Part shown: positions 1 to 64,000 of the stretch, piece by piece
Layout of the letters: the number at the start of each line of letters is the position of its first letter
How positions within the stretch are numbered: the first letter of the stretch is position 1
Virus record (IMG/VR): IMGVR_UViG_3300031992_000039
Coordinates: 47,328-111,327 of that record
From: a virus
Lineage: Duplodnaviria; Caudoviricetes
DNA: 64,000 bases
Direction: 5' to 3' (one strand)
Made by a program: the position numbers and the translations under genes
The notes under the pieces: generated by a model
The model's database searches: none
The model's input: the letters and a program-made list of their open reading frames with translations, nothing else
What the model was told of the DNA's origin: nothing

Positions 1-520
1 TCCATGAAAAACAGCGGTAACCGCCAATAAGTGTAACCCGCTGCTGATCCGGTCATCACCCCACACCAGTACACTGGGATGCATCTTCTAGATCTTTTCG
101 CTCTTACTCTCGCTCGTCAATTGCGATGCGGGAAGCGACGGTTGTATGCGAATGAAGTTAGTTAATTTCTAGCGGCCGCTGATATCTTCCTTTCATGCCG
201 CATTTAGACAGCAGCTACCTGTCCCCAGCTAATGGCTCGTTTCGTTACAATGACCAGGCTCCGAGCCATTTCCCACCTGTAACTTCATTCGCGTGCGGGT
301 CTGGTTTTAGCACCCCGCATGATCGGCCTCAGCAAATTCCTACCGACTTTCCTGCCTAATTAGCAGGTCTAGTTGCACTTAATAGTCTACCGGAAGTTGA
401 TCGAGTTCCCGGAGGTGGCGGACTCACCTTTGCGTGGGAGTTTGTGTCTATATAGGCACTTGGGCGGTTTACTCGAACACAAGTTACTTGCAAACTGTGT
501 TCTAAGATTGCTCCCACAAA
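1..520 (-). ncRNA. candidate large, highly structured ncRNA (GOLLD/ROOL-like class or novel), probably truncated by the window edge
   Basis: No credible ORF; visibly GC-richer than flanks; nested inverted repeats 148-160/280-292 (13 bp perfect), 231-239/262-270 (9 bp), 434-440/511-517, 475-481/496-502, 294-299/314-319, 351-355/363-367, 413-417/425-429, 12-17/38-43; begins 3 nt after the CCA of a minus-strand tRNA. Confidence 0.7.
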
Positions 521-614
521 TGGCGGAAGTGGCAGGGTTCGAACCTGCAAAGTGGTGACGTCAAACCACAGGGATTTAGAATCCCCCGCCTTTAACCTAT
601 TTGGCTACACTTCC
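521..614 (-). tRNA. tRNA with CUA anticodon (amber suppressor), type II Ser-like body
   Basis: GGAAGTG-TA-GCC AAATAGGTTAAA GGC-G-GGGGA TT CTA AA TCCCT-GTGGT TTGACGTC ACCAC TTT-GCAGG TTCGAAC CCTGC-CACTTCC-G-CCA; anticodon at 579-577; long variable arm, G73, encoded CCA. Confidence 0.9.
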
Positions 615-652
615 ATAACAGCCTTGGTCTTTGTTGGTCGAGGCGGTAAGAT

Positions 653-728
653 TGGTGCGCCCTCCGGGGCTCGAACCCGGGGCACGCGGATTAAAAGTCC
701 GCTGCTCTACCACCTGAGCTAAGGGCGC
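653..728 (-). tRNA. tRNA-Lys(UUU)
   Basis: GCGCCCT acceptor stem, GCTC/GAGC D stem, GCGGA CT TTT AA TCCGC anticodon arm, TTCGA T loop, ACCA end. Confidence 0.95.
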
Positions 729-737
729 ATATAAATC

Positions 738-926
738 TTAATACTTCGCCGTCCTATGAAGCAGCAAAATAATAAGAGGAACGAATATAAGTAAGATTTC
801 TCCACCATACAGTGACGGATCAGCCCTGTGCACCATCGCATAGGGTCTCGCGCAGAAAAACAATCCCACACCAAGTGCTGCAGCAGCAAGGTAACTACTC
901 ACCACTTTTAAAAATCTCATATTCAT
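738..926 (-). CDS. small membrane protein, hypothetical
   Basis: 62 aa with two hydrophobic segments; RBS and sigmaA-type promoter upstream. Confidence 0.6.
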   Translation of the reverse strand: MNMRFLKVVSSYLAAAALGVGLFFCARPYAMVHRADPSLYGGEILLIFVPLIILLLHRTAKY

Positions 927-949
927 TCCCCTTTCTTTTCAGTATAAAT

Positions 950-978
950 ATTATATAAAAAATTTAATGAAAATTCAA
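950..978 (-). promoter_or_regulatory. sigmaA-type promoter, likely driving the small ORF, tRNAs and ncRNA
   Basis: TTGAAT-N17-TATAAT. Confidence 0.7.
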
Positions 979-980
979 AT

Positions 981-1850
981 TTACTTCTCCGCACTAAAAA
1001 ATAAATTTATAAACAAATCTTCATTATAATAAGGTATCGTACTTATCCAGCCATAAAACTCATTAGATAATCCATCAAAAATACTATCGAATCTATTATG
1101 GTAGACAACCTTTTTCCCAAAAAGCATACGAGGTGAATCGTCGTCTATTTGGATGAAAGTAGATATCTCTAAATTTAGACGATATAAAAGGTCTTCTCTA
1201 ATTCTATCAAATTCTTGGGGTTCAACCTCTTGGTTAAAAATTCGATAGCGCGCACCATCAACTCCATGGCAAAACAAACAATTCTCTGAGTTAATCACAA
1301 AACCACAAAAATAACAACTGGTCAATTCTTTACACTTATATAAAAATCCTCCATCATCTATATCTGAAGAACTTATAATACAATTCCCCCAAGTCACATC
1401 TTTGCTGTTTACAACATTAAATGAGGTACTTATGCGCTCCGAGTCTATAATTTTTTCGCTCGCTCTTACATTAGATGAGCCATGAATGTATTTAGATTTA
1501 GTAATAAAAGAACTATTATTTATACTATTAGAATCCTCTACATTTTTCGATCTAAACACATAATTGCTTTTATTTATATCCTCTGAATAAGAAACAAAAC
1601 TACTATTTTTTACTCTACTACTATATAGTACAGACACACTTTTCTCTATTTCACAAATTTTGTTATATATCTCTTCCTCTTCTTCAGAAAGTTTAAAATA
1701 AATTTTTATAAAATAGAAGAACTCTTTATCAAACTTGGGATTATTAAATACTTCAAGAATTTCCGCGCCTTCCGGATATTCCTTTTTAAAAAGTTCAATA
1801 TCAGGCTTATTTGCCGCAAATTTTTCTAAATTCTCAACTGTTATTCTCAT
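981..1850 (-). CDS. hypothetical protein with Ser/Cys 6-residue periodic (beta-solenoid-like) repeats
   Basis: 289 aa; repeated S-x-x-[VI]-x-x pattern then C-x-x-C repeats. Confidence 0.65.
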   Translation of the reverse strand: MRITVENLEKFAANKPDIELFKKEYPEGAEILEVFNNPKFDKEFFYFIKIYFKLSEEEEEIYNKICEIEKSVSVLYSSRVKNSSFVSYSEDINKSNYVFRSKNVEDSNSINNSSFITKSKYIHGSSNVRASEKIIDSERISTSFNVVNSKDVTWGNCIISSSDIDDGGFLYKCKELTSCYFCGFVINSENCLFCHGVDGARYRIFNQEVEPQEFDRIREDLLYRLNLEISTFIQIDDDSPRMLFGKKVVYHNRFDSIFDGLSNEFYGWISTIPYYNEDLFINLFFSAEK

Positions 1851-2211
1851 TTACCTTAAAAGGAATTCTATTAACTCCTCCTTCACTATCCTCAATGTAT
1901 TCAAATGGAAAATCTCGTTCATTCATTATGAATTCCATTCGCTTATTTAAAAGTCTAATAAAAGCCTCTGTATTCTGATTTTTTTCATAATAGGCCACTA
2001 CATATTTATGATTTTTCCCAATTAACTCCGCGCCAAGACGATCCCGCGCATACCGCAAATAACTTGTATAAGAAAGATTTAAAATTCTTGCGGGGAGAAC
2101 GGTATAAGAACCCTTTGTTCCCTTAGGAAAAAGTTCTTTTGGAGGATTAAAGCGAATTAAATACTTACTCTTATAGAGAGGGCTCTCATCAAAATAAAAA
2201 TACTTCTCCAC
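1834..2211 (-). CDS. hypothetical protein
   Basis: 125 aa, overlaps next gene, RBS present. Confidence 0.65.
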   Translation of the reverse strand: MEKYFYFDESPLYKSKYLIRFNPPKELFPKGTKGSYTVLPARILNLSYTSYLRYARDRLGAELIGKNHKYVVAYYEKNQNTEAFIRLLNKRMEFIMNERDFPFEYIEDSEGGVNRIPFKVNENNS

Positions 2212-2212
2212 T

Positions 2213-2500
2213 TTAAACCTCCAATTCGTCCCAAAGAGTTTCTATTTCTTCCATTTCTTTACTCGAAAGCTCGCATAGCCCACCCCAATCATCCATCCTA
2301 AAAATAGAGCTATCGAATTCAGGGAGGGGCTCATCAAAACGGATTATATTCTTTTCTTCAACAACCTTATAATCGGGAATTACATACTTCTTTACGGTAG
2401 AAGGACTGAATCCAGTAGCTCTGGCTACCGCGGCGTATGTCTTAAGTTCACAGTATAAACGATTTATTTCTTTTATATCCGCATTAGTAATTACTCGCAT
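2213..2500 (-). CDS. HTH-like DNA-binding protein
   Basis: TYAAVARATGFSPSTVKKYV helix-turn-helix pattern. Confidence 0.6.
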   Translation of the reverse strand: MRVITNADIKEINRLYCELKTYAAVARATGFSPSTVKKYVIPDYKVVEEKNIIRFDEPLPEFDSSIFRMDDWGGLCELSSKEMEEIETLWDELEV

Positions 2501-2528
2501 TTATCTCATCCCCTTCATTTCTATATAT

Positions 2529-2557
2529 AGTATAGCAAAACTGAGTAGAAAATTCAA
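2529..2557 (-). promoter_or_regulatory. sigmaA-type promoter
   Basis: TTGAAT-N17-TATACT with TG extension. Confidence 0.65.
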
Positions 2558-2579
2558 ATTTTGGAAATCTTTTCCTAAT

Positions 2580-2605
2580 AAAAAACGGGCGCGTGCGTGC
2601 GCCCG
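2580..2605 (-). terminator. intrinsic terminator downstream of the lysis operon
   Basis: CGGGCGC ACGCAC GCGCCCG hairpin followed by a T run on the minus strand. Confidence 0.6.
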
Positions 2606-2741
2606 AGTATATAAGAAATTTTTTTAAAAGTCAAATTTTAGGAGAATTTGTTATATAGGGAGTGAGATACGGCATTATACAGTCTCCTTTTAATTCTCCT
2701 TATCAGTGATAACAACATTGTATGTTTATTCGGTTAAGCGA

Positions 2742-3215
2742 TTAACCTTTCGGTGTAATCGCTACATTGAACGTGCGGTTCAGAATTGGAACGGCATCTA
2801 CAATTCTAAACTCATACTTTTTATTATCAAACGGAATCTGGGTTTCGTTGATAAACACATTAAATAGATTATCATTAGGCCACTCTATATAAAGTGAGAA
2901 CATATATTCTATTCCGCTAGGAGTTTGTGCCTTACTTTGAAATCCATAATATGTATATTCACGATCTGGTCTTAACGCAGGATTATCAACACTAATCGGT
3001 ACACCATCTTTCATTGCTACAAATGCAGTATCTCCACTGCTTATAGGTATCAATTCACCCTCGGTGTCAAAATTGCCAACTGTGATATTGATCACATTAG
3101 ATTCAAGACCACCGGACGGCTTCGTATCCATCCCATCAAGCAAACTTTTTAAAACCGCAGGATTTGTATTCTCAGGGCTCTTCATTACATATTCAATAAC
3201 TTTATCTACGCTCAA
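2742..3215 (-). CDS. hypothetical protein with N-terminal YVMxTPxNTNPAVL-type motif
   Basis: VIEYVMKSPENTNPAVLKSLLD N-terminus; coupled to the endolysin (TTGA overlap). Confidence 0.7.
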   Translation of the reverse strand: MSVDKVIEYVMKSPENTNPAVLKSLLDGMDTKPSGGLESNVINITVGNFDTEGELIPISSGDTAFVAMKDGVPISVDNPALRPDREYTYYGFQSKAQTPSGIEYMFSLYIEWPNDNLFNVFINETQIPFDNKKYEFRIVDAVPILNRTFNVAITPKG

Positions 3216-4147
3216 AGTCCAATGACCTCCTTTAAATATTTCATACTACTATATCCATTTCCATCGGCAAGTACAGCCCAACCATTTACAATCGCGCCAA
3301 CCTCTACAATAGTACCTTTCTTAATCTTTCCACAAATATCATATTTAGTAGAAACGCCATTCCTTATATTTAAATTTCCCGTCGCTACATAACTCTTAGG
3401 CTTCAGCGCGACAAAATGGAAATATTTATTTTTTACATTAGAGGTATAAGCGTACCCATCTATAGTTATAATTTTATACCAACCGTCAGGATAAATTTCT
3501 AAAACCTTAACTTGCTCACCCTTCTTAATTTCTCCTACGACTTGGCTATTTAAATTGGCTTCTGAACGAATCCTCATCTTTTGTTTGGCATATGCCGTAC
3601 CAATTACCTTTCGTTCCTCAGCTGTAATCTCTCCATCATTCAGTACAATTGCTGTATGGCCAGTTGTACAAGTAACTAAAATATCACCTTTCATAAGATA
3701 TTTAGATGTATCAGTAATTGCTTTATCAGTTATAATATCGAACTCACCCGTTGCACGTAATATGCTAGCCTCATTTCCAGTATAAAAATCACCTACAAAA
3801 ATTCCCGCATAGGCGCAACAGAGCCTTACAAGCGCGGAACAGTCTACTTCGACTGGCTCTGTAATAGAACCGGGATCATAGTTTCCACCATTCTTTTTCT
3901 TACACCAATTATATGCAGTGTATCTCTGGTCTTTATCATACCCGATATTATCATTTTCGCAGGCCCGGCGCATTGCATAAGCTAATTTCTCTCTAATATC
4001 TTCGCTTTTCGCGCGAATGATATTCCATCCCTTCTTATTAGGATACCAATCTTCTATGCAGACCTCGAATCCATCTTGATCGCCTGCTTGACCGCCGCGG
4101 CCCTTTCCATTTTCATCGCGTTTCGCGGAACCAATTTTAACCTTCAT
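3212..4147 (-). CDS. endolysin: NlpC/P60-like cysteine peptidase plus two SH3b domains
   Basis: VDCSALV...GDIL...GHTAIV catalytic Cys/His; MRIRSEA...GW and LNIRNG...GW SH3b repeats; next to holin. Confidence 0.85.
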   Translation of the reverse strand: MKVKIGSAKRDENGKGRGGQAGDQDGFEVCIEDWYPNKKGWNIIRAKSEDIREKLAYAMRRACENDNIGYDKDQRYTAYNWCKKKNGGNYDPGSITEPVEVDCSALVRLCCAYAGIFVGDFYTGNEASILRATGEFDIITDKAITDTSKYLMKGDILVTCTTGHTAIVLNDGEITAEERKVIGTAYAKQKMRIRSEANLNSQVVGEIKKGEQVKVLEIYPDGWYKIITIDGYAYTSNVKNKYFHFVALKPKSYVATGNLNIRNGVSTKYDICGKIKKGTIVEVGAIVNGWAVLADGNGYSSMKYLKEVIGL

Positions 4148-4162
4148 TTATTTCACCTCAAT

Positions 4163-4555
4163 TCAAATCTTATTTTTATTTACTTCGGCTTCTATGCATT
4201 CCTCAATATATTTAGTCAAGTCGCCATAAATGCTTTCTAGATACTCGCGCGCATCATCTGATAAGATAGCTAAAATAGCTTCATAAGTACGCTTAAAAGC
4301 TTCTTTTTGAGCTTCCCCATCAAAAATATTTTCTCCTTTAAGTGCATCTACATATGTTTGATTTGTTGCAATAACACAATTACAAATCGTATCTGTTAAC
4401 AAACTTATATACTTATTTGCTAACTCATTATCTGATCGTGTCTTAATGTTTTCCACTTTCGCTCGAATAACCTTAATCAGATAAACCGTAAGTAAGCTTA
4501 AAAGAGGCACGATAAATATAGTGAAGATTTCATTTAAAATTTTTATCCAATCCAT
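4163..4555 (-). CDS. putative holin (LL-H-like)
   Basis: Single N-terminal TM helix, soluble helical C-terminus, upstream of endolysin. Confidence 0.65.
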   Translation of the reverse strand: MDWIKILNEIFTIFIVPLLSLLTVYLIKVIRAKVENIKTRSDNELANKYISLLTDTICNCVIATNQTYVDALKGENIFDGEAQKEAFKRTYEAILAILSDDAREYLESIYGDLTKYIEECIEAEVNKNKI

Positions 4556-4557
4556 TC

Positions 4558-4866
4558 TTAACCCTCTGCATCCTCTAAATTATTGGTATTCTCATATTCA
4601 AAAGGAACACCATCACTATTAATGCCATATTTATTACGACTATTCTTTAATCCCATCTGATATAATAAATAACTTAAAAGCGAGGCTATAACGGTACTTA
4701 CATTAACAACCGCCAGTGTTGGCTCAGGCATCTCCGAACTTGTTTCAATAGCAAGTCTACAGAGAGTATAATACTCTATTCCACACCAAATACCATAAAC
4801 CGCGAAAATGGCGGCAATTAAGGAACAAAATAACTTCGACCATTCAATTTTTTTCTTCTTTTTCAT
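4558..4866 (-). CDS. two-TM membrane protein of the lysis cassette
   Basis: Basic N-terminus and two hydrophobic helices. Confidence 0.6.
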   Translation of the reverse strand: MKKKKKIEWSKLFCSLIAAIFAVYGIWCGIEYYTLCRLAIETSSEMPEPTLAVVNVSTVIASLLSYLLYQMGLKNSRNKYGINSDGVPFEYENTNNLEDAEG

Positions 4867-4933
4867 AGTCTACCTCCTTATACTCCTATAAATAAGTAAA
4901 ATAAATAATTTATCTCTCTATAGTTCTGAAAAC

Positions 4934-4962
4934 TTGAATTTAGAATAAAAAAGGTATATAAT
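4934..4962 (+). promoter_or_regulatory. sigmaA-type promoter
   Basis: TTGAAT-N17-TATAAT. Confidence 0.65.
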
Positions 4963-4998
4963 TAAAAAGAAAAAAGATATTTAAAAGGGGTTGATGTT

Positions 4999-5361
4999 GT
5001 GTACAAAGAAGATTTGATGGATGCGATAGTTCATGTTACCATTCAGGATCTATTTGTGTTATCAAAAGATGGAAAAATTATAAAACTTTCAAATTTTTCT
5101 TTTAAAAATAAAAGCCACTTAGCTATATTATCTATCTCGGCTCTTATGCGAAATATATTTAATTTTGATATAGAAATTGAAAGTGATTTTTTCTCTTATT
5201 GGTTTTATAATTTGAAGCATAAGTATAAAAAGTTTTGTAAGCGCGTACCAAAAGTGGGCGATGGAATAAATGTAGATTTACTTATAAATAATATAGAAAA
5301 TTTAAATAACCTTCCTTCCATTTTTTCAGAAATTTATGAAAAGTATTATAAAGGAGAATAA
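4999..5361 (+). CDS. hypothetical protein
   Basis: 120 aa ORF after promoter, abuts rnhA. Confidence 0.55.
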   Translation: MYKEDLMDAIVHVTIQDLFVLSKDGKIIKLSNFSFKNKSHLAILSISALMRNIFNFDIEIESDFFSYWFYNLKHKYKKFCKRVPKVGDGINVDLLINNIENLNNLPSIFSEIYEKYYKGE

Positions 5362-5362
5362 G

Positions 5363-5809
5363 ATGGTAATCTATACAGATGGAGCCACCTCCAATAATGG
5401 ATATGATGGCGCGCGAGGTGGCTGGGCGTATATAGTTCTTGAAGGAGATAAAATTATTAAAGAAGAGAGCGGTTATGTGCCCGAGGCTACTAATAATAAA
5501 TGCGAACTAATTGCGCTTATAAATGCATGTAAGGCAATTTATAACATTTGGGGAGAACATATAATTTATAGCGATAGCGCATATTGTATTAGATGTTGGA
5601 AGGAAAAATGGTATGAAAGATGGGAGAGAAATGGCTGGAAGACTTCTAATAAAACCCCTGTTGCAAATAAAGAGCTCTGGCGCGAATTAATCCCATTTTT
5701 TAGAAATTCTCTTTTAAAATTTGAAAAAGTAAAAGGACATTCCGGAGATAAATGGAATGAATATGTAGATAAATTGGCCGTAAAAGCTAAAGGAGTTTTA
5801 AATGGTTAA
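5363..5809 (+). CDS. rnhA: ribonuclease HI
   Basis: IYTDGA, TNNKCEL, SDSAY, VKGHSG...NEYVDKLA; start moved to ATG 5363 after AAGGAG. Confidence 0.93.
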   Translation: MVIYTDGATSNNGYDGARGGWAYIVLEGDKIIKEESGYVPEATNNKCELIALINACKAIYNIWGEHIIYSDSAYCIRCWKEKWYERWERNGWKTSNKTPVANKELWRELIPFFRNSLLKFEKVKGHSGDKWNEYVDKLAVKAKGVLNG

Positions 5810-6782
5810 TCTTATAATTCCTGTGTACAAGGCGCGGGAGACCTTGCCGCGAGCATTAGATTCTCTTGTCGCGCAAACAAAAAAAATGTTTATTGTTACA
5901 ATAGTTCAGGATTGTGATGGAGAAGATTATAAGAAATTAATAGAAGAATATAGACGACGAGGTTTAAAGATTCGTCATTTAATTACTCCAGAAAATCTTG
6001 GCCCAGGTGGCGCACGGCAGTATGGGATAGACTCTGATGATATGTGCGACTACTTTATGTTTTTAGATGCGGATGATATGTTATATCCTCGCGCGATTGA
6101 TGCCCTTTACCATGAAGCTAAATTACACAATGCTGATGTTATATCTTCTAGCTTTATGGCTGAGGATGAACACACTACTATAAATTTTCCTGTTGAAGAT
6201 ACTCCTGTTACATGGACGCATGGGAAAATTTATCGAGCGAAATATTTAAAAGATAATAATATAAGATTTTTAAAAAATCTTCGACTAAACGAGGATTCTT
6301 ATTTTAACCTTGTAGCTATAAATTGTACAAAAAATAAGTTTAAACTACGAGAGTATACTTATTTATGGAGAGAAAATAAAAATTCCTTAACTAGAAAAGA
6401 AGATAGAGTATCTTTTTTAGAAAAAAGTTGGAGCCAATATGTTTATTCTCAAGTTCAAGGATTGTTGGACATACTTAAATTAAAGGGCGATCTAACTCCC
6501 TCACTTATCGCCGCGACTTTAAATAATATTTATTCTCAGATGATGGAGGCTATATATTATAAGATTCCCATAGAAAGCGTGAAACCAGTATGCAGTCAGT
6601 TGGGAGAGAATAAAGTAATATTGGATTTAATAGATACTGAAGAGTTTTGGAGGACAATTTATAATGTTGTAAAACCTTCTTTACTAACGAATAATACCCT
6701 TATATTTTTTAAAATGCGTTTTTGCGATTGGCTTAATGAATATATATTAGGAGAAGATGGAAATGAAGTTATTTATAGTTAA
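5802..6782 (+). CDS. glycosyltransferase family 2
   Basis: IIPVY, VQD, NLGPGGAR, FLDADD (DxD), NED motifs. Confidence 0.88.
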   Translation: MVNLIIPVYKARETLPRALDSLVAQTKKMFIVTIVQDCDGEDYKKLIEEYRRRGLKIRHLITPENLGPGGARQYGIDSDDMCDYFMFLDADDMLYPRAIDALYHEAKLHNADVISSSFMAEDEHTTINFPVEDTPVTWTHGKIYRAKYLKDNNIRFLKNLRLNEDSYFNLVAINCTKNKFKLREYTYLWRENKNSLTRKEDRVSFLEKSWSQYVYSQVQGLLDILKLKGDLTPSLIAATLNNIYSQMMEAIYYKIPIESVKPVCSQLGENKVILDLIDTEEFWRTIYNVVKPSLLTNNTLIFFKMRFCDWLNEYILGEDGNEVIYS

Positions 6783-7278
6783 CGGCGCGCCGGGCGCAGG
6801 GAAAACGACCTTTGAAAATATGGTGCAAGATGTATTTTTAGAGGAATACCCTGATTCAAAATATTGCTATATTTTTTCCACGATTGATTTTATAAAAGAT
6901 ATCGCTTATAAATGTGGATGGGATGGTACAAAGACAGGTAAAAATCGAAAATTTTTATCTGATTTAAAGGATCTTTTAACTGAATGGGATGATGTTCCTT
7001 ATCAGCATATACTTACTCAAATTGAATACATACCATCATATTTAAAAGAAAAAGATATAATAGTTTTTATAGATAGTCGTGAACCACAAGAAATAGAGCG
7101 ATTTAAGCGCGAGTTAGATGCGAAGGCTCTACTTATTCGACGCGATGAAAATCAAACCGAAATCACAAATCACGCAGATAGAAATGTGGAAAATTGTAAA
7201 TATGACTATATAATTGAAAATAATGGAAGTCTTGTAGATTTATACGCGCGCGCACGAGAATTTTTAAAAGAGATATAA
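6757..7278 (+). CDS. deoxynucleoside monophosphate kinase-like P-loop protein
   Basis: GAPGAGKTT; IDSREPQE; DYIIENNGS. Confidence 0.75.
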   Translation: MEMKLFIVNGAPGAGKTTFENMVQDVFLEEYPDSKYCYIFSTIDFIKDIAYKCGWDGTKTGKNRKFLSDLKDLLTEWDDVPYQHILTQIEYIPSYLKEKDIIVFIDSREPQEIERFKRELDAKALLIRRDENQTEITNHADRNVENCKYDYIIENNGSLVDLYARAREFLKEI

Positions 7279-7284
7279 ATAAAA

Positions 7285-7316
7285 CCCAGTAGAGCGTCTT
7301 CTACTGGGCCTTTTTT
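7285..7316. terminator. bidirectional intrinsic terminator
   Basis: CCCAGTAGA...TCTACTGGG between convergent genes, flanked by A and T runs. Confidence 0.7.
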
Positions 7317-7749
7317 AATCTTCAACAAGATCTTGATAGGAAATCGTATCAATTTCCCATTTACAAATCTCTTTATATAATAAAGAAGCGTAGCTATTTC
7401 CGTTATATTTATTTGTGTAAAGTTCGTAAGTTAAATCCGCCGTTTTTCGTTGATATAAAGGAATTTTTTTATCTTTTTGATATTTATAATAAATATCTTT
7501 AAGTATATTTCTACACTGCTGTTTTGTAAATTCCTCTCCTGTTTCTACTTTTAATAATAGCCTATCAAGAATAGTTTTTATTTCTTCTATGTCTTGAGTT
7601 TGTTGGCTATTTTGTTCATAAAGGTCTTTCGTATTTTTAAGAACTATATTCTTAATAAAATTGCGTCCGCCCTTTGTGCATAAAGTGATTAAACTAATAA
7701 CGGAAAGAATACATCCTATAATAGCAGCTATATTTTTTATAACTTCCAT
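7315..7749 (-). CDS. membrane-anchored coiled-coil protein (possible holin-like)
   Basis: N-terminal TM, coiled coil, Y...GNS C-terminal motif. Confidence 0.55.
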   Translation of the reverse strand: MEVIKNIAAIIGCILSVISLITLCTKGGRNFIKNIVLKNTKDLYEQNSQQTQDIEEIKTILDRLLLKVETGEEFTKQQCRNILKDIYYKYQKDKKIPLYQRKTADLTYELYTNKYNGNSYASLLYKEICKWEIDTISYQDLVED

Positions 7750-7804
7750 AGAAAATCCTCCTTATCCGACTTCTCCCAATATAGAAGTAGATTTCTTATG
7801 GTTG

Positions 7805-8203
7805 CTATCTATCTTTTTGATGTGTTCGCCACACTTCATCATTATGAAATTTTGAAAGAGCAAGGAATTTTTTAGAAGTTATTTCTTTAAAAGAGGATAA
7901 GTTATCTATCTCCCAATATGGGATACAGTATAAAGCAATGTTGTGCGCGAGACAGTATGAAATTTTTTGACGATCGCGCTCCTTTGCTTTTAGGAAATCG
8001 GAGCGTTTTTTATAAAAAAATTTATTGAATTCGTAGTGGTGAGGCCCATTTATCTCTAGACATGTATTGCGCGAAGGGATATAAAAATCATAGCGATATA
8101 AGCCATTTTTTAAATCTCTAAAAGTTTTTTCCTGAACAAAAGATAAGTCCTCCTGACGAAGAATTTTATATATCTTCTGTTCAAAAGAACTCATTTTACT
8201 CAT
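7805..8203 (-). CDS. PD-(D/E)XK (Vsr/DUF559-like) endonuclease
   Basis: SSFEQKI...QEKTF...RYDFYIP...EINGPHHY; ends in TAG. Confidence 0.75.
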   Translation of the reverse strand: MSKMSSFEQKIYKILRQEDLSFVQEKTFRDLKNGLYRYDFYIPSRNTCLEINGPHHYEFNKFFYKKRSDFLKAKERDRQKISYCLAHNIALYCIPYWEIDNLSSFKEITSKKFLALSKFHNDEVWRTHQKDR

Positions 8204-8205
8204 AT

Positions 8206-9312
8206 TTAATTTTCTCCAAAAATCCTGTACCAATCAGTGTCTCGTGCAGTCAAATCTGGACGCCAATTTTTAAATTTCGGATGGCGAATACCCTTTGTTT
8301 CTCCAAAAACTTGCATTCCGGTTATCTCAGCCACTCTTCCCTTATAATCCCTCCAATTAGAAAGGACTTCTTCTGTAAGTCCACTTAATGAGCCAATCAC
8401 AACAAGTTTATCATCCTTTTTCGCACCTATAACCAAACTTCCAGCCCAATCATTCCAATAAGCCTTAGTAACTGGTTCGATAGACATACCATCACTATAT
8501 TCTTTATAGAGTTCTCCTTCTAACTTTTCACCTGTTCGTATATTTTCCCAATACTTCCAAGTTAGGATCTCTTTTCCTCCATATAAGCGTGTAGGTGGAT
8601 TCGCATCAAGTATAACTACATCAAGAGTCTCTTGAAGCTCTTTTTTAATTTTTATACTGACTTTGGCCGGAGTTCTTTTTTGGTATACAATAGCATCCTT
8701 TCTCATTATCACTACCCCTTCCTTACCTTCAGATAGATAAGTTTGAATATTTTCCCAAAGTTCTTCACCCTGATAATATTCGGCATATTGTATATAACTA
8801 GAACCATATTTTTTACTTATTTCTTTTAGAATGTGTACCCTATCCTTAAATTTTGTATAAAGATAATTTTCTCCACTATATGCCATTACATCAAAAATAT
8901 AAAAGTTTAATGGAGTCTTTTCTTGACGAAGGATAGCTTTATCTTTTAGACATCCTAAAATACTCGTAACTTTATTACTACCCTCATTATTTGGTAAATA
9001 ACACTCACTTAACAAACAAGTGCCATTGGGCAGATCTTTTAACCAATCTGTTAATTGCGGAACCCATTCAATTTTATTGACCACTTCCCCGTGTACATTT
9101 CGTGATCTAGCTATCATGAAACAATTACCATCTTCATCTTTAATAATTCTTTGATAATAACCGTCTACTTTAAGTGCACCAATATAGTCTAGGCTAAAAA
9201 TTGCATTTTTAACTATTTCATGCCTTTGTTGCTGTGAGGTAGATGTCGTAAATGACCAATATTTCATTGGTTCTATATTTATCCAATCAATATTATTTAT
9301 ATATCCTTTCAT
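8206..9312 (-). CDS. ATP-dependent DNA ligase
   Basis: KVDG motif I, FDVM, EGVVIM, KIK, RHPKF...RPD. Confidence 0.88.
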   Translation of the reverse strand: MKGYINNIDWINIEPMKYWSFTTSTSQQQRHEIVKNAIFSLDYIGALKVDGYYQRIIKDEDGNCFMIARSRNVHGEVVNKIEWVPQLTDWLKDLPNGTCLLSECYLPNNEGSNKVTSILGCLKDKAILRQEKTPLNFYIFDVMAYSGENYLYTKFKDRVHILKEISKKYGSSYIQYAEYYQGEELWENIQTYLSEGKEGVVIMRKDAIVYQKRTPAKVSIKIKKELQETLDVVILDANPPTRLYGGKEILTWKYWENIRTGEKLEGELYKEYSDGMSIEPVTKAYWNDWAGSLVIGAKKDDKLVVIGSLSGLTEEVLSNWRDYKGRVAEITGMQVFGETKGIRHPKFKNWRPDLTARDTDWYRIFGEN

Positions 9313-9335
9313 ATTGCCTCCTTTTATATATAAAT

Positions 9336-9364
9336 ATTATATAACTTTTTTGATAAAATTTCAA
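9336..9364 (-). promoter_or_regulatory. sigmaA-type promoter of the ligase
   Basis: TTGAAA-N17-TATAAT. Confidence 0.7.
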
Positions 9365-9426
9365 AATTTCAACATTTTTATGTATAACTAGCTGGACAAA
9401 TTCACTTTAATATAGGAGGTGATAGA

Positions 9427-10263
9427 ATGGGTTACATTTATAAAATCACAAATTTAATTAATAATAAATTATATATAGGGAAAACAGTAACCTCTATAGC
9501 ACATCGTTGGGATCAACATAAATCTGCCGCCAGAAATGGAGTAGAATGGGCCTTATATAAAGCAATTAGAAAATATGGAGAGGATAATTTTAGTATAGAG
9601 ATGATCGAAGAAGTAGATGATAATAGTTTAAGTAATAGAGAAATATATTGGATTAATTATTATAATTCTTATAAAAATGGATATAATATGACATTAGGAG
9701 GAGATGGGAGAATAAATTTGAACCGTAATAAAATAATAGAATTATGGAATAATGGATGTTCAGCTCAAACTATTAGTAAAAATTTAAATTGTTGGGTAAG
9801 TACCGTTATAGATATTTTAAAAGAACAAAATATATATGATCCCGAAAGAATTAAAAAAGAAAGAATGATTAATACTGCCAATTCGCAATCACAACATAAA
9901 ATTATTCAATATAGTGAAAATGGGGAAATTATAAATATTTTTAATTCTTGTAAGGAGGCTGCGGAACATATAGGTGGGCTTTCAGACACAATACATGGTG
10001 GAATAACTACTAAAGGAAGTCGCTATGGTTATTATTGGGCGTATGAAGATGCTAAAGAACTACCTAATTTTAAACCAATTAAAAGATCTATTATAAGAGA
10101 AGTATATCAATATTCTTTAAATGAAGATTTTATAAATTGTTTTAATAGCGCAGCAGAAGCACAAAGAAAAACAAATATTAATAGCTCTTCAATTTTAAGA
10201 GTGTGTAAAGGACAACGAAAAACTGCTGGTGGATATAAATGGAGCTATGATTTAATAGAATAA
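9427..10263 (+). mobile_element. free-standing GIY-YIG homing endonuclease with NUMOD1-like C-terminal repeats
   Basis: GYIYKITN...LYIGKT...R...E...GYN; two QYS...F.S..EA repeats; TAGGYKW end. Confidence 0.88.
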
Positions 10264-10330
10264 AACCCTTCATATCTATACTCCTTCTATTTTATATATA
10301 GATTATACCATAGATTTAAAAGAAGTTCAA
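10259..10330 (-). pseudogene. vestigial ligase 5' end (promoter, RBS, MKGFI)
   Basis: TTGAAC-N17-TATAAT, AAGGAG, ATG AAG GGT TTT ATT, matching the ligase start MKGYI. Confidence 0.6.
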
Positions 10331-10404
10331 ATTTTTAAATATTAATTAACCTCAAGAGCTTCATCAGATAGAAGTGAGCGGTATTCTCTTTTTCTTTAAA
10401 AAAT

Positions 10405-10433
10405 TTGAAATCTATTTAAAAATATATTATAAT
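10405..10433 (+). promoter_or_regulatory. sigmaA-type promoter
   Basis: TTGAAA-N17-TATAAT. Confidence 0.7.
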
Positions 10434-10465
10434 ATAAATAGAAATAAAATAGGAGTTTTATATAA

Positions 10466-11488
10466 ATGAAGGACATTAATTATATAGTTGGATTTGTTTT
10501 AAGTGGAATTATAATACTTATAACTTTAATTGCCTATATATCTGAAAAAAGAAAATTTAAAAAACTTAATAAAGAAATAAAAGAAGAAAAAGAAAAAATT
10601 CAAGAAGATTGGCTTAAAGAAGCACAACAAAAATATCTTTTTGAAATTCAAGATAAAATAAATGAGTTAAACTCTATAGAAGAAAAAATAAAAGAAAAAG
10701 AAAACGAAATAATTAAAGTAGAAAAAGAGCTTTCCGAGAAGAAAAATTTTAATTCTTCCCTTTTAAAAATTCGAGAAGAAGAATTAAATAGATTAATTGA
10801 AGAGAAGCGTCAAAAGCGTGAGAGTGAACTTGAATTTGAAATTGAGGAATGGGCGCAATCTGCGCAAGAGGCCGCCACATATCAGCGCGACCAAATTTTT
10901 AAGCAATATCAAAAAGATATTGACGAACAATATGAAAAATTAAGAAATCTTTATCTTGAAATTAATGAATATAAAGAAAAGCGCGACGCTATGAATCAAG
11001 AAATTATGCGCGCTCGTGCAATCGAAGAAAAACAGGACTTTTATCGAATTCAAATTCCGGATGGATATCGTCATGATATAGAACTCTTAAATGAAATTCG
11101 TTCCCAATTTTCAAAAATTGAAATTCTTGATAAACTTATTTATGATAATTATATAAAAAAGCCAGTTGATGAAATGATAAAGAGAATTCTTGGCGGACGC
11201 GCTCCATCTGGTATATATAAAATAACCCGTTTGAAGACTGGGGAGGTTTATATAGGTAAGTCTACTGATGTAAAAACTAGAATTCAACAACATTGTAAAA
11301 CTTGCTATCATTGTGGTACAATAAGTCGTTCTACTCTTCACGATGTAATGGATAGAGATAAAATTTGGAATTTTACTTTTGAACTTTTAGAAGAAGTTCC
11401 AAAAGAAAAACTCGGAGAAAGGGAAAAATATTGGATTAATTTTTATGATTCTAAAAAATTTGGGCTTAATGAAAAAAATGGAGGATAA
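10466..11488 (+). CDS. membrane-anchored coiled-coil protein with C-terminal GIY-YIG nuclease
   Basis: N-terminal TM, long E/K-rich coil, SGIYKIT...YIGKS...R...EKYWI...GLN. Confidence 0.8.
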   Translation: MKDINYIVGFVLSGIIILITLIAYISEKRKFKKLNKEIKEEKEKIQEDWLKEAQQKYLFEIQDKINELNSIEEKIKEKENEIIKVEKELSEKKNFNSSLLKIREEELNRLIEEKRQKRESELEFEIEEWAQSAQEAATYQRDQIFKQYQKDIDEQYEKLRNLYLEINEYKEKRDAMNQEIMRARAIEEKQDFYRIQIPDGYRHDIELLNEIRSQFSKIEILDKLIYDNYIKKPVDEMIKRILGGRAPSGIYKITRLKTGEVYIGKSTDVKTRIQQHCKTCYHCGTISRSTLHDVMDRDKIWNFTFELLEEVPKEKLGEREKYWINFYDSKKFGLNEKNGG

Positions 11489-12538
11489 ATGGAATTTTCA
11501 AAATTACAAGAAGAGGTATTGAGAGCGCCAGACGATAAAATTGTTGTGATGTCATGCGCGGCTTCGGGCAAAACGACTATTATGACAGAGAAAACTCGGC
11601 GTTTATTGCGCGCAGGTGTATCGCCTAAAGATATGGCAGTTATCACATTCACGACAATGGCTGCGACAGAATTGCGTCAACGACTCGGAGATGATTACAA
11701 AGATGGGCTATTTGTAGGTACAATCCACGCTCTTGCAAATTATTTTCTCTTATCCTCTGGAATAGATACAAAAGATCTTTTAGATGAAGAGAACTTTGAT
11801 AAACTTTTTGATAGAGTCGCGCACAATCCACGCTGTATAAAAAGTATAGATTACATAATTCTCGATGAGGCACAGGACACGGATAAGCTCCAATTTAAAT
11901 TTTTACTTGAAATGATAAACCCACGACACTTCTTTATAGTCGGTGATGTGCGCCAATCTATTTATAGATGGAGAGCGGCGCGCCCTGACCTTTTACTTGA
12001 AATAATGAAGAGATCGGATGTGCGAGTTTTTGATATGAATGAAAATTATCGAAATGGGTCTAATATTCTAATGTTTGCTAAAGGGCTTATAAGTCCTACT
12101 GGTCTTAATGATACATCAATCTCACGCAGTCCGCAAAAAGGGGAAGTTATACGAACCTCATACTCACCCACTCAAATTATAGAAATTTTACGAGAAAGCC
12201 CCGACCTCTATAAAGATTGGGCGATTCTAACTCGCACAAACAAAGAAATTTGGGATATATCTATAGTTTTGAAAAAGAACGGGATTCCTTTTGAAACTTT
12301 TAAACAAGGAGATCTTTCAAAAGATGAATTATTGGAGAAGATGGAAAAGAATACAGTTAAATTATTAACTGTTCATAGCGCGAAAGGGTTAGAGTGGAAG
12401 AATGTAATTGTTATTGGGATGAAGTATTATGATGATGAAGAGAGAAGTGTATGTTATGTAGCCGCGACAAGAGCAAAAGAACGACTTATATGGATGGGTT
12501 ATCCACCTAAAAGTAGAAAGAATAGGTATAGTTTTTAA
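11489..12538 (+). CDS. compact UvrD/Rep-like SF1 helicase
   Basis: AASGKT, TFT, DEAQD, GDVRQSIY, NYR, TVHSAKGLEW, YVAATRA. Confidence 0.9.
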   Translation: MEFSKLQEEVLRAPDDKIVVMSCAASGKTTIMTEKTRRLLRAGVSPKDMAVITFTTMAATELRQRLGDDYKDGLFVGTIHALANYFLLSSGIDTKDLLDEENFDKLFDRVAHNPRCIKSIDYIILDEAQDTDKLQFKFLLEMINPRHFFIVGDVRQSIYRWRAARPDLLLEIMKRSDVRVFDMNENYRNGSNILMFAKGLISPTGLNDTSISRSPQKGEVIRTSYSPTQIIEILRESPDLYKDWAILTRTNKEIWDISIVLKKNGIPFETFKQGDLSKDELLEKMEKNTVKLLTVHSAKGLEWKNVIVIGMKYYDDEERSVCYVAATRAKERLIWMGYPPKSRKNRYSF

Positions 12539-12543
12539 AATAA

Positions 12544-12569
12544 AAAAGAAAGGTTTGAACCTTTCTTTT
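12544..12569. terminator. bidirectional intrinsic terminator
   Basis: AAAAGAAAGGTT TG AACCTTTCTTTT between convergent genes. Confidence 0.7.
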
Positions 12570-12585
12570 ATTTTTAGATTTTATT

Positions 12586-12801
12586 TTACGCCTTAGCTGA
12601 TTCTTCTTGTTTGGACTGGTTAAATTTTTGAAAGATTGCTTTTATAATTGCGGGATTCACATTATTAGGTGTTTCAAGCACATAAGTAATTATCGCATCT
12701 TCTAATGAAAGAACTACTTCCGCTGCCGCTTCCTGCACCACTTCAGGCTCACTTTCGAGGCCTGGAGCATTGTCATCTATTTCAAATTCTCTTTCTTCCA
12801 T
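12586..12801 (-). CDS. small acidic protein carrying the YVxxTPxNxNPA motif
   Basis: IITYVLETPNNVNPAIIKAI; RBS GAGG upstream. Confidence 0.65.
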   Translation of the reverse strand: MEEREFEIDDNAPGLESEPEVVQEAAAEVVLSLEDAIITYVLETPNNVNPAIIKAIFQKFNQSKQEESAKA

Positions 12802-12876
12802 TTAATTTTCCTCCTATATAAAATTTTATTACTTTTTCTCTTCATTTCGGATGGGACATCGAGATTAATCAAAAGA

Positions 12877-14100
12877 TTAACCCAAACAGAAGCCGGGCAC
12901 AACACCGTTAGCATTGGAAGCATCGTCGCCGCCGCCGCTACCGTCACCGAAGACGATCCCGAAGCCGCTGGCACCAGTCTTCTCGTCGAAAAAGCCAGAT
13001 CGCAACCGCCAGAAAATTGGACTACTATCCAGCAAATTAGGTTTGCGTCTAATTCGAGTTGACGGGCTATACACTGGACCGGTAGATTCGTAGATGCCAA
13101 ATATCTCACGAGTTGACGGTATCCAAATAGTTTCCACAGACGACATCTCAGTGAATACTTCACCGGATGCAGTAAATCCGATGCTATGTTTCACAACGGG
13201 AGTGAGATTAGTTCGCACAACTTCAGGTAGCAGTGCTTTAATGGTTGTATCGAGGTATGTTTTCATTTCAGACGCAGGATAACCGCCTAAACAACCCGTA
13301 CCCGAAGTACCTGCTGAATACGCCGGATTCATTCGATGTGTAGTTGTAAGGGCCTGTTTCGCAAGGAATGAAAGCGGAACTACATCACCATTCTCTTTGA
13401 CATCCTTATCAATTCCGACAATTTCATATCTGATAGTACCTTCAGCACCCATGTCGATCGTTTTGTAGTCATGCAGGTGATACTTTGTCGCATAAGTGCC
13501 GTCCTGTGTCGCTGAAATTATCTGTTCCCAAGTATCTGTGATTTCTACTCCCGCGTCTTCACCGTAATGGATAATAGCGTTAGTGGCTCCCCAAGGAGCT
13601 CCCGCAACTGCACCACTTGCCCATGGGACATATATATCAGCTAATGCTGTAAGTCCTTGGAACGCTAGGTTAGAAATGAATGAAGGAGTTCCGCGGAATG
13701 TGACAGACGCGAGCGCTGTATCTCCGCTGAACGCCTTCTCCGAGATCTGGACACAATTAGCGGGAATAGTGAAGGAAGTAAGCGCGGTCAATCCTGCCAG
13801 ACCGCCTAACGCGATTCCATACAAGTTATCGCATTCTAGTTGAGTCATGTGAGACAACTCGAGTGTAGGAAGAACTAATCCGTTGATTCCGGTTCCGTAC
13901 GTACCAATGTACGCTGAATTGACAACAGCACCCTTAGTGATGTTACCGCTGGAATCCTTCTCAAGCGCAACAAATCCACGAACGGACGATGTATCGCCAC
14001 ACTCTTCTGGTAAATTATCTACTAAACTTTTTAAGACCGCATAGTTTGTATTATGAGGTGTATTCATTACATAATTTATAACTTCTTCTTTTGTACTCAC
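12877..14100 (-). CDS. adhesin-like protein: N-terminal YVMNTPHNTN motif, BspA-type LRRs, C-terminal DUF6273/C-type-lectin-like domain with DGR-type variable region
   Basis: LTSFTIPANCVQISEKAFSG LRRs, IYVPW...GAPWGA cap; WRLRS...F..V..DG...ASNANGVVPGFCL end. Confidence 0.8.
   Translation of the reverse strand: MSTKEEVINYVMNTPHNTNYAVLKSLVDNLPEECGDTSSVRGFVALEKDSSGNITKGAVVNSAYIGTYGTGINGLVLPTLELSHMTQLECDNLYGIALGGLAGLTALTSFTIPANCVQISEKAFSGDTALASVTFRGTPSFISNLAFQGLTALADIYVPWASGAVAGAPWGATNAIIHYGEDAGVEITDTWEQIISATQDGTYATKYHLHDYKTIDMGAEGTIRYEIVGIDKDVKENGDVVPLSFLAKQALTTTHRMNPAYSAGTSGTGCLGGYPASEMKTYLDTTIKALLPEVVRTNLTPVVKHSIGFTASGEVFTEMSSVETIWIPSTREIFGIYESTGPVYSPSTRIRRKPNLLDSSPIFWRLRSGFFDEKTGASGFGIVFGDGSGGGDDASNANGVVPGFCLG
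12880..13015 (-). other. candidate DGR variable region (VR)
   Basis: 18 of 28 consecutive codons end in C, in an AT-rich genome, between fixed W..RS, F, V, G, A, GV.PGFC positions; TAATCT repeated at and after the stop. Confidence 0.65.
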
Positions 14101-14169
14101 TTATTTTTCCTCCTAATTTAATCTATCTCATATATAAAAGTAGATTTCAAAGCCATTTACTCTATAAAT

Positions 14170-14198
14170 TTGAAATTTCCTTAAATTTATATTATAAT
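14170..14198 (+). promoter_or_regulatory. sigmaA-type promoter
   Basis: TTGAAA-N17-TATAAT. Confidence 0.7.
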
Positions 14199-14243
14199 AT
14201 ATATAGAATATAAAAGAATTATATTAAAAGGAAGTAAATACTA

Positions 14244-16088
14244 ATGAGTTATGGTATAGACGATATAAAATCGCTTTCATTTCGCGATGGTGTGCGCGAG
14301 CGCATACAGATGTATCTTGGAAGTGATGACCTTGAAGGAACATATCAGGCTTTTAAAGAAATTATAAATAATTCTACTGATGAAGCAATTGCGGGATTCG
14401 GTAAGAAAATTGAAATTTCAGTAGATGAAAAGGTAAATGATATAAAAATTCGTGATTATGGCCGTGGGGTTCCTTTTGGAATTAGAGAAGATGGAGAAAA
14501 TGTACTTGTATCAATCTATTCAAAATCCCACACAGGCGGAAAATTTGAGGAAGGCGCGTACAAGAACGCATCGGGTCTCAATGGTATAGGAGCTAAATGC
14601 GTATGTTTAAGCGCAAAAGAGTTCCAAGTTTTTTCTTTTAGAAGTGGGACTTTAGGATTTGCTTATTTTAAGAAAGGTGAACTTGTAGAATATAAAGAAG
14701 TGCCCACTAATGAGCCTAATGGTACGCTTATTCATTTTATACCTGATCCCGAAGTTTTTAAGACTGGAGAAATTGGATACTCGTATGAAAGAATTTGTAA
14801 TGACATAAAAAATATATCTTATTTATATAGCGGTATAACTTTTGAAATTACAAATGCTGTGACTAAAGAAGTAAAAACTTATTGTGCAAAAAATGGTATA
14901 GTAGATTATATACGAGATAATGTACCCAATCCTCTTCATAAGCATATTATAACCGAAGTAGTAGAAGATGAAACTGATCGTCTTGAAATTGCTTTTCAAT
15001 GGGGTAGTAAAAAAGAGGAGTCACGCGTATTCGTAAATGGACTTCTTTGCCCAGAAGGCGGCAGTCCTATAACTGGAGCAAAAACAGCAATAACTCGTAC
15101 ATTTAATTCACTCTCCAAACAAAACTTCGATGGCGATAGTATAAGAGAAAATTTATTTTATGTAATAAATTGCTCTGTTGCCCAGCCCAGTTTTGCAAAT
15201 CAAACAAAAACAAAAATTAATAATACAAATTTACGCACAATGGCGTCAAATGCTTTTTCAAATGCGTTAAAACAAATGAATTTAAAGTATAAAGATGAAT
15301 TCGATACTATTGTAGAATTACTAAAAAAGGTCGCTCGCGCAGAGGCCGCCGCAGAGAAGGCGCGTCAGCAAGTTTTGAACGCAACAAAAGAAATTGAGAA
15401 GAATCAGAAGAAGAAAGTTTTCGCATCAGATAAGTTGAAGGATGCAGAGTTTTTAGGTGAAGATTCTACTTTACTTCTTGTTGAGGGATTAAGTGCTGCC
15501 TCTTCAATGGCGCAGGCGCGCGATGAGAAAAAATATGGAATTCTCGCACTTCGTGGTAAGCCAATAAACGCTTTCTCAAATCCCGATGAGAAGATTTACG
15601 AAAATGAAGAAGTTAAATTGCTTTTGAGCGCGATGAACATCATACCGGGCAAATACAACGCATCTAAGTTGCGCTATGGAAAGATTGGCATAACCGTTGA
15701 TGCAGATGCGGACGGGTACTCAATCGGGCTTCTTATAATGTGTCTTTTGTATAAGTTCGCACCACAATTTATAGAAGAGGGACGCTTATGTTGGCTTAGA
15801 TCGCCGCTTTATATTGTTTCGTCTGGAAAGAAAGAATATTATTATTTTACAGATGAAGAATATAATAAGCGTACAGTAAAAGGCGTCACAACTCGCGCGA
15901 AGGGATTGGGCGCTTTGTCCGCGGACCAGGCTCGTCGTTCCATGTTTACAGAAGAATTCCAGCGTATGGATAAGCTTATGCCAGATGAAGAATCTTTGAA
16001 CTTATTGCTTGATTTAATGGGTAAGGATTCCGAGCCAAAGCATAACTTTATTTGGGATAATATAGATTTTTCGGAGATAAAGGAGTGA
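14244..16088 (+). CDS. gyrB: DNA gyrase / type IIA topoisomerase subunit B
   Basis: EIINNSTDE, DYGRGVP, HTGGKF, GLNGIG, VEGLSA, LRGKPIN, DADADG. Confidence 0.93.
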   Translation: MSYGIDDIKSLSFRDGVRERIQMYLGSDDLEGTYQAFKEIINNSTDEAIAGFGKKIEISVDEKVNDIKIRDYGRGVPFGIREDGENVLVSIYSKSHTGGKFEEGAYKNASGLNGIGAKCVCLSAKEFQVFSFRSGTLGFAYFKKGELVEYKEVPTNEPNGTLIHFIPDPEVFKTGEIGYSYERICNDIKNISYLYSGITFEITNAVTKEVKTYCAKNGIVDYIRDNVPNPLHKHIITEVVEDETDRLEIAFQWGSKKEESRVFVNGLLCPEGGSPITGAKTAITRTFNSLSKQNFDGDSIRENLFYVINCSVAQPSFANQTKTKINNTNLRTMASNAFSNALKQMNLKYKDEFDTIVELLKKVARAEAAAEKARQQVLNATKEIEKNQKKKVFASDKLKDAEFLGEDSTLLLVEGLSAASSMAQARDEKKYGILALRGKPINAFSNPDEKIYENEEVKLLLSAMNIIPGKYNASKLRYGKIGITVDADADGYSIGLLIMCLLYKFAPQFIEEGRLCWLRSPLYIVSSGKKEYYYFTDEEYNKRTVKGVTTRAKGLGALSADQARRSMFTEEFQRMDKLMPDEESLNLLLDLMGKDSEPKHNFIWDNIDFSEIKE

Positions 16089-16092
16089 AGAT

Positions 16093-16467
16093 ATGCAATT
16101 TATTCGATATGATCTGGATTATAATCCTAATCCTTTACACCCTCAAGAGGCAATTAAGGAATTAGGTTTTAAAGTAATTCATGGCGTACCCCAGTCTATA
16201 TATAGCTGTTGGTGGTTTTGCGTAGAAGATTATGATTTTAATATCGAAGAAAGGGCAAAAACTGATTATAGGTATAAATATGTCTCAGTAATGCTTCCTT
16301 ATTCATTAAAATATTGGCGTGATCATTGCTTTAATAATTGTGAATATTTTGAAAAATCTTTTAATGTACAAACCCAAACTCATAATTGGGAATGGTGTTG
16401 TTATGGAGGCGAGCGTTGTTTTAAAGAAGGAGATAAAAATGGAACAAAATTTAACACCGATAATTAA
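16093..16467 (+). CDS. hypothetical Cys/Trp-rich protein between the gyrase genes
   Basis: 124 aa, RBS AAGGAG, overlaps the gyrA start. Confidence 0.6.
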   Translation: MQFIRYDLDYNPNPLHPQEAIKELGFKVIHGVPQSIYSCWWFCVEDYDFNIEERAKTDYRYKYVSVMLPYSLKYWRDHCFNNCEYFEKSFNVQTQTHNWEWCCYGGERCFKEGDKNGTKFNTDN

Positions 16468-18778
16468 AGATAGCTTCCTTCAGTTTAGTGGCGCGGTTCT
16501 TCAAAGTCGTGCCCTTTCTGATGTGCGCGATAACTTTAAGCCGTCTGCGCGCCAGATCTTTTACTGTATGTATACGGATAAGTTTATCCATTCAAAACCG
16601 TTTCAGAAAACTCTAAAGTCGATTGGCTCTGCTTTCCGTATGTATATACACGGTGATGCAAGTGCCGAAGGCGTCATAATGCGCGCGGGACAGCCGTTTG
16701 CGATGAGATACCCGCTTGTAGAAGTAGAAGGTTCATATGGTACCCTTCTCTCAAGTGGAAGCTGGGCAGCACCCAGGTATACGGGAGCCCGTCTGAGTAA
16801 ACTTGCGTCATATATTTTTGCTGATTTGGATAAAGATGTAATAGATGAATGGCGCGACAACTATGATAATACTGAACAGTATCCGATGGTTTTGCCGTCA
16901 AAGGGTTTTTATAACCTTGTAAATGGTAATTTTGGCCTTGGCGTGGGCGCGAGCAGCTCAATTCCCCAATATAATCTGCGCGAACTCAATAACGTGCTTA
17001 TTACTCTTATTCAAAATCCTAACTGTACTTTTGATGAGATTTATTGTGAGCCTGATTTTGCAACAGGTGCGACCATAATAAATAAAAATGAAGTAAAAGA
17101 ATCTCACCGAAAGGGAAATGGATTTGCTTGTAAGATACGATCTACTGTAGAGTGGGAGCCTAAAGAGCGCTGTTTTATCGTTACTGAAATTCCTTATATG
17201 GTTTATACTGAAACAATTTGTAAGGAATTGGAAGAAATTATAACGGGCGAGGATAATCCCGGAATAGATAGGTTTAATGATTTAACTGGTGAAAAACCAA
17301 ATCTTAAAATTTATCTTTCAAAGAAAGCAAATCCCGATAAAGTTCTTAAATATCTTTATAAAAATACTTCTCTCCAATCCTATTATGGCATAAACTTTAC
17401 AATGCTTGATAATGGGCGCTACCCTCGCGTATTTGGGTGGAAGGAAATGCTTCAGGCTCATATAGATCATGAAAAGATTGTTTATCGTCGCGGCTTTGAG
17501 TTTGATTTGCGTAAGATACTCGCGCGCATCCATATAATTGAGGGCCTCTTAAAAGCATATGACGCAATTGACGATGTAATCCATACAATTAAATCTTCTA
17601 CTTCAACGGCGGATGCCTCACTTAGATTGCGCGAACTATTACAAATTGACGAAGCGCAATCAAAAGCAATTTTAGACTTAAAGCTTTCAAAACTTTCAAA
17701 ACTTGATATAACAAAACTAAAAGACGAAAAAATTTCGCTTGAAGTTGAAGGAATGAGAATAAATAAAATTCTTCATGATGAAACCCTTCTTAATAATGAA
17801 CTTATAAGTGGTTGGCGCAAAGTCGCGGATGAATTTGGCGATGAGCGGCGCACTAAAGTTATCCAACTTTCTGAAGGAGAAAACAACGAACCAATCGAAC
17901 AGAAACAGCTCTCAATCTCTTTTACAAATAAAGATTCTATATTTGTTTCGGAGACTTCAACTCTTTATGCTCAGCGGCGCAATGGTACCGGCGCGAAATT
18001 TAAACTCGATAAAGAAGAATATATTATAGATACCCTTATTGGTTCTAATACTGATACAATTCTTTTCTTTACTTCCCACGGAAACTTCTACCATTCCAAA
18101 CTTGGAGATTTTTCTATAGGAGAAAAGCAATATCTTTCAAATTTAAGTTTACTTCCTTACGAGCATATAGTCGCCGCGGCGGTCCTCACAAGTAACCATC
18201 CGCGTCATATAATCTTTATAACTAAAAATGGAATTCTAAAAAAGTCAGAGTTGTCTGAATATAACCTAAAGCGCAATACTGGTGCAACTGCGATAAACTT
18301 AGATAAGGGCGATCAAATCGTTTCTATAATGTTTGTAAATGAAGAACAGATTGGTATTGCAACTCGTGCCAGTCGTTTCATTCGAATTTCCACGAAGGAT
18401 ATTCGCGCAATTGGAAGGGTCGCACGCGGAGTGTGCGGGATAAAACTTAATGATGGAGATGAAGTAGTAAGCGCGAAAGTAATTTCGGCTTCAACGACTT
18501 CAATCGTTTCTATTTCTCTTGATGGTTATATTAAACAAACTCCTATTTCTGAGTTTAATCTAACTGGTCGTGCAACAAAAGGCTCAAAGATCCAATCTAC
18601 AAATTCTTTTTGTGATTTCTTACCTTTAACTTCCAACGATGATGTACTTGTTGTATCTTCAACTTCCCAGCTTAGACTACGCGCGAGTGATGTTCCAGTA
18701 TTATCTCGAGGCGCTCAAGGAGTAAAATCCATAAAACTTCTTGAAAATTCAAAAATTATAAAATTAACTCAGCTTTAA
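16439..18778 (+). CDS. gyrA: DNA gyrase subunit A
   Basis: RALSDVRDNFKP, HGDAS, AAPRYT catalytic Tyr, GyrA-box-like QRRNGTG, beta-pinwheel repeats; start at ATG 16439 after AAGGAG. Confidence 0.93.
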   Translation: MEQNLTPIIKDSFLQFSGAVLQSRALSDVRDNFKPSARQIFYCMYTDKFIHSKPFQKTLKSIGSAFRMYIHGDASAEGVIMRAGQPFAMRYPLVEVEGSYGTLLSSGSWAAPRYTGARLSKLASYIFADLDKDVIDEWRDNYDNTEQYPMVLPSKGFYNLVNGNFGLGVGASSSIPQYNLRELNNVLITLIQNPNCTFDEIYCEPDFATGATIINKNEVKESHRKGNGFACKIRSTVEWEPKERCFIVTEIPYMVYTETICKELEEIITGEDNPGIDRFNDLTGEKPNLKIYLSKKANPDKVLKYLYKNTSLQSYYGINFTMLDNGRYPRVFGWKEMLQAHIDHEKIVYRRGFEFDLRKILARIHIIEGLLKAYDAIDDVIHTIKSSTSTADASLRLRELLQIDEAQSKAILDLKLSKLSKLDITKLKDEKISLEVEGMRINKILHDETLLNNELISGWRKVADEFGDERRTKVIQLSEGENNEPIEQKQLSISFTNKDSIFVSETSTLYAQRRNGTGAKFKLDKEEYIIDTLIGSNTDTILFFTSHGNFYHSKLGDFSIGEKQYLSNLSLLPYEHIVAAAVLTSNHPRHIIFITKNGILKKSELSEYNLKRNTGATAINLDKGDQIVSIMFVNEEQIGIATRASRFIRISTKDIRAIGRVARGVCGIKLNDGDEVVSAKVISASTTSIVSISLDGYIKQTPISEFNLTGRATKGSKIQSTNSFCDFLPLTSNDDVLVVSSTSQLRLRASDVPVLSRGAQGVKSIKLLENSKIIKLTQL

Positions 18779-18781
18779 AAT

Positions 18782-18810
18782 TTGAGAATTCAATTTAATT
18801 TTGATATAAT
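18782..18810 (+). promoter_or_regulatory. sigmaA-type promoter
   Basis: TTGAGA-N17-TATAAT with TG extension. Confidence 0.7.
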
Positions 18811-18912
18811 ATTTACAGAAAGTTAAAGATGACTTTCAAGGTTGGCCGCCCAACTTCAAAAAACAAACTATAAAATAACTAATAAAAGGCGGATAAAAAG
18901 GAGAAAAAAATT

Positions 18913-19164
18913 ATGACACTCACCGAGAAGACTCAGGAAGCTTTTGATTTCATTAAGAACCACGGCGGCAGCTGTAAGACCTCTGATATTCAGAATGGTC
19001 TTGGCCTTGAGAAGATTGCCTCTGTAACTGGCCGTATTAACAGTCTTGTTAAGAAGGGCCTTGCTGTTACTGAGGATGGTGGCAAGACCGAGGACGGTCA
19101 TAAGATCACTATTGTTACCCTTACTGAGGAAGGCATGAATTTTGTACCCTCTGAAGAGGAGTAA
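18913..19164 (+). CDS. winged-helix DNA-binding protein
   Basis: SVTGRINSLVKKGLAV...LTEEG wHTH pattern. Confidence 0.75.
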   Translation: MTLTEKTQEAFDFIKNHGGSCKTSDIQNGLGLEKIASVTGRINSLVKKGLAVTEDGGKTEDGHKITIVTLTEEGMNFVPSEEE

Positions 19165-19169
19165 ACCCT

Positions 19170-19190
19170 AAGCCCGAAAGGGCTTTTATT
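19170..19190 (+). terminator. intrinsic terminator
   Basis: AAGCCC GAAA GGGCTT TTATT. Confidence 0.7.
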
Positions 19191-19240
19191 CCCTCAAAGT
19201 AAAAGTAAAAATTAAAAATAAAAGGAGAAAAATAAATAAA

Positions 19241-20173
19241 ATGAATTTTAGACAGGCAGAAAATAGAGTAAGGATTGAGGGTATTCTTTCAGAAGTTGAT
19301 CTTAAATATAATTCTTTTATGAAGAATGGGGAGGAAGTCCAGTCCATTGGTGGAAACATTAAGGTGCTCGTGGAGCAGGAAATTAATGGTGTTCCGACAA
19401 GGCTTGAAATCCCCGTTTATATGTTCTCTAGTAAGTATACGAGGGCTGGTAAGATTAATCCTTCTTATGAATCTATTGAGAAGGTTATGAAGGAATTCGT
19501 ATCTATCGCTGCGGCCGGTAGCGCGGCCAATGCAGACAGGATTCGCATTACTAATGCTCAGATTCGCATGAATGAGTTCTATGGGCAAAAGGGTAATATC
19601 GTATCACAGCCCCGTGTTAACGCTTCTTTTGTATCTCATGTAGTTGGTGATTTTAAGCCCGAAGCAAGTTTTAATCTTGAGTTTATGGTTTCAAGTCTTA
19701 ACCCTGTTGTGGATGCGGATGGTGTTGAGGTTGATCCTCGTAAGATCGCTGTAAATGTAATTGTCCCGCAGTATACTCCCGATAGCGCTAGTGCAATGAA
19801 TGTAGACCTTATGACTCTTTATGCTGTATCCCCCGGTGTTATCGATGCAATTGAGAATTATTGGGAAGCTGGTAGTTGTTATAAGGCAAGCGGCCGTTTA
19901 AATTTCTCTTCTCGAACGGAAGAGGTTCTTGAAGAGGTTGATTTTGGTGAGCCTAGGCGCACGACCCGTACCGTTAATGTAAGTGAGCTTATTGTAACTG
20001 GTGGCTCGCAGGCTCCTCTTGAAGGTGATTTTGCATTCGATGTTGAAGACATTAAGGCTGGTATGGCCGCGCGCAAGCAGCGTTTGGATGATATGAAGAC
20101 TGGAAAGAACAACCAGGCCAAGAAGGCGCCGGCGCCCACTTCTACGAAGGGTAAGGTTGACCTCGGATTTTAA
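19241..20173 (+). CDS. putative single-stranded DNA-binding protein
   Basis: N.V.IEG.L OB-fold-like start, flexible tail ending DLGF, next to Sak4-like ATPase. Confidence 0.6.
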   Translation: MNFRQAENRVRIEGILSEVDLKYNSFMKNGEEVQSIGGNIKVLVEQEINGVPTRLEIPVYMFSSKYTRAGKINPSYESIEKVMKEFVSIAAAGSAANADRIRITNAQIRMNEFYGQKGNIVSQPRVNASFVSHVVGDFKPEASFNLEFMVSSLNPVVDADGVEVDPRKIAVNVIVPQYTPDSASAMNVDLMTLYAVSPGVIDAIENYWEAGSCYKASGRLNFSSRTEEVLEEVDFGEPRRTTRTVNVSELIVTGGSQAPLEGDFAFDVEDIKAGMAARKQRLDDMKTGKNNQAKKAPAPTSTKGKVDLGF

Positions 20174-20185
20174 GAGGTAAACTAA

Positions 20186-21157
20186 ATGGCGATTGATATA
20201 TTAAATATTCAGCCAAGTGTAATTTCAAGGGATTTAAGGGGCAAGTATGTACTTCTGTATGGCAAGCCTAAAAGTGGAAAAACAACCGCTGCTTGCTCTT
20301 TTCCCAAATCGCTTCTTATTGCTTTTGAGCGAGGATATAATGCAATAGGTGGTGTTCGCGCTGCGGACATAACTAAGTGGAGTGATTTTAAAGGGGTATT
20401 ACGTCAGCTCGAAAAGCCAGAGGCGCGGGAGCTTTATGAAACTATAATAATTGATACTATTTCAATTGCTTGGGATTATTGCGAACAATATATTTGTTCT
20501 CAAAATAGTGTCCAGCGTATAGCTGATATACCGTGGGGTGGCGGATATTCTGCAGCAAAGAAAGAATTTGAGGGTGCTCTGCGAAAGATTACTATGCTAG
20601 GTTATGGTCTAGTTCTTATCGCGCATGAAGCAACTCGGATTCAAAAGGATGCGGAAGGTAATGAGACAGAGATTATTTCTCCTGAAATGCCTAAGCGTGC
20701 TGCAGAAATCTGTAATGGACTCGTTGATATAATTGGCTTTATCGGCGGCGAATATGATGAGAATAAAAATTATATTCGATACCTCTATACGCGTGAAACT
20801 CCCACTTTATTTGCAGGGTCTAGATTTAAATACCTCGCGCCAAAGATTAAGTTTGGATATGATGAACTTGTAAATGCCATTGCAGATGCTATAAATATGG
20901 CTGAAAAGAATGATGGCGTAAAGGTTGTAGAAAGCGCGCCACTCGTTAATATTGAAACAAAGCTTAATTTTAATGATGTGCGCGCAGAAGCACAGGAACT
21001 TTGGACAAAACTCGTAGGCCAGAACGAGGAAAATGCCTCTATAATCTTAAAGAAAATTGAGATGATTATGGGGCATCGTATGAAGCTGTCGGAGTTTTCA
21101 GAGGATCAGGTAGATCTGTTATTTTTATGCGTTCAAGAAATGCGAGATATGATTTAA
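20186..21157 (+). CDS. AAA_24 / Sak4-like recombination ATPase
   Basis: YGKPKSGKTT, IIIDT, LIAHE. Confidence 0.8.
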   Translation: MAIDILNIQPSVISRDLRGKYVLLYGKPKSGKTTAACSFPKSLLIAFERGYNAIGGVRAADITKWSDFKGVLRQLEKPEARELYETIIIDTISIAWDYCEQYICSQNSVQRIADIPWGGGYSAAKKEFEGALRKITMLGYGLVLIAHEATRIQKDAEGNETEIISPEMPKRAAEICNGLVDIIGFIGGEYDENKNYIRYLYTRETPTLFAGSRFKYLAPKIKFGYDELVNAIADAINMAEKNDGVKVVESAPLVNIETKLNFNDVRAEAQELWTKLVGQNEENASIILKKIEMIMGHRMKLSEFSEDQVDLLFLCVQEMRDMI

Positions 21158-21167
21158 TTAAATAGAT

Positions 21168-21197
21168 TAAAAAGAGGGTAGAAATACCCTCTTTTAA
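21168..21197 (+). terminator. intrinsic terminator
   Basis: AAAAGAGGGTA GAAA TACCCTCTTTT. Confidence 0.75.
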
Positions 21198-21198
21198 T

Positions 21199-21227
21199 TT
21201 GACTTTTTTTAAAAATTATAGTATAAT
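21199..21227 (+). promoter_or_regulatory. sigmaA-type promoter
   Basis: TTGACT-N17-TATAAT. Confidence 0.7.
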
Positions 21228-21259
21228 TTATATAGAGAAAATATAAAGGAGTGATATGA

Positions 21260-21793
21260 TTGGCTCATATAATCCAATGTAGAATTTGTAAAACTCGTTT
21301 CGATACAGAAAAGGAGGAATATGTCTTGGTTGGCCAGCGCTCATACTACCATCGGAAATGTTATGAAGACTGGGTGCGCGGGCGCAATGACGCAAAGACA
21401 AGTGGTGATGAAGAGTTCTGGCATGAAAGTGTAGTTGATTATTTATATCGTGATATAAAAATGTCTATTGATTTTGTAAAGCTAGATAGTCAATGGAAAA
21501 ATTTTATAAAGCCAGAAAAGAAAATGACTCCAAAAGGTATCTACTTCGCACTTCGATATTATTATGATGTAACTCATGGTGATAAAGAGAAGGCGCTTGG
21601 TGGCATAGGAATAGTTCCCAATATTTATAAGGAGTCGGCGCAGTATTGGGAGAATCTTGAAATGAGAAAGACTGGTACAATTGATGCAATTGTGGCGCAA
21701 ATAAAAGAGCGAAAAAATCGTCCGATTCAAATTGTAAATCGAAAGAAAGAAGAAAAGAAAGACAAGTCTAAATTTAGTTTAGATGATATTTGA
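21260..21793 (+). CDS. Zn-finger protein upstream of the helicase
   Basis: CRIC...HRKC. Confidence 0.6.
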   Translation: MAHIIQCRICKTRFDTEKEEYVLVGQRSYYHRKCYEDWVRGRNDAKTSGDEEFWHESVVDYLYRDIKMSIDFVKLDSQWKNFIKPEKKMTPKGIYFALRYYYDVTHGDKEKALGGIGIVPNIYKESAQYWENLEMRKTGTIDAIVAQIKERKNRPIQIVNRKKEEKKDKSKFSLDDI

Positions 21794-21802
21794 GGGATCT
21801 AA

Positions 21803-23359
21803 ATGGTTGATAGGAATACAGTTCTTCAAATTTTTGGAAGCCTGATGCATCATCCGCAGTACCTAAGTGAGTCAGATAAATATAATCTTACTCCAAATGA
21901 TTTCTATCTTCGATTTGATAAATATATATTTACTGCAATAGATAGTTTATATAGGAATGGCGCAGAACATATTCAGCCCATTGATGTAGAGAATTTTTTA
22001 TCTACAAATAATAGCGCAAAATTGATCTTCGCGCAGCAAAATGGAATTGAGTATCTTCAAGATGCAGAATATCTTTCGGACTATCAAAATTTTCCTTATT
22101 ATTATAAAAAACTTAAAAAGTTTAATTTATTAGAATCTTTTAAGGATAAAGGGTTTGATGTAAAAGAGTGGTATGTAGAAGATGCAATTACTCCAGAAGC
22201 ATTAAAAGTGAATGAAAGATTTGAAAGTTTAGAGATTGAGGATATACTTGAAGGTATAAAGAAAAAACTTTTAGGTATAGAGCGCGAATTTATCCAAAAT
22301 GATACTACTGAAACAGTAAATGTATTTAATGGAATTAAAGATATAATTGAAGAGGCGGAAGATAGAATTGATGTAGGCGCGCCTCTCCAAGGAGAAATAT
22401 TTAACGAAGTATGCGCCGGCGCGAGGAAGGGAATTTTTATATTAAGATCTGCAGCGAGCGGGACGGGGAAAACTCGCCAAGCAGTGGGAGACGCTTGTTA
22501 TCTTGCCTTTCCATTTAGGTATAGCGAAAAAGAAGATAAATGGGTTCAGGAAGGTAGCGGAGAAAAAGTTTTGTTTATTGCAACAGAGCAAAATGCGAAA
22601 GAAATCCAAAAGATGATCCTCGCATATTTAACTGGCTTTAATGAAACAAAATTTCGATATGGAGGATTTACAGAAAAAGAACAAGATATAATTCGCCAAG
22701 CTTTATGGGTTCTTGAACAGTATCAAGATAATTTTTATATCGTAAGAATGCCTAATCCTACAATTGAACTGGTAAAAACAATTGTAAGAGAAAATGTATT
22801 GATGCATGATATAGAATATGTATTTTATGATTATATACACATATCTCCTTCGTTACTAAATGAATTTAAAGGTTTTGGGCTTCGTAATGATGAGACCCTA
22901 CTCCTTTTCTCCACCGCATTAAAGGATCTTGCAGTTGAACTTAATATATTCGTAATGAGTTCGACCCAATTAAATGCGAAAGGCGATGATAACTCTAATA
23001 TAAGAAATGAAAGCTCTATTGCCGGATCACGTGCGATTATAAATAAGGCAGACATCGGATGTATAATGGCTCGTCCAACAAAAGAGGAGTTAGAATTTTT
23101 AAGAACAGAAGGCGGCGTATCCTTCGCTCCAACAATGGTTATGGATATATATAAGGTTCGTAGTGGCGAGTGGAATCAAGTTAGAATTTGGAGCGACGTA
23201 AATCTTGGAAATTTAAGAAAAAAAGATTTATTTGTTACAAATTCTCGAATGGAAGTTTTGAATGTGGGAACCCAATTTAATTATGAGGTTAGTTGGGAAG
23301 ATAATGCAGTTATAGATTATGTTGCTCAATTAGAAAGGATTAATAATTTAGATATATGA
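21803..23359 (+). CDS. dnaB: replicative DnaB-like helicase
   Basis: SAASGTGKT, FYDYIH, STQLN, GSRAIINKAD, KVR. Confidence 0.88.
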   Translation: MVDRNTVLQIFGSLMHHPQYLSESDKYNLTPNDFYLRFDKYIFTAIDSLYRNGAEHIQPIDVENFLSTNNSAKLIFAQQNGIEYLQDAEYLSDYQNFPYYYKKLKKFNLLESFKDKGFDVKEWYVEDAITPEALKVNERFESLEIEDILEGIKKKLLGIEREFIQNDTTETVNVFNGIKDIIEEAEDRIDVGAPLQGEIFNEVCAGARKGIFILRSAASGTGKTRQAVGDACYLAFPFRYSEKEDKWVQEGSGEKVLFIATEQNAKEIQKMILAYLTGFNETKFRYGGFTEKEQDIIRQALWVLEQYQDNFYIVRMPNPTIELVKTIVRENVLMHDIEYVFYDYIHISPSLLNEFKGFGLRNDETLLLFSTALKDLAVELNIFVMSSTQLNAKGDDNSNIRNESSIAGSRAIINKADIGCIMARPTKEELEFLRTEGGVSFAPTMVMDIYKVRSGEWNQVRIWSDVNLGNLRKKDLFVTNSRMEVLNVGTQFNYEVSWEDNAVIDYVAQLERINNLDI

Positions 23360-24396
23360 ACTATCAAGAAACAATTGAGAATTTAAGAGATGAAGATATA
23401 TTTAGATTATTGGAACAGTTGGGCGCGCAGCCGATAGATAAGGGTAATTGTTTTATATGCAAAACAATTTGTCATAATGAAGATGCAGATGAGGCGTCTC
23501 AAAAACTTTACTATTATAAAGATACACATTTATTCTATTGCTATACAGAATGCGGCGGACAAAGTATATTTAAGTTTTTAAGAAATTATTATGAAACTCG
23601 AAACATATCATATGACTGGTATACAGATATATATGAAGTTATTTTAAATTGCTCTGTTTCTGCTTTGACTGCGCCGGACACATATAGAAGTATTAAATCT
23701 GATTATACCGCGCGCAAAGTACGCAAAGAACTCCCAACATATCCAACTGGATTGTTAGATACTTTTATTCATTATTACCCGATTGAATGGATTCAAGACC
23801 ATATAACTCCAGATGTAATGGAGAAATATAATATAAGATACTCGATTTCGCAGAATAAGATTATAATTCCTCATTATAACGCGGAGGGCGGTCTTGTTGG
23901 AATTAGGGGTCGCGCGCTCAATAAACAAGATATTGAAGCCTTTGGAAAATATATGCCAGTTCAAATTGAAGGAAAATGGTATAGCCACCCACTTAGCTTA
24001 AACTTGTATGGATTGAATTGGAATAAAGATAATATAAGGAATAGCAGAAATTGTTTTATCTTTGAATCTGAAAAGTCCGTTATGCAGGTAGAGTCTTTTG
24101 ATGGACGAAATTGCGCCGTAGCTTGCTGTGGCAGTAACATAAATAAGTATCAAATTGACCTGCTAATGCGATATTGCGCACCAAGAGAAATTGTAGTATG
24201 TTTTGATAATGAAGAAAAAGAAGGCGAGAATAAATATTTCCAAAAGCTTTGGAATATGTGTAGTAAATATAAGAACTATTGTTCAATGAGCTTTATATAT
24301 GATAGGCAAGGCTTAAGTAAATCGAAGGACTCTCCAAGTGATAATGGAGAAGAAATATTTGCAAAATTATTAAAGGAGAGGGTAAAAGTTAAATGA
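23356..24396 (+). CDS. dnaG: DNA primase
   Basis: CH...C...C zinc domain, IIIPH...VGIRGR, FESEKS, CFD TOPRIM. Confidence 0.85.
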   Translation: MNYQETIENLRDEDIFRLLEQLGAQPIDKGNCFICKTICHNEDADEASQKLYYYKDTHLFYCYTECGGQSIFKFLRNYYETRNISYDWYTDIYEVILNCSVSALTAPDTYRSIKSDYTARKVRKELPTYPTGLLDTFIHYYPIEWIQDHITPDVMEKYNIRYSISQNKIIIPHYNAEGGLVGIRGRALNKQDIEAFGKYMPVQIEGKWYSHPLSLNLYGLNWNKDNIRNSRNCFIFESEKSVMQVESFDGRNCAVACCGSNINKYQIDLLMRYCAPREIVVCFDNEEKEGENKYFQKLWNMCSKYKNYCSMSFIYDRQGLSKSKDSPSDNGEEIFAKLLKERVKVK

Positions 24397-24740
24397 GTAC
24401 TATAGAAAACGCTTTAATTAAATCAGTTGATTTATCAATGGAAGACCACGGTATTTTGGTACTAAGAATGGAATTAGAAGGTAATCATTGGGGCGTTAAT
24501 TATGGAAATAGATGTTTGGGTAAGGGTTATCTCGGTGCGAATGAATTTGTTGGATACGCTAAAGGAATTGAAGAAATTATGAGAATTATGGATACAGTTG
24601 GAGTTAGTCGTTTTAATGATTTAGAGGGAAAATATATAAGAGTAGAAATGGATAGATTTTGCGATCCAATTACAAAAATAGGTAATATTATAAAAGATAA
24701 ATGGTTTGATTATAAAGAATTTTATAAGGATGTGGAATGA
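24393..24740 (+). CDS. hypothetical protein
   Basis: 115 aa, ATGA-coupled. Confidence 0.65.
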   Translation: MSTIENALIKSVDLSMEDHGILVLRMELEGNHWGVNYGNRCLGKGYLGANEFVGYAKGIEEIMRIMDTVGVSRFNDLEGKYIRVEMDRFCDPITKIGNIIKDKWFDYKEFYKDVE

Positions 24741-24741
24741 A

Positions 24742-24942
24742 ATGATTATAGAAAAAACATACAAATTTAGTTATAAAGCCTCAAAAGATATAGACGAACT
24801 TATTGAGGTATTGGCTTCTGATGTAAGAGATGGATATACTACAAAAGAGCTTCGGCGGCTAAATGATACTCTTGATATAGGTACGATTTCAAAGCCTGAT
24901 TATGAAGTTGTGATGATAAAGAAATATATGGTGAAACAATGA
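24742..24942 (+). CDS. hypothetical protein
   Basis: Fills the gap, ATGA-coupled to recJ. Confidence 0.5.
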   Translation: MIIEKTYKFSYKASKDIDELIEVLASDVRDGYTTKELRRLNDTLDIGTISKPDYEVVMIKKYMVKQ

Positions 24943-26690
24943 AAGTAAAACTTATAGGTGAAAATTACAATCAAGATTATGTAAGAAATTTACTTCGCGC
25001 GCGAGGTATACAAGATATAAATAAGTTTTTAAACCCAGATGAATCTTGTTTGCAGGATTGGCGCGATCTAGAAAATATAGAGAAAGGATTAGATTTGATC
25101 CATTTGGCAACTGGCGCGCGAGTTGGTCTTGTTGTAGATTGCGATATAGATGGGTTTTCAAGCGCGGCAATCATATATCAATATTTAAAGCGTCTTACGC
25201 CATATATCGAAATCAAATACTATATTCATAGCGGAAAAGCCCATGGTCTTGAGGAGCACTGGGAAGAAATTCGTGATGAAAACTTTAATCTTGTAATAAT
25301 TCCAGATGCAGGTAGCAACGATTCTCAATATGCAGAGCAGTTAAATTGCCCTGTTCTTGTTATTGACCACCACTTAGTAGAAGATACTAATTTTGCATCA
25401 AATATGGTAGTAATTAACAACCAGCTTTCGCTGAAATATCGTAATAAAGACTTATCTGGCGCGGGAATGGCATATCAGTTCTGTCGTGCAATGGATTATT
25501 ATTTTTGGGATAGGCCTCATTGGGCAGATGACTACATTGACCTTGCGGCGCTCGGCATCTGCGGTGATATGATGAGCGGTCTTGAAATTGAAAACCAATA
25601 TTTCTGGAAGAAAGGATTTTCTCGTATTCAAAACTACTTTTTCCTTACGCTCGCGCGCAAGCAAGCCTATTCTATAACTGGAAAGATGGGCACCACAGAT
25701 CAGGACATTATAAATGCATTGAATCCTACATCTGTAGCTTTTTATATTGTACCCCTCGTAAATGCAATGGTGCGAGTCGGCACTCAAGAGGAAAAGGAAC
25801 GAATGTTCTTGGCATTTATAGATGGGCATAAGATGGTTCCTTCGCAAAAGCGTGGTGCAAAAGGTACGCTTGAAGAAGTTGCAGTTGAGTCCACGAGAGA
25901 ATGTGTAAATGCACGAACTCATCAAAACAAATTTAAGGATGAAGCAGTCGCGCGCCTTGAACAAAAAATTTTTAAGTATGATCTTTTAGAGAATAAAATT
26001 CTTTTTGTAAGACTTGATGAAAATGATAAGTTTCCAAGCGAACTTAATGGGCTTGTGGCGACTCAGCTATCTCAAGAGTATAAGCGCCCAACTATTGTTG
26101 CAAGACTTAATGACGAAGGATTTGTAAGAGGCTCAATTCGCGGCCTTTCAAATTCAGAACTTTCATCTTTTAAGGGCTATCTTGATTCTACCGGCCTATG
26201 TGAATATGTTCAGGGCCATGATAATGCAGCAGGAATATCAATCTGTAATAAAAATTTAAGCGAGCTTCATAGGCGCGCGAATAAAGACCTCGCACGGTAT
26301 AATTTTGGTGATGACTATTATGAGGTTGATTTTGAACGCCAGGCCATGAAGGAAGACCTTGAAGCCTTAATTATAGATATAAGTAATTATAAGAGTATTT
26401 GGAGTCAACAAAATTCAGAACCATTAATTTATATAAAAGACCTTCATTTTTCTAAGTCTGATATACAAAGAATGGGAAAGAATAAAGATACAATTAAAAT
26501 AGTTAAAAATGGAATTGCATATATGAAATTCTTTGCAAAAGATATGATTGAAGAATTAGATGGCGCCGGTGACGAAATTAAAATGGAAATTGTAGGTAAG
26601 GCAAATTTAAATACCTGGATGGGACAAGTAACACCTCAAATTTTCATCGAGAATTATGAGATTAAAAAGGATTCGATTTTGGAGTTTTAA
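24939..26690 (+). CDS. recJ: RecJ-like ssDNA exonuclease (DHH family)
   Basis: DCDIDG, PDAG, IDHH, SGAG, GSIR, GHDNAAG. Confidence 0.92.
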   Translation: MKVKLIGENYNQDYVRNLLRARGIQDINKFLNPDESCLQDWRDLENIEKGLDLIHLATGARVGLVVDCDIDGFSSAAIIYQYLKRLTPYIEIKYYIHSGKAHGLEEHWEEIRDENFNLVIIPDAGSNDSQYAEQLNCPVLVIDHHLVEDTNFASNMVVINNQLSLKYRNKDLSGAGMAYQFCRAMDYYFWDRPHWADDYIDLAALGICGDMMSGLEIENQYFWKKGFSRIQNYFFLTLARKQAYSITGKMGTTDQDIINALNPTSVAFYIVPLVNAMVRVGTQEEKERMFLAFIDGHKMVPSQKRGAKGTLEEVAVESTRECVNARTHQNKFKDEAVARLEQKIFKYDLLENKILFVRLDENDKFPSELNGLVATQLSQEYKRPTIVARLNDEGFVRGSIRGLSNSELSSFKGYLDSTGLCEYVQGHDNAAGISICNKNLSELHRRANKDLARYNFGDDYYEVDFERQAMKEDLEALIIDISNYKSIWSQQNSEPLIYIKDLHFSKSDIQRMGKNKDTIKIVKNGIAYMKFFAKDMIEELDGAGDEIKMEIVGKANLNTWMGQVTPQIFIENYEIKKDSILEF

Positions 26691-27113
26691 ATGACAATAG
26701 AAGAATTAGTTAAAAAATATAATTATAAAAAATTACCTAAAGATTTATCAGAAGTACAAAAAGCGCAATACTTAGCCGATCTTCCTTCTTATTTAAATGT
26801 CAATGGAGATTTAAATTGTAAGATATATTATAAAAATTTCCTTGTAAGCCATGGCTATAGCCGTATTGTTATTGGAGATTACGGTGCGTATATAGAGATT
26901 CCTCCTAATTTAATGGCTAGGGAAAATATAAAAATTAAACCCGGACAGGAATATCGCTTTGAAGAGAGATATAAAGCAGTTAAATATCATTGGTATTGTC
27001 TTAAAGAAGCGGAAGAATTTAAAATTTATTATCAAAAAAATACAGTAAAGTATGCTGATTATTTACCAGAGATGTGTTATATTTCTCCGTATGGGTTAGA
27101 AATAATAAAATAA
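26691..27113 (+). CDS. hypothetical protein
   Basis: 140 aa directly after recJ; RIVIGDYGAYIE. Confidence 0.65.
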   Translation: MTIEELVKKYNYKKLPKDLSEVQKAQYLADLPSYLNVNGDLNCKIYYKNFLVSHGYSRIVIGDYGAYIEIPPNLMARENIKIKPGQEYRFEERYKAVKYHWYCLKEAEEFKIYYQKNTVKYADYLPEMCYISPYGLEIIK

Positions 27114-27118
27114 AAATA

Positions 27119-27319
27119 ATGGATAGATTATCTAAAATATTACAAATTTTAAATAAATATATGGAAGATTATCAAAAACAGTGGCCTATTGAGGCAGAAC
27201 ATGATATAATATGGTTCAATATAGATTATGAATTAGTCTCAGAAGAAGATATGGAAGTTCTAAAAGAATTGGGTGTATTTTTTGATGAGGATTGCGATTC
27301 ATTAGCCTTATTTACTTAA
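27119..27319 (+). CDS. small acidic hypothetical protein
   Basis: AEHDIIW...LKELGVFFD. Confidence 0.55.
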   Translation: MDRLSKILQILNKYMEDYQKQWPIEAEHDIIWFNIDYELVSEEDMEVLKELGVFFDEDCDSLALFT

Positions 27320-27320
27320 T

Positions 27321-27349
27321 TTGATTTTTGTTCTAAATTATGTTATAAT
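27321..27349 (+). promoter_or_regulatory. sigmaA-type promoter
   Basis: TTGATT-N17-TATAAT with TG extension. Confidence 0.7.
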
Positions 27350-27378
27350 ATTTATATAAAGAATGAAAGGAGAGTTAA

Positions 27379-29851
27379 ATGGAAAATAGTTCCTATCCGG
27401 GCAGCCTCCACGGGCATACAGAATATTCAAATATTCGTCTTCGTGATTGCATAATTAAAATCCCGGATGCTTTTAGGTATGCTTCAGAACTGGGGCATAC
27501 CGTTTTGGCGTTCACTGATCATGAAAGTTTGTCCTCTTGGGTTAAGATAGAAAAGGAAGCAAAGAGATACCCAAACATAAAGACAATTCGTGGAAACGAA
27601 ATTTATCTTTGCAGGAATGGTCTTAATGCAAGTAACTATAATCGAGAGATAGATCGATACTATCACTTTATACTTCTCGCACGCGATCTTGAGGGTTCTC
27701 ATCAATTGATGGAACTTTCAACTCGCGCATGGAACAGATCATATATGGCACGCGGCATGCGCCGAGTTCCGACATACTATCAAGATTTATTTGATATAAT
27801 TGGCGCGAATCCCGGTCATGTAATTGGAAGTACGGCTTGTTTAGGTGGTGCGCTCCCTACACAGATTCTTCGTGGAACTGATGAATCTAAGCTTGAAATT
27901 TGGATTCAGCAGATGGACGAGTTATTTGGTCATGGGAACTTCTTTTTTGAACTTCAGCCCAACAAAGATAAAGATCAGATAAAAGTTAACAAGAAACTTT
28001 TAGATTTTAGTCAAAAGTTTAATATACCTTATATAATTACAACAGATAGTCATTATCTTAAAAGGGAAGATAGAATTATTCATAAGGCTTATCTTAATGC
28101 GCAGAATGGTGATCGAGAAGTTGATGACTTTTATGCGACCACTTATATGATGGGAACAGAAGAACTTGAATCTTTCTTTCCATACCTTTCGCGCGAAGAA
28201 CTAGATCGAGCATATAGCAATATAAAATCTATTGCAGATATGTGCGAAGATTATAGTATTATGAAGCCATTAAAGATTCCGGAATTGAAATGGCGTTCAA
28301 CTAAAGAAGTATTGCGTGATTATGATAAAGCATTTGAAAAGATGCCAACCTTAAAAAAGTTTGCACGATCTGAATATAAATCTGATAAATATTTGGTTGA
28401 TGCAATTCTCGATGGTGTTGATAAGCACAAAGACCTTCAAAACGATAAAGCATTTGCGGAACTTGAAGATAATCTTCAGCGTACTTGGGAATCATCAGAA
28501 GTTAATAAAGCAAGGTGGTCAGCTTACTTCTTAAATCTTCAGCGCAATATAGACGAATGTTGGAACGCAGGCACAATTGTAGGTCCTTCACGTGGTTCGG
28601 GTGGCGGCTTCCTGCTTCTATATTGTTTGGATATAATCCAGATGAATACATTGCGCGAAACCACAAAGACTTTCCCATGGAGGTTCTTGAATCCAAAGCG
28701 TGAGTCCGTATTGGATATTGATACGGATATAGAAGGTGGAAAGCGCGCGCAAGTATTGCGTCATTTGCGCGATGTATATGGAGAAGATAGGGTTGCGAAT
28801 GTAGCAACATTCCGCACAGAAAAGTCTAAATCTGCAATTTTGACTGCCGCACGAGGTCTTGGAATTGATGTAGATATAGCACAATATGTAGCCTCACTTA
28901 TTCCAGCCGATCGAGGCCAGCTTCGTAGCCTTGATCAATGTATGTATGGAGATGAGGAAAAGGAATGGGCGCCAATTAAGCAGTTTGTAATTGAAATGAC
29001 ACAAAATTATCCCGAACTTTGGAATGTAGCGCATAATATTGAGGGATTGATTTGCGGAAGTGGATTACATGCTGGAGGAGTTATATTTGTAGATGAGCCC
29101 TTTACGAACTCAACTGGTCTAATGCGCGCACCCGATGGAACAATATGTACGCAATTTGAGCTTCATGATTGTGAAGATGTAAGTCTTATTAAAATAGATT
29201 TGTTGTCTGTTGAAGCTATGGATAAAATTCATAATTGTATTGATCTTTTATGCGATTATGGGTACGCAGAAAGAAAGTCCACGTTGCGTGAGACTTATGA
29301 ATCAATTGTAGGAATTTATAATCTTGAGCGCGATGACCCTAAGATGTGGGATATGGTTTTAAACCATAAAATTGGTTCCCTATTTCAGATGGAAAAGCAG
29401 TCTGGTATTCAGGGAATTGCACTTGCCAAGCCAACTTCCGTCGACGAACTCGCAGTTCTTAATTCTGTAATTAGATTGATGGCACCAGAAAAAGGCGCAG
29501 AGCAACCACTTGATATGTGGGCGCGTTATCGTCATAATATAAATGATTGGATTAAAGAAATGGAAGACTATGGTCTTTCATCAGAACAGATAGAATGGTT
29601 AAAGAATAATAGCGCAATTACAGATGGAGTATGTGAGTCTCAAGAGGGACTTATGTCATTACTACAGGATGAGCGGCTTGGTGGAAACGATCTATCTTTT
29701 GCAGATAAGTGCCGAAAAGCTATCGCAAAGAAGCAGGGTAAGCTTTTTGAAGAATGTGAAACAAAGTATTTTGAAAACGCAAAAGAAAAAGATTGCGATA
29801 TGCGTTTAGTACATTATGTATGGGATGTATTACTTCGCGTCCAAAGAGGGT
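27379..29851 (+). CDS. dnaE: DNA polymerase III alpha, exon 1
   Basis: PHP domain (LHGHTEYS, TDHE, DSHY), GPSRGS, LDIDTD, HAGGV, KIDLL; ends QRG-T. Confidence 0.93.
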
Positions 29852-30921
29852 AAACGAAAACTTGCCCTATCAAATATCCTTTCTGATTATCATCAGGGTC
29901 TCAAATTTTTAGAGGCTAACGGAAAAATCTTCACTTATAAATAGATAAGAAAGACGATTCCGTGGGAATCTTAAGGGAGATTAAATTATGAATTATATTT
30001 ATTGTTACACCAATAAACTTAATGGGAAAAAGTATGTTGGTCAAACCAATAATATTGAGCGCAGAAAAAGAGAACATCACTCAGCAGCGTTCAATAAAAA
30101 CAGTAAAGATTATGAGTATTTATTTCATCAAAAATTAAGACAGTATGGAGAAGAAAATTTCATCTTCTCAATATTGGAAGAAGCGACCGAAGAACAGGTA
30201 GATAGCGCAGAGCAATTTTGGATTAAAGAATTACATTCTTATGTTCAAGAAAATGGATATAACCTGACCTTAGGCGGTTGTCAACCCCCTCAAACTGGAA
30301 TTTATAATCAAAACATAGATGAAATAAAAACACTTATTAAGAGTGGAGCGTCATATACTGAAATTTCAAAAAAATATGGAATTAGTATTTCACATATTAG
30401 CGCCATCAATCAAGGTACTTATTACTATAATAATAAAGATTCTTATCCATTATATAAATATTACAAAGATGAAGATGAAATTACTTTGATTAAAGACCAA
30501 TTAAAAAATACTTCAATTCCTATGACTGAATTGGCGAAGCAAACTGGAATGGCGTACTCAACGATAAAAAAGATCAATAGTGGTGCACTCCATCATAGTG
30601 AACAAGAAATTTATCCGTTAAGAAATAAAAATAGTGCAATTCAGCGTGCAGAAAAAATACAACAAATGTTGTTAGATGGAAGCAGCAATCAAGAAATAAT
30701 TGCACAGACTGGTGTATCTGAAATAACCATTCGTCGTATTAACAAAGGCGAAACGCACTATAATTCAAATTTAATTTATCCATTAAGAAGCCTGTAACGA
30801 CTATCTTGGGTCAAGCCAAGAGTAGAGTGTCTATTGATACGACATTCGAAACGGATATTGGCATATCGAAAGATATGAGTTAAAATATAGTCTAAGCCAT
30901 TAGAAATAATGGAATAACTTG
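29852..30921 (+). mobile_element. group I intron (1070 nt) in dnaE
   Basis: Exon-terminal U29851 pairs with G29864 in P1 (AGGGT/GCCCT); P3 AATATCC/GGATATT; P7 GACTA 30799/TAGTC 30888; terminal G30921; splicing restores GYSFCRAHTLAYS. Confidence 0.92.
29988..30797 (+). CDS. intron-encoded GIY-YIG homing endonuclease
   Basis: YIYCYTN...YVGQT...R...E...GYN; three HTH-like repeats each ending YPL. Confidence 0.9.
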   Translation: MNYIYCYTNKLNGKKYVGQTNNIERRKREHHSAAFNKNSKDYEYLFHQKLRQYGEENFIFSILEEATEEQVDSAEQFWIKELHSYVQENGYNLTLGGCQPPQTGIYNQNIDEIKTLIKSGASYTEISKKYGISISHISAINQGTYYYNNKDSYPLYKYYKDEDEITLIKDQLKNTSIPMTELAKQTGMAYSTIKKINSGALHHSEQEIYPLRNKNSAIQRAEKIQQMLLDGSSNQEIIAQTGVSEITIRRINKGETHYNSNLIYPLRSL

Positions 30922-32423
30922 ATAGTTTTTGTAGAGCGCATACTCTTGCTTATAGTCTCATCGCCCTTCAAGAGATGAATCTTGCCTATAAGTATCCTAT
31001 AATGTTTTGGAATTGTGCTTGTCTAATTAGTGATGCAGGCGGTAACGAAGTAAATGAAATAGATGAAGAAGCAGAAGAAGAATTTAAAGCTGAAGAAGTA
31101 TATTCAAATGAAATGGAAGAGTTTAATGAAGAAGAAGACGAGGCAGAAGATTCATATGAAGAGGACGAGGATTGTGACGGGTATCCCGCAGAGGTCATAA
31201 AAACTAAAGACGGGAAGAAAAAGAAAAAGACGAAGGTTACAAACTATGGAAAAATCGCAACCGCTATTGGAAAAATAACTTCTGAAGGAGTCTCAATTTC
31301 TCCGCCAGACATTAACCATTCAACCTATACTTTCTCTCCAGATATAGAAAGTAATTCAATTCGATATGGTCTTTCAGGCATAACCCGAATTGGAGAAGAT
31401 TTAGTTAAAACGATTATTTTAAATCGCCCATATAATGGGATTGAGGATTTTCTTTCAAAGGTAAAAGTAAACAAACCTCAAATGATTAATCTTATAAAGT
31501 CCGGAGCTTTCGATGCTTTTGGTAATCGAATTGATATAATGCATCAATATGTAAATATGATAAGCGATACTAAAAAGCGTATCACTCTTCAAAACATGAA
31601 GATGTTGATTGATTTTGGGCTTATACCAGATGAATATGATATGGAGCGCAAGGTATATAATTTTAATAAATATTTGAAGAAGTCTAAGTATGATAAGTGG
31701 TATTTACTTGATGAAAATTCTTTCCCGTTCTGGGAAAAGAACTTTGATATAGATTTACTTGAGCCTCATGAAGAAACCTTTAAGGTCAAGCAAGTAGTTT
31801 GGGATAAAATTTATCAAAAGTACATGGATGCAATTCGTCCATTCGTACAAAAAAATAATAAAGAGCTCTTAGATGCAGTAAATAATCGACTTACACATGA
31901 TGTGTGGTATAAATATTGTCTTGGAACTATAAGTAAATGGGAAATGGACTCAATATCTTGCTACATCCATCCTCATGAACTTATGGGCATAGACTATGAA
32001 AAATATGGACTTGATAGATTTGCTGACTTGGCGCCGGAGCCTACGATTGATAGGTTTATTCCGATAAAAGGGAAAATGATACCGATTTATAAGCTTTCGC
32101 GCATTGTAGGCACAGTGTTAGATCGAGATAAAGCAAAAAAGACAGTTTCGCTTTTAACTGAGGATGGAGTTGTAACAGTAAAAATTTACGGAGTATTTCA
32201 GGCTTATGATCGCCAGCTTTCAGAACAAGGTGCGGATGGTAAAAAGCATGTTATAGAAAAGAGTATGTTTGAACGCGGTAATAAAATTATAGTTACTGGT
32301 ATTCGAGAAGAAGAAAGTTTTAGAGCAAAAACTTATAAAAATACTCCATATCATCATGTAGAAAAAATTAATATAGATGAAAATAATAATATTAGTTTTT
32401 ATTCAAGGGAAAATTTAAAATAA
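30922..32423 (+). CDS. dnaE: DNA polymerase III alpha, exon 2 (spliced product 1324 aa)
   Basis: In frame after splicing; YPIMFW, PDINHS, IRYGLSGI, LIKSGAFD, OB fold. Confidence 0.9.
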
Positions 32424-32492
32424 TATACTTTTAAGCAAAAAAGTATAAAATTAATTCTGATTTCCTACTTATAAATATAAGGAGGATGACCA

Positions 32493-33317
32493 ATGGATAA
32501 ATGCGGTATTTATAAAATTACAAACTTAGTTAACGGTAAGATGTATGTGGGTCAAAGTCGTTTTATAGAAAAACGATGGAGTAAGCATCGCTCAGAAGCA
32601 AATAATGGGAATAAACTACCATTATATAGCGCTATTCGCAAGTACGGAATTGAAAATTTTAAATTTGAAATTATTGAAGAATGTAGTGTTAACGATCTAA
32701 ATGAACGAGAAGCATATTATATGTATAATTTAAACACTTTCCAACCGAATGGTTATAATATAAGGATACCAGCAGAAGAAGGATATTATGTACATGTTCC
32801 AGACTATGTTTATGAGATTTATGACGATTTAAAAAATGCTAATCTTACATATGAAGAAATAGGTTTAAAATATGGTCTTAGCGCAAGCCATATTTTTAGC
32901 ATAAATTATGGACGCTCATGGCGAATAATGGATATTCAATATCCAATTAATAAAAAATATGGCGGGTGGGATACGACTCAAGTCATTCCATTGTTAAAAA
33001 AAGGATTGAAGACAAAAGAAATAGCAAAAGAACTAAATACTACTAAAAGCACAATAGAATCTTACATGTATATGAATAATATTCACACTTCTGATTTTAG
33101 AAAACGATTAACTTCTAATAAAAAAATAGAACGAGTTAAAAACGATGAAAGAATAGAATATGATTCAGTTAAAGAAGCAGGTATTGTTCTCAGTAAAGAA
33201 TTGGGTCTAACAGAGAACACAGCAATATGTGGAATACATAGGGCATTGAAGGGAAGTGGAGTCTATAAACAATATCATTGGTATTATATAGATAATAGAA
33301 ATGATATGGAGGAATAA
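32493..33317 (+). mobile_element. free-standing GIY-YIG homing endonuclease
   Basis: CGIYKITN...YVGQS...R...E...GYN; HTH-like C-terminal modules. Confidence 0.88.
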
Positions 33318-33319
33318 GA

Positions 33320-34465
33320 GTGGCCACAGTTGCGATCTATGATTACGATTATTTTAATTATGAAAATGTAATTCCAAATCTTGAGTGCGCCAAGCTTGTT
33401 GCTTACTATCGAAAAAGAAATGATATAACGCTGCTGGCTCCTGCTTTGGAGCCGGCGCGCTATACAAAATTTATAATTCGTAAAGAGTATAATGATGGTA
33501 TATTTCCAAGAGAGTTCTTCTACCCAAATTGTGAATACGGCGGCAGGGCCTTTAATCCAACGCAATATAAACCTTTAGACCCTAAAATTGAAGCAACTAT
33601 ACCAGATATGCATATCTATGACAGATATATATCTAATTTTGGGAAGAAGCCTGCAGAACTTACTCAGATAAAACGAATCTTAAATTGCGCGCACCTTCGT
33701 CTAGCGCCAGATTCACAAAATCTTTTATCACTAGAAAAACTAAAGCGCAATTTTTTAACTAAACCAACCGGTATAATTCTTCATGATTATAACCTCGCGC
33801 CATTAAAACCCTATGACCTAATAAAGGAGCTTCAAGATCAACGCATATTTGCAACTAAGGAGGGTATAAATCCTTACCCTGTAGGAAATAAATATCCAAT
33901 AAAAATTTATTCTTCTGAAGAACTTCAAAATTGGTTAAAAATAGTTACAATACCTGGCGCATTCTTTTTAGAGTATTGTGGACTTATGAGTGATGAAATA
34001 CTATATAATCTTTGTGAAGAAAATAAGCGCATGGCGCGCCAAGTATATTATAATATTACCCATGACTGTACATCAGAGAATGATTTTTTCATAAATCGTC
34101 TACCAAAAATTTTTATCCAGACTTTATTTCTACGGAAGGCAGGAATAAAAATTTTACTTAAATATGACGAAGAAATTTTGAAAACTAAAGAATTAAAATT
34201 ACTCATAGATTTGTTAAATTGTTGGTTAAGCTTTCAATGGCAGGAAAATTTCCTTCCACGGCGCCAGAACCTCTATAATTTTTGTAAGAATAAAGAAAAA
34301 CTTCAATATAGGAGTTGGGCCTTCTTGACAGTGAGGATTACCGTGGAACAAATGAGAGATATCTTTCAATTTATACGCGAAAATAATTATGACTTGTTTA
34401 AAAAATTCTATGAGTGGGATTCAGTAATATATAAAGAAGGAGAATTTATAAATGAGTGGGAATGA
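33320..34465 (+). CDS. hypothetical protein resembling a degenerate phage radical-SAM-like family
   Basis: VAIYDYD...PNLECAKLVAYY, GG, PDMHIY; no CxxxCxxC. Confidence 0.5.
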   Translation: MATVAIYDYDYFNYENVIPNLECAKLVAYYRKRNDITLLAPALEPARYTKFIIRKEYNDGIFPREFFYPNCEYGGRAFNPTQYKPLDPKIEATIPDMHIYDRYISNFGKKPAELTQIKRILNCAHLRLAPDSQNLLSLEKLKRNFLTKPTGIILHDYNLAPLKPYDLIKELQDQRIFATKEGINPYPVGNKYPIKIYSSEELQNWLKIVTIPGAFFLEYCGLMSDEILYNLCEENKRMARQVYYNITHDCTSENDFFINRLPKIFIQTLFLRKAGIKILLKYDEEILKTKELKLLIDLLNCWLSFQWQENFLPRRQNLYNFCKNKEKLQYRSWAFLTVRITVEQMRDIFQFIRENNYDLFKKFYEWDSVIYKEGEFINEWE

Positions 34466-34649
34466 AATTAGAGAAAAAATTATAGAAAACAATAAGATAA
34501 TTGAAGAAGCAAATCCAACCATTTTTACTTTAAACCAAAAGGTACAGAAAGCTTTAAATGATAATCGTCATCTTCGTTCTATTTGCCCTCACGAATATGA
34601 CGAAACTGGTTATTGTATTTATTGTGATGCCGCCGCGGAGTTAAAGTGA
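34452..34649 (+). CDS. small Zn-binding protein
   Basis: CPH...CIYC. Confidence 0.6.
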   Translation: MSGNEIREKIIENNKIIEEANPTIFTLNQKVQKALNDNRHLRSICPHEYDETGYCIYCDAAAELK

Positions 34650-34861
34650 TGGAAATTATATTATATACAACCCATTGTCCACGCTGTACAGTTTTAGAAA
34701 AGAAACTTCAGCAAAAAGGAATTAAATATACTGAAAATAATAATATCGAGGATATGATTTGTCGAGATATTAAAGAAGTTCCTGTATTACAGGTTGATGG
34801 TAAACTTTATGACTTCGCAGAAGCGATCAAATGGATTAACGAGCGGGAGGAAATAAGTTAA
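34646..34861 (+). CDS. nrdH: glutaredoxin-like NrdH redoxin
   Basis: YTTHCPRC, VPVLQVDG. Confidence 0.8.
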   Translation: MMEIILYTTHCPRCTVLEKKLQQKGIKYTENNNIEDMICRDIKEVPVLQVDGKLYDFAEAIKWINEREEIS

Positions 34862-34862
34862 G

Positions 34863-36782
34863 TTGAATATAAATATAAGATTAAATAAAAATTTTACAAC
34901 CCAATTTAATAAAATGCTCGGTGAGTATGGTGAAGAGTTTGCACGATTAAACGGGTTTGCGGATGAACAGCTTAGTTTTACTGACTTTATAAATAATTTT
35001 ATAGATTCAGAAACTGTAGCCGATGTCTCGGTAGATGGAAACGCCAACGTTGGGAACAAGGATATGCGTACTCTTATGAACGAGATGCCTAAATCACATA
35101 GAAAACTTTTGGCCTATAATAAAATTTATTATGAGCTTAATAAAAAATATGGGTTCAAAGTCGCAAACGAATGGCTTGAGTTAGAGTGGAACCGTGCCCT
35201 ATATCTCCATGATGCAGATACAGCAACATTTAAACCTTATTGCTATGCATATACCCTCAAGCGCCTGGCTGAAGAAGGGCTTTTTTTCCTTAAAAGTTTT
35301 AATTACGAACCAGCCAAGCATTTAACCACTTTTATTGATTTTGTAAAAGAATTTGTAAGTTATAACTCAAATTTGACTTCTGGTGCGTGCGGTTTGCCCG
35401 ATCTAGTTCCTTATATGTATTATTTTTGGGATAGAGATATAAAAAATAATTATTATACCGGTTCTCCAGAAATATACGCTAAGCAAAATGTTCAAAGGTT
35501 TATTTATGCCGTTAACCAGCCAGCGGTAAGAGATTCAATTCAATCGGCCTTCACAAATGTAAATTTTTTTGATCGCCCTTATCTTGAGGCCTTATTTGGT
35601 GGTGCAGAATTCCCAGATGGCGCCTTTATGATTGATGAGATTGAAGGGATTATGGAATTTCAAAAGCTTTTTCTTGAAGTAATGAGCGACATTCGTTCTA
35701 AAAATATGTTTACCTTTCCAGTAAGCTCTATTTCAATGATATATAAAAACCATAAATTCGAAGATGAAGAATTTGCACGATGGGCCATTAAGCACAACAT
35801 GAAGTGGTCGGATTCTAATTTATTTACAAGCGATAGTGTCACCTCTCTTTCAAATTGTTGTAGATTAAAATCTAATATCGAAGATTTAGGATTTTTTAGT
35901 AGCATTGGTGGCACAGCATTACGAGTAGGCTCAGTCAAAGTATCCACAATTAATCTCGCGCGAATTGCTTATGAATCTAAATCAGAGCAGGACTATCTAG
36001 TTAAATTGCGACATGTGGTTGATTTAGATCTCAAGGTATTGGATGTAATTCGTCATATAATTCAACGGAATCATGAAAAAGGTTTACTTCCTAATTACTG
36101 TGATGGTTTAATTGATATCAATACACAATATAATACAATTGGAATTATTGGTGTGTATGAAACAATGAAATACTTTGGATATACTGAAACAGATGAATTT
36201 AATAACACTTATTATACAGAAAAGGCCAACAAATTTGGCAAAAAAATTTTTGATGTAATTACACGAGAGAAAGAACAATTTATTTTAGATAAAAATTACA
36301 AAGTGTCAATAGAACAGATTCCGGGGGAGCAGGCAGCAGCGAAAATGCAAAAAGCGGATATGATGCTATACCCAGAAGAAGCCGTTATAGATTTGCCTCT
36401 TTATGGAAATCAATTTATCCCCCTTGGAATTAAAACTACAATTCAAGAGCGTATTAGAATAGCCAGTTTATTTGACTCATATTGCAATGGGGGTTCTATT
36501 GCACACATAAATATTGAAGCTCCTTTTACCAATTTTGAACAAGCTTGGAATATGGTGAACTACATAGCAGATCAAGGGCTTACATACTTTGCTTTTAACA
36601 CAAAAATACAAGCTTGCAAACATAATCACGCCTTTTTTGGGACAAAATGCCCAGTCTGTGGCGAAGGTGTAGAAACAGAATATTCAAGGATCGTAGGGTT
36701 CTATACCCCAATAAAAACTTGGTCGTCCGCGAGGAAAGAAGAATATAAATTAAGGGAGTGGATAGATGTTGAAAAGTCCTAA
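34863..36782 (+). CDS. nrdD: anaerobic (class III) ribonucleotide reductase
   Basis: YLHD, YC, NCCRL, C...H...CPVC, SRIVGF glycyl-radical loop; no ATP cone apparent. Confidence 0.92.
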   Translation: MNINIRLNKNFTTQFNKMLGEYGEEFARLNGFADEQLSFTDFINNFIDSETVADVSVDGNANVGNKDMRTLMNEMPKSHRKLLAYNKIYYELNKKYGFKVANEWLELEWNRALYLHDADTATFKPYCYAYTLKRLAEEGLFFLKSFNYEPAKHLTTFIDFVKEFVSYNSNLTSGACGLPDLVPYMYYFWDRDIKNNYYTGSPEIYAKQNVQRFIYAVNQPAVRDSIQSAFTNVNFFDRPYLEALFGGAEFPDGAFMIDEIEGIMEFQKLFLEVMSDIRSKNMFTFPVSSISMIYKNHKFEDEEFARWAIKHNMKWSDSNLFTSDSVTSLSNCCRLKSNIEDLGFFSSIGGTALRVGSVKVSTINLARIAYESKSEQDYLVKLRHVVDLDLKVLDVIRHIIQRNHEKGLLPNYCDGLIDINTQYNTIGIIGVYETMKYFGYTETDEFNNTYYTEKANKFGKKIFDVITREKEQFILDKNYKVSIEQIPGEQAAAKMQKADMMLYPEEAVIDLPLYGNQFIPLGIKTTIQERIRIASLFDSYCNGGSIAHINIEAPFTNFEQAWNMVNYIADQGLTYFAFNTKIQACKHNHAFFGTKCPVCGEGVETEYSRIVGFYTPIKTWSSARKEEYKLREWIDVEKS

Positions 36783-36984
36783 AATTACGGTTCCTCTTGG
36801 AATTTTAAGAAAACTTACACATAAACTTGATGAATACCATGATGATTTTGAGGTTAGTTTTGAGATGGTAATGGTCGCTTTATTCCCTAATGTTTGGAAA
36901 AATATTCAGAAATATGGAAGCGATTGTCATATAAGAGGGTATTTAGAAGCAAAGGAAGAATATGAAAATAAAAGGTATAATTGA
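36766..36984 (+). CDS. hypothetical protein
   Basis: 72 aa overlapping both neighbours. Confidence 0.5.
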   Translation: MLKSPKITVPLGILRKLTHKLDEYHDDFEVSFEMVMVALFPNVWKNIQKYGSDCHIRGYLEAKEEYENKRYN

Positions 36985-37483
36985 TGAATGTTTTGAGGAT
37001 TATAAGCTTCCTGCATTGTATATTGCCTTCCCAAATTGTAGCTTTAAATGCGACAAAGAAAACGGAGCTTTCTTTTGTCAGAATAACCACTTGACAAGAG
37101 AACCAGACATTGAAGTTAAAAAAGAGGATTTATTAGAGCGATATATTAAAAATAGGATCACCAAGGCTATTGTATTAGGCGGTCTTGAACCTTTTGATAG
37201 TGAATTCGACTTACTTCCCTTTATTGATTGCGCGAGGCGCCAATTTTATATAAAAGATCCTATTATTATATACACTGGATATACAGAAGAAGAACTAGAA
37301 ACTGGAAAGTTCGGAAAAGTACAAGATACAAATATTCAAAAATCTTATTGGAACAACATAAAGAATAGTGGGAATATTATAGTTAAATTTGGACGGTTTA
37401 GGCCATATCAAGAGCCTCATTTTGATGAAATTTTAGGAGTTAATTTGGCGAGTAATAACCAATATGCAAAGGAGTACTTATGA
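36962..37483 (+). CDS. nrdG: class III RNR activase (radical SAM)
   Basis: CSFKC...FCQN, GGLEP, YTGY, KFGRF, ASNNQ. Confidence 0.85.
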   Translation: MKIKGIIDECFEDYKLPALYIAFPNCSFKCDKENGAFFCQNNHLTREPDIEVKKEDLLERYIKNRITKAIVLGGLEPFDSEFDLLPFIDCARRQFYIKDPIIIYTGYTEEELETGKFGKVQDTNIQKSYWNNIKNSGNIIVKFGRFRPYQEPHFDEILGVNLASNNQYAKEYL

Positions 37484-37950
37484 AAATAGTTAAAAACAAA
37501 GATGAAGAAGTCGTTAAATATATACGGGAAAAGCTTGAAGAAAATGAAGGATATTGTCCTTGCGCGTTACTTAAAAAGCCAGAAAATAAATGTATGTGTC
37601 AAGATTTCAAAGATAAAATTGAAGCAGGTTATATAGGAGAGTGTAATTGCGGCTTATATAAATCTGAACCAAGTGTTATTTATCTTTGTGGTGATAGAAG
37701 ATATAAAAAAGACTTCCTCTACTGGCATGAAAAATTTTCTAAAGATGGGATAATCACTATAATGCTTCCATTTAATAGTGATGAAATGCTAACAAAAACT
37801 TTAAAAAACCTTCATTATCAAATGATGACCGTTGCAGATTGCATCTTTATAATTGATAAATTCGGAAGTGTTACAGAAGAGCTAGATAAAGATCTTGAAA
37901 AATTTAAAGGTATTAAACGAATTCTTTATGCCTCTGAAGCCGAAGATTAA
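37480..37950 (+). CDS. ferredoxin-thioredoxin reductase catalytic-subunit-like domain fused to a small Rossmann-like domain
   Basis: GYCPC...CMC...CNCGLY; C-terminal IYLCG...ADCIFIID. Confidence 0.75.
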   Translation: MKIVKNKDEEVVKYIREKLEENEGYCPCALLKKPENKCMCQDFKDKIEAGYIGECNCGLYKSEPSVIYLCGDRRYKKDFLYWHEKFSKDGIITIMLPFNSDEMLTKTLKNLHYQMMTVADCIFIIDKFGSVTEELDKDLEKFKGIKRILYASEAED

Positions 37951-37954
37951 AAAT

Positions 37955-37983
37955 TTGAGTTTTCTTCTATTTTTTGATATAAT
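37955..37983 (+). promoter_or_regulatory. sigmaA-type promoter
   Basis: TTGAGT-N17-TATAAT with TG extension. Confidence 0.7.
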
Positions 37984-38005
37984 ATAGTAAGAAAGGTAGA
38001 AGAAA

Positions 38006-38428
38006 ATGACTAATCGGCAAAAAAGATTTTTTAATATTGCGCGTGAGGTAAGCTTACTAAGCGATTTTAAAAAGGCAAAGATAGGTGCTGTGGTTGTAGA
38101 GGGGAATAGAGTTATATCAACTGGCCATAACTCAAACAAAACCTCTACAACCCAATACAGGTATAATGTCTATCGAGGTATTACAGATGATTGCGCGTGC
38201 ATCCATAAGGTCCATGCGGAAATCGCCGCCTTAGCGCCGTTACTTAATCGAAAAGATATAGATTGGGCGCATACATCAATTTACATTTATCGAGAGCATA
38301 AAGATGGTACTATAAGTTGTGCAAAGCCCTGTAAGGCTTGTATGCAATTAATAAAAGACCTTGGCATAAAAAAAATTTTTTATTCTGATTGGGGCGGAAA
38401 TTTTATAAAAGAGGAGTACTTAAAATGA
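38006..38428 (+). CDS. Zn-dependent cytidine/dCMP deaminase-family protein
   Basis: IGAVVV...GHN, HAE, PCKAC. Confidence 0.85.
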   Translation: MTNRQKRFFNIAREVSLLSDFKKAKIGAVVVEGNRVISTGHNSNKTSTTQYRYNVYRGITDDCACIHKVHAEIAALAPLLNRKDIDWAHTSIYIYREHKDGTISCAKPCKACMQLIKDLGIKKIFYSDWGGNFIKEEYLK

Positions 38429-38715
38429 AAGTAAAGTATTTTTACCCAAACGAAGAAGGGGATATTACTTTTACTAAAGAAGAACTGGAAAAATTATTGA
38501 ATGATGTATATGATGAAGGTAGGGCTGATGGGCTGAGCGCCGCAAATCCTTGGTATGTTCCTTATATTGTCCAGCCATATCAGCCTATATATTATAATAC
38601 AAATACTAGCCCTAAGATTAATTGGGGCGTATATTGCACAGATGATAATAGTATTGGTAGAATTATTATAGATACAGATAGAAATACCATTAATACAGGA
38701 GATATTACATGCTAA
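38425..38715 (+). CDS. hypothetical protein
   Basis: ATGA-coupled, GAGGAG RBS. Confidence 0.6.
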   Translation: MKVKYFYPNEEGDITFTKEELEKLLNDVYDEGRADGLSAANPWYVPYIVQPYQPIYYNTNTSPKINWGVYCTDDNSIGRIIIDTDRNTINTGDITC

Positions 38716-38927
38716 TAGAAACAACCTTAAAATATCGAGCAGACTCAGAAGTGGCAGCGAAAGATATGATTGAAAACTATCGCGCGCAGGCAAAGGAGAA
38801 AGGGTATATAATTAAAAAGGCAAGTTATACCCGAAAAGATAAAAAGTCAAAGGGAGAAATTATTGATACAAAATTTCTTGTTGAGATAACTCAAACTTTT
38901 GGCGGATTTTGGGAGGATTTAGATTAA
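38709..38927 (+). CDS. hypothetical protein
   Basis: 72 aa, coupled to neighbours. Confidence 0.6.
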   Translation: MLIETTLKYRADSEVAAKDMIENYRAQAKEKGYIIKKASYTRKDKKSKGEIIDTKFLVEITQTFGGFWEDLD

Positions 38928-39823
38928 TGGCAAATATAACTAAAGAGCAAATTGAAAACTTAAAAGCTTCGCTTCAAGGAATCGTAGAATCAGAAGAAAA
39001 CGGCGAAATGCTTGATAGCATTATTAGTTTATTAAGTTTGCCGGAAGACCAATTTATGATTCTCGCGCCAGGCATTATGCAGTCCTTTCAACAGTCTCTT
39101 AATAATCCTAATGATAAAATTGCTTTAGTGCAAGCGATAAATGCCCATGGTATGAAGGCAGAGGATATAACTGGTCTTTTTGAAGAAATTGAAGCTTCTA
39201 TAGACGATGCGGCCCTATCCGTACAAAAGAGAGACTTTCTAAAAGAGATGATGGTAAGTATCATTAACGCTCTTAATGATACAGAAGGCATTTCTAAGCG
39301 TATGGTAGGTGTAGCTATTGAACTTTGCGATGAAAATGCAAAGATCCCTCAATATGCCCACACAACTGATAGCGGTATGGATTTGTATGCTATTGAAGAT
39401 ATTACTATCCATCCTGGCGAAACTAAATTAGTTCATACTGGTGTAAAGATCGCCCTTCCAGTAGGTTATGAGCTTCAAGTCCGCCCCAAAAGTGGACGAA
39501 CTCTTGGGTCTAAGATGAGAGTCGGTAATAGCCCTGGAACCATAGATCAGGGCTACCGTGACGAGATTCGTGTTATAATTGATAATATTGAGCCCCCCAT
39601 TAAAAATGTTACTGCTGAGCCAGTATTTAATGAAGACGGAACAATTAAGTATATGAATATTACTTCAATTGAGTATGGAAGTGATATGCATATTGGTAAG
39701 GGCGAAAAGTTCGCGCAGCTAGTTCTCGCGGAAGTCCCTAAGGTTGCTTTTTATCGGGTTGATAGCGTAAAAGATATTGGTGAAGATAGAAATGGGGGAT
39801 TCGGTTCTACTGGTCTAGTCTAA
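38927..39823 (+). CDS. dut: trimeric dUTPase with N-terminal helical extension
   Basis: SGMDL, RPKSG, GTIDQGYR, AQLV, RNGGFGSTG. Confidence 0.9.
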   Translation: MANITKEQIENLKASLQGIVESEENGEMLDSIISLLSLPEDQFMILAPGIMQSFQQSLNNPNDKIALVQAINAHGMKAEDITGLFEEIEASIDDAALSVQKRDFLKEMMVSIINALNDTEGISKRMVGVAIELCDENAKIPQYAHTTDSGMDLYAIEDITIHPGETKLVHTGVKIALPVGYELQVRPKSGRTLGSKMRVGNSPGTIDQGYRDEIRVIIDNIEPPIKNVTAEPVFNEDGTIKYMNITSIEYGSDMHIGKGEKFAQLVLAEVPKVAFYRVDSVKDIGEDRNGGFGSTGLV

Positions 39824-40549
39824 ATGTCACGAATAAATATAAGTTTAATAAAGGAAGAGTTAAAACCCGATAATTGGGAAGTTATTTCTACTGAATACAA
39901 AAACTTATCAACCGAAATGGAATTTAAGTGTCCAGAAGGACACGCAGTATTCACCACTTGGGAAAAAATGCGAAAACGGCGCGAATGTCCTATTTGCAAA
40001 CAAAATTCTTTAAAAGAAAATAAACCAATTATAATTGAAAAAAAGAAAGGCATCTCACGCGTGATCGCCCTTGACCAATCAACGCATCGAACTGGATACG
40101 CAATTTTAGATAACGCCCGGCTTATAAGATATGGGGTTTTTGAGGCTCATGCAGATAATGAGGTCGCGCGCCTTCACGCAGTAAAGACTTGGCTTATCTC
40201 AATGATTGAGAATTTAAAGCCTGACTTAGTGGGGATTGAAGGCATCCAATATCAACAAAATGTTAGTATGGGAATTACAACCTTTCAAACTCTCGCGCGA
40301 CTTCAGGGAGTTTTATTAGATACTCTTTATGAACAAAAAATCCCTTATAAGATCTGTGCTACAAATACCTGGCGCAATTATTGCGGGGTAAAAGGAAAAA
40401 GTCGTGCGGATAAAAAACGGTCGATGCAGCTTTTAGTTAAGAATTGGTTTGATATTACCGTTTCTGATGATGAGGCAGATGCGATAGGAATCGGTAAATA
40501 TTGCGCGGACACCTTTAAATCGCAAGTAGAGATAGTCTCTTGGGAATAA
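39824..40549 (+). CDS. RuvC-like Holliday junction resolvase with N-terminal Zn ribbon
   Basis: CPEGH...CPIC; ALDQST..TG, IEG, DDEADAIGI. Confidence 0.82.
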   Translation: MSRINISLIKEELKPDNWEVISTEYKNLSTEMEFKCPEGHAVFTTWEKMRKRRECPICKQNSLKENKPIIIEKKKGISRVIALDQSTHRTGYAILDNARLIRYGVFEAHADNEVARLHAVKTWLISMIENLKPDLVGIEGIQYQQNVSMGITTFQTLARLQGVLLDTLYEQKIPYKICATNTWRNYCGVKGKSRADKKRSMQLLVKNWFDITVSDDEADAIGIGKYCADTFKSQVEIVSWE

Positions 40550-40580
40550 AAAAGACAGAGCAAACAACGCTCTGTCTTTT
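40550..40580. terminator. bidirectional terminator between the replication and late arms
   Basis: AAAAGACAGAGC...GCTCTGTCTTTT. Confidence 0.75.
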
Positions 40581-40582
40581 CT

Positions 40583-40891
40583 TTATTTTGTATACATATT
40601 GTGAAGTATTTTTACTTCTGCTACATTATTTATCTGTTGCTCATGTAAATAATCATATAAAAACATCATTTCTGCAGGTGGTTCACCAGTTTTACGCCTA
40701 TATTCCTCAATTATCCCGACTACATTATTGTGTAACATATCCATATGCTTAAGCTCTTCCGAAGAAAGAGTAATAAAGGTACGCGCGATTTCTGGATATT
40801 CGTCTTTATACTTTAACGCGCATTCGGCATATTTTCTTGCATCTGCGACTTCTTCCTCAATCATGCGAGAAAGCTTCTTTATAATTTTCAT
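40583..40891 (-). CDS. ferritin-like four-helix protein
   Basis: EEVADARKY...EELKH ExxH pattern. Confidence 0.6.
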
Positions 40892-40949
40892 AATGCCCTC
40901 CTACCAAAGAAAGGAGAGGGCCTGGCGCACCAGACCCCTTGTCCCTACC

Positions 40950-41540
40950 TTATGCGCCAGTAGCGGCGGTTTGAGAGCCAGAGCCCGCCCAGGCAACCCA
41001 GCGGCCCATCTGACCAAGAATGTACTGAGTTTGATTAGCATTATCAATAGCATTCTGAGCAGTAACGAGCTTCGCCTGAGTATCGCTGAGGCGATCTTGT
41101 AACATTTGAGTTTTAATCTCACAGCAACAAGAAGCCATCTGCGCGGCAAGACCATCAAGTTTAGAACCGAGAATATTGGTCTGGTTGGTGAGTTGCATAC
41201 CAAGGCTATTGAAACCTTGGATCGCATTAATTAAATTAGCATTGTTCTGTGCCATCATTTGAGAGTTCTGATCACTAATTAGCCTAGCAGTTTCATACTG
41301 GCCATTGGCAATAGAGTTCGCGATGGACTGGAACTGAATGGCATTAGTCTGTGCATTCTGACTAGCCTGGAGTTCAGAGCTAGTTACATAATTGCGATCA
41401 TAGCCATTATTACCAAAGAAATTACCACCACCAGCAAGTATTAATAGGGCAAAAACCCAAAAGATACCGCTGCCATTGTTCCACATGTCTCCGCCGTCAC
41501 GGCTTAAGAGAGCAACATCAGAGTTAGAAAGTCCGTCCAT
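40950..41540 (-). CDS. Asn/Gln-rich protein with TM segment and CCC motif
   Basis: IFWVFALLIL, GGGNFFGN, ASCCCEIK coiled coil. Confidence 0.7.
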   Translation of the reverse strand: MDGLSNSDVALLSRDGGDMWNNGSGIFWVFALLILAGGGNFFGNNGYDRNYVTSSELQASQNAQTNAIQFQSIANSIANGQYETARLISDQNSQMMAQNNANLINAIQGFNSLGMQLTNQTNILGSKLDGLAAQMASCCCEIKTQMLQDRLSDTQAKLVTAQNAIDNANQTQYILGQMGRWVAWAGSGSQTAATGA

Positions 41541-41567
41541 TTTGTAAAGCCTCCAGTTATTTTATAT

Positions 41568-41837
41568 TTATAGCGCTTTAAACTGTTGGTATAAAGCGTT
41601 TAAATCAACACCTTTTTGCTTCGCTAAATTAGATACTAATGAGCGAATATCTCCATTATTAGAACCGAGAAGATTTACTAAGCTACCAAATTGGGGATTC
41701 TGGTTCGCTAGAGTCTGTAACATCTGCATGGGGTTCTGATTTGGATCCAACGTACTCATCAACTGCCGAGCTTGCTGAATTTGAGGTGCTAGCTGGTTCA
41801 TCATTGGATTTGTTCCAAATATATTGCTGTTGTCCAT
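41568..41837 (-). CDS. Gln/Asn-rich small protein
   Basis: NPMQMLQ...LAKQKGVDL; AGGAGG RBS. Confidence 0.65.
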   Translation of the reverse strand: MDNSNIFGTNPMMNQLAPQIQQARQLMSTLDPNQNPMQMLQTLANQNPQFGSLVNLLGSNNGDIRSLVSNLAKQKGVDLNALYQQFKAL

Positions 41838-42156
41838 TTATAATCTCCTCCTTAAATTTATTAAATTCCTCAATAGTCACAAACTGCGAATCTTGAGATG
41901 TTGGTTTAATCTCTGTATAACGATAAACTTTTATATTGGGGTAATTGTTATCGTCGGTTATCTTACAGTAAAAAATTGGTTCAGACGAATGAAAAAGAAC
42001 CGTTCTCGTATTTGGCAAAGTCTGAAAAGCATTTACGCTTCCCATGCCATTAACAGAGACCGGTTCTCCACTACGGGAATAAGAAATATTATTCCTGTTT
42101 GGATATATAGGATTCGACTGATAACCACTTAATGTGTTAAAAATCAGATTATCCAT
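41683..42156 (-). CDS. hypothetical protein, first gene of the four-gene cassette
   Basis: VNG...IFYCK.TD...FVTIEEF; ends in TAG, 155-nt overlap with the next gene. Confidence 0.65.
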   Translation of the reverse strand: MDNLIFNTLSGYQSNPIYPNRNNISYSRSGEPVSVNGMGSVNAFQTLPNTRTVLFHSSEPIFYCKITDDNNYPNIKVYRYTEIKPTSQDSQFVTIEEFNKFKEEIINGQQQYIWNKSNDEPASTSNSASSAVDEYVGSKSEPHADVTDSSEPESPIW

Positions 42157-42221
42157 TTTTACCTCAGTCTCTTTGCCCTATTTAAATTTGGGGGGGAAAA
42201 TAGAACAAATTAAAATTAAAA

Positions 42222-43073
42222 TTAGCGAATGTATCTATAAATTTTTATAGCTCCAGTAATAGAATCAGAGCTAGTCTTTAAACATACTGTATCTGCTGGC
42301 CCAATAGGTTCTGTATATAAGAAGATATTTGGGGTCATCGTCACGCCCGCAGCGGGGATATATGAAGGTGGACGAGCACTACTTCCTGTACTACTATAAG
42401 ATACTACTTCTATTTTCCAAGTATATCCTATATTAGTTAATTCGACGTATCCACTGGTAACAGTTGAGTTCTCAATTGTTAAAACCGGAACCATTTTCTC
42501 TGAACCATTGGAAGTTATACCTACTAATAAACTTGTTGACCCAGAACCAGTTTTTGTTAGATCGTCAAAATATATAAGAATCTTATTTACTCTTTCGACT
42601 TGCTCTACGCTACTTGAACCGTGAAGCGAATAAGACATTAAAGAAGTACCTACGGAAGTAATATCTCTTGTGTTAACTAATAGATATCCGCTATTCCATT
42701 GACGAGTATTTAAAACTCTTATTAATTCATTTAATGAGATATCCGTATCATACATAATGTAAGGAGTTCTCGCAGAGGCACTCCCCGGATTTAGGATAAT
42801 GTTTTCTCCGGCAGTTTGTATAGATACTCTTTCTAAAATCGCAGGGATTATATTAGAAAGTGGTTCGCCAGTAGCAAGAGAGCTATTGCTAGAAGGTATA
42901 ATAACTATATCATCCGTAGTTAAATCAGCAATCCCTAAGTCCGATGGAATATATTCTTCTCCATTCCAGATCAATGTTTGGCCATTTTCAGCTATTCGAT
43001 CTGAAATTTTCAAGGCCTTAGATATACCAGAGTCTATAGTGGCACCCGGATAGGCTAATCTATAAATTGCCAT
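42222..43073 (-). CDS. hypothetical beta-rich protein, possibly virion-associated
   Basis: Ser/Thr-rich; AGGAGG RBS and YACTT motif upstream. Confidence 0.55.
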   Translation of the reverse strand: MAIYRLAYPGATIDSGISKALKISDRIAENGQTLIWNGEEYIPSDLGIADLTTDDIVIIPSSNSSLATGEPLSNIIPAILERVSIQTAGENIILNPGSASARTPYIMYDTDISLNELIRVLNTRQWNSGYLLVNTRDITSVGTSLMSYSLHGSSSVEQVERVNKILIYFDDLTKTGSGSTSLLVGITSNGSEKMVPVLTIENSTVTSGYVELTNIGYTWKIEVVSYSSTGSSARPPSYIPAAGVTMTPNIFLYTEPIGPADTVCLKTSSDSITGAIKIYRYIR

Positions 43074-43203
43074 CGAACACCTCCTAGTTTAGAATGGTTT
43101 CATTTTTTCTCATCTATTTTTAAGTGGGGTTTTATGGAAGTTGTTTATAAAAAATTGGTAAAAATTTTAAATTTTGGGTTTTTAAAATTTGGAAATATAA
43201 TAT

Positions 43204-43605
43204 TTATACTTTCCTCCATCCTGCGGGATAGCTTGCGGGCGTGTAGACGTTGGCGGCGATAAGGCTCTCGTAGAGTTCATCCTCCCACCATCCGCACTCA
43301 CCAAGCCCGAAAGCCTCTGCCGCGCTCATGTTCGCCTTGATGTAGCGGTAGCCGTCCTTGTAGGCGATGTCCGTCCAGAGCGATGGTGCGTTGTCGGGGT
43401 TGTTTTCGGCGGTGTCGTAAAGGTCAACCGCCGCCATCTTGATAGTGCCGTTCCAGTTGATTCGTGTGAGATAGCGGATTAAGCCGCCGTCATACTTCAT
43501 CTTCGGGAAAAGCTCAACGCCCTCGCTTGCTTCTTTGTCGGTCAGCGATTCGCTTGCCTTCACGAGCAACTGACGGAGCTTCCTTGCGTGTTCGCGGGTT
43601 ATCAT
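43204..43605 (-). CDS. tail-associated protein with carbohydrate-binding-like aromatic modules
   Basis: PDNAPSLW, YESLIAANVYTPASYPAGW. Confidence 0.6.
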   Translation of the reverse strand: MITREHARKLRQLLVKASESLTDKEASEGVELFPKMKYDGGLIRYLTRINWNGTIKMAAVDLYDTAENNPDNAPSLWTDIAYKDGYRYIKANMSAAEAFGLGECGWWEDELYESLIAANVYTPASYPAGWRKV

Positions 43606-43880
43606 TCAGTCACCCCCGTTATGATGTCGAGGAGTTCCTCTGCGGTAGGTTCGTCAGGTATAGGTTCAAATCCCCATTCCTGCACTATCTCGCCTGACTG
43701 CTCCTCAAAATGCGCCACGGCATAGTAGCCTTCGGGTGCTTCGGGTTCGGGCGTGTAAATCACGGGCAGATATCCCGCCGCTTCATACTGTACGTCCGTT
43801 GGGTTAAAAACCACGCATCCGTCGATGGTAAGACGGCGAGGAGCGAGGAAGAGATTGTTGTTTATAAGTTTGCCGTACAT
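43602..43880 (-). CDS. tail fibre accessory protein (paralog of 45957-46349 N-terminus)
   Basis: MYGKLINN...VFNP...AGY.PV...I.Q.W. Confidence 0.6.
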   Translation of the reverse strand: MYGKLINNNLFLAPRRLTIDGCVVFNPTDVQYEAAGYLPVIYTPEPEAPEGYYAVAHFEEQSGEIVQEWGFEPIPDEPTAEELLDIITGVTE

Positions 43881-43889
43881 ATAACCTCC

Positions 43890-44366
43890 TTACAGTGACT
43901 TTAATCCATAGACCTTCACGGTGTAGTTCCCCGCTCGGCAGAGAGGGCAGGCTGTCGCATGGCATCTGCGTTCTATAACCACATTCGGCTTATTCGTAGA
44001 TATACGGACACCGTATGCTTCCGCAGTTTGCCCGCTACTGCTCGTTAAATCTGCAAAGGACACCGTGGATGTTCCTCTTTGCATAATACTTATGCCGCTA
44101 TTCAGACTTGCGTTAGAGTTGTACCGCCCCCAACTGTTAAATGTTGCTCCCCAATCATTTGCACCAACAACAGGCGTGTCGCAAGTTATAATCGCAATAC
44201 CCCACGCATAGTCGGTATTGCTGATATTGATGCCCGTATCGATTGTCTCTACGGTTGTGTCGGTATAATCTCCAAGAGCGATAGTTGCCTCGCCTATCAA
44301 ATCAAACATATCCAAACCTCCTCCTATAGCCGTCATCAAAGCTCTGCGCCTATCATTCAATTTCAT
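43890..44366 (-). CDS. putative receptor-binding accessory protein
   Basis: RRRALM N-terminus; ATGA-coupled to the fibre gene. Confidence 0.55.
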   Translation of the reverse strand: MKLNDRRRALMTAIGGGLDMFDLIGEATIALGDYTDTTVETIDTGINISNTDYAWGIAIITCDTPVVGANDWGATFNSWGRYNSNASLNSGISIMQRGTSTVSFADLTSSSGQTAEAYGVRISTNKPNVVIERRCHATACPLCRAGNYTVKVYGLKSL

Positions 44367-45739
44367 CTGCTCACCGCCCAACTCTGCGCTACGGCATACC
44401 CGTCACGAACGGATACCTCGTAACGCTTATTCGCTTCGATGGTCAGTGTGTCGGGAAACACAACGCCAGAAGGGAATGTTACGGTCGGAGCGGTCGAGCC
44501 TGTGGTAAAAATAATCACATACTCCCTCGCGCCCGTTGCCTGTGTGAGCGTAAGCGAGGTCAGCGCACCCGTGAAGGTGTAGATGGTGTTATCAGCGCAC
44601 TCCTGCGTGACCGCTCCCGCATCCGAAACCGTGACCTCTGTCTGCGCCAGATTGGTCTCCGTTATCGTACCGGTGTACCTAGTTCCATAGTTCATTGTGA
44701 TTTGGTAAAGTATACCATCTTTTATACAGTGTAAATCAAGCTGACCAGTAGTACCTGAGCCTTGAGAATCAATCTCAAACACCCTACCATCTGGCTCAAA
44801 TCCATTGTTTCCATCGGAAACAACTGTGCCGAAAAGGACCTTCCGATTCGATACGACCATGCCGCGAATCCACTCTGGGCCTAGATCACCATCTGGTATC
44901 ATAACCGTGTTTTGATTCGATAATACTATAGGGATAGCCACAGCTTCGGTACTGTTCAAGAGGGTCTCGAAAGCCAAAGTATCGGTGAGACCTAAATATG
45001 TATCATCGAGGTCAACATAGCCCGTCCGTCCATTGACACTCTTCACAGGAGCCTCGTGGTCTATACTCAACACATGATAGTATGTCGAGTAGATGAATGT
45101 GACGGTGTCGTCCGCTTTGATAACTCCATTGGTGATAGGCAAGCCGCGATAGTAGATAGCTTTCGCGCCAGTGGACGATATGTTCAGCGTGGCACCGGCT
45201 GGAACATCCCTATTGAACTTAATAGCGACAATGCCGCCCTCGCTAAGCTCATACTTTATTATAGTCGCCTCCGATGCGGCGTACGTGTCACACGTCGCAT
45301 AGCCAAAACCGAGCTCGGCTGGCGTATTTTTTAGGTCAATTACTTGAATAGAGGCGGCATTGTTGGCGACTATATGATACAGCACATACAGTTTGGCATG
45401 GTTAGTAGAATAACCATGCGCACTCCATATCAAGATCGCACCTCCAGACAGCACAGAGCTCAGATGAGCAATAGTATATCCAGAGTCAACATCAACTAAA
45501 GCGGCTTCGACTGATTTTCCAGATTGCATTGCTGTAAAGATTTCATTAGCTGTCTTGTTGCAAGTGCAAGTATTCGTATCCAGATTAACAGTATATACTA
45601 CTCGATAAATATCAAAGTCAGCTGCGGTCAGCGTCACGTTGCCCGTTTTACCATTGACAGAATTGACAGAGCCTCCTCCTCCTCCGCCTCCCTTTTTTAA
45701 AGCGGCCAAGGCCAAAATTTTAGCTAATCCTTCTTCCAT
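44363..45739 (-). CDS. tail fibre-like modular protein
   Basis: Gly linker, two V.SVNG.TG.V.L repeats, C-terminal module shared with 46888-48513. Confidence 0.65.
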   Translation of the reverse strand: MEEGLAKILALAALKKGGGGGGGSVNSVNGKTGNVTLTAADFDIYRVVYTVNLDTNTCTCNKTANEIFTAMQSGKSVEAALVDVDSGYTIAHLSSVLSGGAILIWSAHGYSTNHAKLYVLYHIVANNAASIQVIDLKNTPAELGFGYATCDTYAASEATIIKYELSEGGIVAIKFNRDVPAGATLNISSTGAKAIYYRGLPITNGVIKADDTVTFIYSTYYHVLSIDHEAPVKSVNGRTGYVDLDDTYLGLTDTLAFETLLNSTEAVAIPIVLSNQNTVMIPDGDLGPEWIRGMVVSNRKVLFGTVVSDGNNGFEPDGRVFEIDSQGSGTTGQLDLHCIKDGILYQITMNYGTRYTGTITETNLAQTEVTVSDAGAVTQECADNTIYTFTGALTSLTLTQATGAREYVIIFTTGSTAPTVTFPSGVVFPDTLTIEANKRYEVSVRDGYAVAQSWAVSR

Positions 45740-45945
45740 TAAGACCACTCCCAAGAACCATCAGATTTTAAGACGCCAATTTCAAGTTTAGCCGTATAGA
45801 CTAAACTCCCCATAGTGAGCTCATCTATACCCAGCTCTTCCGCCAAATCAACGCTAGAACTAGGAACCTCATCCTTTGTATCTGAGTACAGGACATAAAT
45901 TTTTCTGTCTACCGTTTGGCTATCAATACTTATAATTTTTATCAT
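45739..45945 (-). CDS. hypothetical protein
   Basis: 68 aa, TAATG-coupled. Confidence 0.6.
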   Translation of the reverse strand: MIKIISIDSQTVDRKIYVLYSDTKDEVPSSSVDLAEELGIDELTMGSLVYTAKLEIGVLKSDGSWEWS

Positions 45946-45956
45946 TTAATCCTCCA

Positions 45957-46349
45957 TCATACCTCTTCAAAATAATCCCTCCAATCGATTCCTGTAATAG
46001 GCCGCTTATTCCAAGCAGCAGAATGGGCGACCTTTACGCGAAAAATACGCCCTTCGACCACACATTCATCCCCTACATCAAAACGCTTTCCTTGCCAAAC
46101 ATCCCAAGTCGATCGACCGGAATTTTGAAGTAACGGCTTTATTATCCATTTTTGAGTAATTGATGTATCATTTTCCTCCCAATAGGGTTCTGCGCAATAC
46201 CCATCCTCTATATTTACTGATTCTATATATACGGGCTTATATCCTGCTTCTTCAAGTAATTCCTCACATGGATTAAATACTGCTCGTCCCCCTACTCTTA
46301 TCACCTTTTTAGCAACTTCTAGCCTTCCATTTATTATCTTTCCATACAT
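45957..46349 (-). CDS. tail fibre accessory protein with C-terminal carbohydrate-binding-like module
   Basis: MYGKIING...VFNP...AGYKPV; W..G..F.VGD...H...W..P. Confidence 0.6.
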   Translation of the reverse strand: MYGKIINGRLEVAKKVIRVGGRAVFNPCEELLEEAGYKPVYIESVNIEDGYCAEPYWEENDTSITQKWIIKPLLQNSGRSTWDVWQGKRFDVGDECVVEGRIFRVKVAHSAAWNKRPITGIDWRDYFEEV

Positions 46350-46897
46350 TATTCCTTTTCTCCCAAATCATATACATTAAATCTTTTTATTCTACAAGAA
46401 CCACCGCTCGGAGAATTCAGAAATATCTTATATACAAAATAATAATTATCCAACCCTGTGCTTGTACTACCACCAGAGTAAGCGTCGTAATCACTTATAA
46501 AGGTATCTGAAATATGTAAATTAAAGTTATTGGATTCATCAGAACTCAAATCCCTATATTTAACTCTTATACCATAACTTGGGTCAGGATAACTATAAAT
46601 ACCCAAAGAAATGATCAACTTTGCATTGTTCGCCGCCGTGTCTATCCATTCTAAATCTGCGTCAACTTTCAACTTATGACCTTTTAATTCCCCAAAGGTA
46701 CTAAATTCGGTTGGGTCTCCCGTAGCTTGAGCAAATAAGAACCACGTCGCACTTCCACTAGAAGTAAATAAAAGCCCATCGCTATCTTTAGTAATCGTCC
46801 CCGTATTGTACGAATAGGTTAAATTCACACCATCGAATAACTTCTTTCCAGAGAAACTCGCGCCCACTAATGCTCTATGAGTATATTCTAATCCCAT
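46349..46897 (-). CDS. putative receptor-binding accessory protein
   Basis: HRALV N-terminus; same position as 43890-44366 in the parallel cassette. Confidence 0.55.
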   Translation of the reverse strand: MGLEYTHRALVGASFSGKKLFDGVNLTYSYNTGTITKDSDGLLFTSSGSATWFLFAQATGDPTEFSTFGELKGHKLKVDADLEWIDTAANNAKLIISLGIYSYPDPSYGIRVKYRDLSSDESNNFNLHISDTFISDYDAYSGGSTSTGLDNYYFVYKIFLNSPSGGSCRIKRFNVYDLGEKE

Positions 46898-48513
46898 GGA
46901 TTAAACTCCATATAACTCGCATAAGCAAGATAGTTATAGGTTATCCCATTAATTTTAAAAGGCGGGATTTTACTAATACTAACTTCTATTACAGTATTAG
47001 TTTGGGTTAAGGCTTCCACAGCGCCGGGCGCATAGCCGATATTAGTGGGAAGAGAGATTTGAACGGGCTGATCTTCTACTACAATAAAGAAATGATAAAT
47101 GGGCTCTTCTTCTTCTTCTTGGCTGTCTTCATTATAATTACCTCGTAAGGTAATTGATAAACTATTTGGACCATAAAACCAATAGGTTTTGAATGGTTCA
47201 AGCGATTGAGTGGCAGGTCTTTTATTAATTTTGGTGCTGGTGGCCGCGAGTGTAGACTCCGCCATACCAGACAACACGAAGGCTCCCGTCCAAGAGCCAT
47301 CCCTAAGAGAGGTGGTATCAATACTCGCAACCGTGGCGCCAGAATTATTAATTACTGTCATTAAAGGTGCTATATCATAAAAGCCCTTCGCGCCACCAAA
47401 ATTATAAAATTGATTTAAATAACCAAATATCTTACCATTATAAAGAATCCTCGCACGCATTGTTTGTTCTACTGCAATGGCTCGTTCGTACTCATCATAA
47501 TCGACTATTGCAACTGGGATAATAGTACTAGTAGGTTCTTCAGTTATATTAAAATCTATAGTATGGATTTCTTCTGTGCCAGCCCCGATATTTTTTCTTG
47601 CTAAAGCACGTTCCTCTTCCGTAAGCGTCTGAAGTTGGTCATAAACTACTGGTTTTGCATACTCACCTAAAGCATAACTATTTAGAGAGATATTGATAAA
47701 AGTGTTTTCTCTTTCATTTAAATCAAAGGAAAAAACAATTAAACATCCAATATTATCTCCCCCATCAGGAGGTATAACTTCCCAAAGCTTACATTTCTCA
47801 TCCTCTTTTTTAAAATTATGAAGAATATAGTTTTGAGAATTATAATAAATTGAACAATAAATTGTCTTTTTAAGATTCAACGCTTCGATAAAATCTTCAT
47901 AAGGACTGATTACTGAAAAACTGCCTCTACGAGAGGTTTCGACGATATAAACTTCTTCTGTTCCTGCGCCGATATTCTCCCTTGCCTGCGCTTTTTGCTC
48001 ATCAGTAAGTGATTGAGTTAAGTATAAAACCGCACCTTCTAAATCAGCAGAAATTTCATTATCTTCCGATATAGAAATATGTTCTCCGACGGTTAATTTA
48101 TCTTGCTTCTCATCAAGCCCATCAATAAAAGTGTCGTACCAAGTAGAAGTAGGTTCAGAATATATTCCCCCAGTCAATGGCGCTTCCGTTACCTCAAGAG
48201 TCTCCTCATTCGTAACGAGCATGTCTCCCGCGAATATTCCCATATAGAACTTCCTTCTTCGACTCATCATTTCCCATGGAATTTGTGCCATATTATCTAC
48301 AATAGGGACTATAATAGCCTGAGTTCGATTTGGAGAATATGGCTTAGTAGAGAAAGAGGCAGACAAATAATCTAATCCATCAAAACTATCATCTAAAAAA
48401 TTAAAAGTTGCATACCAATAATTTTTGCTGCCCGCGCGAAGTGGCCTTTTATTAGTAGCAGTAATTGTTTGGGTTGCCCCGTTTACATCAAAGTTTAAAT
48501 AAAATTTTGGCAT
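46888..48513 (-). CDS. baseplate-upper (BppU-like) / tail fibre protein
   Basis: N-terminal GS.NY..A.F...IPWE...G; KQDKL; two Q.LT.E....AR.NIGAGTEE repeats; ends in TAG. Confidence 0.65.
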   Translation of the reverse strand: MPKFYLNFDVNGATQTITATNKRPLRAGSKNYWYATFNFLDDSFDGLDYLSASFSTKPYSPNRTQAIIVPIVDNMAQIPWEMMSRRRKFYMGIFAGDMLVTNEETLEVTEAPLTGGIYSEPTSTWYDTFIDGLDEKQDKLTVGEHISISEDNEISADLEGAVLYLTQSLTDEQKAQARENIGAGTEEVYIVETSRRGSFSVISPYEDFIEALNLKKTIYCSIYYNSQNYILHNFKKEDEKCKLWEVIPPDGGDNIGCLIVFSFDLNERENTFINISLNSYALGEYAKPVVYDQLQTLTEEERALARKNIGAGTEEIHTIDFNITEEPTSTIIPVAIVDYDEYERAIAVEQTMRARILYNGKIFGYLNQFYNFGGAKGFYDIAPLMTVINNSGATVASIDTTSLRDGSWTGAFVLSGMAESTLAATSTKINKRPATQSLEPFKTYWFYGPNSLSITLRGNYNEDSQEEEEEPIYHFFIVVEDQPVQISLPTNIGYAPGAVEALTQTNTVIEVSISKIPPFKINGITYNYLAYASYMEFNPWD

Positions 48514-48589
48514 TACAACCTCCTATCCTTCTTATATAAGTAAAACTTTATACAAGTCAATTTTATATTTTTGGTTAAAAACATTTATT

Positions 48590-51500
48590 TTATCGACGAT
48601 AGTCTTTAATAGCACTAAACTGTAAGTTTTGTAAGGTACTATTTAACCGTTGGAACAAATCTTCAAATTCGGTCTTATAATTTTGAACCCTAAAAACATC
48701 CTTCTCTGGCTCATCAAAGTTCGATACTATCTCAGAAATTGTAATTTTTTCTTTGTATGGGGTCTTTACACCATTTACTAAAGTATACCCAAAAAATTCA
48801 GTGTCTTGTATGAAAGAAATATCCCCTACTTTAAAGACTTTATTTTTGAATTCCTCTAAAGCACTAACTCTCATAACAGAAATATCATAAGATACCACAG
48901 GATAGGAAGAAATTCGAGCATTCTTTACTGCGTCAAAATAATATAGATCGTCATTTATATATTCTTTACCAGACCAACATCCTTCTTTAATAAACTGAGA
49001 ATATTTGCGATAAAAAGCCAAATCCTTCTCTTTAATTGCGTCAAGAATGGAAGCTTGAATACTTTGAAGGTTAGTAAGACTATCCCTCTTTTCTTGGATG
49101 GAACTATTTAATCTATCATATACAACTACATATTCGCTTAATTGCTGACTTAAATTAATATAGGCCGTAATTCTGGTTAATACGGGCTCGGAAATGGACT
49201 CTGGATTATCATAATTATTTGAAATATAATCCTCTACCTCTTCCCAGGTCATATTTAAGATTTTCATTAATTCATCTTTCGTAGTTTGAATCTGCTCATT
49301 TAACCCCGCGATAGCAGAATTATATACAGTTAAATAGCTTTGTAATCTACTAAGTTCTTGTTTCTTATAAATTAAATCTTCTGTTATCTCATCGTATTGA
49401 GTATTATATTTATTTAACCAATAATAGTAACCTATATAATCAGTATTATATAAATCATTATATAAATCTTCTCTATTTAAAAATCCTTGACTTATATAAT
49501 AATCAAAATTTAATATAAAATTAGTTCGAGGATAATTCTCTAAACTTTTCTCTATTGCACAAACTCCATTAGTAGCGTATTCACTAGCATTCGGAAGAAC
49601 TATCATTTTTGTAACAATTTGATTGGACTTAATACTTCTTCTTATCTCTTTTAAATCTATTCCATAAATAAAACCGAATCCAATTTTTTCGCCTTCTAGC
49701 GGTAAAATATTAATATATTTTCTTGGATGACCATATGCAACCCTAGATTGATCTACTCCTTCATAGTAAATCAACCCTCCATTCTCTTCATGAGGCACAT
49801 AAAACTCTAATCGACATTCAAAAATTTCAGCAAGAGATTGCAACAAATTTAGACAATTCGATTGCTTTGCGCTGATCGCGCGTATTTTTTCAAAATTACG
49901 ATTATAAACTGGTTCTAGTAAATCTCCATAGTTCCAATCTTCAGTACTTTCCCATAGTTTAAGAATATCCTCTGCTTCCACATTTAAAGGTGTTCGAGAA
50001 TGATTAAAATATGTATATATTATACTTGCGACAGAGTCCTTATCTATCTCTCCGGGGCATATTATTGTTCCTTTTGAATCATAGCATAATTTGAAAAATT
50101 GTGCTTCTTCTAATAGTAAACTATTAAAATTAACTCCAGTATCGTCACGTACCGTAATAAAGAAACCAACCTTATTTTCATAAATGTCAGACCTAGTTGC
50201 AGAACGATTGCAAGTAAGAATTTGATAGGTCCAGCCGCCAGATAAATCTATTAAAGTGCTTAAATTATCATCAAAATAACTAGGACTATCTTCATCTAAA
50301 GTTATGTTTCCCGTTTCGCCATTATAAGTATATTGTCTAACTTGGAATAATAATGGATTAACAGACATCACCGGCAAACCAGTATTGAATCTCGCTCGAT
50401 ACCTAAACACAAACTGTTCCCCATTAGCAAAACCGTCTGGAATATAAGAAGATAATAAAGACAAACCATTATTGTAATATCGTCCGCCCTTAGTGAGTTG
50501 TAAAACAGATTCATATATATCCGAATTAGGAGGATTATAGAGTTTGAAACTTATATCGGCGCCGTCGCCCATCCACCCATTGGTACTTGCAAAGTTCTTT
50601 GAGTTTGTAATTACATTATTTACAACAGTAGGATCTCTATATTCTACGGACTTATATCCATAAATAGTATCACCAATCATCATTGACCCATCTGATAATG
50701 AACGTTTTGCTTGGTAAATATCACAATATTTCCCAGTACGAGTATCAAGTATACTCATTTGCTTTCGTACCAGGTATTCCGCGCGATAATTATTGGAAAC
50801 GCCTTCATTTAAGTTAATAGCACCAGCTTCTATACCATTACTATCATATAGGGTAAAAATTAAAGGGATATTATCAGAATCAAAATCTACCTTATATTCC
50901 CCCGTCAAATGGAAAAACTCAGCATTCGTTACTAAATGGCTACTCTCTTCACGCTCATAATTTAAAGCGTATGCAAATTGAATATAATTGTCAGATAAGG
51001 GAAGATTTGTCTCTGCTGCCAAGTATTTCTTACATTTTTCTTGAACTTGAGTAAAATATAATAAAATTTTATTACCAGTTTGAATTGTAGTTGTTTGCGA
51101 ATTCAAATCCGAAACTACATTAATACTATGAGTTAAAATTAATTCATAAACAGCATCTTCACGCTTTTCTTTCAAGAAGGACGTATCAGCATTTAACACA
51201 GTCCAATCAGTATTTTTTAATACCTCAGCGGCCAATTGACGCATTGTACCTTGATTATTCTGAAGATCATCATTTAACTCTATATTAAAACCAGTTTTGG
51301 ATAGTTCGTTTATGAAAGCATCCTCGCAAGTATAGGTTATACTTTTATCAGAGCTATTCTCCTCACACCCATTAATTACAAAATCATACCACTGCCCCTT
51401 CCACTTAACCTTAACTTTTCTTTCATTAACCAATAACTTTAAAAAAGGATTCTTATAGATTCGAGACTCCGTAGATTTTGTTTCGTAGAATAAATCTTTA

Positions 51501-51805
51501 TTATCACTATCTCTTATTGGCCCATAGTCTTGTTCATTAGAATCATAAGCAAAGAGCTGCTGAACAGCTTCTGTATAAGAATCTTCACGACATTTATAAT
51601 ACATTTTGAAACTAAAAGTTCTAGTCCCATTAACTCCTTCTATGAGTACAGGATTAATCGCACGGCAAGTGGAAGTCATAGTATTAGAACCTATAACCGC
51701 GATTTTTCTTTCTTTATAATAACTAGATGCTCTTGTAGCTTCACTATTATCTGGATTATATAAATAATCTTCCCATAAAGAAATTTCATAATTATCTTCT
51801 ATCAT
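48590..51805 (-). CDS. tail hub/spike (Tal-like) protein
   Basis: 1071 aa after Dit; NGTRTFSF, YGIDLKEIRR, coiled coil, KVGD. Confidence 0.7.
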   Translation of the reverse strand: MIEDNYEISLWEDYLYNPDNSEATRASSYYKERKIAVIGSNTMTSTCRAINPVLIEGVNGTRTFSFKMYYKCREDSYTEAVQQLFAYDSNEQDYGPIRDSDNKDLFYETKSTESRIYKNPFLKLLVNERKVKVKWKGQWYDFVINGCEENSSDKSITYTCEDAFINELSKTGFNIELNDDLQNNQGTMRQLAAEVLKNTDWTVLNADTSFLKEKREDAVYELILTHSINVVSDLNSQTTTIQTGNKILLYFTQVQEKCKKYLAAETNLPLSDNYIQFAYALNYEREESSHLVTNAEFFHLTGEYKVDFDSDNIPLIFTLYDSNGIEAGAINLNEGVSNNYRAEYLVRKQMSILDTRTGKYCDIYQAKRSLSDGSMMIGDTIYGYKSVEYRDPTVVNNVITNSKNFASTNGWMGDGADISFKLYNPPNSDIYESVLQLTKGGRYYNNGLSLLSSYIPDGFANGEQFVFRYRARFNTGLPVMSVNPLLFQVRQYTYNGETGNITLDEDSPSYFDDNLSTLIDLSGGWTYQILTCNRSATRSDIYENKVGFFITVRDDTGVNFNSLLLEEAQFFKLCYDSKGTIICPGEIDKDSVASIIYTYFNHSRTPLNVEAEDILKLWESTEDWNYGDLLEPVYNRNFEKIRAISAKQSNCLNLLQSLAEIFECRLEFYVPHEENGGLIYYEGVDQSRVAYGHPRKYINILPLEGEKIGFGFIYGIDLKEIRRSIKSNQIVTKMIVLPNASEYATNGVCAIEKSLENYPRTNFILNFDYYISQGFLNREDLYNDLYNTDYIGYYYWLNKYNTQYDEITEDLIYKKQELSRLQSYLTVYNSAIAGLNEQIQTTKDELMKILNMTWEEVEDYISNNYDNPESISEPVLTRITAYINLSQQLSEYVVVYDRLNSSIQEKRDSLTNLQSIQASILDAIKEKDLAFYRKYSQFIKEGCWSGKEYINDDLYYFDAVKNARISSYPVVSYDISVMRVSALEEFKNKVFKVGDISFIQDTEFFGYTLVNGVKTPYKEKITISEIVSNFDEPEKDVFRVQNYKTEFEDLFQRLNSTLQNLQFSAIKDYRR

Positions 51806-51816
51806 AGCCTTGCCTC

Positions 51817-52779
51817 TTAATAATATAAATAATTATATTCAATATCAGAGAAAATTGGGCTACCAGATGCTCCACTATTGGTATAAAAAACCTGCAAATT
51901 AAGTGGCGTCTCAACATCAGTATAAACAGGAATCTTAAAAAAGTCGCCAGAACGGATATATCCATTATATATAGAGCCAGTTGTTTTTAATCGTCCATTA
52001 CAGCCTTCTACTAAATTAGTCTTTGTATTAATACAAATATACACATCAGAGGAACTTAAAGGAGTTAGTATTGGATCAAAATTAAGTACATCATTTGTAC
52101 CTAATTGAATAGAGAAACTACGATTTAAGTTCTCTGTCGGAAGCCAAACCTTAAAATCAGTAGGTAAGTCCCCCGGATTAAAAAGTCTTATGGTATCAGT
52201 ACCGGTTAAATTATATACTGGCTCACCACCGGAAACGCCTGTAGCTGTATTATAAATCATACCAGTAGAAGATGCCCACTCACTCATATTGGTATATTCT
52301 TCGCGATCATATTCGCCCAAGAACTTTTTGACGGAATGAGCGTAAGGAGAATAAGCTATAAATTGAATTGTCCCCTCTCCTTTATAAACTCGCATATTAA
52401 CCGCTCGCCCGCTACTTACTCTTTTTTGATCAAAGCATATATATTTAATTTGAGGTGGAGCAGCGACTTTGACAATATAAGCTTTATAAGGTGTTTCATC
52501 AAATATGAGCTCTCCCACATCTTTTCCATTAAAGACCTGGCGCATCATTCTTAATTGTGTTTCGGTAACTGAGTCAAAAGCCACATTTATAGAAAAAGGT
52601 TTTGAACTATATAAGGATTCAAAAAAGTACATTTCATCCGAGCCAGGAACATCGACTACTTTATCTGTGAAATTTGGAACTAAATTTATTTCATAACGGC
52701 TTCCATCGCTAACTCGCACCAGCCCCATTTCTGAAGAATGGCGTTGATTAAATGTAAAACCACAAAAATCATATAACAT
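51817..52779 (-). CDS. distal tail protein (Dit)
   Basis: FTFN..HS.EMGL, VPGSD, LIFDE.PYK.Y, N.GD; follows the tape measure gene. Confidence 0.78.
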   Translation of the reverse strand: MLYDFCGFTFNQRHSSEMGLVRVSDGSRYEINLVPNFTDKVVDVPGSDEMYFFESLYSSKPFSINVAFDSVTETQLRMMRQVFNGKDVGELIFDETPYKAYIVKVAAPPQIKYICFDQKRVSSGRAVNMRVYKGEGTIQFIAYSPYAHSVKKFLGEYDREEYTNMSEWASSTGMIYNTATGVSGGEPVYNLTGTDTIRLFNPGDLPTDFKVWLPTENLNRSFSIQLGTNDVLNFDPILTPLSSSDVYICINTKTNLVEGCNGRLKTTGSIYNGYIRSGDFFKIPVYTDVETPLNLQVFYTNSGASGSPIFSDIEYNYLYY

Positions 52780-52790
52780 CTAAACCTCCT

Positions 52791-52821
52791 TGTGGGGTAA
52801 GGGCTAAGCCCTTACCTCACA
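52791..52821 (-). promoter_or_regulatory. hairpin over the tape measure stop, next to the Dit RBS
   Basis: TGTGAGGTAAGGGC TTA GCCCTTACCCCACA then AGGAGG. Confidence 0.45.
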
Positions 52822-55800
52822 AAATTAACAGTATTTACATTACGGTATGAACTACTTTTAACGATCTCGTTTTTAATTTCGTTTACCATTCTCTGTACAT
52901 CATAATCAGAATCAATAGTCGCACTCACATCTATATCAAAATAGGCGTTTCCAAGTTGATTCAACTCAGAATGCTGACCATTCAATAATCCAGCGAGAAT
53001 ATTTTTCAACGCAATAAAATTCCGAGTATCATCAGGATTAAGAACTAACTCTGGATTGGTCTTAGAGCCATCAAGCCACGCGGGGCCGGTGAAATCTGCA
53101 AGACCACCAGACGCGTAATGACTTAAACGGAATTTCTCTCTAGTCCTATCTCCGACTTTTCCATTCCCATTTAATCCCATATCATTTTGGAAATTAGTAA
53201 CTGCATAATCAGTCTTATCTCCGAAAATACCATCAACTACTAATGCCTTTCCGGTCTTATCAGTATATCCAAGTTCATTTAAAGCCCATTGAATAGCTTT
53301 GACTTGCTTCTTTTTCGTAGAGCCTTTTTTGATAATACCCGTCGTTTCTGAAGCTTTGCCATATGGATAAGAAGAAGGTGTAGAGCCTCCTGAACTTCCA
53401 CCAGAGCTTCCTCCGCCTCCTGCCTCAGGTCCAGACTCATCAGAGCCTCCACCTCCAGTGCCGCCTCCTGAGCCTTCTCCTTGATGCTGTCCTGCTTGGT
53501 CCGCGTTTCCTGCCGCGAGTCCTTCGATCGCACGCCTAAATTCTTCCCCAACCTTAGCAATCCACTCATCTGAAGCAAAAGCGCTTAGAGCATTAAATGC
53601 CTCAGCTTCCTTCAATAGACGAATTAACTCAGAGTTAAAGTCTAATGCACCAGATTCATCAGTAGCAGAGTTTATAAGGTCATATACTTCTTGCCACAGA
53701 GTCCCCTCATCAATAGCAACCTGTAATTGCGCGCGCATTATTTCTATCTGCTGCGCACGTTGCTCGGCTGCGAGTTCAGCATCTTTGCGCATCTCTTCAA
53801 TAGCTTGGTCAATTAGAGAATCTTCATAATTTTGTCTTGCTTCCTCAATTTCCTTTTCAAGCTGAAGAATCTCAAGTTCATTTGAGCCGGAAGTGTCTCG
53901 ACGTAAATACGCTAAGCGAGCCTCTTTTTCAGCGATACTTTCCTCTGTTTTGCGATTCTGGCGCTCTTGGCGCTGCGCAGCGATTTGTTCTTGAATGGAA
54001 TCAATAACGTCGCTCGCGGCCTTATCGATCGCCTCGTTCATCGCCTCAAGAGTATCAATCTGCTTTTCATAACGAGAAATTAATGCATCCATCACGCGCT
54101 CTTCAAAGCTTATGTAAGAATCAATTGCCTCGTGCATTAGATCTTCAATTGTATCTTCAATTTCCCAAATTGCATCGCGCGTGTCCTCATAAGAACCAAC
54201 TAGTTCTTGAAGCATATTAATATAGGCTTCCGCAGCTTCACCTTGCTCGCTCTTATTGGGGTCATGTGCGAGGGCTTCAAGACCCTCCCAATCGATCGTA
54301 ATACGACCTGTCTCAAAATCATAGTGAGCGTATTTAGTAACTCCCATCGACGCGAAAGTTCGCTGACGGCCTTCACTATCAATATAGGTTTGACTTCCAA
54401 GATTCTGAATTTGCCGCTTTCTACCAGCCTGGAGTTGCTGTTGAAGCTTTATCTCTTGGCGCAAAGCATTTATTTGATCATAATAACCCTTACGAATGTC
54501 ATGAATTGAAGTAGTCTGCTCTTTTAATAGCTTTTGATACTTGCGCTCAAGGGCTTCGCGCCTACGAAGCGCTTCATTTATTTTTTCTTGAAGATTATAA
54601 AGTTCATCATAAGGATTTTTCCAGTAGGAAGGCGTTGAACTAGACCCAGATTTACCATTAGACTTCTTACCAGAAGATTTACCACCGGTGGGCTTATTAC
54701 TTTTTCCGTTAGAGATATTTGAATGAGAAACTCCGCCTCCCGCTGTGCCAGTAGATATAATACTTTCAATACGAGGAACTCTAACTGAGGTTTTAATTGT
54801 TTTATAAGTTATCCTAACTTCCTCATGCCCTCCACCACCAGTATCGGTATATTGTGCTGGCCGGCCATTCAGTCTATTAGGAATAAACCTTTTATCAATC
54901 ATTGGTATACTTTGTTCCTGCGTTGCTGTATCCCAACTAACTTTAGCTTTATACCCAATCCTGCCCAACATCTCATTAACCTTATTTGCTCCCAATCCAG
55001 ACTTTTTAATCATCTCATTAAGAGCGTTAATGAAATTGGTATCATCTAAAGTGGCACCAGCCTCAAGGGTAGGTAGATCATACCCCAAAATAAAGTCGGC
55101 GAGTTCCATAATGGCCTTGTCTGTACCCACATAATCTGGCTCTACGTGAATTAAATAATCATAAGCCGCAACCTTTTGTAAATACTCTAAGGCTTCAACG
55201 TCACCTTCTGCAGCAGATTTAAGAGCGGCCATGGCTTTCTTATTGGACCAAAAATCGTCTGATAAATCGCCAGTAACATTCAACATTTTTTCCACAGAGC
55301 TCTTTAATCTGTTAAATGTTGCAATGTCATCAGAATTCGCTAATTCAGTTAACTTCTCATTTTCATTAAGAAGAAGCGTCCAATCTTTATAAGAACTAAT
55401 GATTTCACTAAGGCCGCTATTAAGCTTTGTATTCGCTAAAGCTACCTCTAATGCAAGCTCCTTATCATTCTGTAATGCAGGCGCAACTTTTTGTAACTGC
55501 TCAGTATATTGTAACAGCTTTTGAGTATCGATCCCAAGTGCTTCTGCCTCTTCATAAGTTCTAGCAATCGCTGCCAACTTTTCAGCATTAATTGCACGGA
55601 TTGCCTCTGCCCCAGAATCTAACTTTTCATAATACTCATCAAAGAACCTTAAATCAATATTAGTTTCGTTGAGTTGAGTTTTAAAGGCTTGCATTGCATA
55701 TTCGTTCCCTCCAGCTTCTAAGGCATTTTCCTGAAGAGAATAATTTAGTAATCTACTACGCGTGCCAATCTCCGCATTATATTGTTGAAGTTCACTTTCA

Positions 55801-58800
55801 ACTTCTTCTTTTACTAATTCAGATAAAGCCGTAAGAACTTCATCAATCTTTCCAGTATTGGCAAAGTCTTCAGCTATTTGAGCGGCAGTTCGCCCATTGG
55901 CCTCAATTCCGATAGCTTCTAGTTGAGTCTCATCTAACATGCCCAGAGCTGATTTGAGAAAATTGCGCTTTGAGTTACTATCTTTATTAAGAATAGACCC
56001 AGAAGCTAAAGCTTCATAGCCATTAAATTCTTTGAGTTGATTCTGAGCCCCCAGCCTCCCCTCAAGAAGCTTGCGGCCATTTTCTTCCTCAACTCTAGTG
56101 GCGTCTTCAATAGCAGATCTCAACTCATTTATATCGGCCCTAAGATATACATATTCACCATCTAAATTTTTTTGAAACAGAGAAAGCACTTCTGAAGAAA
56201 CGCCATTTTCGACCATAGCTGCATATTCTTTTTCAGTAATAGTAGCCTTCCCAGAGCGGATTTTCGACACAACAGCCCCCAATGCTGCAATTTTCTCAGA
56301 TAAACCTTCAATATCTATTTTAGGTAAAATACTACCAAATAGTAAAAGTTGGTGGGCAAGGCGATTAAAGGCCTCAGTACTTGTATTGATAGGAATACCC
56401 ATGTCATCTATAGCATTGGCGAGGTCTTCTGCATCTTCAATCGTGCTCCAATCAAGCGTATTTAGCGCCGATACAAAATCGTCCGCATACTCTCCAGATT
56501 GCTCCATAACTGCATCTATAGAAGACATAAGTTGAAGCGTAGCCTCTTCGCCGGTTTTTGAATAGACTTCTGCAAGGCTATTTGCTAAAATCTCCTTCTG
56601 TTCTGCACCAAGAGTAGAAATTTCACCTTTGTTGAACCAATCTTGAATTTTAGGATTGTCTATTATATTAGCTATTCTCACAAAGGTGTCGGCGCTATGC
56701 TTCAGAGCTTCTGCTAAATATTGTTGAGCAGCAACCAGTTCATCTTCACCTAAGTCTAACCCTGAGAATAGTTTAGTTCCTTCAATCTTCTCTTTTATTT
56801 CTTCAACAGTTAGTCCAGCAATTTCTTCCGTGGTCTTACCAGTAATGGTAGAAATATCTTTGGTGGTTAACCCACCTCCTTCTCCTCGAGAATAAAGATG
56901 TCTCAAAGCTTCAGAGGAAGAAGGTCCAGCTATCTCCTTCATTATGGCTTCTAAGTTTTTAGAAGCTTCGCTTACAGTTTTATCGGCTACAAGAGCCACA
57001 CGCAGATCTTCATCACTAATGTCCTTGTTATTATGATCTGCTTTGTAGTCGGCGTATCTTTCATACCCTAAAATTTGAGCATACTCTTTTCGATATCGAT
57101 CTCTATTTTCACCATTAATGGATCCAATTTCTTCTTCGGCCCTTTTCTTATATGCATCTATCATTTGAGAATTTAAAAATGTAGAAGCGTATTTGGATGT
57201 CTCCTCGGAAAGGTTGCTAAGCTGTATAATGCTAGCGGCCTGAGCAGAAGAAAGCCCCTCCATTTGTGTCCGATTTTCTATTAAAGCTTGGCCATAAAGA
57301 TGTAATTGCTTAATCTCTTCTTCAGTTAAATAGGCCTCTTCAACTTTTGCCCCCGTAGCTTCTAGTAAAGCCTCAAAATACTCCTGTTCAGTAGTATAAT
57401 CGCCTCTCTGTACATTAAATTCTTCTAGGGTAGATTGATCGCCTGCTAAGGCTAAAGCTAACTTATCAACAACTCCAAAATCTGATATCCCACTATAACC
57501 AAAATTCGAGACCTTGCTCCAAGCTGCCTCTACAGAAGCCTCCCCCACTCGCTGTCGTGCGCCGATCTCCATAATAGAAGCACGAATTGCCCTTTCTGAA
57601 TAAGAATCTAGGACTTCCTGCACCGAATCGCTCTCATAGTCTATCTTTAAAACCCCACTCTTATTCCCAACAAAGGCCCCTAGTTCAGGGTACTTTTCAA
57701 TCAGTTCTAAAACTTCCGCATTTACTTCTTGAACAGCTTTTTTCCATTCTTTGGTGCCTTCAGTAAGTTCTTCTAACTTATTATATCTTTCTCCAAGAGC
57801 GTCGAATGATTGTCCGAGGTTATCATATGCTTCCGCTGTTTTTTCCGCGGCATCCGTAGCAGCTTCAGCGGCCTCTTTCGCGGCTTCTAGCTTGGCCTCT
57901 GGCGTAGAATCCTTCATAGCATTAACAACAGCAACAATACCTACAACCAAAAGTGCGACCGCCGCGATTATGAGTCCTATCACTCCTAATGCAGCTAGCA
58001 TAGATCCTGTTGTAGCGTCAATCGCGGTTTTATCTGCTATCCAAGCGGCAACATTTCCCCAAAGGGAACCGGTTTCGGCTTTTTTCGCAACCGCCTCCGC
58101 TTTTGTATGAACAATCGCAGCGAGAGTACCTATAATACCTTTTTGCTTAGTCTTATAACCTGCTTCTTCAGCAACTTTTTCTTTTATTTGAGCTTCGGTT
58201 AATCCTTCTAATGCGCCCTTTCTCTTTAATTCAGCATAAACGGCCAATTCTTCTTGCGTATAGCCAGCCGCTACTAAGCCGTCATACTCTGCCTGAGTAA
58301 GTCCAGCTTTCATCAAAGCCAAGTTCTTTTCCGCAATTGCCGCGTTATTTTTTTCAGTGGCTAAAAAAGAAGCTTCCATCTGATCAGAATATAACTCTTC
58401 AGAAGCACTAGCCCAGGTATTGCTCGCAGTGACTTCTCCGTTAACTCTAATTAATTCTTCTTCTGCTTGAACTTGAGCCTCGGTGGCGATTGCTATCGCC
58501 TCTATACCAGAAACATCTATTGGAGGGACTCTAAATAAATCCTTCCAGAAGTCGCCATTAAAAATACTACCATTGTGTTGCAAAGACTCTTTTAAACCAA
58601 GATTAAATCCTTCACCAGCTTCCTTGCCTTTTCCGAGGAAAGAAGCAACTAGATTCGGAAATATTTTTTTTAGGATACCTTTACTAAGATTTAAACCTCC
58701 AATCGCAACCCCAATATTCGCTATACTCTTGGCTAAACCAGGTAACGAACTCGTTAATTTGTTAACCGCGGTTATAATATTAGTTAATAAATCTATAATA

Positions 58801-60662
58801 GACTTTACAACACTATCATTCGCCAAGCCCATTAAGAATGTATCCCAAGCGTTCTTTAGCTGAGCCAGCTTCGATTGCAAGGATTCAAGAGTCTTTTCAA
58901 ACTGACCTTGAGAAGCGCCCGCTGCGCTGTTTGCCTCAGCAACTAATTGCGTCATACGCGCATTATCCTGCATCAGCGCAATAAAACGGCTTTGTTGGCG
59001 CGAACCCGCAGCCATTGTTGCAATATATCTCTGTTGAACTTGGTCAAGAGAGTCCCATCTCTCAGATAATTCCATAAATATCTGATCGAGGCCCTTCATA
59101 CCAGTTAAATACTCATTAAGATTAATTCCAGCAGTCCTTAAAGCTTTGGAAACCTTATTTACATCAATTTCCTCTCCTTCAAGTTCTCCAAGTAATTCTC
59201 CTTCGCTGTAAAGATTTTTAACTTCTGAAAACCTAGCTATAACTGTTTTTAATGCAGTACCTGCAGTTTCTGCGCTCTCACGAGTAGTTTCTATAATCTG
59301 AGACAGAAACGCTGCGGTATTTTCAAATGACATATTTGCGTTGTTCGCTAGAGAGGCAACTTTTGTCATAGCGGTAGAAATTTCATCTACATTGGACGCA
59401 GTCTTCGCGGCAAGATTTGAGTATACATCATTGATATTTTGTGCATTGGCATTTGTAATTTCCATGTTGAAACCACGAAGGGCGTTCGTCATACGATCAG
59501 TTGCTTCTGCTGCATCTAACCCAGCAATGCGCGCCATCTTCAAGGTTTCATTAGAAACCGCCATTACTTCATTAGTTTGAAGACCCTGTTGGTAATATAG
59601 CGTCGCAGCCTCGTAGGCGTCATGAATTGAAATACCTAGCTCATTCGCACGCTGTGTATATTCTGGTAATTGTGACCACATATCACCAACATCAAATTTG
59701 GTAACAACCGCCGTTTCGGTCATGACCTTATCAAGATCCTTTATGGTCTCGTAAGCTGATCGAATTCCCCTTTGAAATAAGCGAACCGCGTTATTTAAGC
59801 CAAAAAAATACTCAATTCGGTGCTTGAATTGATCTATTTCAGACCCAAGCTTTTGAGTATTTGCAGCGCCTTCTTGAGTTTCTTTATTATATTTATCTAA
59901 CTCATCTGTCGCAGCTCTAGTGCTAGCCGCCAACTTTTCAATATACCTTGCGCCAGCATCATTAGCTTGAGATTGTAATTCATTTTGTTCTCTTTCTTTT
60001 TGATTAAGTTTTTCTTGCTCTTGAATTGTTTGGTTCAAGGCTTGCCGGTAAATCGTTACCTGTTTTTCATAATTTGACCAGTTACTTCCTTCGCTGAAAT
60101 CCTTTCCCGCTTTCTTGGCTTTCTCTACTTGTTTTTCTAATCGGCTTAATGCGGTCTCTGCCTCACCTAGTTTTTCACCACCGACTTTAAAGGCTTCAAA
60201 GAAATCTTGCCAAGCTGAAGAGGTAGAAGATTTAGGCTTACTCTCAAAAGCTTCTTTAACTTTATCAAGATTGGATGTATTTAATTGATTTATCTCTTGT
60301 TTGATTCTTGCAATATCATCAGCAACTTGTTTAGCTTGAGAGCTATCAATTTCAAAATTTAATTTTTTAGTATCAATACCGCTAATAATAGATGCAATGC
60401 GCCGCCAATCCTGTGCAATTTGGTTAGTAGCATTTTCATAAGCAGTAACACTACTTTTTGTTTTGAATCCAGACTCCATAGCTGTTGAAGCCTTATTAAT
60501 ATTTTTTTCAATATTAGAAAAAATTTTAGTAAACTGGCTTTCTAAATTATTCGGCAGACTTAATCCAGAAATGGCTTGCTGTAATTGCTTTACATTGCTA
60601 ATAACATCTTTAAAATCTGAAACAGCTTTTAGGTTTATTTGAATAGTTTTGCTATCAGCCAT
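52812..60662 (-). CDS. tail tape measure protein with C-terminal peptidoglycan-binding domain
   Basis: 2616 aa, TP901-type core, hydrophobic segment, long helical region, VKAIQWALNELGY...VDGIFG..T..AV..FQ. Confidence 0.9.
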   Translation of the reverse strand: MADSKTIQINLKAVSDFKDVISNVKQLQQAISGLSLPNNLESQFTKIFSNIEKNINKASTAMESGFKTKSSVTAYENATNQIAQDWRRIASIISGIDTKKLNFEIDSSQAKQVADDIARIKQEINQLNTSNLDKVKEAFESKPKSSTSSAWQDFFEAFKVGGEKLGEAETALSRLEKQVEKAKKAGKDFSEGSNWSNYEKQVTIYRQALNQTIQEQEKLNQKEREQNELQSQANDAGARYIEKLAASTRAATDELDKYNKETQEGAANTQKLGSEIDQFKHRIEYFFGLNNAVRLFQRGIRSAYETIKDLDKVMTETAVVTKFDVGDMWSQLPEYTQRANELGISIHDAYEAATLYYQQGLQTNEVMAVSNETLKMARIAGLDAAEATDRMTNALRGFNMEITNANAQNINDVYSNLAAKTASNVDEISTAMTKVASLANNANMSFENTAAFLSQIIETTRESAETAGTALKTVIARFSEVKNLYSEGELLGELEGEEIDVNKVSKALRTAGINLNEYLTGMKGLDQIFMELSERWDSLDQVQQRYIATMAAGSRQQSRFIALMQDNARMTQLVAEANSAAGASQGQFEKTLESLQSKLAQLKNAWDTFLMGLANDSVVKSIIDLLTNIITAVNKLTSSLPGLAKSIANIGVAIGGLNLSKGILKKIFPNLVASFLGKGKEAGEGFNLGLKESLQHNGSIFNGDFWKDLFRVPPIDVSGIEAIAIATEAQVQAEEELIRVNGEVTASNTWASASEELYSDQMEASFLATEKNNAAIAEKNLALMKAGLTQAEYDGLVAAGYTQEELAVYAELKRKGALEGLTEAQIKEKVAEEAGYKTKQKGIIGTLAAIVHTKAEAVAKKAETGSLWGNVAAWIADKTAIDATTGSMLAALGVIGLIIAAVALLVVGIVAVVNAMKDSTPEAKLEAAKEAAEAATDAAEKTAEAYDNLGQSFDALGERYNKLEELTEGTKEWKKAVQEVNAEVLELIEKYPELGAFVGNKSGVLKIDYESDSVQEVLDSYSERAIRASIMEIGARQRVGEASVEAAWSKVSNFGYSGISDFGVVDKLALALAGDQSTLEEFNVQRGDYTTEQEYFEALLEATGAKVEEAYLTEEEIKQLHLYGQALIENRTQMEGLSSAQAASIIQLSNLSEETSKYASTFLNSQMIDAYKKRAEEEIGSINGENRDRYRKEYAQILGYERYADYKADHNNKDISDEDLRVALVADKTVSEASKNLEAIMKEIAGPSSSEALRHLYSRGEGGGLTTKDISTITGKTTEEIAGLTVEEIKEKIEGTKLFSGLDLGEDELVAAQQYLAEALKHSADTFVRIANIIDNPKIQDWFNKGEISTLGAEQKEILANSLAEVYSKTGEEATLQLMSSIDAVMEQSGEYADDFVSALNTLDWSTIEDAEDLANAIDDMGIPINTSTEAFNRLAHQLLLFGSILPKIDIEGLSEKIAALGAVVSKIRSGKATITEKEYAAMVENGVSSEVLSLFQKNLDGEYVYLRADINELRSAIEDATRVEEENGRKLLEGRLGAQNQLKEFNGYEALASGSILNKDSNSKRNFLKSALGMLDETQLEAIGIEANGRTAAQIAEDFANTGKIDEVLTALSELVKEEVESELQQYNAEIGTRSRLLNYSLQENALEAGGNEYAMQAFKTQLNETNIDLRFFDEYYEKLDSGAEAIRAINAEKLAAIARTYEEAEALGIDTQKLLQYTEQLQKVAPALQNDKELALEVALANTKLNSGLSEIISSYKDWTLLLNENEKLTELANSDDIATFNRLKSSVEKMLNVTGDLSDDFWSNKKAMAALKSAAEGDVEALEYLQKVAAYDYLIHVEPDYVGTDKAIMELADFILGYDLPTLEAGATLDDTNFINALNEMIKKSGLGANKVNEMLGRIGYKAKVSWDTATQEQSIPMIDKRFIPNRLNGRPAQYTDTGGGGHEEVRITYKTIKTSVRVPRIESIISTGTAGGGVSHSNISNGKSNKPTGGKSSGKKSNGKSGSSSTPSYWKNPYDELYNLQEKINEALRRREALERKYQKLLKEQTTSIHDIRKGYYDQINALRQEIKLQQQLQAGRKRQIQNLGSQTYIDSEGRQRTFASMGVTKYAHYDFETGRITIDWEGLEALAHDPNKSEQGEAAEAYINMLQELVGSYEDTRDAIWEIEDTIEDLMHEAIDSYISFEERVMDALISRYEKQIDTLEAMNEAIDKAASDVIDSIQEQIAAQRQERQNRKTEESIAEKEARLAYLRRDTSGSNELEILQLEKEIEEARQNYEDSLIDQAIEEMRKDAELAAEQRAQQIEIMRAQLQVAIDEGTLWQEVYDLINSATDESGALDFNSELIRLLKEAEAFNALSAFASDEWIAKVGEEFRRAIEGLAAGNADQAGQHQGEGSGGGTGGGGSDESGPEAGGGGSSGGSSGGSTPSSYPYGKASETTGIIKKGSTKKKQVKAIQWALNELGYTDKTGKALVVDGIFGDKTDYAVTNFQNDMGLNGNGKVGDRTREKFRLSHYASGGLADFTGPAWLDGSKTNPELVLNPDDTRNFIALKNILAGLLNGQHSELNQLGNAYFDIDVSATIDSDYDVQRMVNEIKNEIVKSSSYRNVNTVNFVR

Positions 60663-60679
60663 TTTATCCTCCCAATAGA

Positions 60680-60713
60680 AAAAAAATTGGCATTAACTTT
60701 AAGTTAATGCCAA
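60680..60713 (-). terminator. terminator/attenuator upstream of the tape measure gene
   Basis: TTGGCATTAACTT N AAGTTAATGCCAA followed by a T run on the minus strand. Confidence 0.7.
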
Positions 60714-60720
60714 ATATCTA

Positions 60721-61497
60721 TTAATCAATACAATCGTTTAGTATATAAAACTCACTAACGTATGTATCTCCTCTTGAACCCACTGGGACGGCGACGCCTG
60801 AGAAATTTCCAACTACTGGTACTGCTTGCGTCCCGAGCATAATAGACAAATTAGACATTAACCTAAGCTTTGGAATTTTTAGAATTCCAGTAACAACCTG
60901 TCCTGTTGTGTCATCCTTTACTCGCGTTCTCCCTTCTAGTTCTACAAACCCATTAATAAGCCTTTGACCGATATTATACTTACTGCCGCCGTTAACATAA
61001 TCATACTCATAATTAACTATAGTTTCTAGATATGGTTGCACCAAAGTAACTACATTTTCATTAATAGTATAATCATTGATTTTCTTACCAGCAGTCTTAT
61101 CATAAATCCATAGATTACTTGAAGGGGTATGTGATAGAAGAATTTCCCCATCGCCATTACTTTCTAATACTTCCTGATTAGAAATTTTTATTATTTCATT
61201 TTCTTCTACTTCAACCATTCTTGAATTGACCATTAGTGCTAATTGCTCAGAGGAAAAAACTCCCTGAGAAAAACTAATTATTTCATCTTTAGTGGTCGTC
61301 CAAAATACATGGGCTCTGTTATCAAAACCCCCATTAGCAGTAATCTGCCGAACTTCTTCAGCTATTCGTGCGATTTGTATTTTATCAAAAAGCGCGATGA
61401 TTTCTCCCGGCTCAATTTTTCTATCACCAATCTCTATATTATAAGTAGCCTTTAAGGCCACCTTCTCGAATTCTTTGAAGCTAAATTTATTATCCAT
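60721..61497 (-). CDS. second tail-tube-like protein (start 61497 or 61533)
   Basis: FSFKEFEKV, ITANGG.DN...W, IPK...SN..I.L echo the adjacent tube gene. Confidence 0.6.
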   Translation of the reverse strand: MDNKFSFKEFEKVALKATYNIEIGDRKIEPGEIIALFDKIQIARIAEEVRQITANGGFDNRAHVFWTTTKDEIISFSQGVFSSEQLALMVNSRMVEVEENEIIKISNQEVLESNGDGEILLSHTPSSNLWIYDKTAGKKINDYTINENVVTLVQPYLETIVNYEYDYVNGGSKYNIGQRLINGFVELEGRTRVKDDTTGQVVTGILKIPKLRLMSNLSIMLGTQAVPVVGNFSGVAVPVGSRGDTYVSEFYILNDCID

Positions 61498-61542
61498 TTT
61501 ATTAAAAAAGATGGAGTTCCCTCCATCTTTCATTTATCTTAT

Positions 61543-62301
61543 TTACTCACCATCGGTGTCAAGCTCAATATCATATTTAACAAGTTTCATCATCGCACCA
61601 GAGGCGGGACGGAGAACTTGGAGATTAAGGTTAAAGACAGAGGGATCGCCTTCAGCCTGCATGGTGATAGTGTTCTGAGACAGAACCTTAGCCTTAGGTA
61701 TAATGAACTGGAAGAACTCATCTACGCCAGTCTTCTCAGAACGAGCATAGGTGTCACCAGTAATATAATAAGTTCCAGGGAAGGAGTCGCCAGAAACATC
61801 AATTTCCGCACCAGCCACAGGAATATTACAAACAGTATAATAAACCTCACCAGTAGTATAAGAAGAGACGGAACTGCCGGTCGCATCATAAGTTACCTTC
61901 GTGGCGTCGCTAGGAATGGAATAAACCTTGCCCTGGGGGCCTGCAAAAGTAGTGGGTACAGTATTAGTAGCGGTCTTTGTCCAAGCGATGGTCTTTTTAA
62001 TTGTAGCACTAGAATCAAGCGTAGTAACCTCGCCACTACCAAAAAGAATAGCCATAGACTTAGCAGAGAAAAGTGCATCTTCAAGAGTTACATTGATTTC
62101 CTTACCATAGTCCCAAGTAATCAGAGGGGGATTACCCTTACCACCACGAGCAGAGGTTTCCTCTGCGGTCTGCTCAATGGTAGAGACCTTAAGGGTATCA
62201 AGGTATAGAACAGGGGCGCCGGCGGTACCGTCATCATTTATGTTATAAAAAGTGACGTCAGCAACCTCTTTGATACCATATTTATCAAGAATACTAGCCA
62301 T
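61543..62301 (-). CDS. major tail tube protein
   Basis: YGIKEVADV, ARGGKGNP.LI.WD, IPKAKV.S..TITM.AEGDPS; Thr-rich. Confidence 0.75.
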   Translation of the reverse strand: MASILDKYGIKEVADVTFYNINDDGTAGAPVLYLDTLKVSTIEQTAEETSARGGKGNPPLITWDYGKEINVTLEDALFSAKSMAILFGSGEVTTLDSSATIKKTIAWTKTATNTVPTTFAGPQGKVYSIPSDATKVTYDATGSSVSSYTTGEVYYTVCNIPVAGAEIDVSGDSFPGTYYITGDTYARSEKTGVDEFFQFIIPKAKVLSQNTITMQAEGDPSVFNLNLQVLRPASGAMMKLVKYDIELDTDGE

Positions 62302-62316
62302 TTATAGCCTCCTAAT

Positions 62317-63048
62317 TTAATTATCCAAATTTCTAATCCAATATTTTGGTTTAACTTTTTTAGCATCTGCGCCAGCCAATAAACTATCTATATCAAGTTC
62401 ATATTTTTCTTTCTCTTGATATGTGGACATTAATGCCTGAATCGCAGCGTAACTTAACTCTCCAATATTAAGTGGGTTTAAGCCTAAATTCATACAACAA
62501 ATTGATGCTAAAGTAGTCTTTAAACTTATCCCTCCACCTTGTTTGGCTTTTATTTTGTCTCTATATCTCCCTTTTGCTTTTATTGCTTTTACGCGAGGAT
62601 CTTCATTAGGGTTGGGGGGTTCAATCGCTGCCATACCTATTGATTCTCGGATTAAATTTTGAAAGTCAAAATAATCCTTTTCCTCTAACGTTCGTAATTT
62701 ATCCACTGTTTTTACTTCTTTTAAATCGCCAATAGCTATTTTTTTCTCTTCGAATAGATAAATTACCGGTTCATGTATAAAAAACATGAATGCCTTTGTT
62801 AAAAAGCCCCTAAATTCTAAACTATTATAGGCACTATTTAATACATACTCAAAAGGAGTTAAAACATTTTTTAAATCGTATCCATTTTTTATATACTCAT
62901 CCTCAATTTCTTCTTGAGAATAAGTTAACACTTTTATATATATTTGAAAATTTTTAGTGGTAGCTACTTCTTTAACAGAAGGGGGATAAATATAACAAAT
63001 TCCATTAAAATCTAAGGGATAGCCTAAAAAAAATTTTACCTTATTCAT
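62317..63048 (-). CDS. virion morphogenesis protein (possible tail assembly chaperone)
   Basis: 243 aa upstream of the tube gene; LLAGAD...YW end. Confidence 0.5.
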   Translation of the reverse strand: MNKVKFFLGYPLDFNGICYIYPPSVKEVATTKNFQIYIKVLTYSQEEIEDEYIKNGYDLKNVLTPFEYVLNSAYNSLEFRGFLTKAFMFFIHEPVIYLFEEKKIAIGDLKEVKTVDKLRTLEEKDYFDFQNLIRESIGMAAIEPPNPNEDPRVKAIKAKGRYRDKIKAKQGGGISLKTTLASICCMNLGLNPLNIGELSYAAIQALMSTYQEKEKYELDIDSLLAGADAKKVKPKYWIRNLDN

Positions 63049-63531
63049 ATTGAGATAACCTAAAAACCATTTCGTAACAAGAAATTTCTTCTGTTAGGAA
63101 GTTTAAATCAAAATCTCCGCCAACAATTTTCCCTAACCCATTTATTTCCTTATGATTTAAAGAATTTTGAATCTCTCCCATTATAGCAAACGGTCTTAAA
63201 TTAGAGTCTTTAATTATCCATTCAGTTAAAGGAACAAATACCTCAATTCCCAATTCAAAATTTCTAATTTCATTATTTTCCGAATTAACAATACCCTTAA
63301 CCACGCGTAAACTAATAAGACTATGTGCCGTCTCTTTTGGGCCTACTCTCGGTACCACTTTAACGAGTTTTTCAAAAACCTCATTCTTAATCTGAGTAGA
63401 AGTTAAATCTGGTTCAGATAATGGGTCTTTTCCAGTATAATATAAAAGTTTTAATAAATTTTGATTAGCAAAAAGCCTATCTATTATTTTTTGTAAATTA
63501 GGCCCAAGTTCTTTTAAATTCCTTACCCCAT
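63041..63531 (-). CDS. putative neck/tail-completion protein; start codon is 1 nt out of frame
   Basis: Frame is open to 63532 (GVRNLKELGPNLQK...); ATG at 63531 reads ATG GGG TAA. Confidence 0.55.
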
Positions 63532-63532
63532 A

Positions 63533-64000
63533 TTATTCTTGCACCCCCCGTTCTAGCCAGAAAAAGTCAGTTTTTTCATCATTATCGTCTCGCTCAGGTG
63601 GCGCAGATAAATCATACTCATAAACAGGGTCTATTGTCACATATTCTATTCCTTCAGTTGATTGAAGGTCATATCCAGTAACTCGATAATATTCTTGAAA
63701 AGGATCTTCACCAACTATAAAGTAATCATCTTTTCTTATATATTCATTCTTAGGAACTATAAAGAAACTAGATTTTAAATTTTCAGTATAAAGAGTGTCC
63801 ATACGACTGCGAGATTTTAATTCGTCCTTTAACATATTATCTTCTTGACCATATAGATAAGCCCAAGTGGTCTGTATGGAGCCATCGCGTGCGGTCCATG
63901 ACAGATAATGTGTCATGCGCAGCATTATATATCTATTATATCCACTTGCTTTTATATGCTCTAAATAATATACAAGCCAAGGACGTTTAACCCCATCCTT
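63533..64000 (-). CDS. putative head-tail joining protein, 5'-truncated
   Basis: Frame is open to the window edge; position upstream of tail genes. Confidence 0.5.
   Translation of the reverse strand, partial: KDGVKRPWLVYYLEHIKASGYNRYIMLRMTHYLSWTARDGSIQTTWAYLYGQEDNMLKDELKSRSRMDTLYTENLKSSFFIVPKNEYIRKDDYFIVGEDPFQEYYRVTGYDLQSTEGIEYVTIDPVYEYDLSAPPERDDNDEKTDFFWLERGVQE

Follow-up and report, generated by a model that had tools for sequence, protein, structure and literature searches.

The question raised by this locus is what, if anything, is encoded by a G+C-rich stretch without a credible open reading frame, lying directly behind an amber-suppressor tRNA in the genome of a rumen phage. The tRNA islands of phages are home to the giant RNAs ROOL and GOLLD, for which cage-like structures have been solved, while their function is still unknown. 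Both lie near the tRNA islands of phages (PMC12286853). ROOL, at about 0.5-0.6 kb, is a large non-coding RNA located in these islands (PMC12286853, PMC5737381), and GOLLD, likewise large and structured, occurs in phages and prophages, frequently next to tRNAs or surrounding them (PMC12286853). The stretch analyzed here (referred to as the window; 64,000 nt) extends from position 47328 to the last position, 111327, of a virus record that has direct terminal repeats, and the gene content of the phage includes topoisomerase II, a split DNA polymerase, RecJ, and an anaerobic ribonucleotide reductase. The original prediction held that the beginning of the window contains a large non-coding RNA that is either a member of the GOLLD/ROOL families or a new class.

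The DNA was extended to the left of the window (contig L002, for which the window coordinate is the L002 coordinate minus 10000). The ORF-free stretch had been described as at least 520 nt long; its lack of ORFs stands, but it is not open-ended, as tRNA-Ser(UGA) starts at window position 3. The element, named el517, is thus exactly 517 nt long, and is bounded by tRNA-Sup(CUA) and tRNA-Ser(UGA), as determined with ARAGORN and Rfam on the left extension. It is held in a minus-strand island of ten tRNAs (ARAGORN; genome positions 43734-48055). The coordinates of its features and of its surroundings are collected in the table below.

Features of el517 and of its surroundings (window coordinates unless stated otherwise)
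Feature	Position	Strand	Description or basis
el517, ORF-free element	4-520 (genome 47331-47847)	minus (RNA read 520 to 4)	bounded by tRNAs
5' domain, 84 nt	434-517	minus	closing helix 434-440/511-517, inner hairpin 475-502; pair P 0.98-1.00
Central four-way junction, 145 nt	148-292	minus	closing helix 148-160/280-292; hairpins 231-270, 206-224, 172-201; P 0.97-0.99
Variable hairpin, 11-nt loop	57-81	minus	cattle-variant comparison and refolding
Terminator-like hairpin, stem 26-12, U5 tract	5-26	minus	consensus scan
tRNA-Sup, CUA anticodon (amber suppressor)	521-614	minus	ARAGORN and Rfam tRNA, 57.1 bits
tRNA-Ser(UGA)	L002 9917-10003 (window 1-3 are its first three bases)	minus	ARAGORN and Rfam tRNA, 38.4 bits
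Spacer, ~38 nt, upstream edge of insertion	615-651	minus	blastn and junction read-out against L048
tRNA-Lys(UUU), conserved in relatives	653-728	minus	cassette inserted directly behind
Promoter-like site TTGAAT-17-TATAAT	950-978	minus	consensus scan only
Promoter repeat copies	922-982; -121 to -166; L002 7947-8010; many in L038-L051 and L064-L073		

The tRNA-Sup(CUA) gene has a long variable arm and an encoded CCA (523-521), which is followed by UUU and, from position 517, by the first helix of the element, in line with the predicted start 3 nt behind the CCA of the amber tRNA. This suppressor tRNA occurs in a phage whose genes read normally with code 11. ORF coverage amounts to 81% with this code and to 87% with TAG recoded, the largest ORFs being unchanged, and genome-wide TAG recoding was dropped since ORF coverage barely shifts. 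The relatives G006 and G007 also carry CUA tRNAs.

The G+C content of el517 (0.497) is 12 points higher than that of the genome (0.373), so the description of the stretch as richer in G+C was accurate. Its longest ORFs reach 54-64 aa, two of them extending into a tRNA, and none is found in a 15-billion-protein collection or matches Pfam, which also bears out the statement that no credible ORF lies in the first 520 nt. A protein-coding gene or pseudogene, possibly with TAG suppressed, could be thought of, as an amber suppressor adjoins the element. Nevertheless, when TAG is read through, the sole long frame crosses two tRNAs and requires four TAG codons, no piece of an ORF is present in protein collections, and the substitutions seen in the natural variants presented below track RNA pairing rather than codon positions. 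A coding function is, therefore, barely credible.

Identification of the element as a known RNA relied on Rfam 15 (4227 models), applied at gathering thresholds, at E<=10 on window positions 1-800, and at E<=1 on 13 kb. These scans took in ROOL, GOLLD, OLE, raiA, HEARO, 6S, tmRNA, RNase P RNA, and group I and group II introns, and el517 has no match in any of the three settings. The ROOL model (RF03087, gathering score of 99.1 bits) gives no match at E<=10, whether run on the window, on L002, or on the complete genome, and GOLLD, including its conserved 3' domain, is likewise without a match in the 4227-model scans (800 nt at E<=10; 13 kb at E<=1). The same is true of tmRNA, RNase P RNA, introns, OLE, raiA, HEARO, and 6S, and ARAGORN also detects no tmRNA. 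El517 is neither ROOL, nor GOLLD, nor a member of another Rfam family. Three further candidates were discarded along the way: an RNase P-like 'GGAAAGUC' motif spotted by eye (no P4 helix pairing partner, no Rfam match), a Ro60/Y-RNA system (no TROVE protein in the genome), and an intron-bearing tRNA (none found by the intron search of ARAGORN).

The ROOL model performs well in the phages related to this one, for which loci were gathered via the DNA polymerase (23 IMG/VR loci, with 37-81% identity). It scores 258-359 bits in seven related records. Membership of ROOL or GOLLD, one of the two readings in the original prediction, is not supported. In five of these phages (G006, G007, G008, G009, and G012), ROOL is always in or beside the tRNA island. 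In the other two records, the syntenic contigs L049 and L050, it scores 319-321 bits and lies between the gene of a 289-aa protein and ClpP, an interval that is the position of the tRNA island of el517 in the studied phage. The element shares with ROOL its size class, its location within a phage tRNA island (here, one of ten tRNAs), this 289-aa gene-ClpP interval, and its rumen origin. It differs from ROOL by the lack of a model match, the absence of the conserved ROOL motifs seen in the relatives, a G+C content of 50% versus 36% for the ROOL of related phages, and its occurrence in one lineage, whereas ROOL is widespread. GOLLD, which is also found near tRNAs, is about 800 nt or longer, compared with 517 nt for the element. 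A very divergent ROOL or GOLLD, or another catalogued RNA (tmRNA, RNase P RNA, intron), would suit the tRNA-island niche (PMC12286853), the presence of ROOL in the same interval of the relatives, and the similar size. However, with 0 of 4227 models matching 800 nt at E<=10, a ROOL model that is silent genome-wide at this same threshold while being so sensitive in the relatives, missing motifs, and a 14-point gap in G+C content being set against it, this identity is very improbable. That seven related records have ROOL in this interval, and that a neighboring 815-nt spacer RNA, described further on, is conserved, indicates that large RNAs are normal cargo of these islands.

The secondary structure of el517 was predicted by partition function. 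The three helices named in the original prediction are all real and dominate the ensemble, each with a P of 0.98: helix 148-160/280-292 (13 bp), helix 232-239/262-269 (9 bp when 231/270 is counted), and helix 434-440/511-517 (7 bp). Further helices are predicted at 475-480/497-502, 351-356/362-367, 206-211/219-224, and 172-176/197-201, with P of 0.97-1.0 for all helices. A perfect inverted repeat of 13 bp is reached in only 1 of 300 dinucleotide shuffles, and the element contains 34 inverted repeats of at least 6 bp, versus 21.8 +/- 4.6 in shuffles. The folding energy is unevenly distributed along the RNA. The MFE z is -2.7 for the 5' domain (RNA positions 1-90) and -3.9 for the central domain (151 nt folded, versus shuffles), while two other segments only reach -0.5 and -0.7, i.e., values of shuffled sequences. 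Over the whole minus strand, it amounts to -1.6 to -1.9, versus -3.6 to -3.9 for the ROOL RNAs of related phages treated by the same procedure. The idea of a stretch filled with nested helices, thus, holds for the 5' and central domains, which beat shuffles, but is overstated for the approximately one half of the element that folds like shuffled sequence. The plus strand scores better than the minus strand (z of -4.0), because the helices are nearly pure Watson-Crick and the plus-strand shuffle baseline is weaker. At the 3' end, a candidate terminator hairpin (26-12 followed by U5) is found 4 nt ahead of tRNA-Ser. The fold is, in part, established: it comprises the 84-nt 5' domain, the 145-nt four-way junction, and a variable hairpin, with less structured linkers between them.

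Some of these traits recall tRNAs. A cluster of decayed or non-canonical tRNAs (dead tRNA genes, or tRNA-shaped non-decoding RNAs) would be in keeping with a G+C content equal to that of tRNAs, with an 84-nt 5' domain whose 7-bp closing stem lies 3 nt behind a tRNA, with the central four-way junction, and with the neighboring spacer, which has a 59-nt tRNA body devoid of anticodon arm. Against this, the tRNA model RF00005 detects nothing within genome positions 47331-47847 at E<=10 per genome, and ARAGORN, even with its intron search, returns only the 10 flanking tRNAs and none inside the element. In addition, el517 has no T-loop motif, and the spacing of its junction (11 nt from the last hairpin to the closing helix) is not that of a tRNA. 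Such a cluster is, accordingly, an improbable origin for the element.

Homologues of el517 were sought at several levels. By blastn, there is no match in 50,697 phage records, including GenBank phages, and no homologue in 18 related IMG/VR records, among which a covariance model of the central domain matches only the studied genome (210 bits). Nor is the element present, according to nhmmer and blastn, in the tRNA islands of relatives or in the syntenic contigs fetched via the 289-aa protein, the nucleoside 2-deoxyribosyltransferase (NDT), and ClpP. Exact patterns taken from four parts of el517 yielded no homologue in IMG/VR, JGI metagenomes, or GTDB genomes, the single GTDB pattern match being rejected as a 25-nt chance match in a Polaromonas MAG. 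Anchors placed in the suppressor tRNA and tRNA-Ser did not recover any homologue either; a 17-mer from the anticodon arm only found unrelated suppressor tRNAs, with nothing resembling el517 downstream. Finally, no spurious ORF over homologous DNA was found in protein collections, and the use of the 289-aa neighbor protein as an IMG/VR locus query did not retrieve a homologue. El517 is known only from the studied phage and near-identical strains.

Comparison with the closest syntenic relative (L048, with a 289-aa protein that is 56% identical) informs on the way the element was acquired. Nucleotide homology to L048 (blastn) stops at the CCA of tRNA-Lys (653) and is picked up again where a promoter repeat next occurs (window -123), and L048 is contiguous across the insertion point, which indicates a precise insertion of 774 nt, extending to window -122. 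Its components are, in order, the spacer of 38 nt, the suppressor tRNA as upstream member of the cassette, el517, tRNA-Ser as downstream member (lying, except for three bases, left of the window), and 39 further bases. The 113-kb relative L072, of which ClpP is 81% identical, is without the cassette, its tRNA-Lys being followed by a zinc-ribbon ORF and NDT. Judging from these alignments, el517 entered the lineage as a 774-nt cassette, together with the suppressor tRNA and tRNA-Ser, exactly behind tRNA-Lys.

The promoter repeat just mentioned is about 60 nt long, contains a sigma-70-like promoter, and heads modules of genes or of RNAs in the tRNA islands of every related phage, besides marking the downstream border of the 774-nt insertion. 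Its recurrence at module borders suggests that modules are exchanged by recombination between the copies of this repeat. On the upstream side of the cassette, the promoter-like site at 978-950, itself part of a copy of this repeat, precedes a conserved 62-aa membrane-type ORF and then tRNA-Lys, and is likely to be the start of the transcription unit holding el517. Downstream of tRNA-Ser, two minus-strand genes are found (L002 9626-9820 and 9193-9642), coding for a 64-aa ORF with two CxxC pairs and for the 150-aa NDT. This gene pair is conserved within the tRNA islands of many related phages.

Transcription of the element was assessed by 31-mer look-up of sequencing runs, followed by alignment of the matching runs over 7 kb. 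The el517 stretch is present at full share in two sheep-gut DNA runs; it also occurs in two sheep-rumen metatranscriptome runs that come from a single sample, and partly in cattle-gut runs. Two RNA contigs without any difference from the phage cover window positions 62-596 (word depth of 27) and 328-580 (depth of 103), and both bridge the junction between tRNA-Sup and el517, by 60-76 nt. Word depth is 2.5-13 over the flanking genes and 0-9 over the ORF-bearing spacers of the island, all these values coming from assembled contigs of one sample, in which word depth reflects expression poorly and neither the strand nor the ends of the RNA are visible. There is, thus, moderate evidence that the el517 RNA exists and is more abundant than the neighboring mRNAs.

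Natural variants of el517 in cattle runs provide a different kind of information. One run (X6) contains a 98% variant, and another (X5) a variant of about 93%, with 34 substitutions and two deletions over L002 9921-10426; the latter, rebuilt from a difference table leaving out seven changes, constitutes a small sample. In both runs, contigs cover only parts of the aligned 7 kb. At 148 and 239, a C>U change faces G, and at 233, an A>G change faces U; these three changes and the one at 274 each retain a pair on the minus strand, as G-U or A-U. On the plus strand, the first three would break pairs, and position 274 has no partner in the fold. A further change, at 147, creates an additional G-C pair. 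In the variant, the terminal pair 295/318 does not persist, and some changes break predicted pairs of low confidence. From the element to the variant, the MFE of the central domain is unchanged on the minus strand (-50.5/-50.7), but goes from -53.4 to -41.5 on the plus strand, i.e., 12 kcal/mol worse. The differences of X5 are also clustered, fifteen of them being packed into positions 50-82, with thirteen substitutions or deletions in 59-82. In the refolded variant, the 6-bp stem of hairpin 57-81 is kept via AU>GU, UG>UA, and CG>UA, whereas the sequence of its 11-nt loop is entirely different. The variants point consistently to a minus-strand RNA under structural constraint. As the RNA contigs bridge the tRNA-Sup junction and variant pairing favors the minus strand, the view of el517 as a non-coding, structured minus-strand RNA joined to the tRNAs gains support.

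The same element could, nevertheless, be a hitch-hiking spacer, i.e., non-functional DNA that came with its two tRNAs from a G+C-richer donor and is transcribed only through the tRNA operon, its helices being at most a 3' trailer or terminator context for the suppressor tRNA. Its arrival by insertion, its restriction to one lineage and absence from every related phage examined, and the shuffle-like behavior of half of its length (whole-length z of -1.9) are all consistent with such an origin, and a recent transfer alone would explain both the high G+C content and the 93-98% identity to the cattle variants. What it accounts for less well is that the changes at 148, 233, and 239, located in confident helices, keep pairing on the transcribed strand only, that the stem of hairpin 57-81 is kept while the loop is replaced, that the 13-bp helix is beyond chance (1/300 shuffles), and that el517 exceeds the ORF-bearing spacers of the island several-fold in RNA word depth. 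A hitch-hiking spacer is the main rival explanation, less likely than a stable RNA but well within reach.

The reading that we favor, with a probability of roughly 0.55, is that el517 encodes a real, stable, and partly structured RNA, produced along with tRNA-Lys and the suppressor tRNA, and released through tRNA processing, termination, or both. El517 is probably a lineage-restricted stable RNA, and its release by tRNA processing, which had been proposed from the outset, is plausible. A single transcription unit would run from the promoter-like site at 978-950 through the 62-aa ORF, tRNA-Lys, and tRNA-Sup(CUA) to el517. The 5' end of the resulting minus-strand RNA, of about 0.5 kb, would be generated by the 3'-end processing of the suppressor tRNA, and its 3' end either by the terminator-like hairpin (26-12 and U5) or by RNase P cleavage at tRNA-Ser. 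Its functional niche may be that of ROOL, GOLLD, and RNAC/RNAD of T4, which are abundant accessory RNAs made with phage tRNAs. It would then most likely act as a free RNA particle during infection, and not as a cis-regulator. An unlikely extension of this scheme is that el517 founds a new class of large structured phage RNA, a mobile cassette with a suppressor tRNA and tRNA-Ser, which would replace ROOL in its role or work with the suppressor (e.g., by timing its release or by acting on UAG termination).

RNAC and RNAD of T4 (also known as species 1 and 2) are stable non-decoding RNAs, co-transcribed with tRNAs and excised by the tRNA-processing machinery. They are tRNA-shaped and about 120-140 nt long. 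Like them, el517 is non-decoding and associated with phage tRNAs, but it is four times longer and not tRNA-like.

The tRNA island contains a second candidate for a large RNA, with a length of about 815 nt (L002 7153-7968, minus strand), in a spacer at L002 7153-8010 (genome 44480-45337; window about -2847 to -1990). This G+C-rich, ORF-free spacer lies between tRNA-Thr and tRNA-Leu(UAA), has no Rfam match, and surpasses the rest of the island in RNA word depth (136-159), with an MFE z of -2.5 and a consensus promoter (TTGAAA-17-TATAAT at L002 8002-7974). Homologues that are 86-89% identical exist at L067 3358-4151 and L064 6678-6992, where the NDT proteins are only 64-66% identical, and the alignment of the three sequences contains 16 pairs with compensatory double changes. 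In the sister phages, the place that it occupies, upstream of the tRNA-Met group, is that of ROOL. Within this spacer, a 59-nt tRNA-like body (L002 7444-7502, minus strand) possesses an acceptor stem, a D arm, and a T arm, but no anticodon arm; it scores 40.5 bits with the Rfam tRNA model, is not called by ARAGORN, and has compensatory changes in the acceptor and T stems in L067. The ~815-nt spacer and el517 resemble each other in their island, strand, lack of ORF, G+C richness, lack of an Rfam family, and high RNA depth. They share no sequence similarity, however, and only the former has its own consensus promoter and homologues of this kind. It looks like a second large RNA, better supported than el517.

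Other minus-strand spacers of the island are also ORF-free, with 47-51% G+C (L002 8347-8802, 456 nt; 8153-8268, 116 nt; and 8877-8998, 122 nt). The 456-nt spacer has an RNA word depth of 110-149, yet its fold is shuffle-like (z of -1.05). The 122-nt spacer is 94% identical to L064 3815-3936, located there between tRNA-Thr and tRNA-Gly. Outside the clade, an unrelated IMG/VR group of phages, with about 44% G+C, displays a CUA suppressor tRNA followed by a ~870-nt spacer and then tRNA-Trp (L054 9351-10220; also L053, L056, L057, L058, and L062), this spacer having no similarity to el517.

The clearest new facts are the structure of the cassette and the contrast with the ROOL-bearing sister phages. 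The ROOL slot behaves as a swap-shop within one clade of rumen phages: the sisters carry ROOL, whereas the studied phage has none and carries instead two unrelated, expressed, G+C-rich RNAs, one of which came as a 774-nt cassette with an amber-suppressor tRNA. If el517 turns out to be only a spacer, it constitutes a warning that G+C-rich, helix-bearing, and well-transcribed spacers of tRNA operons can mimic ornate RNAs. If its RNA is functional, these phages would offer a natural replacement series for probing what such RNAs do, and el517 itself would be a compact RNA (517 nt, with two well-folded domains) for structural work.

Follow-up and report, generated by a model that had tools for sequence, protein, structure and literature searches.

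Three genes of one phage share a short peptide

The window, i.e. the whole stretch of 64,000 nucleotides that was analysed, belongs to a rumen phage genome of 111,327 bp and carries on its minus strand three open reading frames (ORFs) that share a short peptide, hereafter the tag. Each is preceded by a strong AGGAGG ribosome-binding site and ends with a TAA stop codon; they encode proteins of 157 aa (2742..3215), 407 aa (12877..14100) and 71 aa (12586..12801). The gene of the 157-aa protein overlaps, by its TTG start, the stop codon of an endolysin gene with ELLD and SH3 domains (3212..4147, minus strand), which lies directly upstream in the same operon. This lysis operon is headed by two small ORFs with membrane segments (4163..4866, minus strand), which have no Pfam match and may, from their position, be holin-like. 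The other two ORFs lie between a UvrD-like helicase gene (11489..12538, plus strand) and GyrB-like and GyrA-like topoisomerase genes (14244..18778, plus strand), the borders of a conserved slot that holds arrays of tagged genes in relatives.

The tag is intact in two of the proteins, that of the lysis operon (157 aa; residues 1-30, 3126..3215) and that of the helicase/topoisomerase slot (407 aa; residues 1-32, 14005..14100), with an invariant Tyr at residue 9-10 from the TTG start (3215) and from the GTG start (14100), in the same register as in the family described below. The third copy is internal to the 71-aa ORF (residues ~33-60, 12622..12705). A profile built from 200 foreign proteins only detects exactly these three copies in the whole genome, with scores of 57.1, 55.4 and 28.7 bits (E 3e-16, 2e-16 and 5e-8), the next match having an E value of 1.1. 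Likewise, an HMM of the three sequences finds three matches at E ~1e-20 in the six-frame translated genome, followed by a match at E 0.75, and a regular-expression scan of all six frames places the motif at three sites only. The original prediction of three minus-strand ORFs with a common peptide is thus borne out, as is its view that the proteins are otherwise unrelated, as established by their comparison outside the tag.

The 71-aa ORF consists of an acidic leader, the tag and a short tail, and its relatives were searched and not found. Its tag is regarded as degenerate because its score of 28.7 bits lies under the lowest of the 200 family members (39.7 bits), and this third copy is probably decayed. 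The idea that a tag-only protein of this phage serves as a filler or as a stoichiometry regulator is therefore weakened: this low-scoring orphan resembles the 69-aa remnant of phage KpV767 (see below), and a remnant is more likely than a regulator. Conserved tag-only proteins are nevertheless present in relatives.

The tag belongs to a large family of phage proteins

In a word search the tag has at least 436 matches, and with a profile, searched exhaustively, it is seen in at least 2,082 protein clusters at E<=1e-3. The module occupies residues 1-30, a Gly/Ser/acidic linker comes next, and the remainder of the protein is very diverse cargo; among the best 120 matches, the invariant Tyr is at residue 8-10 in 112 of the 119 pattern-matched sequences. 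The consensus is IIxYVMxTPxNTNPAVLxSML, in which Tyr, Pro, Asn and Asn are invariant across tags that are only ~50% identical, and many tags end, just ahead of the linker, with an acidic L-x-x-[IL]-[DE] stretch. Arrays on different contigs repeatedly combine distinct subtypes of the tag.

As had been supposed, the peptide has no named family: it was not found in Pfam, PHROGs, NCBIfam, PDB sequences or GenBank phages, nor, when scanned by motif pattern, in 185,579 prokaryote genomes. Its carriers so far are only siphoviruses of rumen and gut metagenomes, and all eight of the eight large carrier genomes fall into one family of 100-120-kb siphoviruses, whose hosts are probably Gram-positive rumen bacteria. 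As all carrier genomes examined come from one phage family, presence/absence profiling cannot name a partner of the tag. A cellulosomal dockerin, with its paired Ca-binding repeats, was rejected, since neither single- nor double-tag proteins match Pfam Dockerin_1 at E 0.1, the tagged proteins are without signal peptide, and the pattern scan of bacterial genomes found no tag.

The cargo is diverse and exchanged between N-terminal modules

At the N-terminus the tag forms a module of its own, joined to cargo domains of many unrelated kinds, which form 44 clusters among 120 tagged proteins and 65 BLAST clusters among 188; this supports the proposal of one peptide on varied cargoes. The cargo is of the fibre or adhesin type and includes BspA-type leucine-rich repeats (LRRs), DUF6273 (C-lectin-like) domains, ends like that of the phi29 head fibre and small beta-sandwiches, and classic fibre motifs are seen in it. 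Other N-terminal modules, too, are followed by the same cargo (71% identity over 477 aa, 84-98% over 122 aa and 33% over 150 aa), as a swappable adaptor predicts. One of these alternative modules matches the N-termini of phrog_2012, a 'minor tail protein', and phrog_5711, a 'head fiber protein'. In the tail module of the window, a fibre protein of 463 aa (44363..45754, minus strand) has a similar design, in which a short N-terminal peptide other than the tag is joined by a Gly7 linker to a domain that is related to tagged-protein cargo.

The cargo of the 157-aa protein (residues ~40-157) is an orphan, as a search for relatives found none. In the 407-aa protein, where a linker separates the tag from the LRR region, the LRRs initially reported (residues ~96-175, 13576..13815, minus strand) correspond to a weak match only: LRR_5 reaches 26.8 bits for a Pfam cut-off of 27.7, and the BspA-like LRR chains 4gt6 and 4fs7 of the PDB match at E ~1e-4. 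Tagged relatives carry clear LRR_5 matches, in arrays that reach ~590 aa.

The C-terminal domain of the 407-aa protein (residues ~185-407, 12880..13548, minus strand) had been described as a lectin domain of the type diversified by diversity-generating retroelements (DGRs). The domain is probably DUF6273-like, as language-model features group it with three DUF6273 clusters (ESM Atlas feature score 0.98), while the Pfam DUF6273 model falls short of E 0.1; DUF6273 domains have been read as C-lectin-like receptor binders (PMC10743442; 10.1101/2024.10.15.618418). The retroelement itself was not found: no PF00078 reverse transcriptase was matched in the whole genome, although the controls worked, and a genome self-BLAST (word size 9) gave no template repeat involving 12877-13100, which rules out a DGR in this genome. 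The domain may be likened to the DUF6273/C-type-lectin-like DGR targets of gut phages (tentaclins, Mtd-like), from which the 407-aa protein differs both by this lack of DGR elements and by its tag and LRR architecture, tentaclins having an N-terminal lectin and a C-terminal Ig anchor (PMC10743442; 10.1101/2024.10.15.618418).

The tag is predicted to be a helical hairpin

According to AlphaFold, the tag is a ~30-residue amphipathic helix-turn-helix hairpin. The model of a single-tag protein has helices at residues 3-12 and 19-31, separated by a turn, then a low-confidence linker and a beta-sandwich with a pLDDT of ~90, and the invariant TPxNTN forms the turn between the two helices. In the model of a double-tag protein, residues 1-56 fold into four helices, also with a pLDDT of ~90. 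No tag-like hairpin was found in any conserved virion protein examined, and in fold searches the cargo did not significantly resemble any known receptor-binding domain.

Gene context and timing

The majority of tagged genes, and two of the three described here, are found not in the tail module but in the slot between replication genes, and relatives have tandem arrays of two to four of them, in which a tag-only gene runs into the start of the tagged gene behind it. G001 has its tagged genes after the tail-fibre genes, on the same strand. Tagged genes adjoin lysis genes both in this phage and in L012, where one lies between a peptidoglycan-binding ORF and a holin-like ORF.

The tagged gene of the amber-recoded sister phage G004 contains 2 in-frame TAG codons in 147, a density close to that of the virion genes (90 per 6,283 aa) and above that of the replication genes (28 per 8,334 aa). 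The late-gene argument is however thin, because the tagged genes of the recoded G008 hold only 1 TAG in 269 codons. The late YACTT motif of the original prediction turns out to be weak: a TACTT-N-TATA motif precedes the 407-aa gene (14131..14142, minus strand), and motifs of the TACTT-N0-3-TATA type are also found upstream of the lysis operon (4887-4898) and of a 541-aa fibre gene (48533-48542), and at 7780-7789, with a total of 10 sites for 6.2 expected, which is not a significant enrichment.

Possible roles of the tag

The explanation that we favour, and to which we give little better than an even chance, is that the tag serves as the N-terminal adaptor of accessory fibres or adhesins, a large and unannotated protein family, and packs their cargo onto the virion. 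On its own, a hairpin has no means of burying its conserved hydrophobic face, and it therefore most likely packs with a second helical element into a small bundle. This element could be another tag in cis, as is the case for double-tag proteins, a tag on a co-expressed partner, or the surface of a conserved virion protein. The packing would hold the cargo on the particle, tied to the hairpin by the flexible Gly/Ser/acidic linker, and the exchangeable distal domain would then bind host or environmental surfaces. The module, its N-terminal place, the variety of its cargo, the exchange of this cargo with other modules and the predicted hairpin and four-helix packing are established here, and from them we infer virion attachment, a docking site, late timing and a binding role of the cargo. 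The adaptor reading is favoured by the size of the family and the constant position of the tag, the cargo diversity, the predicted structure, the cargo types, the module exchange, the fibre design of the tail module, the gene context, the TAG density of G004 and the phage-restricted distribution. Against it stand the lack of a tag-like hairpin in conserved virion proteins, the location of most tagged genes outside the tail module, the promoter-like motif that is not enriched and the cargo folds without receptor-binding-domain match; moreover, plain self-association would account just as well for the four-helix packing of double tags.

Self-association alone, in which the tag would dimerise or oligomerise the cargo through homotypic or heterotypic four-helix bundles, giving multivalent binding proteins that it does not attach to the virion, seems unlikely to us, but is the alternative with the most to be said for it. 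It agrees with the closed four-helix unit of the double-tag model, with the co-occurrence of distinct tag subtypes in arrays across contigs, with the overlap of tag-only genes and the next tagged gene, which suggests stoichiometric partners, and with virion proteins devoid of a partner hairpin. It leaves unexplained, on the other hand, why the cargo also stands behind N-terminal modules of the head- or tail-fibre type, and why a single phage family, whose virion proteins are conserved, is apparently the only one to carry the tag. Oligomerisation and docking are, in addition, not mutually exclusive. A further, unlikely reading is that the hairpins, instead of each docking on the virion, pair, tag with tag or tag with tag-only protein, into small helical bundles that would assemble mixed, multi-headed adhesin 'bouquets' from a cassette array, the subtype setting the pairing and tag-only proteins acting as adaptors or caps.

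It is rather improbable that tagged proteins are soluble late factors freed at lysis, such as wall- or debris-binding partners of the endolysin or surface coats, with the tag mediating the complex. The 157-aa gene does overlap the endolysin stop codon within the lysis operon, the L012 gene has a comparable position, and release by lysis would require no signal peptide. However, most tagged genes do not adjoin lysis genes, their cargo domains and motifs are common to fibre proteins of the tail module, and the endolysin already has its own SH3 wall-binding domains.

The internal proteins of T4 are small and diverse, are encoded in variable regions and share a conserved short peptide at the N-terminus. 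The arrangement of the tag parallels theirs, and the acidic L-x-x-[IL]-[DE] end of many tags would be in line with a capsid-targeting sequence that loads cargo into the prohead for ejection, perhaps being cleaved afterwards. We consider this very unlikely, as the cargo includes LRR arrays of up to ~590 aa, domains of lectin-like and fibre-like type and classic fibre motifs, as a cleaved signal would not be expected to come with long flexible Gly linkers or as tandem double tags, and as the T4 signal has only a third of the length of the tag. Finally, a shared 5' end kept as a DNA homology patch for cassette swapping, with a peptide devoid of function, might account for the 80% identity of the DNA of the two intact tags across 61 nt and for the recent cargo exchange (84-98% identity behind different heads), but is hardly credible given the protein-level conservation of Tyr, Pro, Asn and Asn in ~50%-identical tags, the confidently predicted fold, and a tag similarity that is no higher within genomes (0.517) than between them (0.490; p 0.19).

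The tag labels thousands of proteins as probable surface-binding accessory proteins in large uncultured rumen and gut phages full of unannotated genes, and marks a hot spot of binding-domain trading among these phages. If docking is true, host-range and adhesion repertoires could be read from metagenomes, and a natural 30-residue tag would be available to hang proteins on phage particles. If the bouquet arrangement is true, it would make a combinatorial display hub for which no counterpart in phages has been described, and a ready 30-residue plug for phage engineering. A conserved N-terminus with a swappable receptor-binding end is a textbook principle; the surprise therefore lies in the scale, the brevity of the tag, its occurrence in tandem and on tag-only proteins, and gene positions away from the tail genes.

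Relation to known systems

The lactococcal P335-type receptor-binding proteins (TP901-1 BppL/Tuc2009) are proteins of ~160 aa whose N-terminal helical stem plugs into a baseplate protein and whose C-terminal beta-sandwich head is exchangeable. Tagged proteins may be likened to them by their small size, conserved helical N-terminus and exchangeable C-terminal domain. They differ by the location of their genes and in being far more numerous and more varied in cargo; the sequences do not match, and no BppU-like partner was detected by Pfam and PHROG scans of the tail module.

The 'anchor-branch' systems KP32, K1-5 and G7C of Klebsiella and E. coli phages have conserved N-terminal docking peptides on secondary receptor-binding proteins (PMC6872550; PMC13352976). 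In the KP32 group, a 29-aa N-terminal peptide is found on otherwise unrelated receptor-binding proteins, several per genome, and the second receptor-binding protein of Klebsiella phage KpV767, truncated to 69 aa, has been read as a product of decay (PMC6872550). The tag appears analogous on both counts, the 71-aa ORF being the parallel of the peptide-only KpV767 remnant. The anchor-branch partner is, however, a T4gp10-like branching domain on the primary tail spike, and depolymerases, encoded within the tail module, form the cargo (PMC6872550), whereas tagged genes are mostly outside the tail module, the family contains tandem double tags and conserved tag-only proteins, and the hosts are probably Gram-positive rumen bacteria. 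The tail-module proteins match only Dit, Prophage_tail and unnamed families in Pfam and PHROG scans; neither these scans nor the hairpin check of virion proteins found a T4gp10-like or other partner. If docking is true, it would be a second independent case of short-peptide docking beyond the Klebsiella and E. coli podophages, in siphoviruses of probably Gram-positive anaerobes.

The phi29 head fibre gp8.5 (PF11133, 3QC7) binds the capsid via an N-terminal base of ~110 residues, which tagged proteins do not have. By eye, the tag resembles one helix-turn-helix repeat of the gp8.5 stalk, and hhalign aligns it with residues 211-226, but at a probability of 0.3%, which is not statistically supported; a PDB profile search with the tag gives nothing, and a fold search with the double tag does not return 3QC7. 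PF11133 matches none of the three window proteins in Pfam. The likeness to gp8.5 concerns its C-terminal part, which matches the cargo of the tagged protein P0209 and of its module-swapped twin, the Phage_head_fibr model PF11133 scoring 29.0 bits on L047 and 22.7 bits on P0209 for a cut-off of 24.6.

The module and its family

A six-frame regular-expression search of the window detects the tag, a peptide of about 30 residues, just three times. Its carriers, all encoded on the minus strand, are a 157-aa protein (2742-3215, TTG start; tag at 3126-3215), a 407-aa protein (12877-14100, GTG start; tag at 14005-14100) and a 71-aa ORF (12586-12801); a normally spaced AGGAGG precedes each of the three, and each ends in TAA. 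In the whole genome (a record of 111,327 bp, bases 47328-111327 of which make up the window, with 127-bp direct terminal repeats), an HMM built from the three copies matches only these three frames (E ~1e-20; next match, E 0.75). To avoid circularity, an independent profile was derived from the tags of 200 foreign metagenomic proteins; against it the window copies reach 57.1, 55.4 and 28.7 bits, the next genome match being at E 1.1. Given these scores and the wide gap to the next match, the shared tag is genuine and far above chance. The original prediction of a peptide common to three minus-strand genes is thus confirmed by the regular expression, by the HMM check that it proposed, which returns exactly three copies, and by the foreign-protein profile.

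No named family had been recognised for the peptide, and none matching it is found in Pfam, PHROGs or NCBIfam. A profile search of the PDB with the tag returns nothing up to E 10, tblastn of GenBank phages with the tag and with the tagged metagenomic protein P0080 gives no match, and of the 345 candidates picked out when 185,579 prokaryote genomes were scanned with the motif pattern, none is confirmed. At least 436 proteins are recovered by a word-indexed search with an 11-sequence alignment. When 1.84 billion cluster representatives are searched exhaustively with a profile, 2,082 match at E<=1e-3, 303 of them at E<=1e-10. The core pattern is present in 119 of the top 120 matches, and in 112 of these 119 the invariant Tyr lies at residue 8-10, so that the module begins at the initiator Met; this register validates the TTG and GTG starts of the window genes. 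Complete genomes carry 1-3 copies. One candidate, P0135 (1,555 aa, 10 apparent stretches), proves to be a Gln-rich repeat protein and is discarded as a false positive.

Cargo and exchange of N-terminal heads

Behind the module comes a stretch rich in Gly, Ser, Asp and Glu; the sequence beyond it does not align, 120 tails falling into 44 BLAST clusters and a larger set of 188 into 65, of which 46 are singletons. The 407-aa protein had been described as carrying LRRs and a DGR-type lectin domain. Its BspA-type LRR stretch is a weak match (LRR_5 26.8 bits versus a cut-off of 27.7; E 1e-4 against PDB LRR chains), and its C-terminal domain clusters with DUF6273 (feature score 0.98), which has a C-type-lectin-like fold and is read as a receptor binder and frequent DGR target (PMC10743442; 10.1101/2024.10.15.618418). 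A DGR in this genome is rejected, as neither a reverse transcriptase nor a template-like repeat is found in it; DUF6273-type targets are noted to persist in DGR-less phages (2024 preprint, 10.1101/2024.10.15.618418). A search for relatives of the 157-aa cargo found none. In relatives the cargo includes long LRR_5 arrays and, at the C-terminus, matches to PF11133, the family of the phi29 head fibre (29.0 and 22.7 bits), and its recurrent fibre-type motifs also occur in the window tail-module proteins 46888-48513 and 44363-45754. For the commonest, beta-sandwich cargo, fold searches are uninformative and give no significant neighbour, with a best Foldseek E of 0.04 in the PDB, a best BFVD match at E 1.6e-3 to an uncharacterised phage protein and a best VIA Z of 4.2.

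One and the same cargo family can bear several N-terminal heads. In the IMG/VR locus L005, a 524-aa LRR protein with another head is 71% identical over 477 residues to its tagged neighbour. Nine loci hold differently headed proteins that match the cargo of the tagged metagenomic protein P0209 at 84-98% identity (122 residues), and a third head has cargo in common at 33% (150 residues). Of these alternative heads, one matches the first ~36 positions of two PHROG families, the 'minor tail protein' phrog_2012 (E 7e-6) and the 'head fiber protein' phrog_5711 (E 1e-3). In the tail-module protein 44363-45754 the design recurs, with a short peptide, a Gly7 linker and fibre motifs; one of its domains is akin to tagged cargo (38% identity over 47 residues, E 0.003). 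Heads swapped on a common cargo are the strongest evidence that the tag belongs to a set of adaptors that can replace one another on fibre-like proteins; together with the 65 clusters, they bear out the earlier claim that the tag is joined to diverse cargoes.

At least four other short heads, each with a Gly-rich linker, occur on the tag's cargo families (IMG/VR loci L005 1165-2739, L047 7528-7998, L046 3843-4238, L008 3526-4362 and 4346-4882; window 44363-45754), all unnamed except the PHROG-matching one.

A putative helical adaptor

In the AlphaFold2 model of the commonest architecture, based on a 62-sequence alignment, the tag is predicted to form two helices (residues 3-12 and 19-31) with the invariant TPxNTN at the turn between them; a low-confidence linker (32-39) and a beta-sandwich with a pLDDT of ~90 follow. 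Some proteins have tandem double tags, and in the model of one of these residues 1-56 form four helices, again with a pLDDT of ~90. Taken together, the two models describe the module as a helical hairpin whose packing against another such hairpin is confidently predicted. Several double-tag or tag-only metagenomic proteins (P0128, P0130, P0132, P0147) end in repeated Val-Gly-Thr-Ala-x-Val-Gly.

We consider it just probable that the tag acts as an adaptor, the conserved hydrophobic face of its hairpin being buried against another helical element and so joining a tethered binding domain to the virus particle. The pairing step of this reading rests on the double-tag model, and attachment to the virion is suggested by cargo type, head exchange and gene context. 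The same double-tag model suits simple self-association, in which tags pair without docking on the virion, just as well; this is an unlikely alternative.

Genomic setting

Gene context, drawn from IMG/VR loci, shows same-strand arrays of 2-4 tagged genes. In at least six loci the array lies between GyrB/GyrA-like genes and a UvrD-like helicase gene, a slot occupied in the window by 12586-14100; in the large carrier contig G001, tagged genes close the tail-fibre block. The 157-aa gene overlaps the stop of an ELLD+SH3 endolysin gene and is the last of the lysis operon, and the neighbourhood in locus L012 is similar. Tagged proteins could, from this latter setting, be soluble binders released by lysis and not virion parts; this seems decidedly improbable. 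Two GIY-YIG endonuclease genes (9427-10263 and 10466-11488, plus strand) adjoin the slot-bordering helicase gene, and relatives retain a GIY-YIG copy at the same place; such enzymes may promote exchange at this hot spot of tag genes.

Several arrays begin with a conserved tag-only protein of ~79-86 aa, of a divergent tag subtype (L010 2766-3005, L042 3330-3566, L043 6669-6926, L045 7228-7473), whose gene runs at its end into the start of the following tagged gene, an overlap that suggests a translationally coupled, stoichiometric partner. The 71-aa ORF of the window had itself been proposed as a tag-only filler or regulator. The copy and its acidic leader of 32 residues, behind which the tag is internal, do exist, and the proposed role is weakened: the tag reaches 28.7 bits, less than any of the 200 family members (minimum 39.7 bits), and has substitutions at otherwise near-invariant positions, and a search for relatives found none. 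The ORF is therefore best read as a decayed copy, paralleling the truncated second receptor-binding protein of Klebsiella phage KpV767 (69 aa), which retains only a 29-residue docking peptide (PMC6872550).

Tag subtypes recur together across contigs, and homogenisation of tags within genomes is not seen (likeness 0.517 within versus 0.490 between genomes, p 0.19).

The eight large carrier contigs examined (G001-G008, 58-121 kb) all share this phage's capsid, portal, tape-measure, Dit and Tal genes, with 65-84% identity in the major capsid protein. As all belong to one phage family with the same virion module, presence/absence profiling gives no discrimination among candidate partners of the tag. 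Profile-profile probabilities for a tag-like hairpin in conserved virion proteins are all <1%. The virion module is of siphovirus type, with Dit (51817-52779), Prophage_tail, a portal and a 2,616-aa tape measure (52812-60662, minus strand); towards its C-terminus the tape measure carries a peptidoglycan-binding domain, PG_binding_1, a hint of a Gram-positive host wall. Tal lies at 48590-51805 and the fibres at 46888-48513 and 44363-45754; further conserved virion proteins are encoded in the window at 63533-63925, 63041-63358, 62317-63048, 61543-62301 and 60721-61533, and those of the capsid module on L090 at 1619-2689, 1076-1558, 640-1074 and 372-647. Two paralogous small proteins (45957-46349 and 43602-43880, minus strand), with the same N-terminal sequence and each after a tail-module fibre gene, look by position like fibre assembly chaperones.

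Relation to known systems

Two systems are closest in function. In phages of the KP32/K1-5/G7C type, secondary receptor-binding proteins dock through a short N-terminal peptide (PMC6872550). Lactococcal BppL-type proteins have helical N-terminal stems. Membership in either system is not supported: scans of the tail-module proteins with Pfam and PHROGs gave no receiver resembling T4gp10 or BppU, and no relation at sequence level is shown. By eye, the tag looks like a single helix-turn-helix repeat from the stalk of the phi29 head fibre, and hhalign picks exactly this alignment, but with a probability of 0.3%; the fold search did not return 3QC7, and kinship with the stalk repeat is a lead only. 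Targeting to the capsid by the tag, in the manner of T4 internal proteins, is very unlikely. The adaptor reading would make the tag a new, very widespread and unusually compact module, marked out by its tandem and cargo-less forms and by its home outside the tail genes.

Timing of expression

The sister phages G004 and G008 are heavily amber-recoded, mainly in virion genes (13 of 19 versus 6 of 25 replication genes in G004, 15 of 21 versus 8 of 27 in G008), these containing 90 and 108 in-frame TAGs, respectively. This genome has no in-frame TAG in any conserved gene, uses TAG as stop in only 4 of 90 long ORFs and carries a CUA-anticodon, amber-reading tRNA (94 nt, long variable arm; 521-614, minus strand). 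The family thus spans unrecoded to heavily recoded members. In-frame TAGs in tagged genes (2 in 147 codons in G004, 1 in 269 in G008) are weakly compatible with late expression. The putative late motif of the original prediction does occur, as TACTT-N0-3-TATA, upstream of the lysis operon and the 407-aa gene, and also of the 541-aa fibre gene and ORF 7315-7749; its enrichment does not hold, the 10 sites in the window (6.2 expected) being reached in 13 of 100 shuffles. An intergenic element of 45-70 nt, with 77-85% identity between repeats, is present in both orientations (14163-14234, 10277-10471, 943-983, 21194-21239 and 27316-27361); one copy falls where the 407-aa tagged gene and the GyrB-like gene diverge, and the element is probably a regulatory site.
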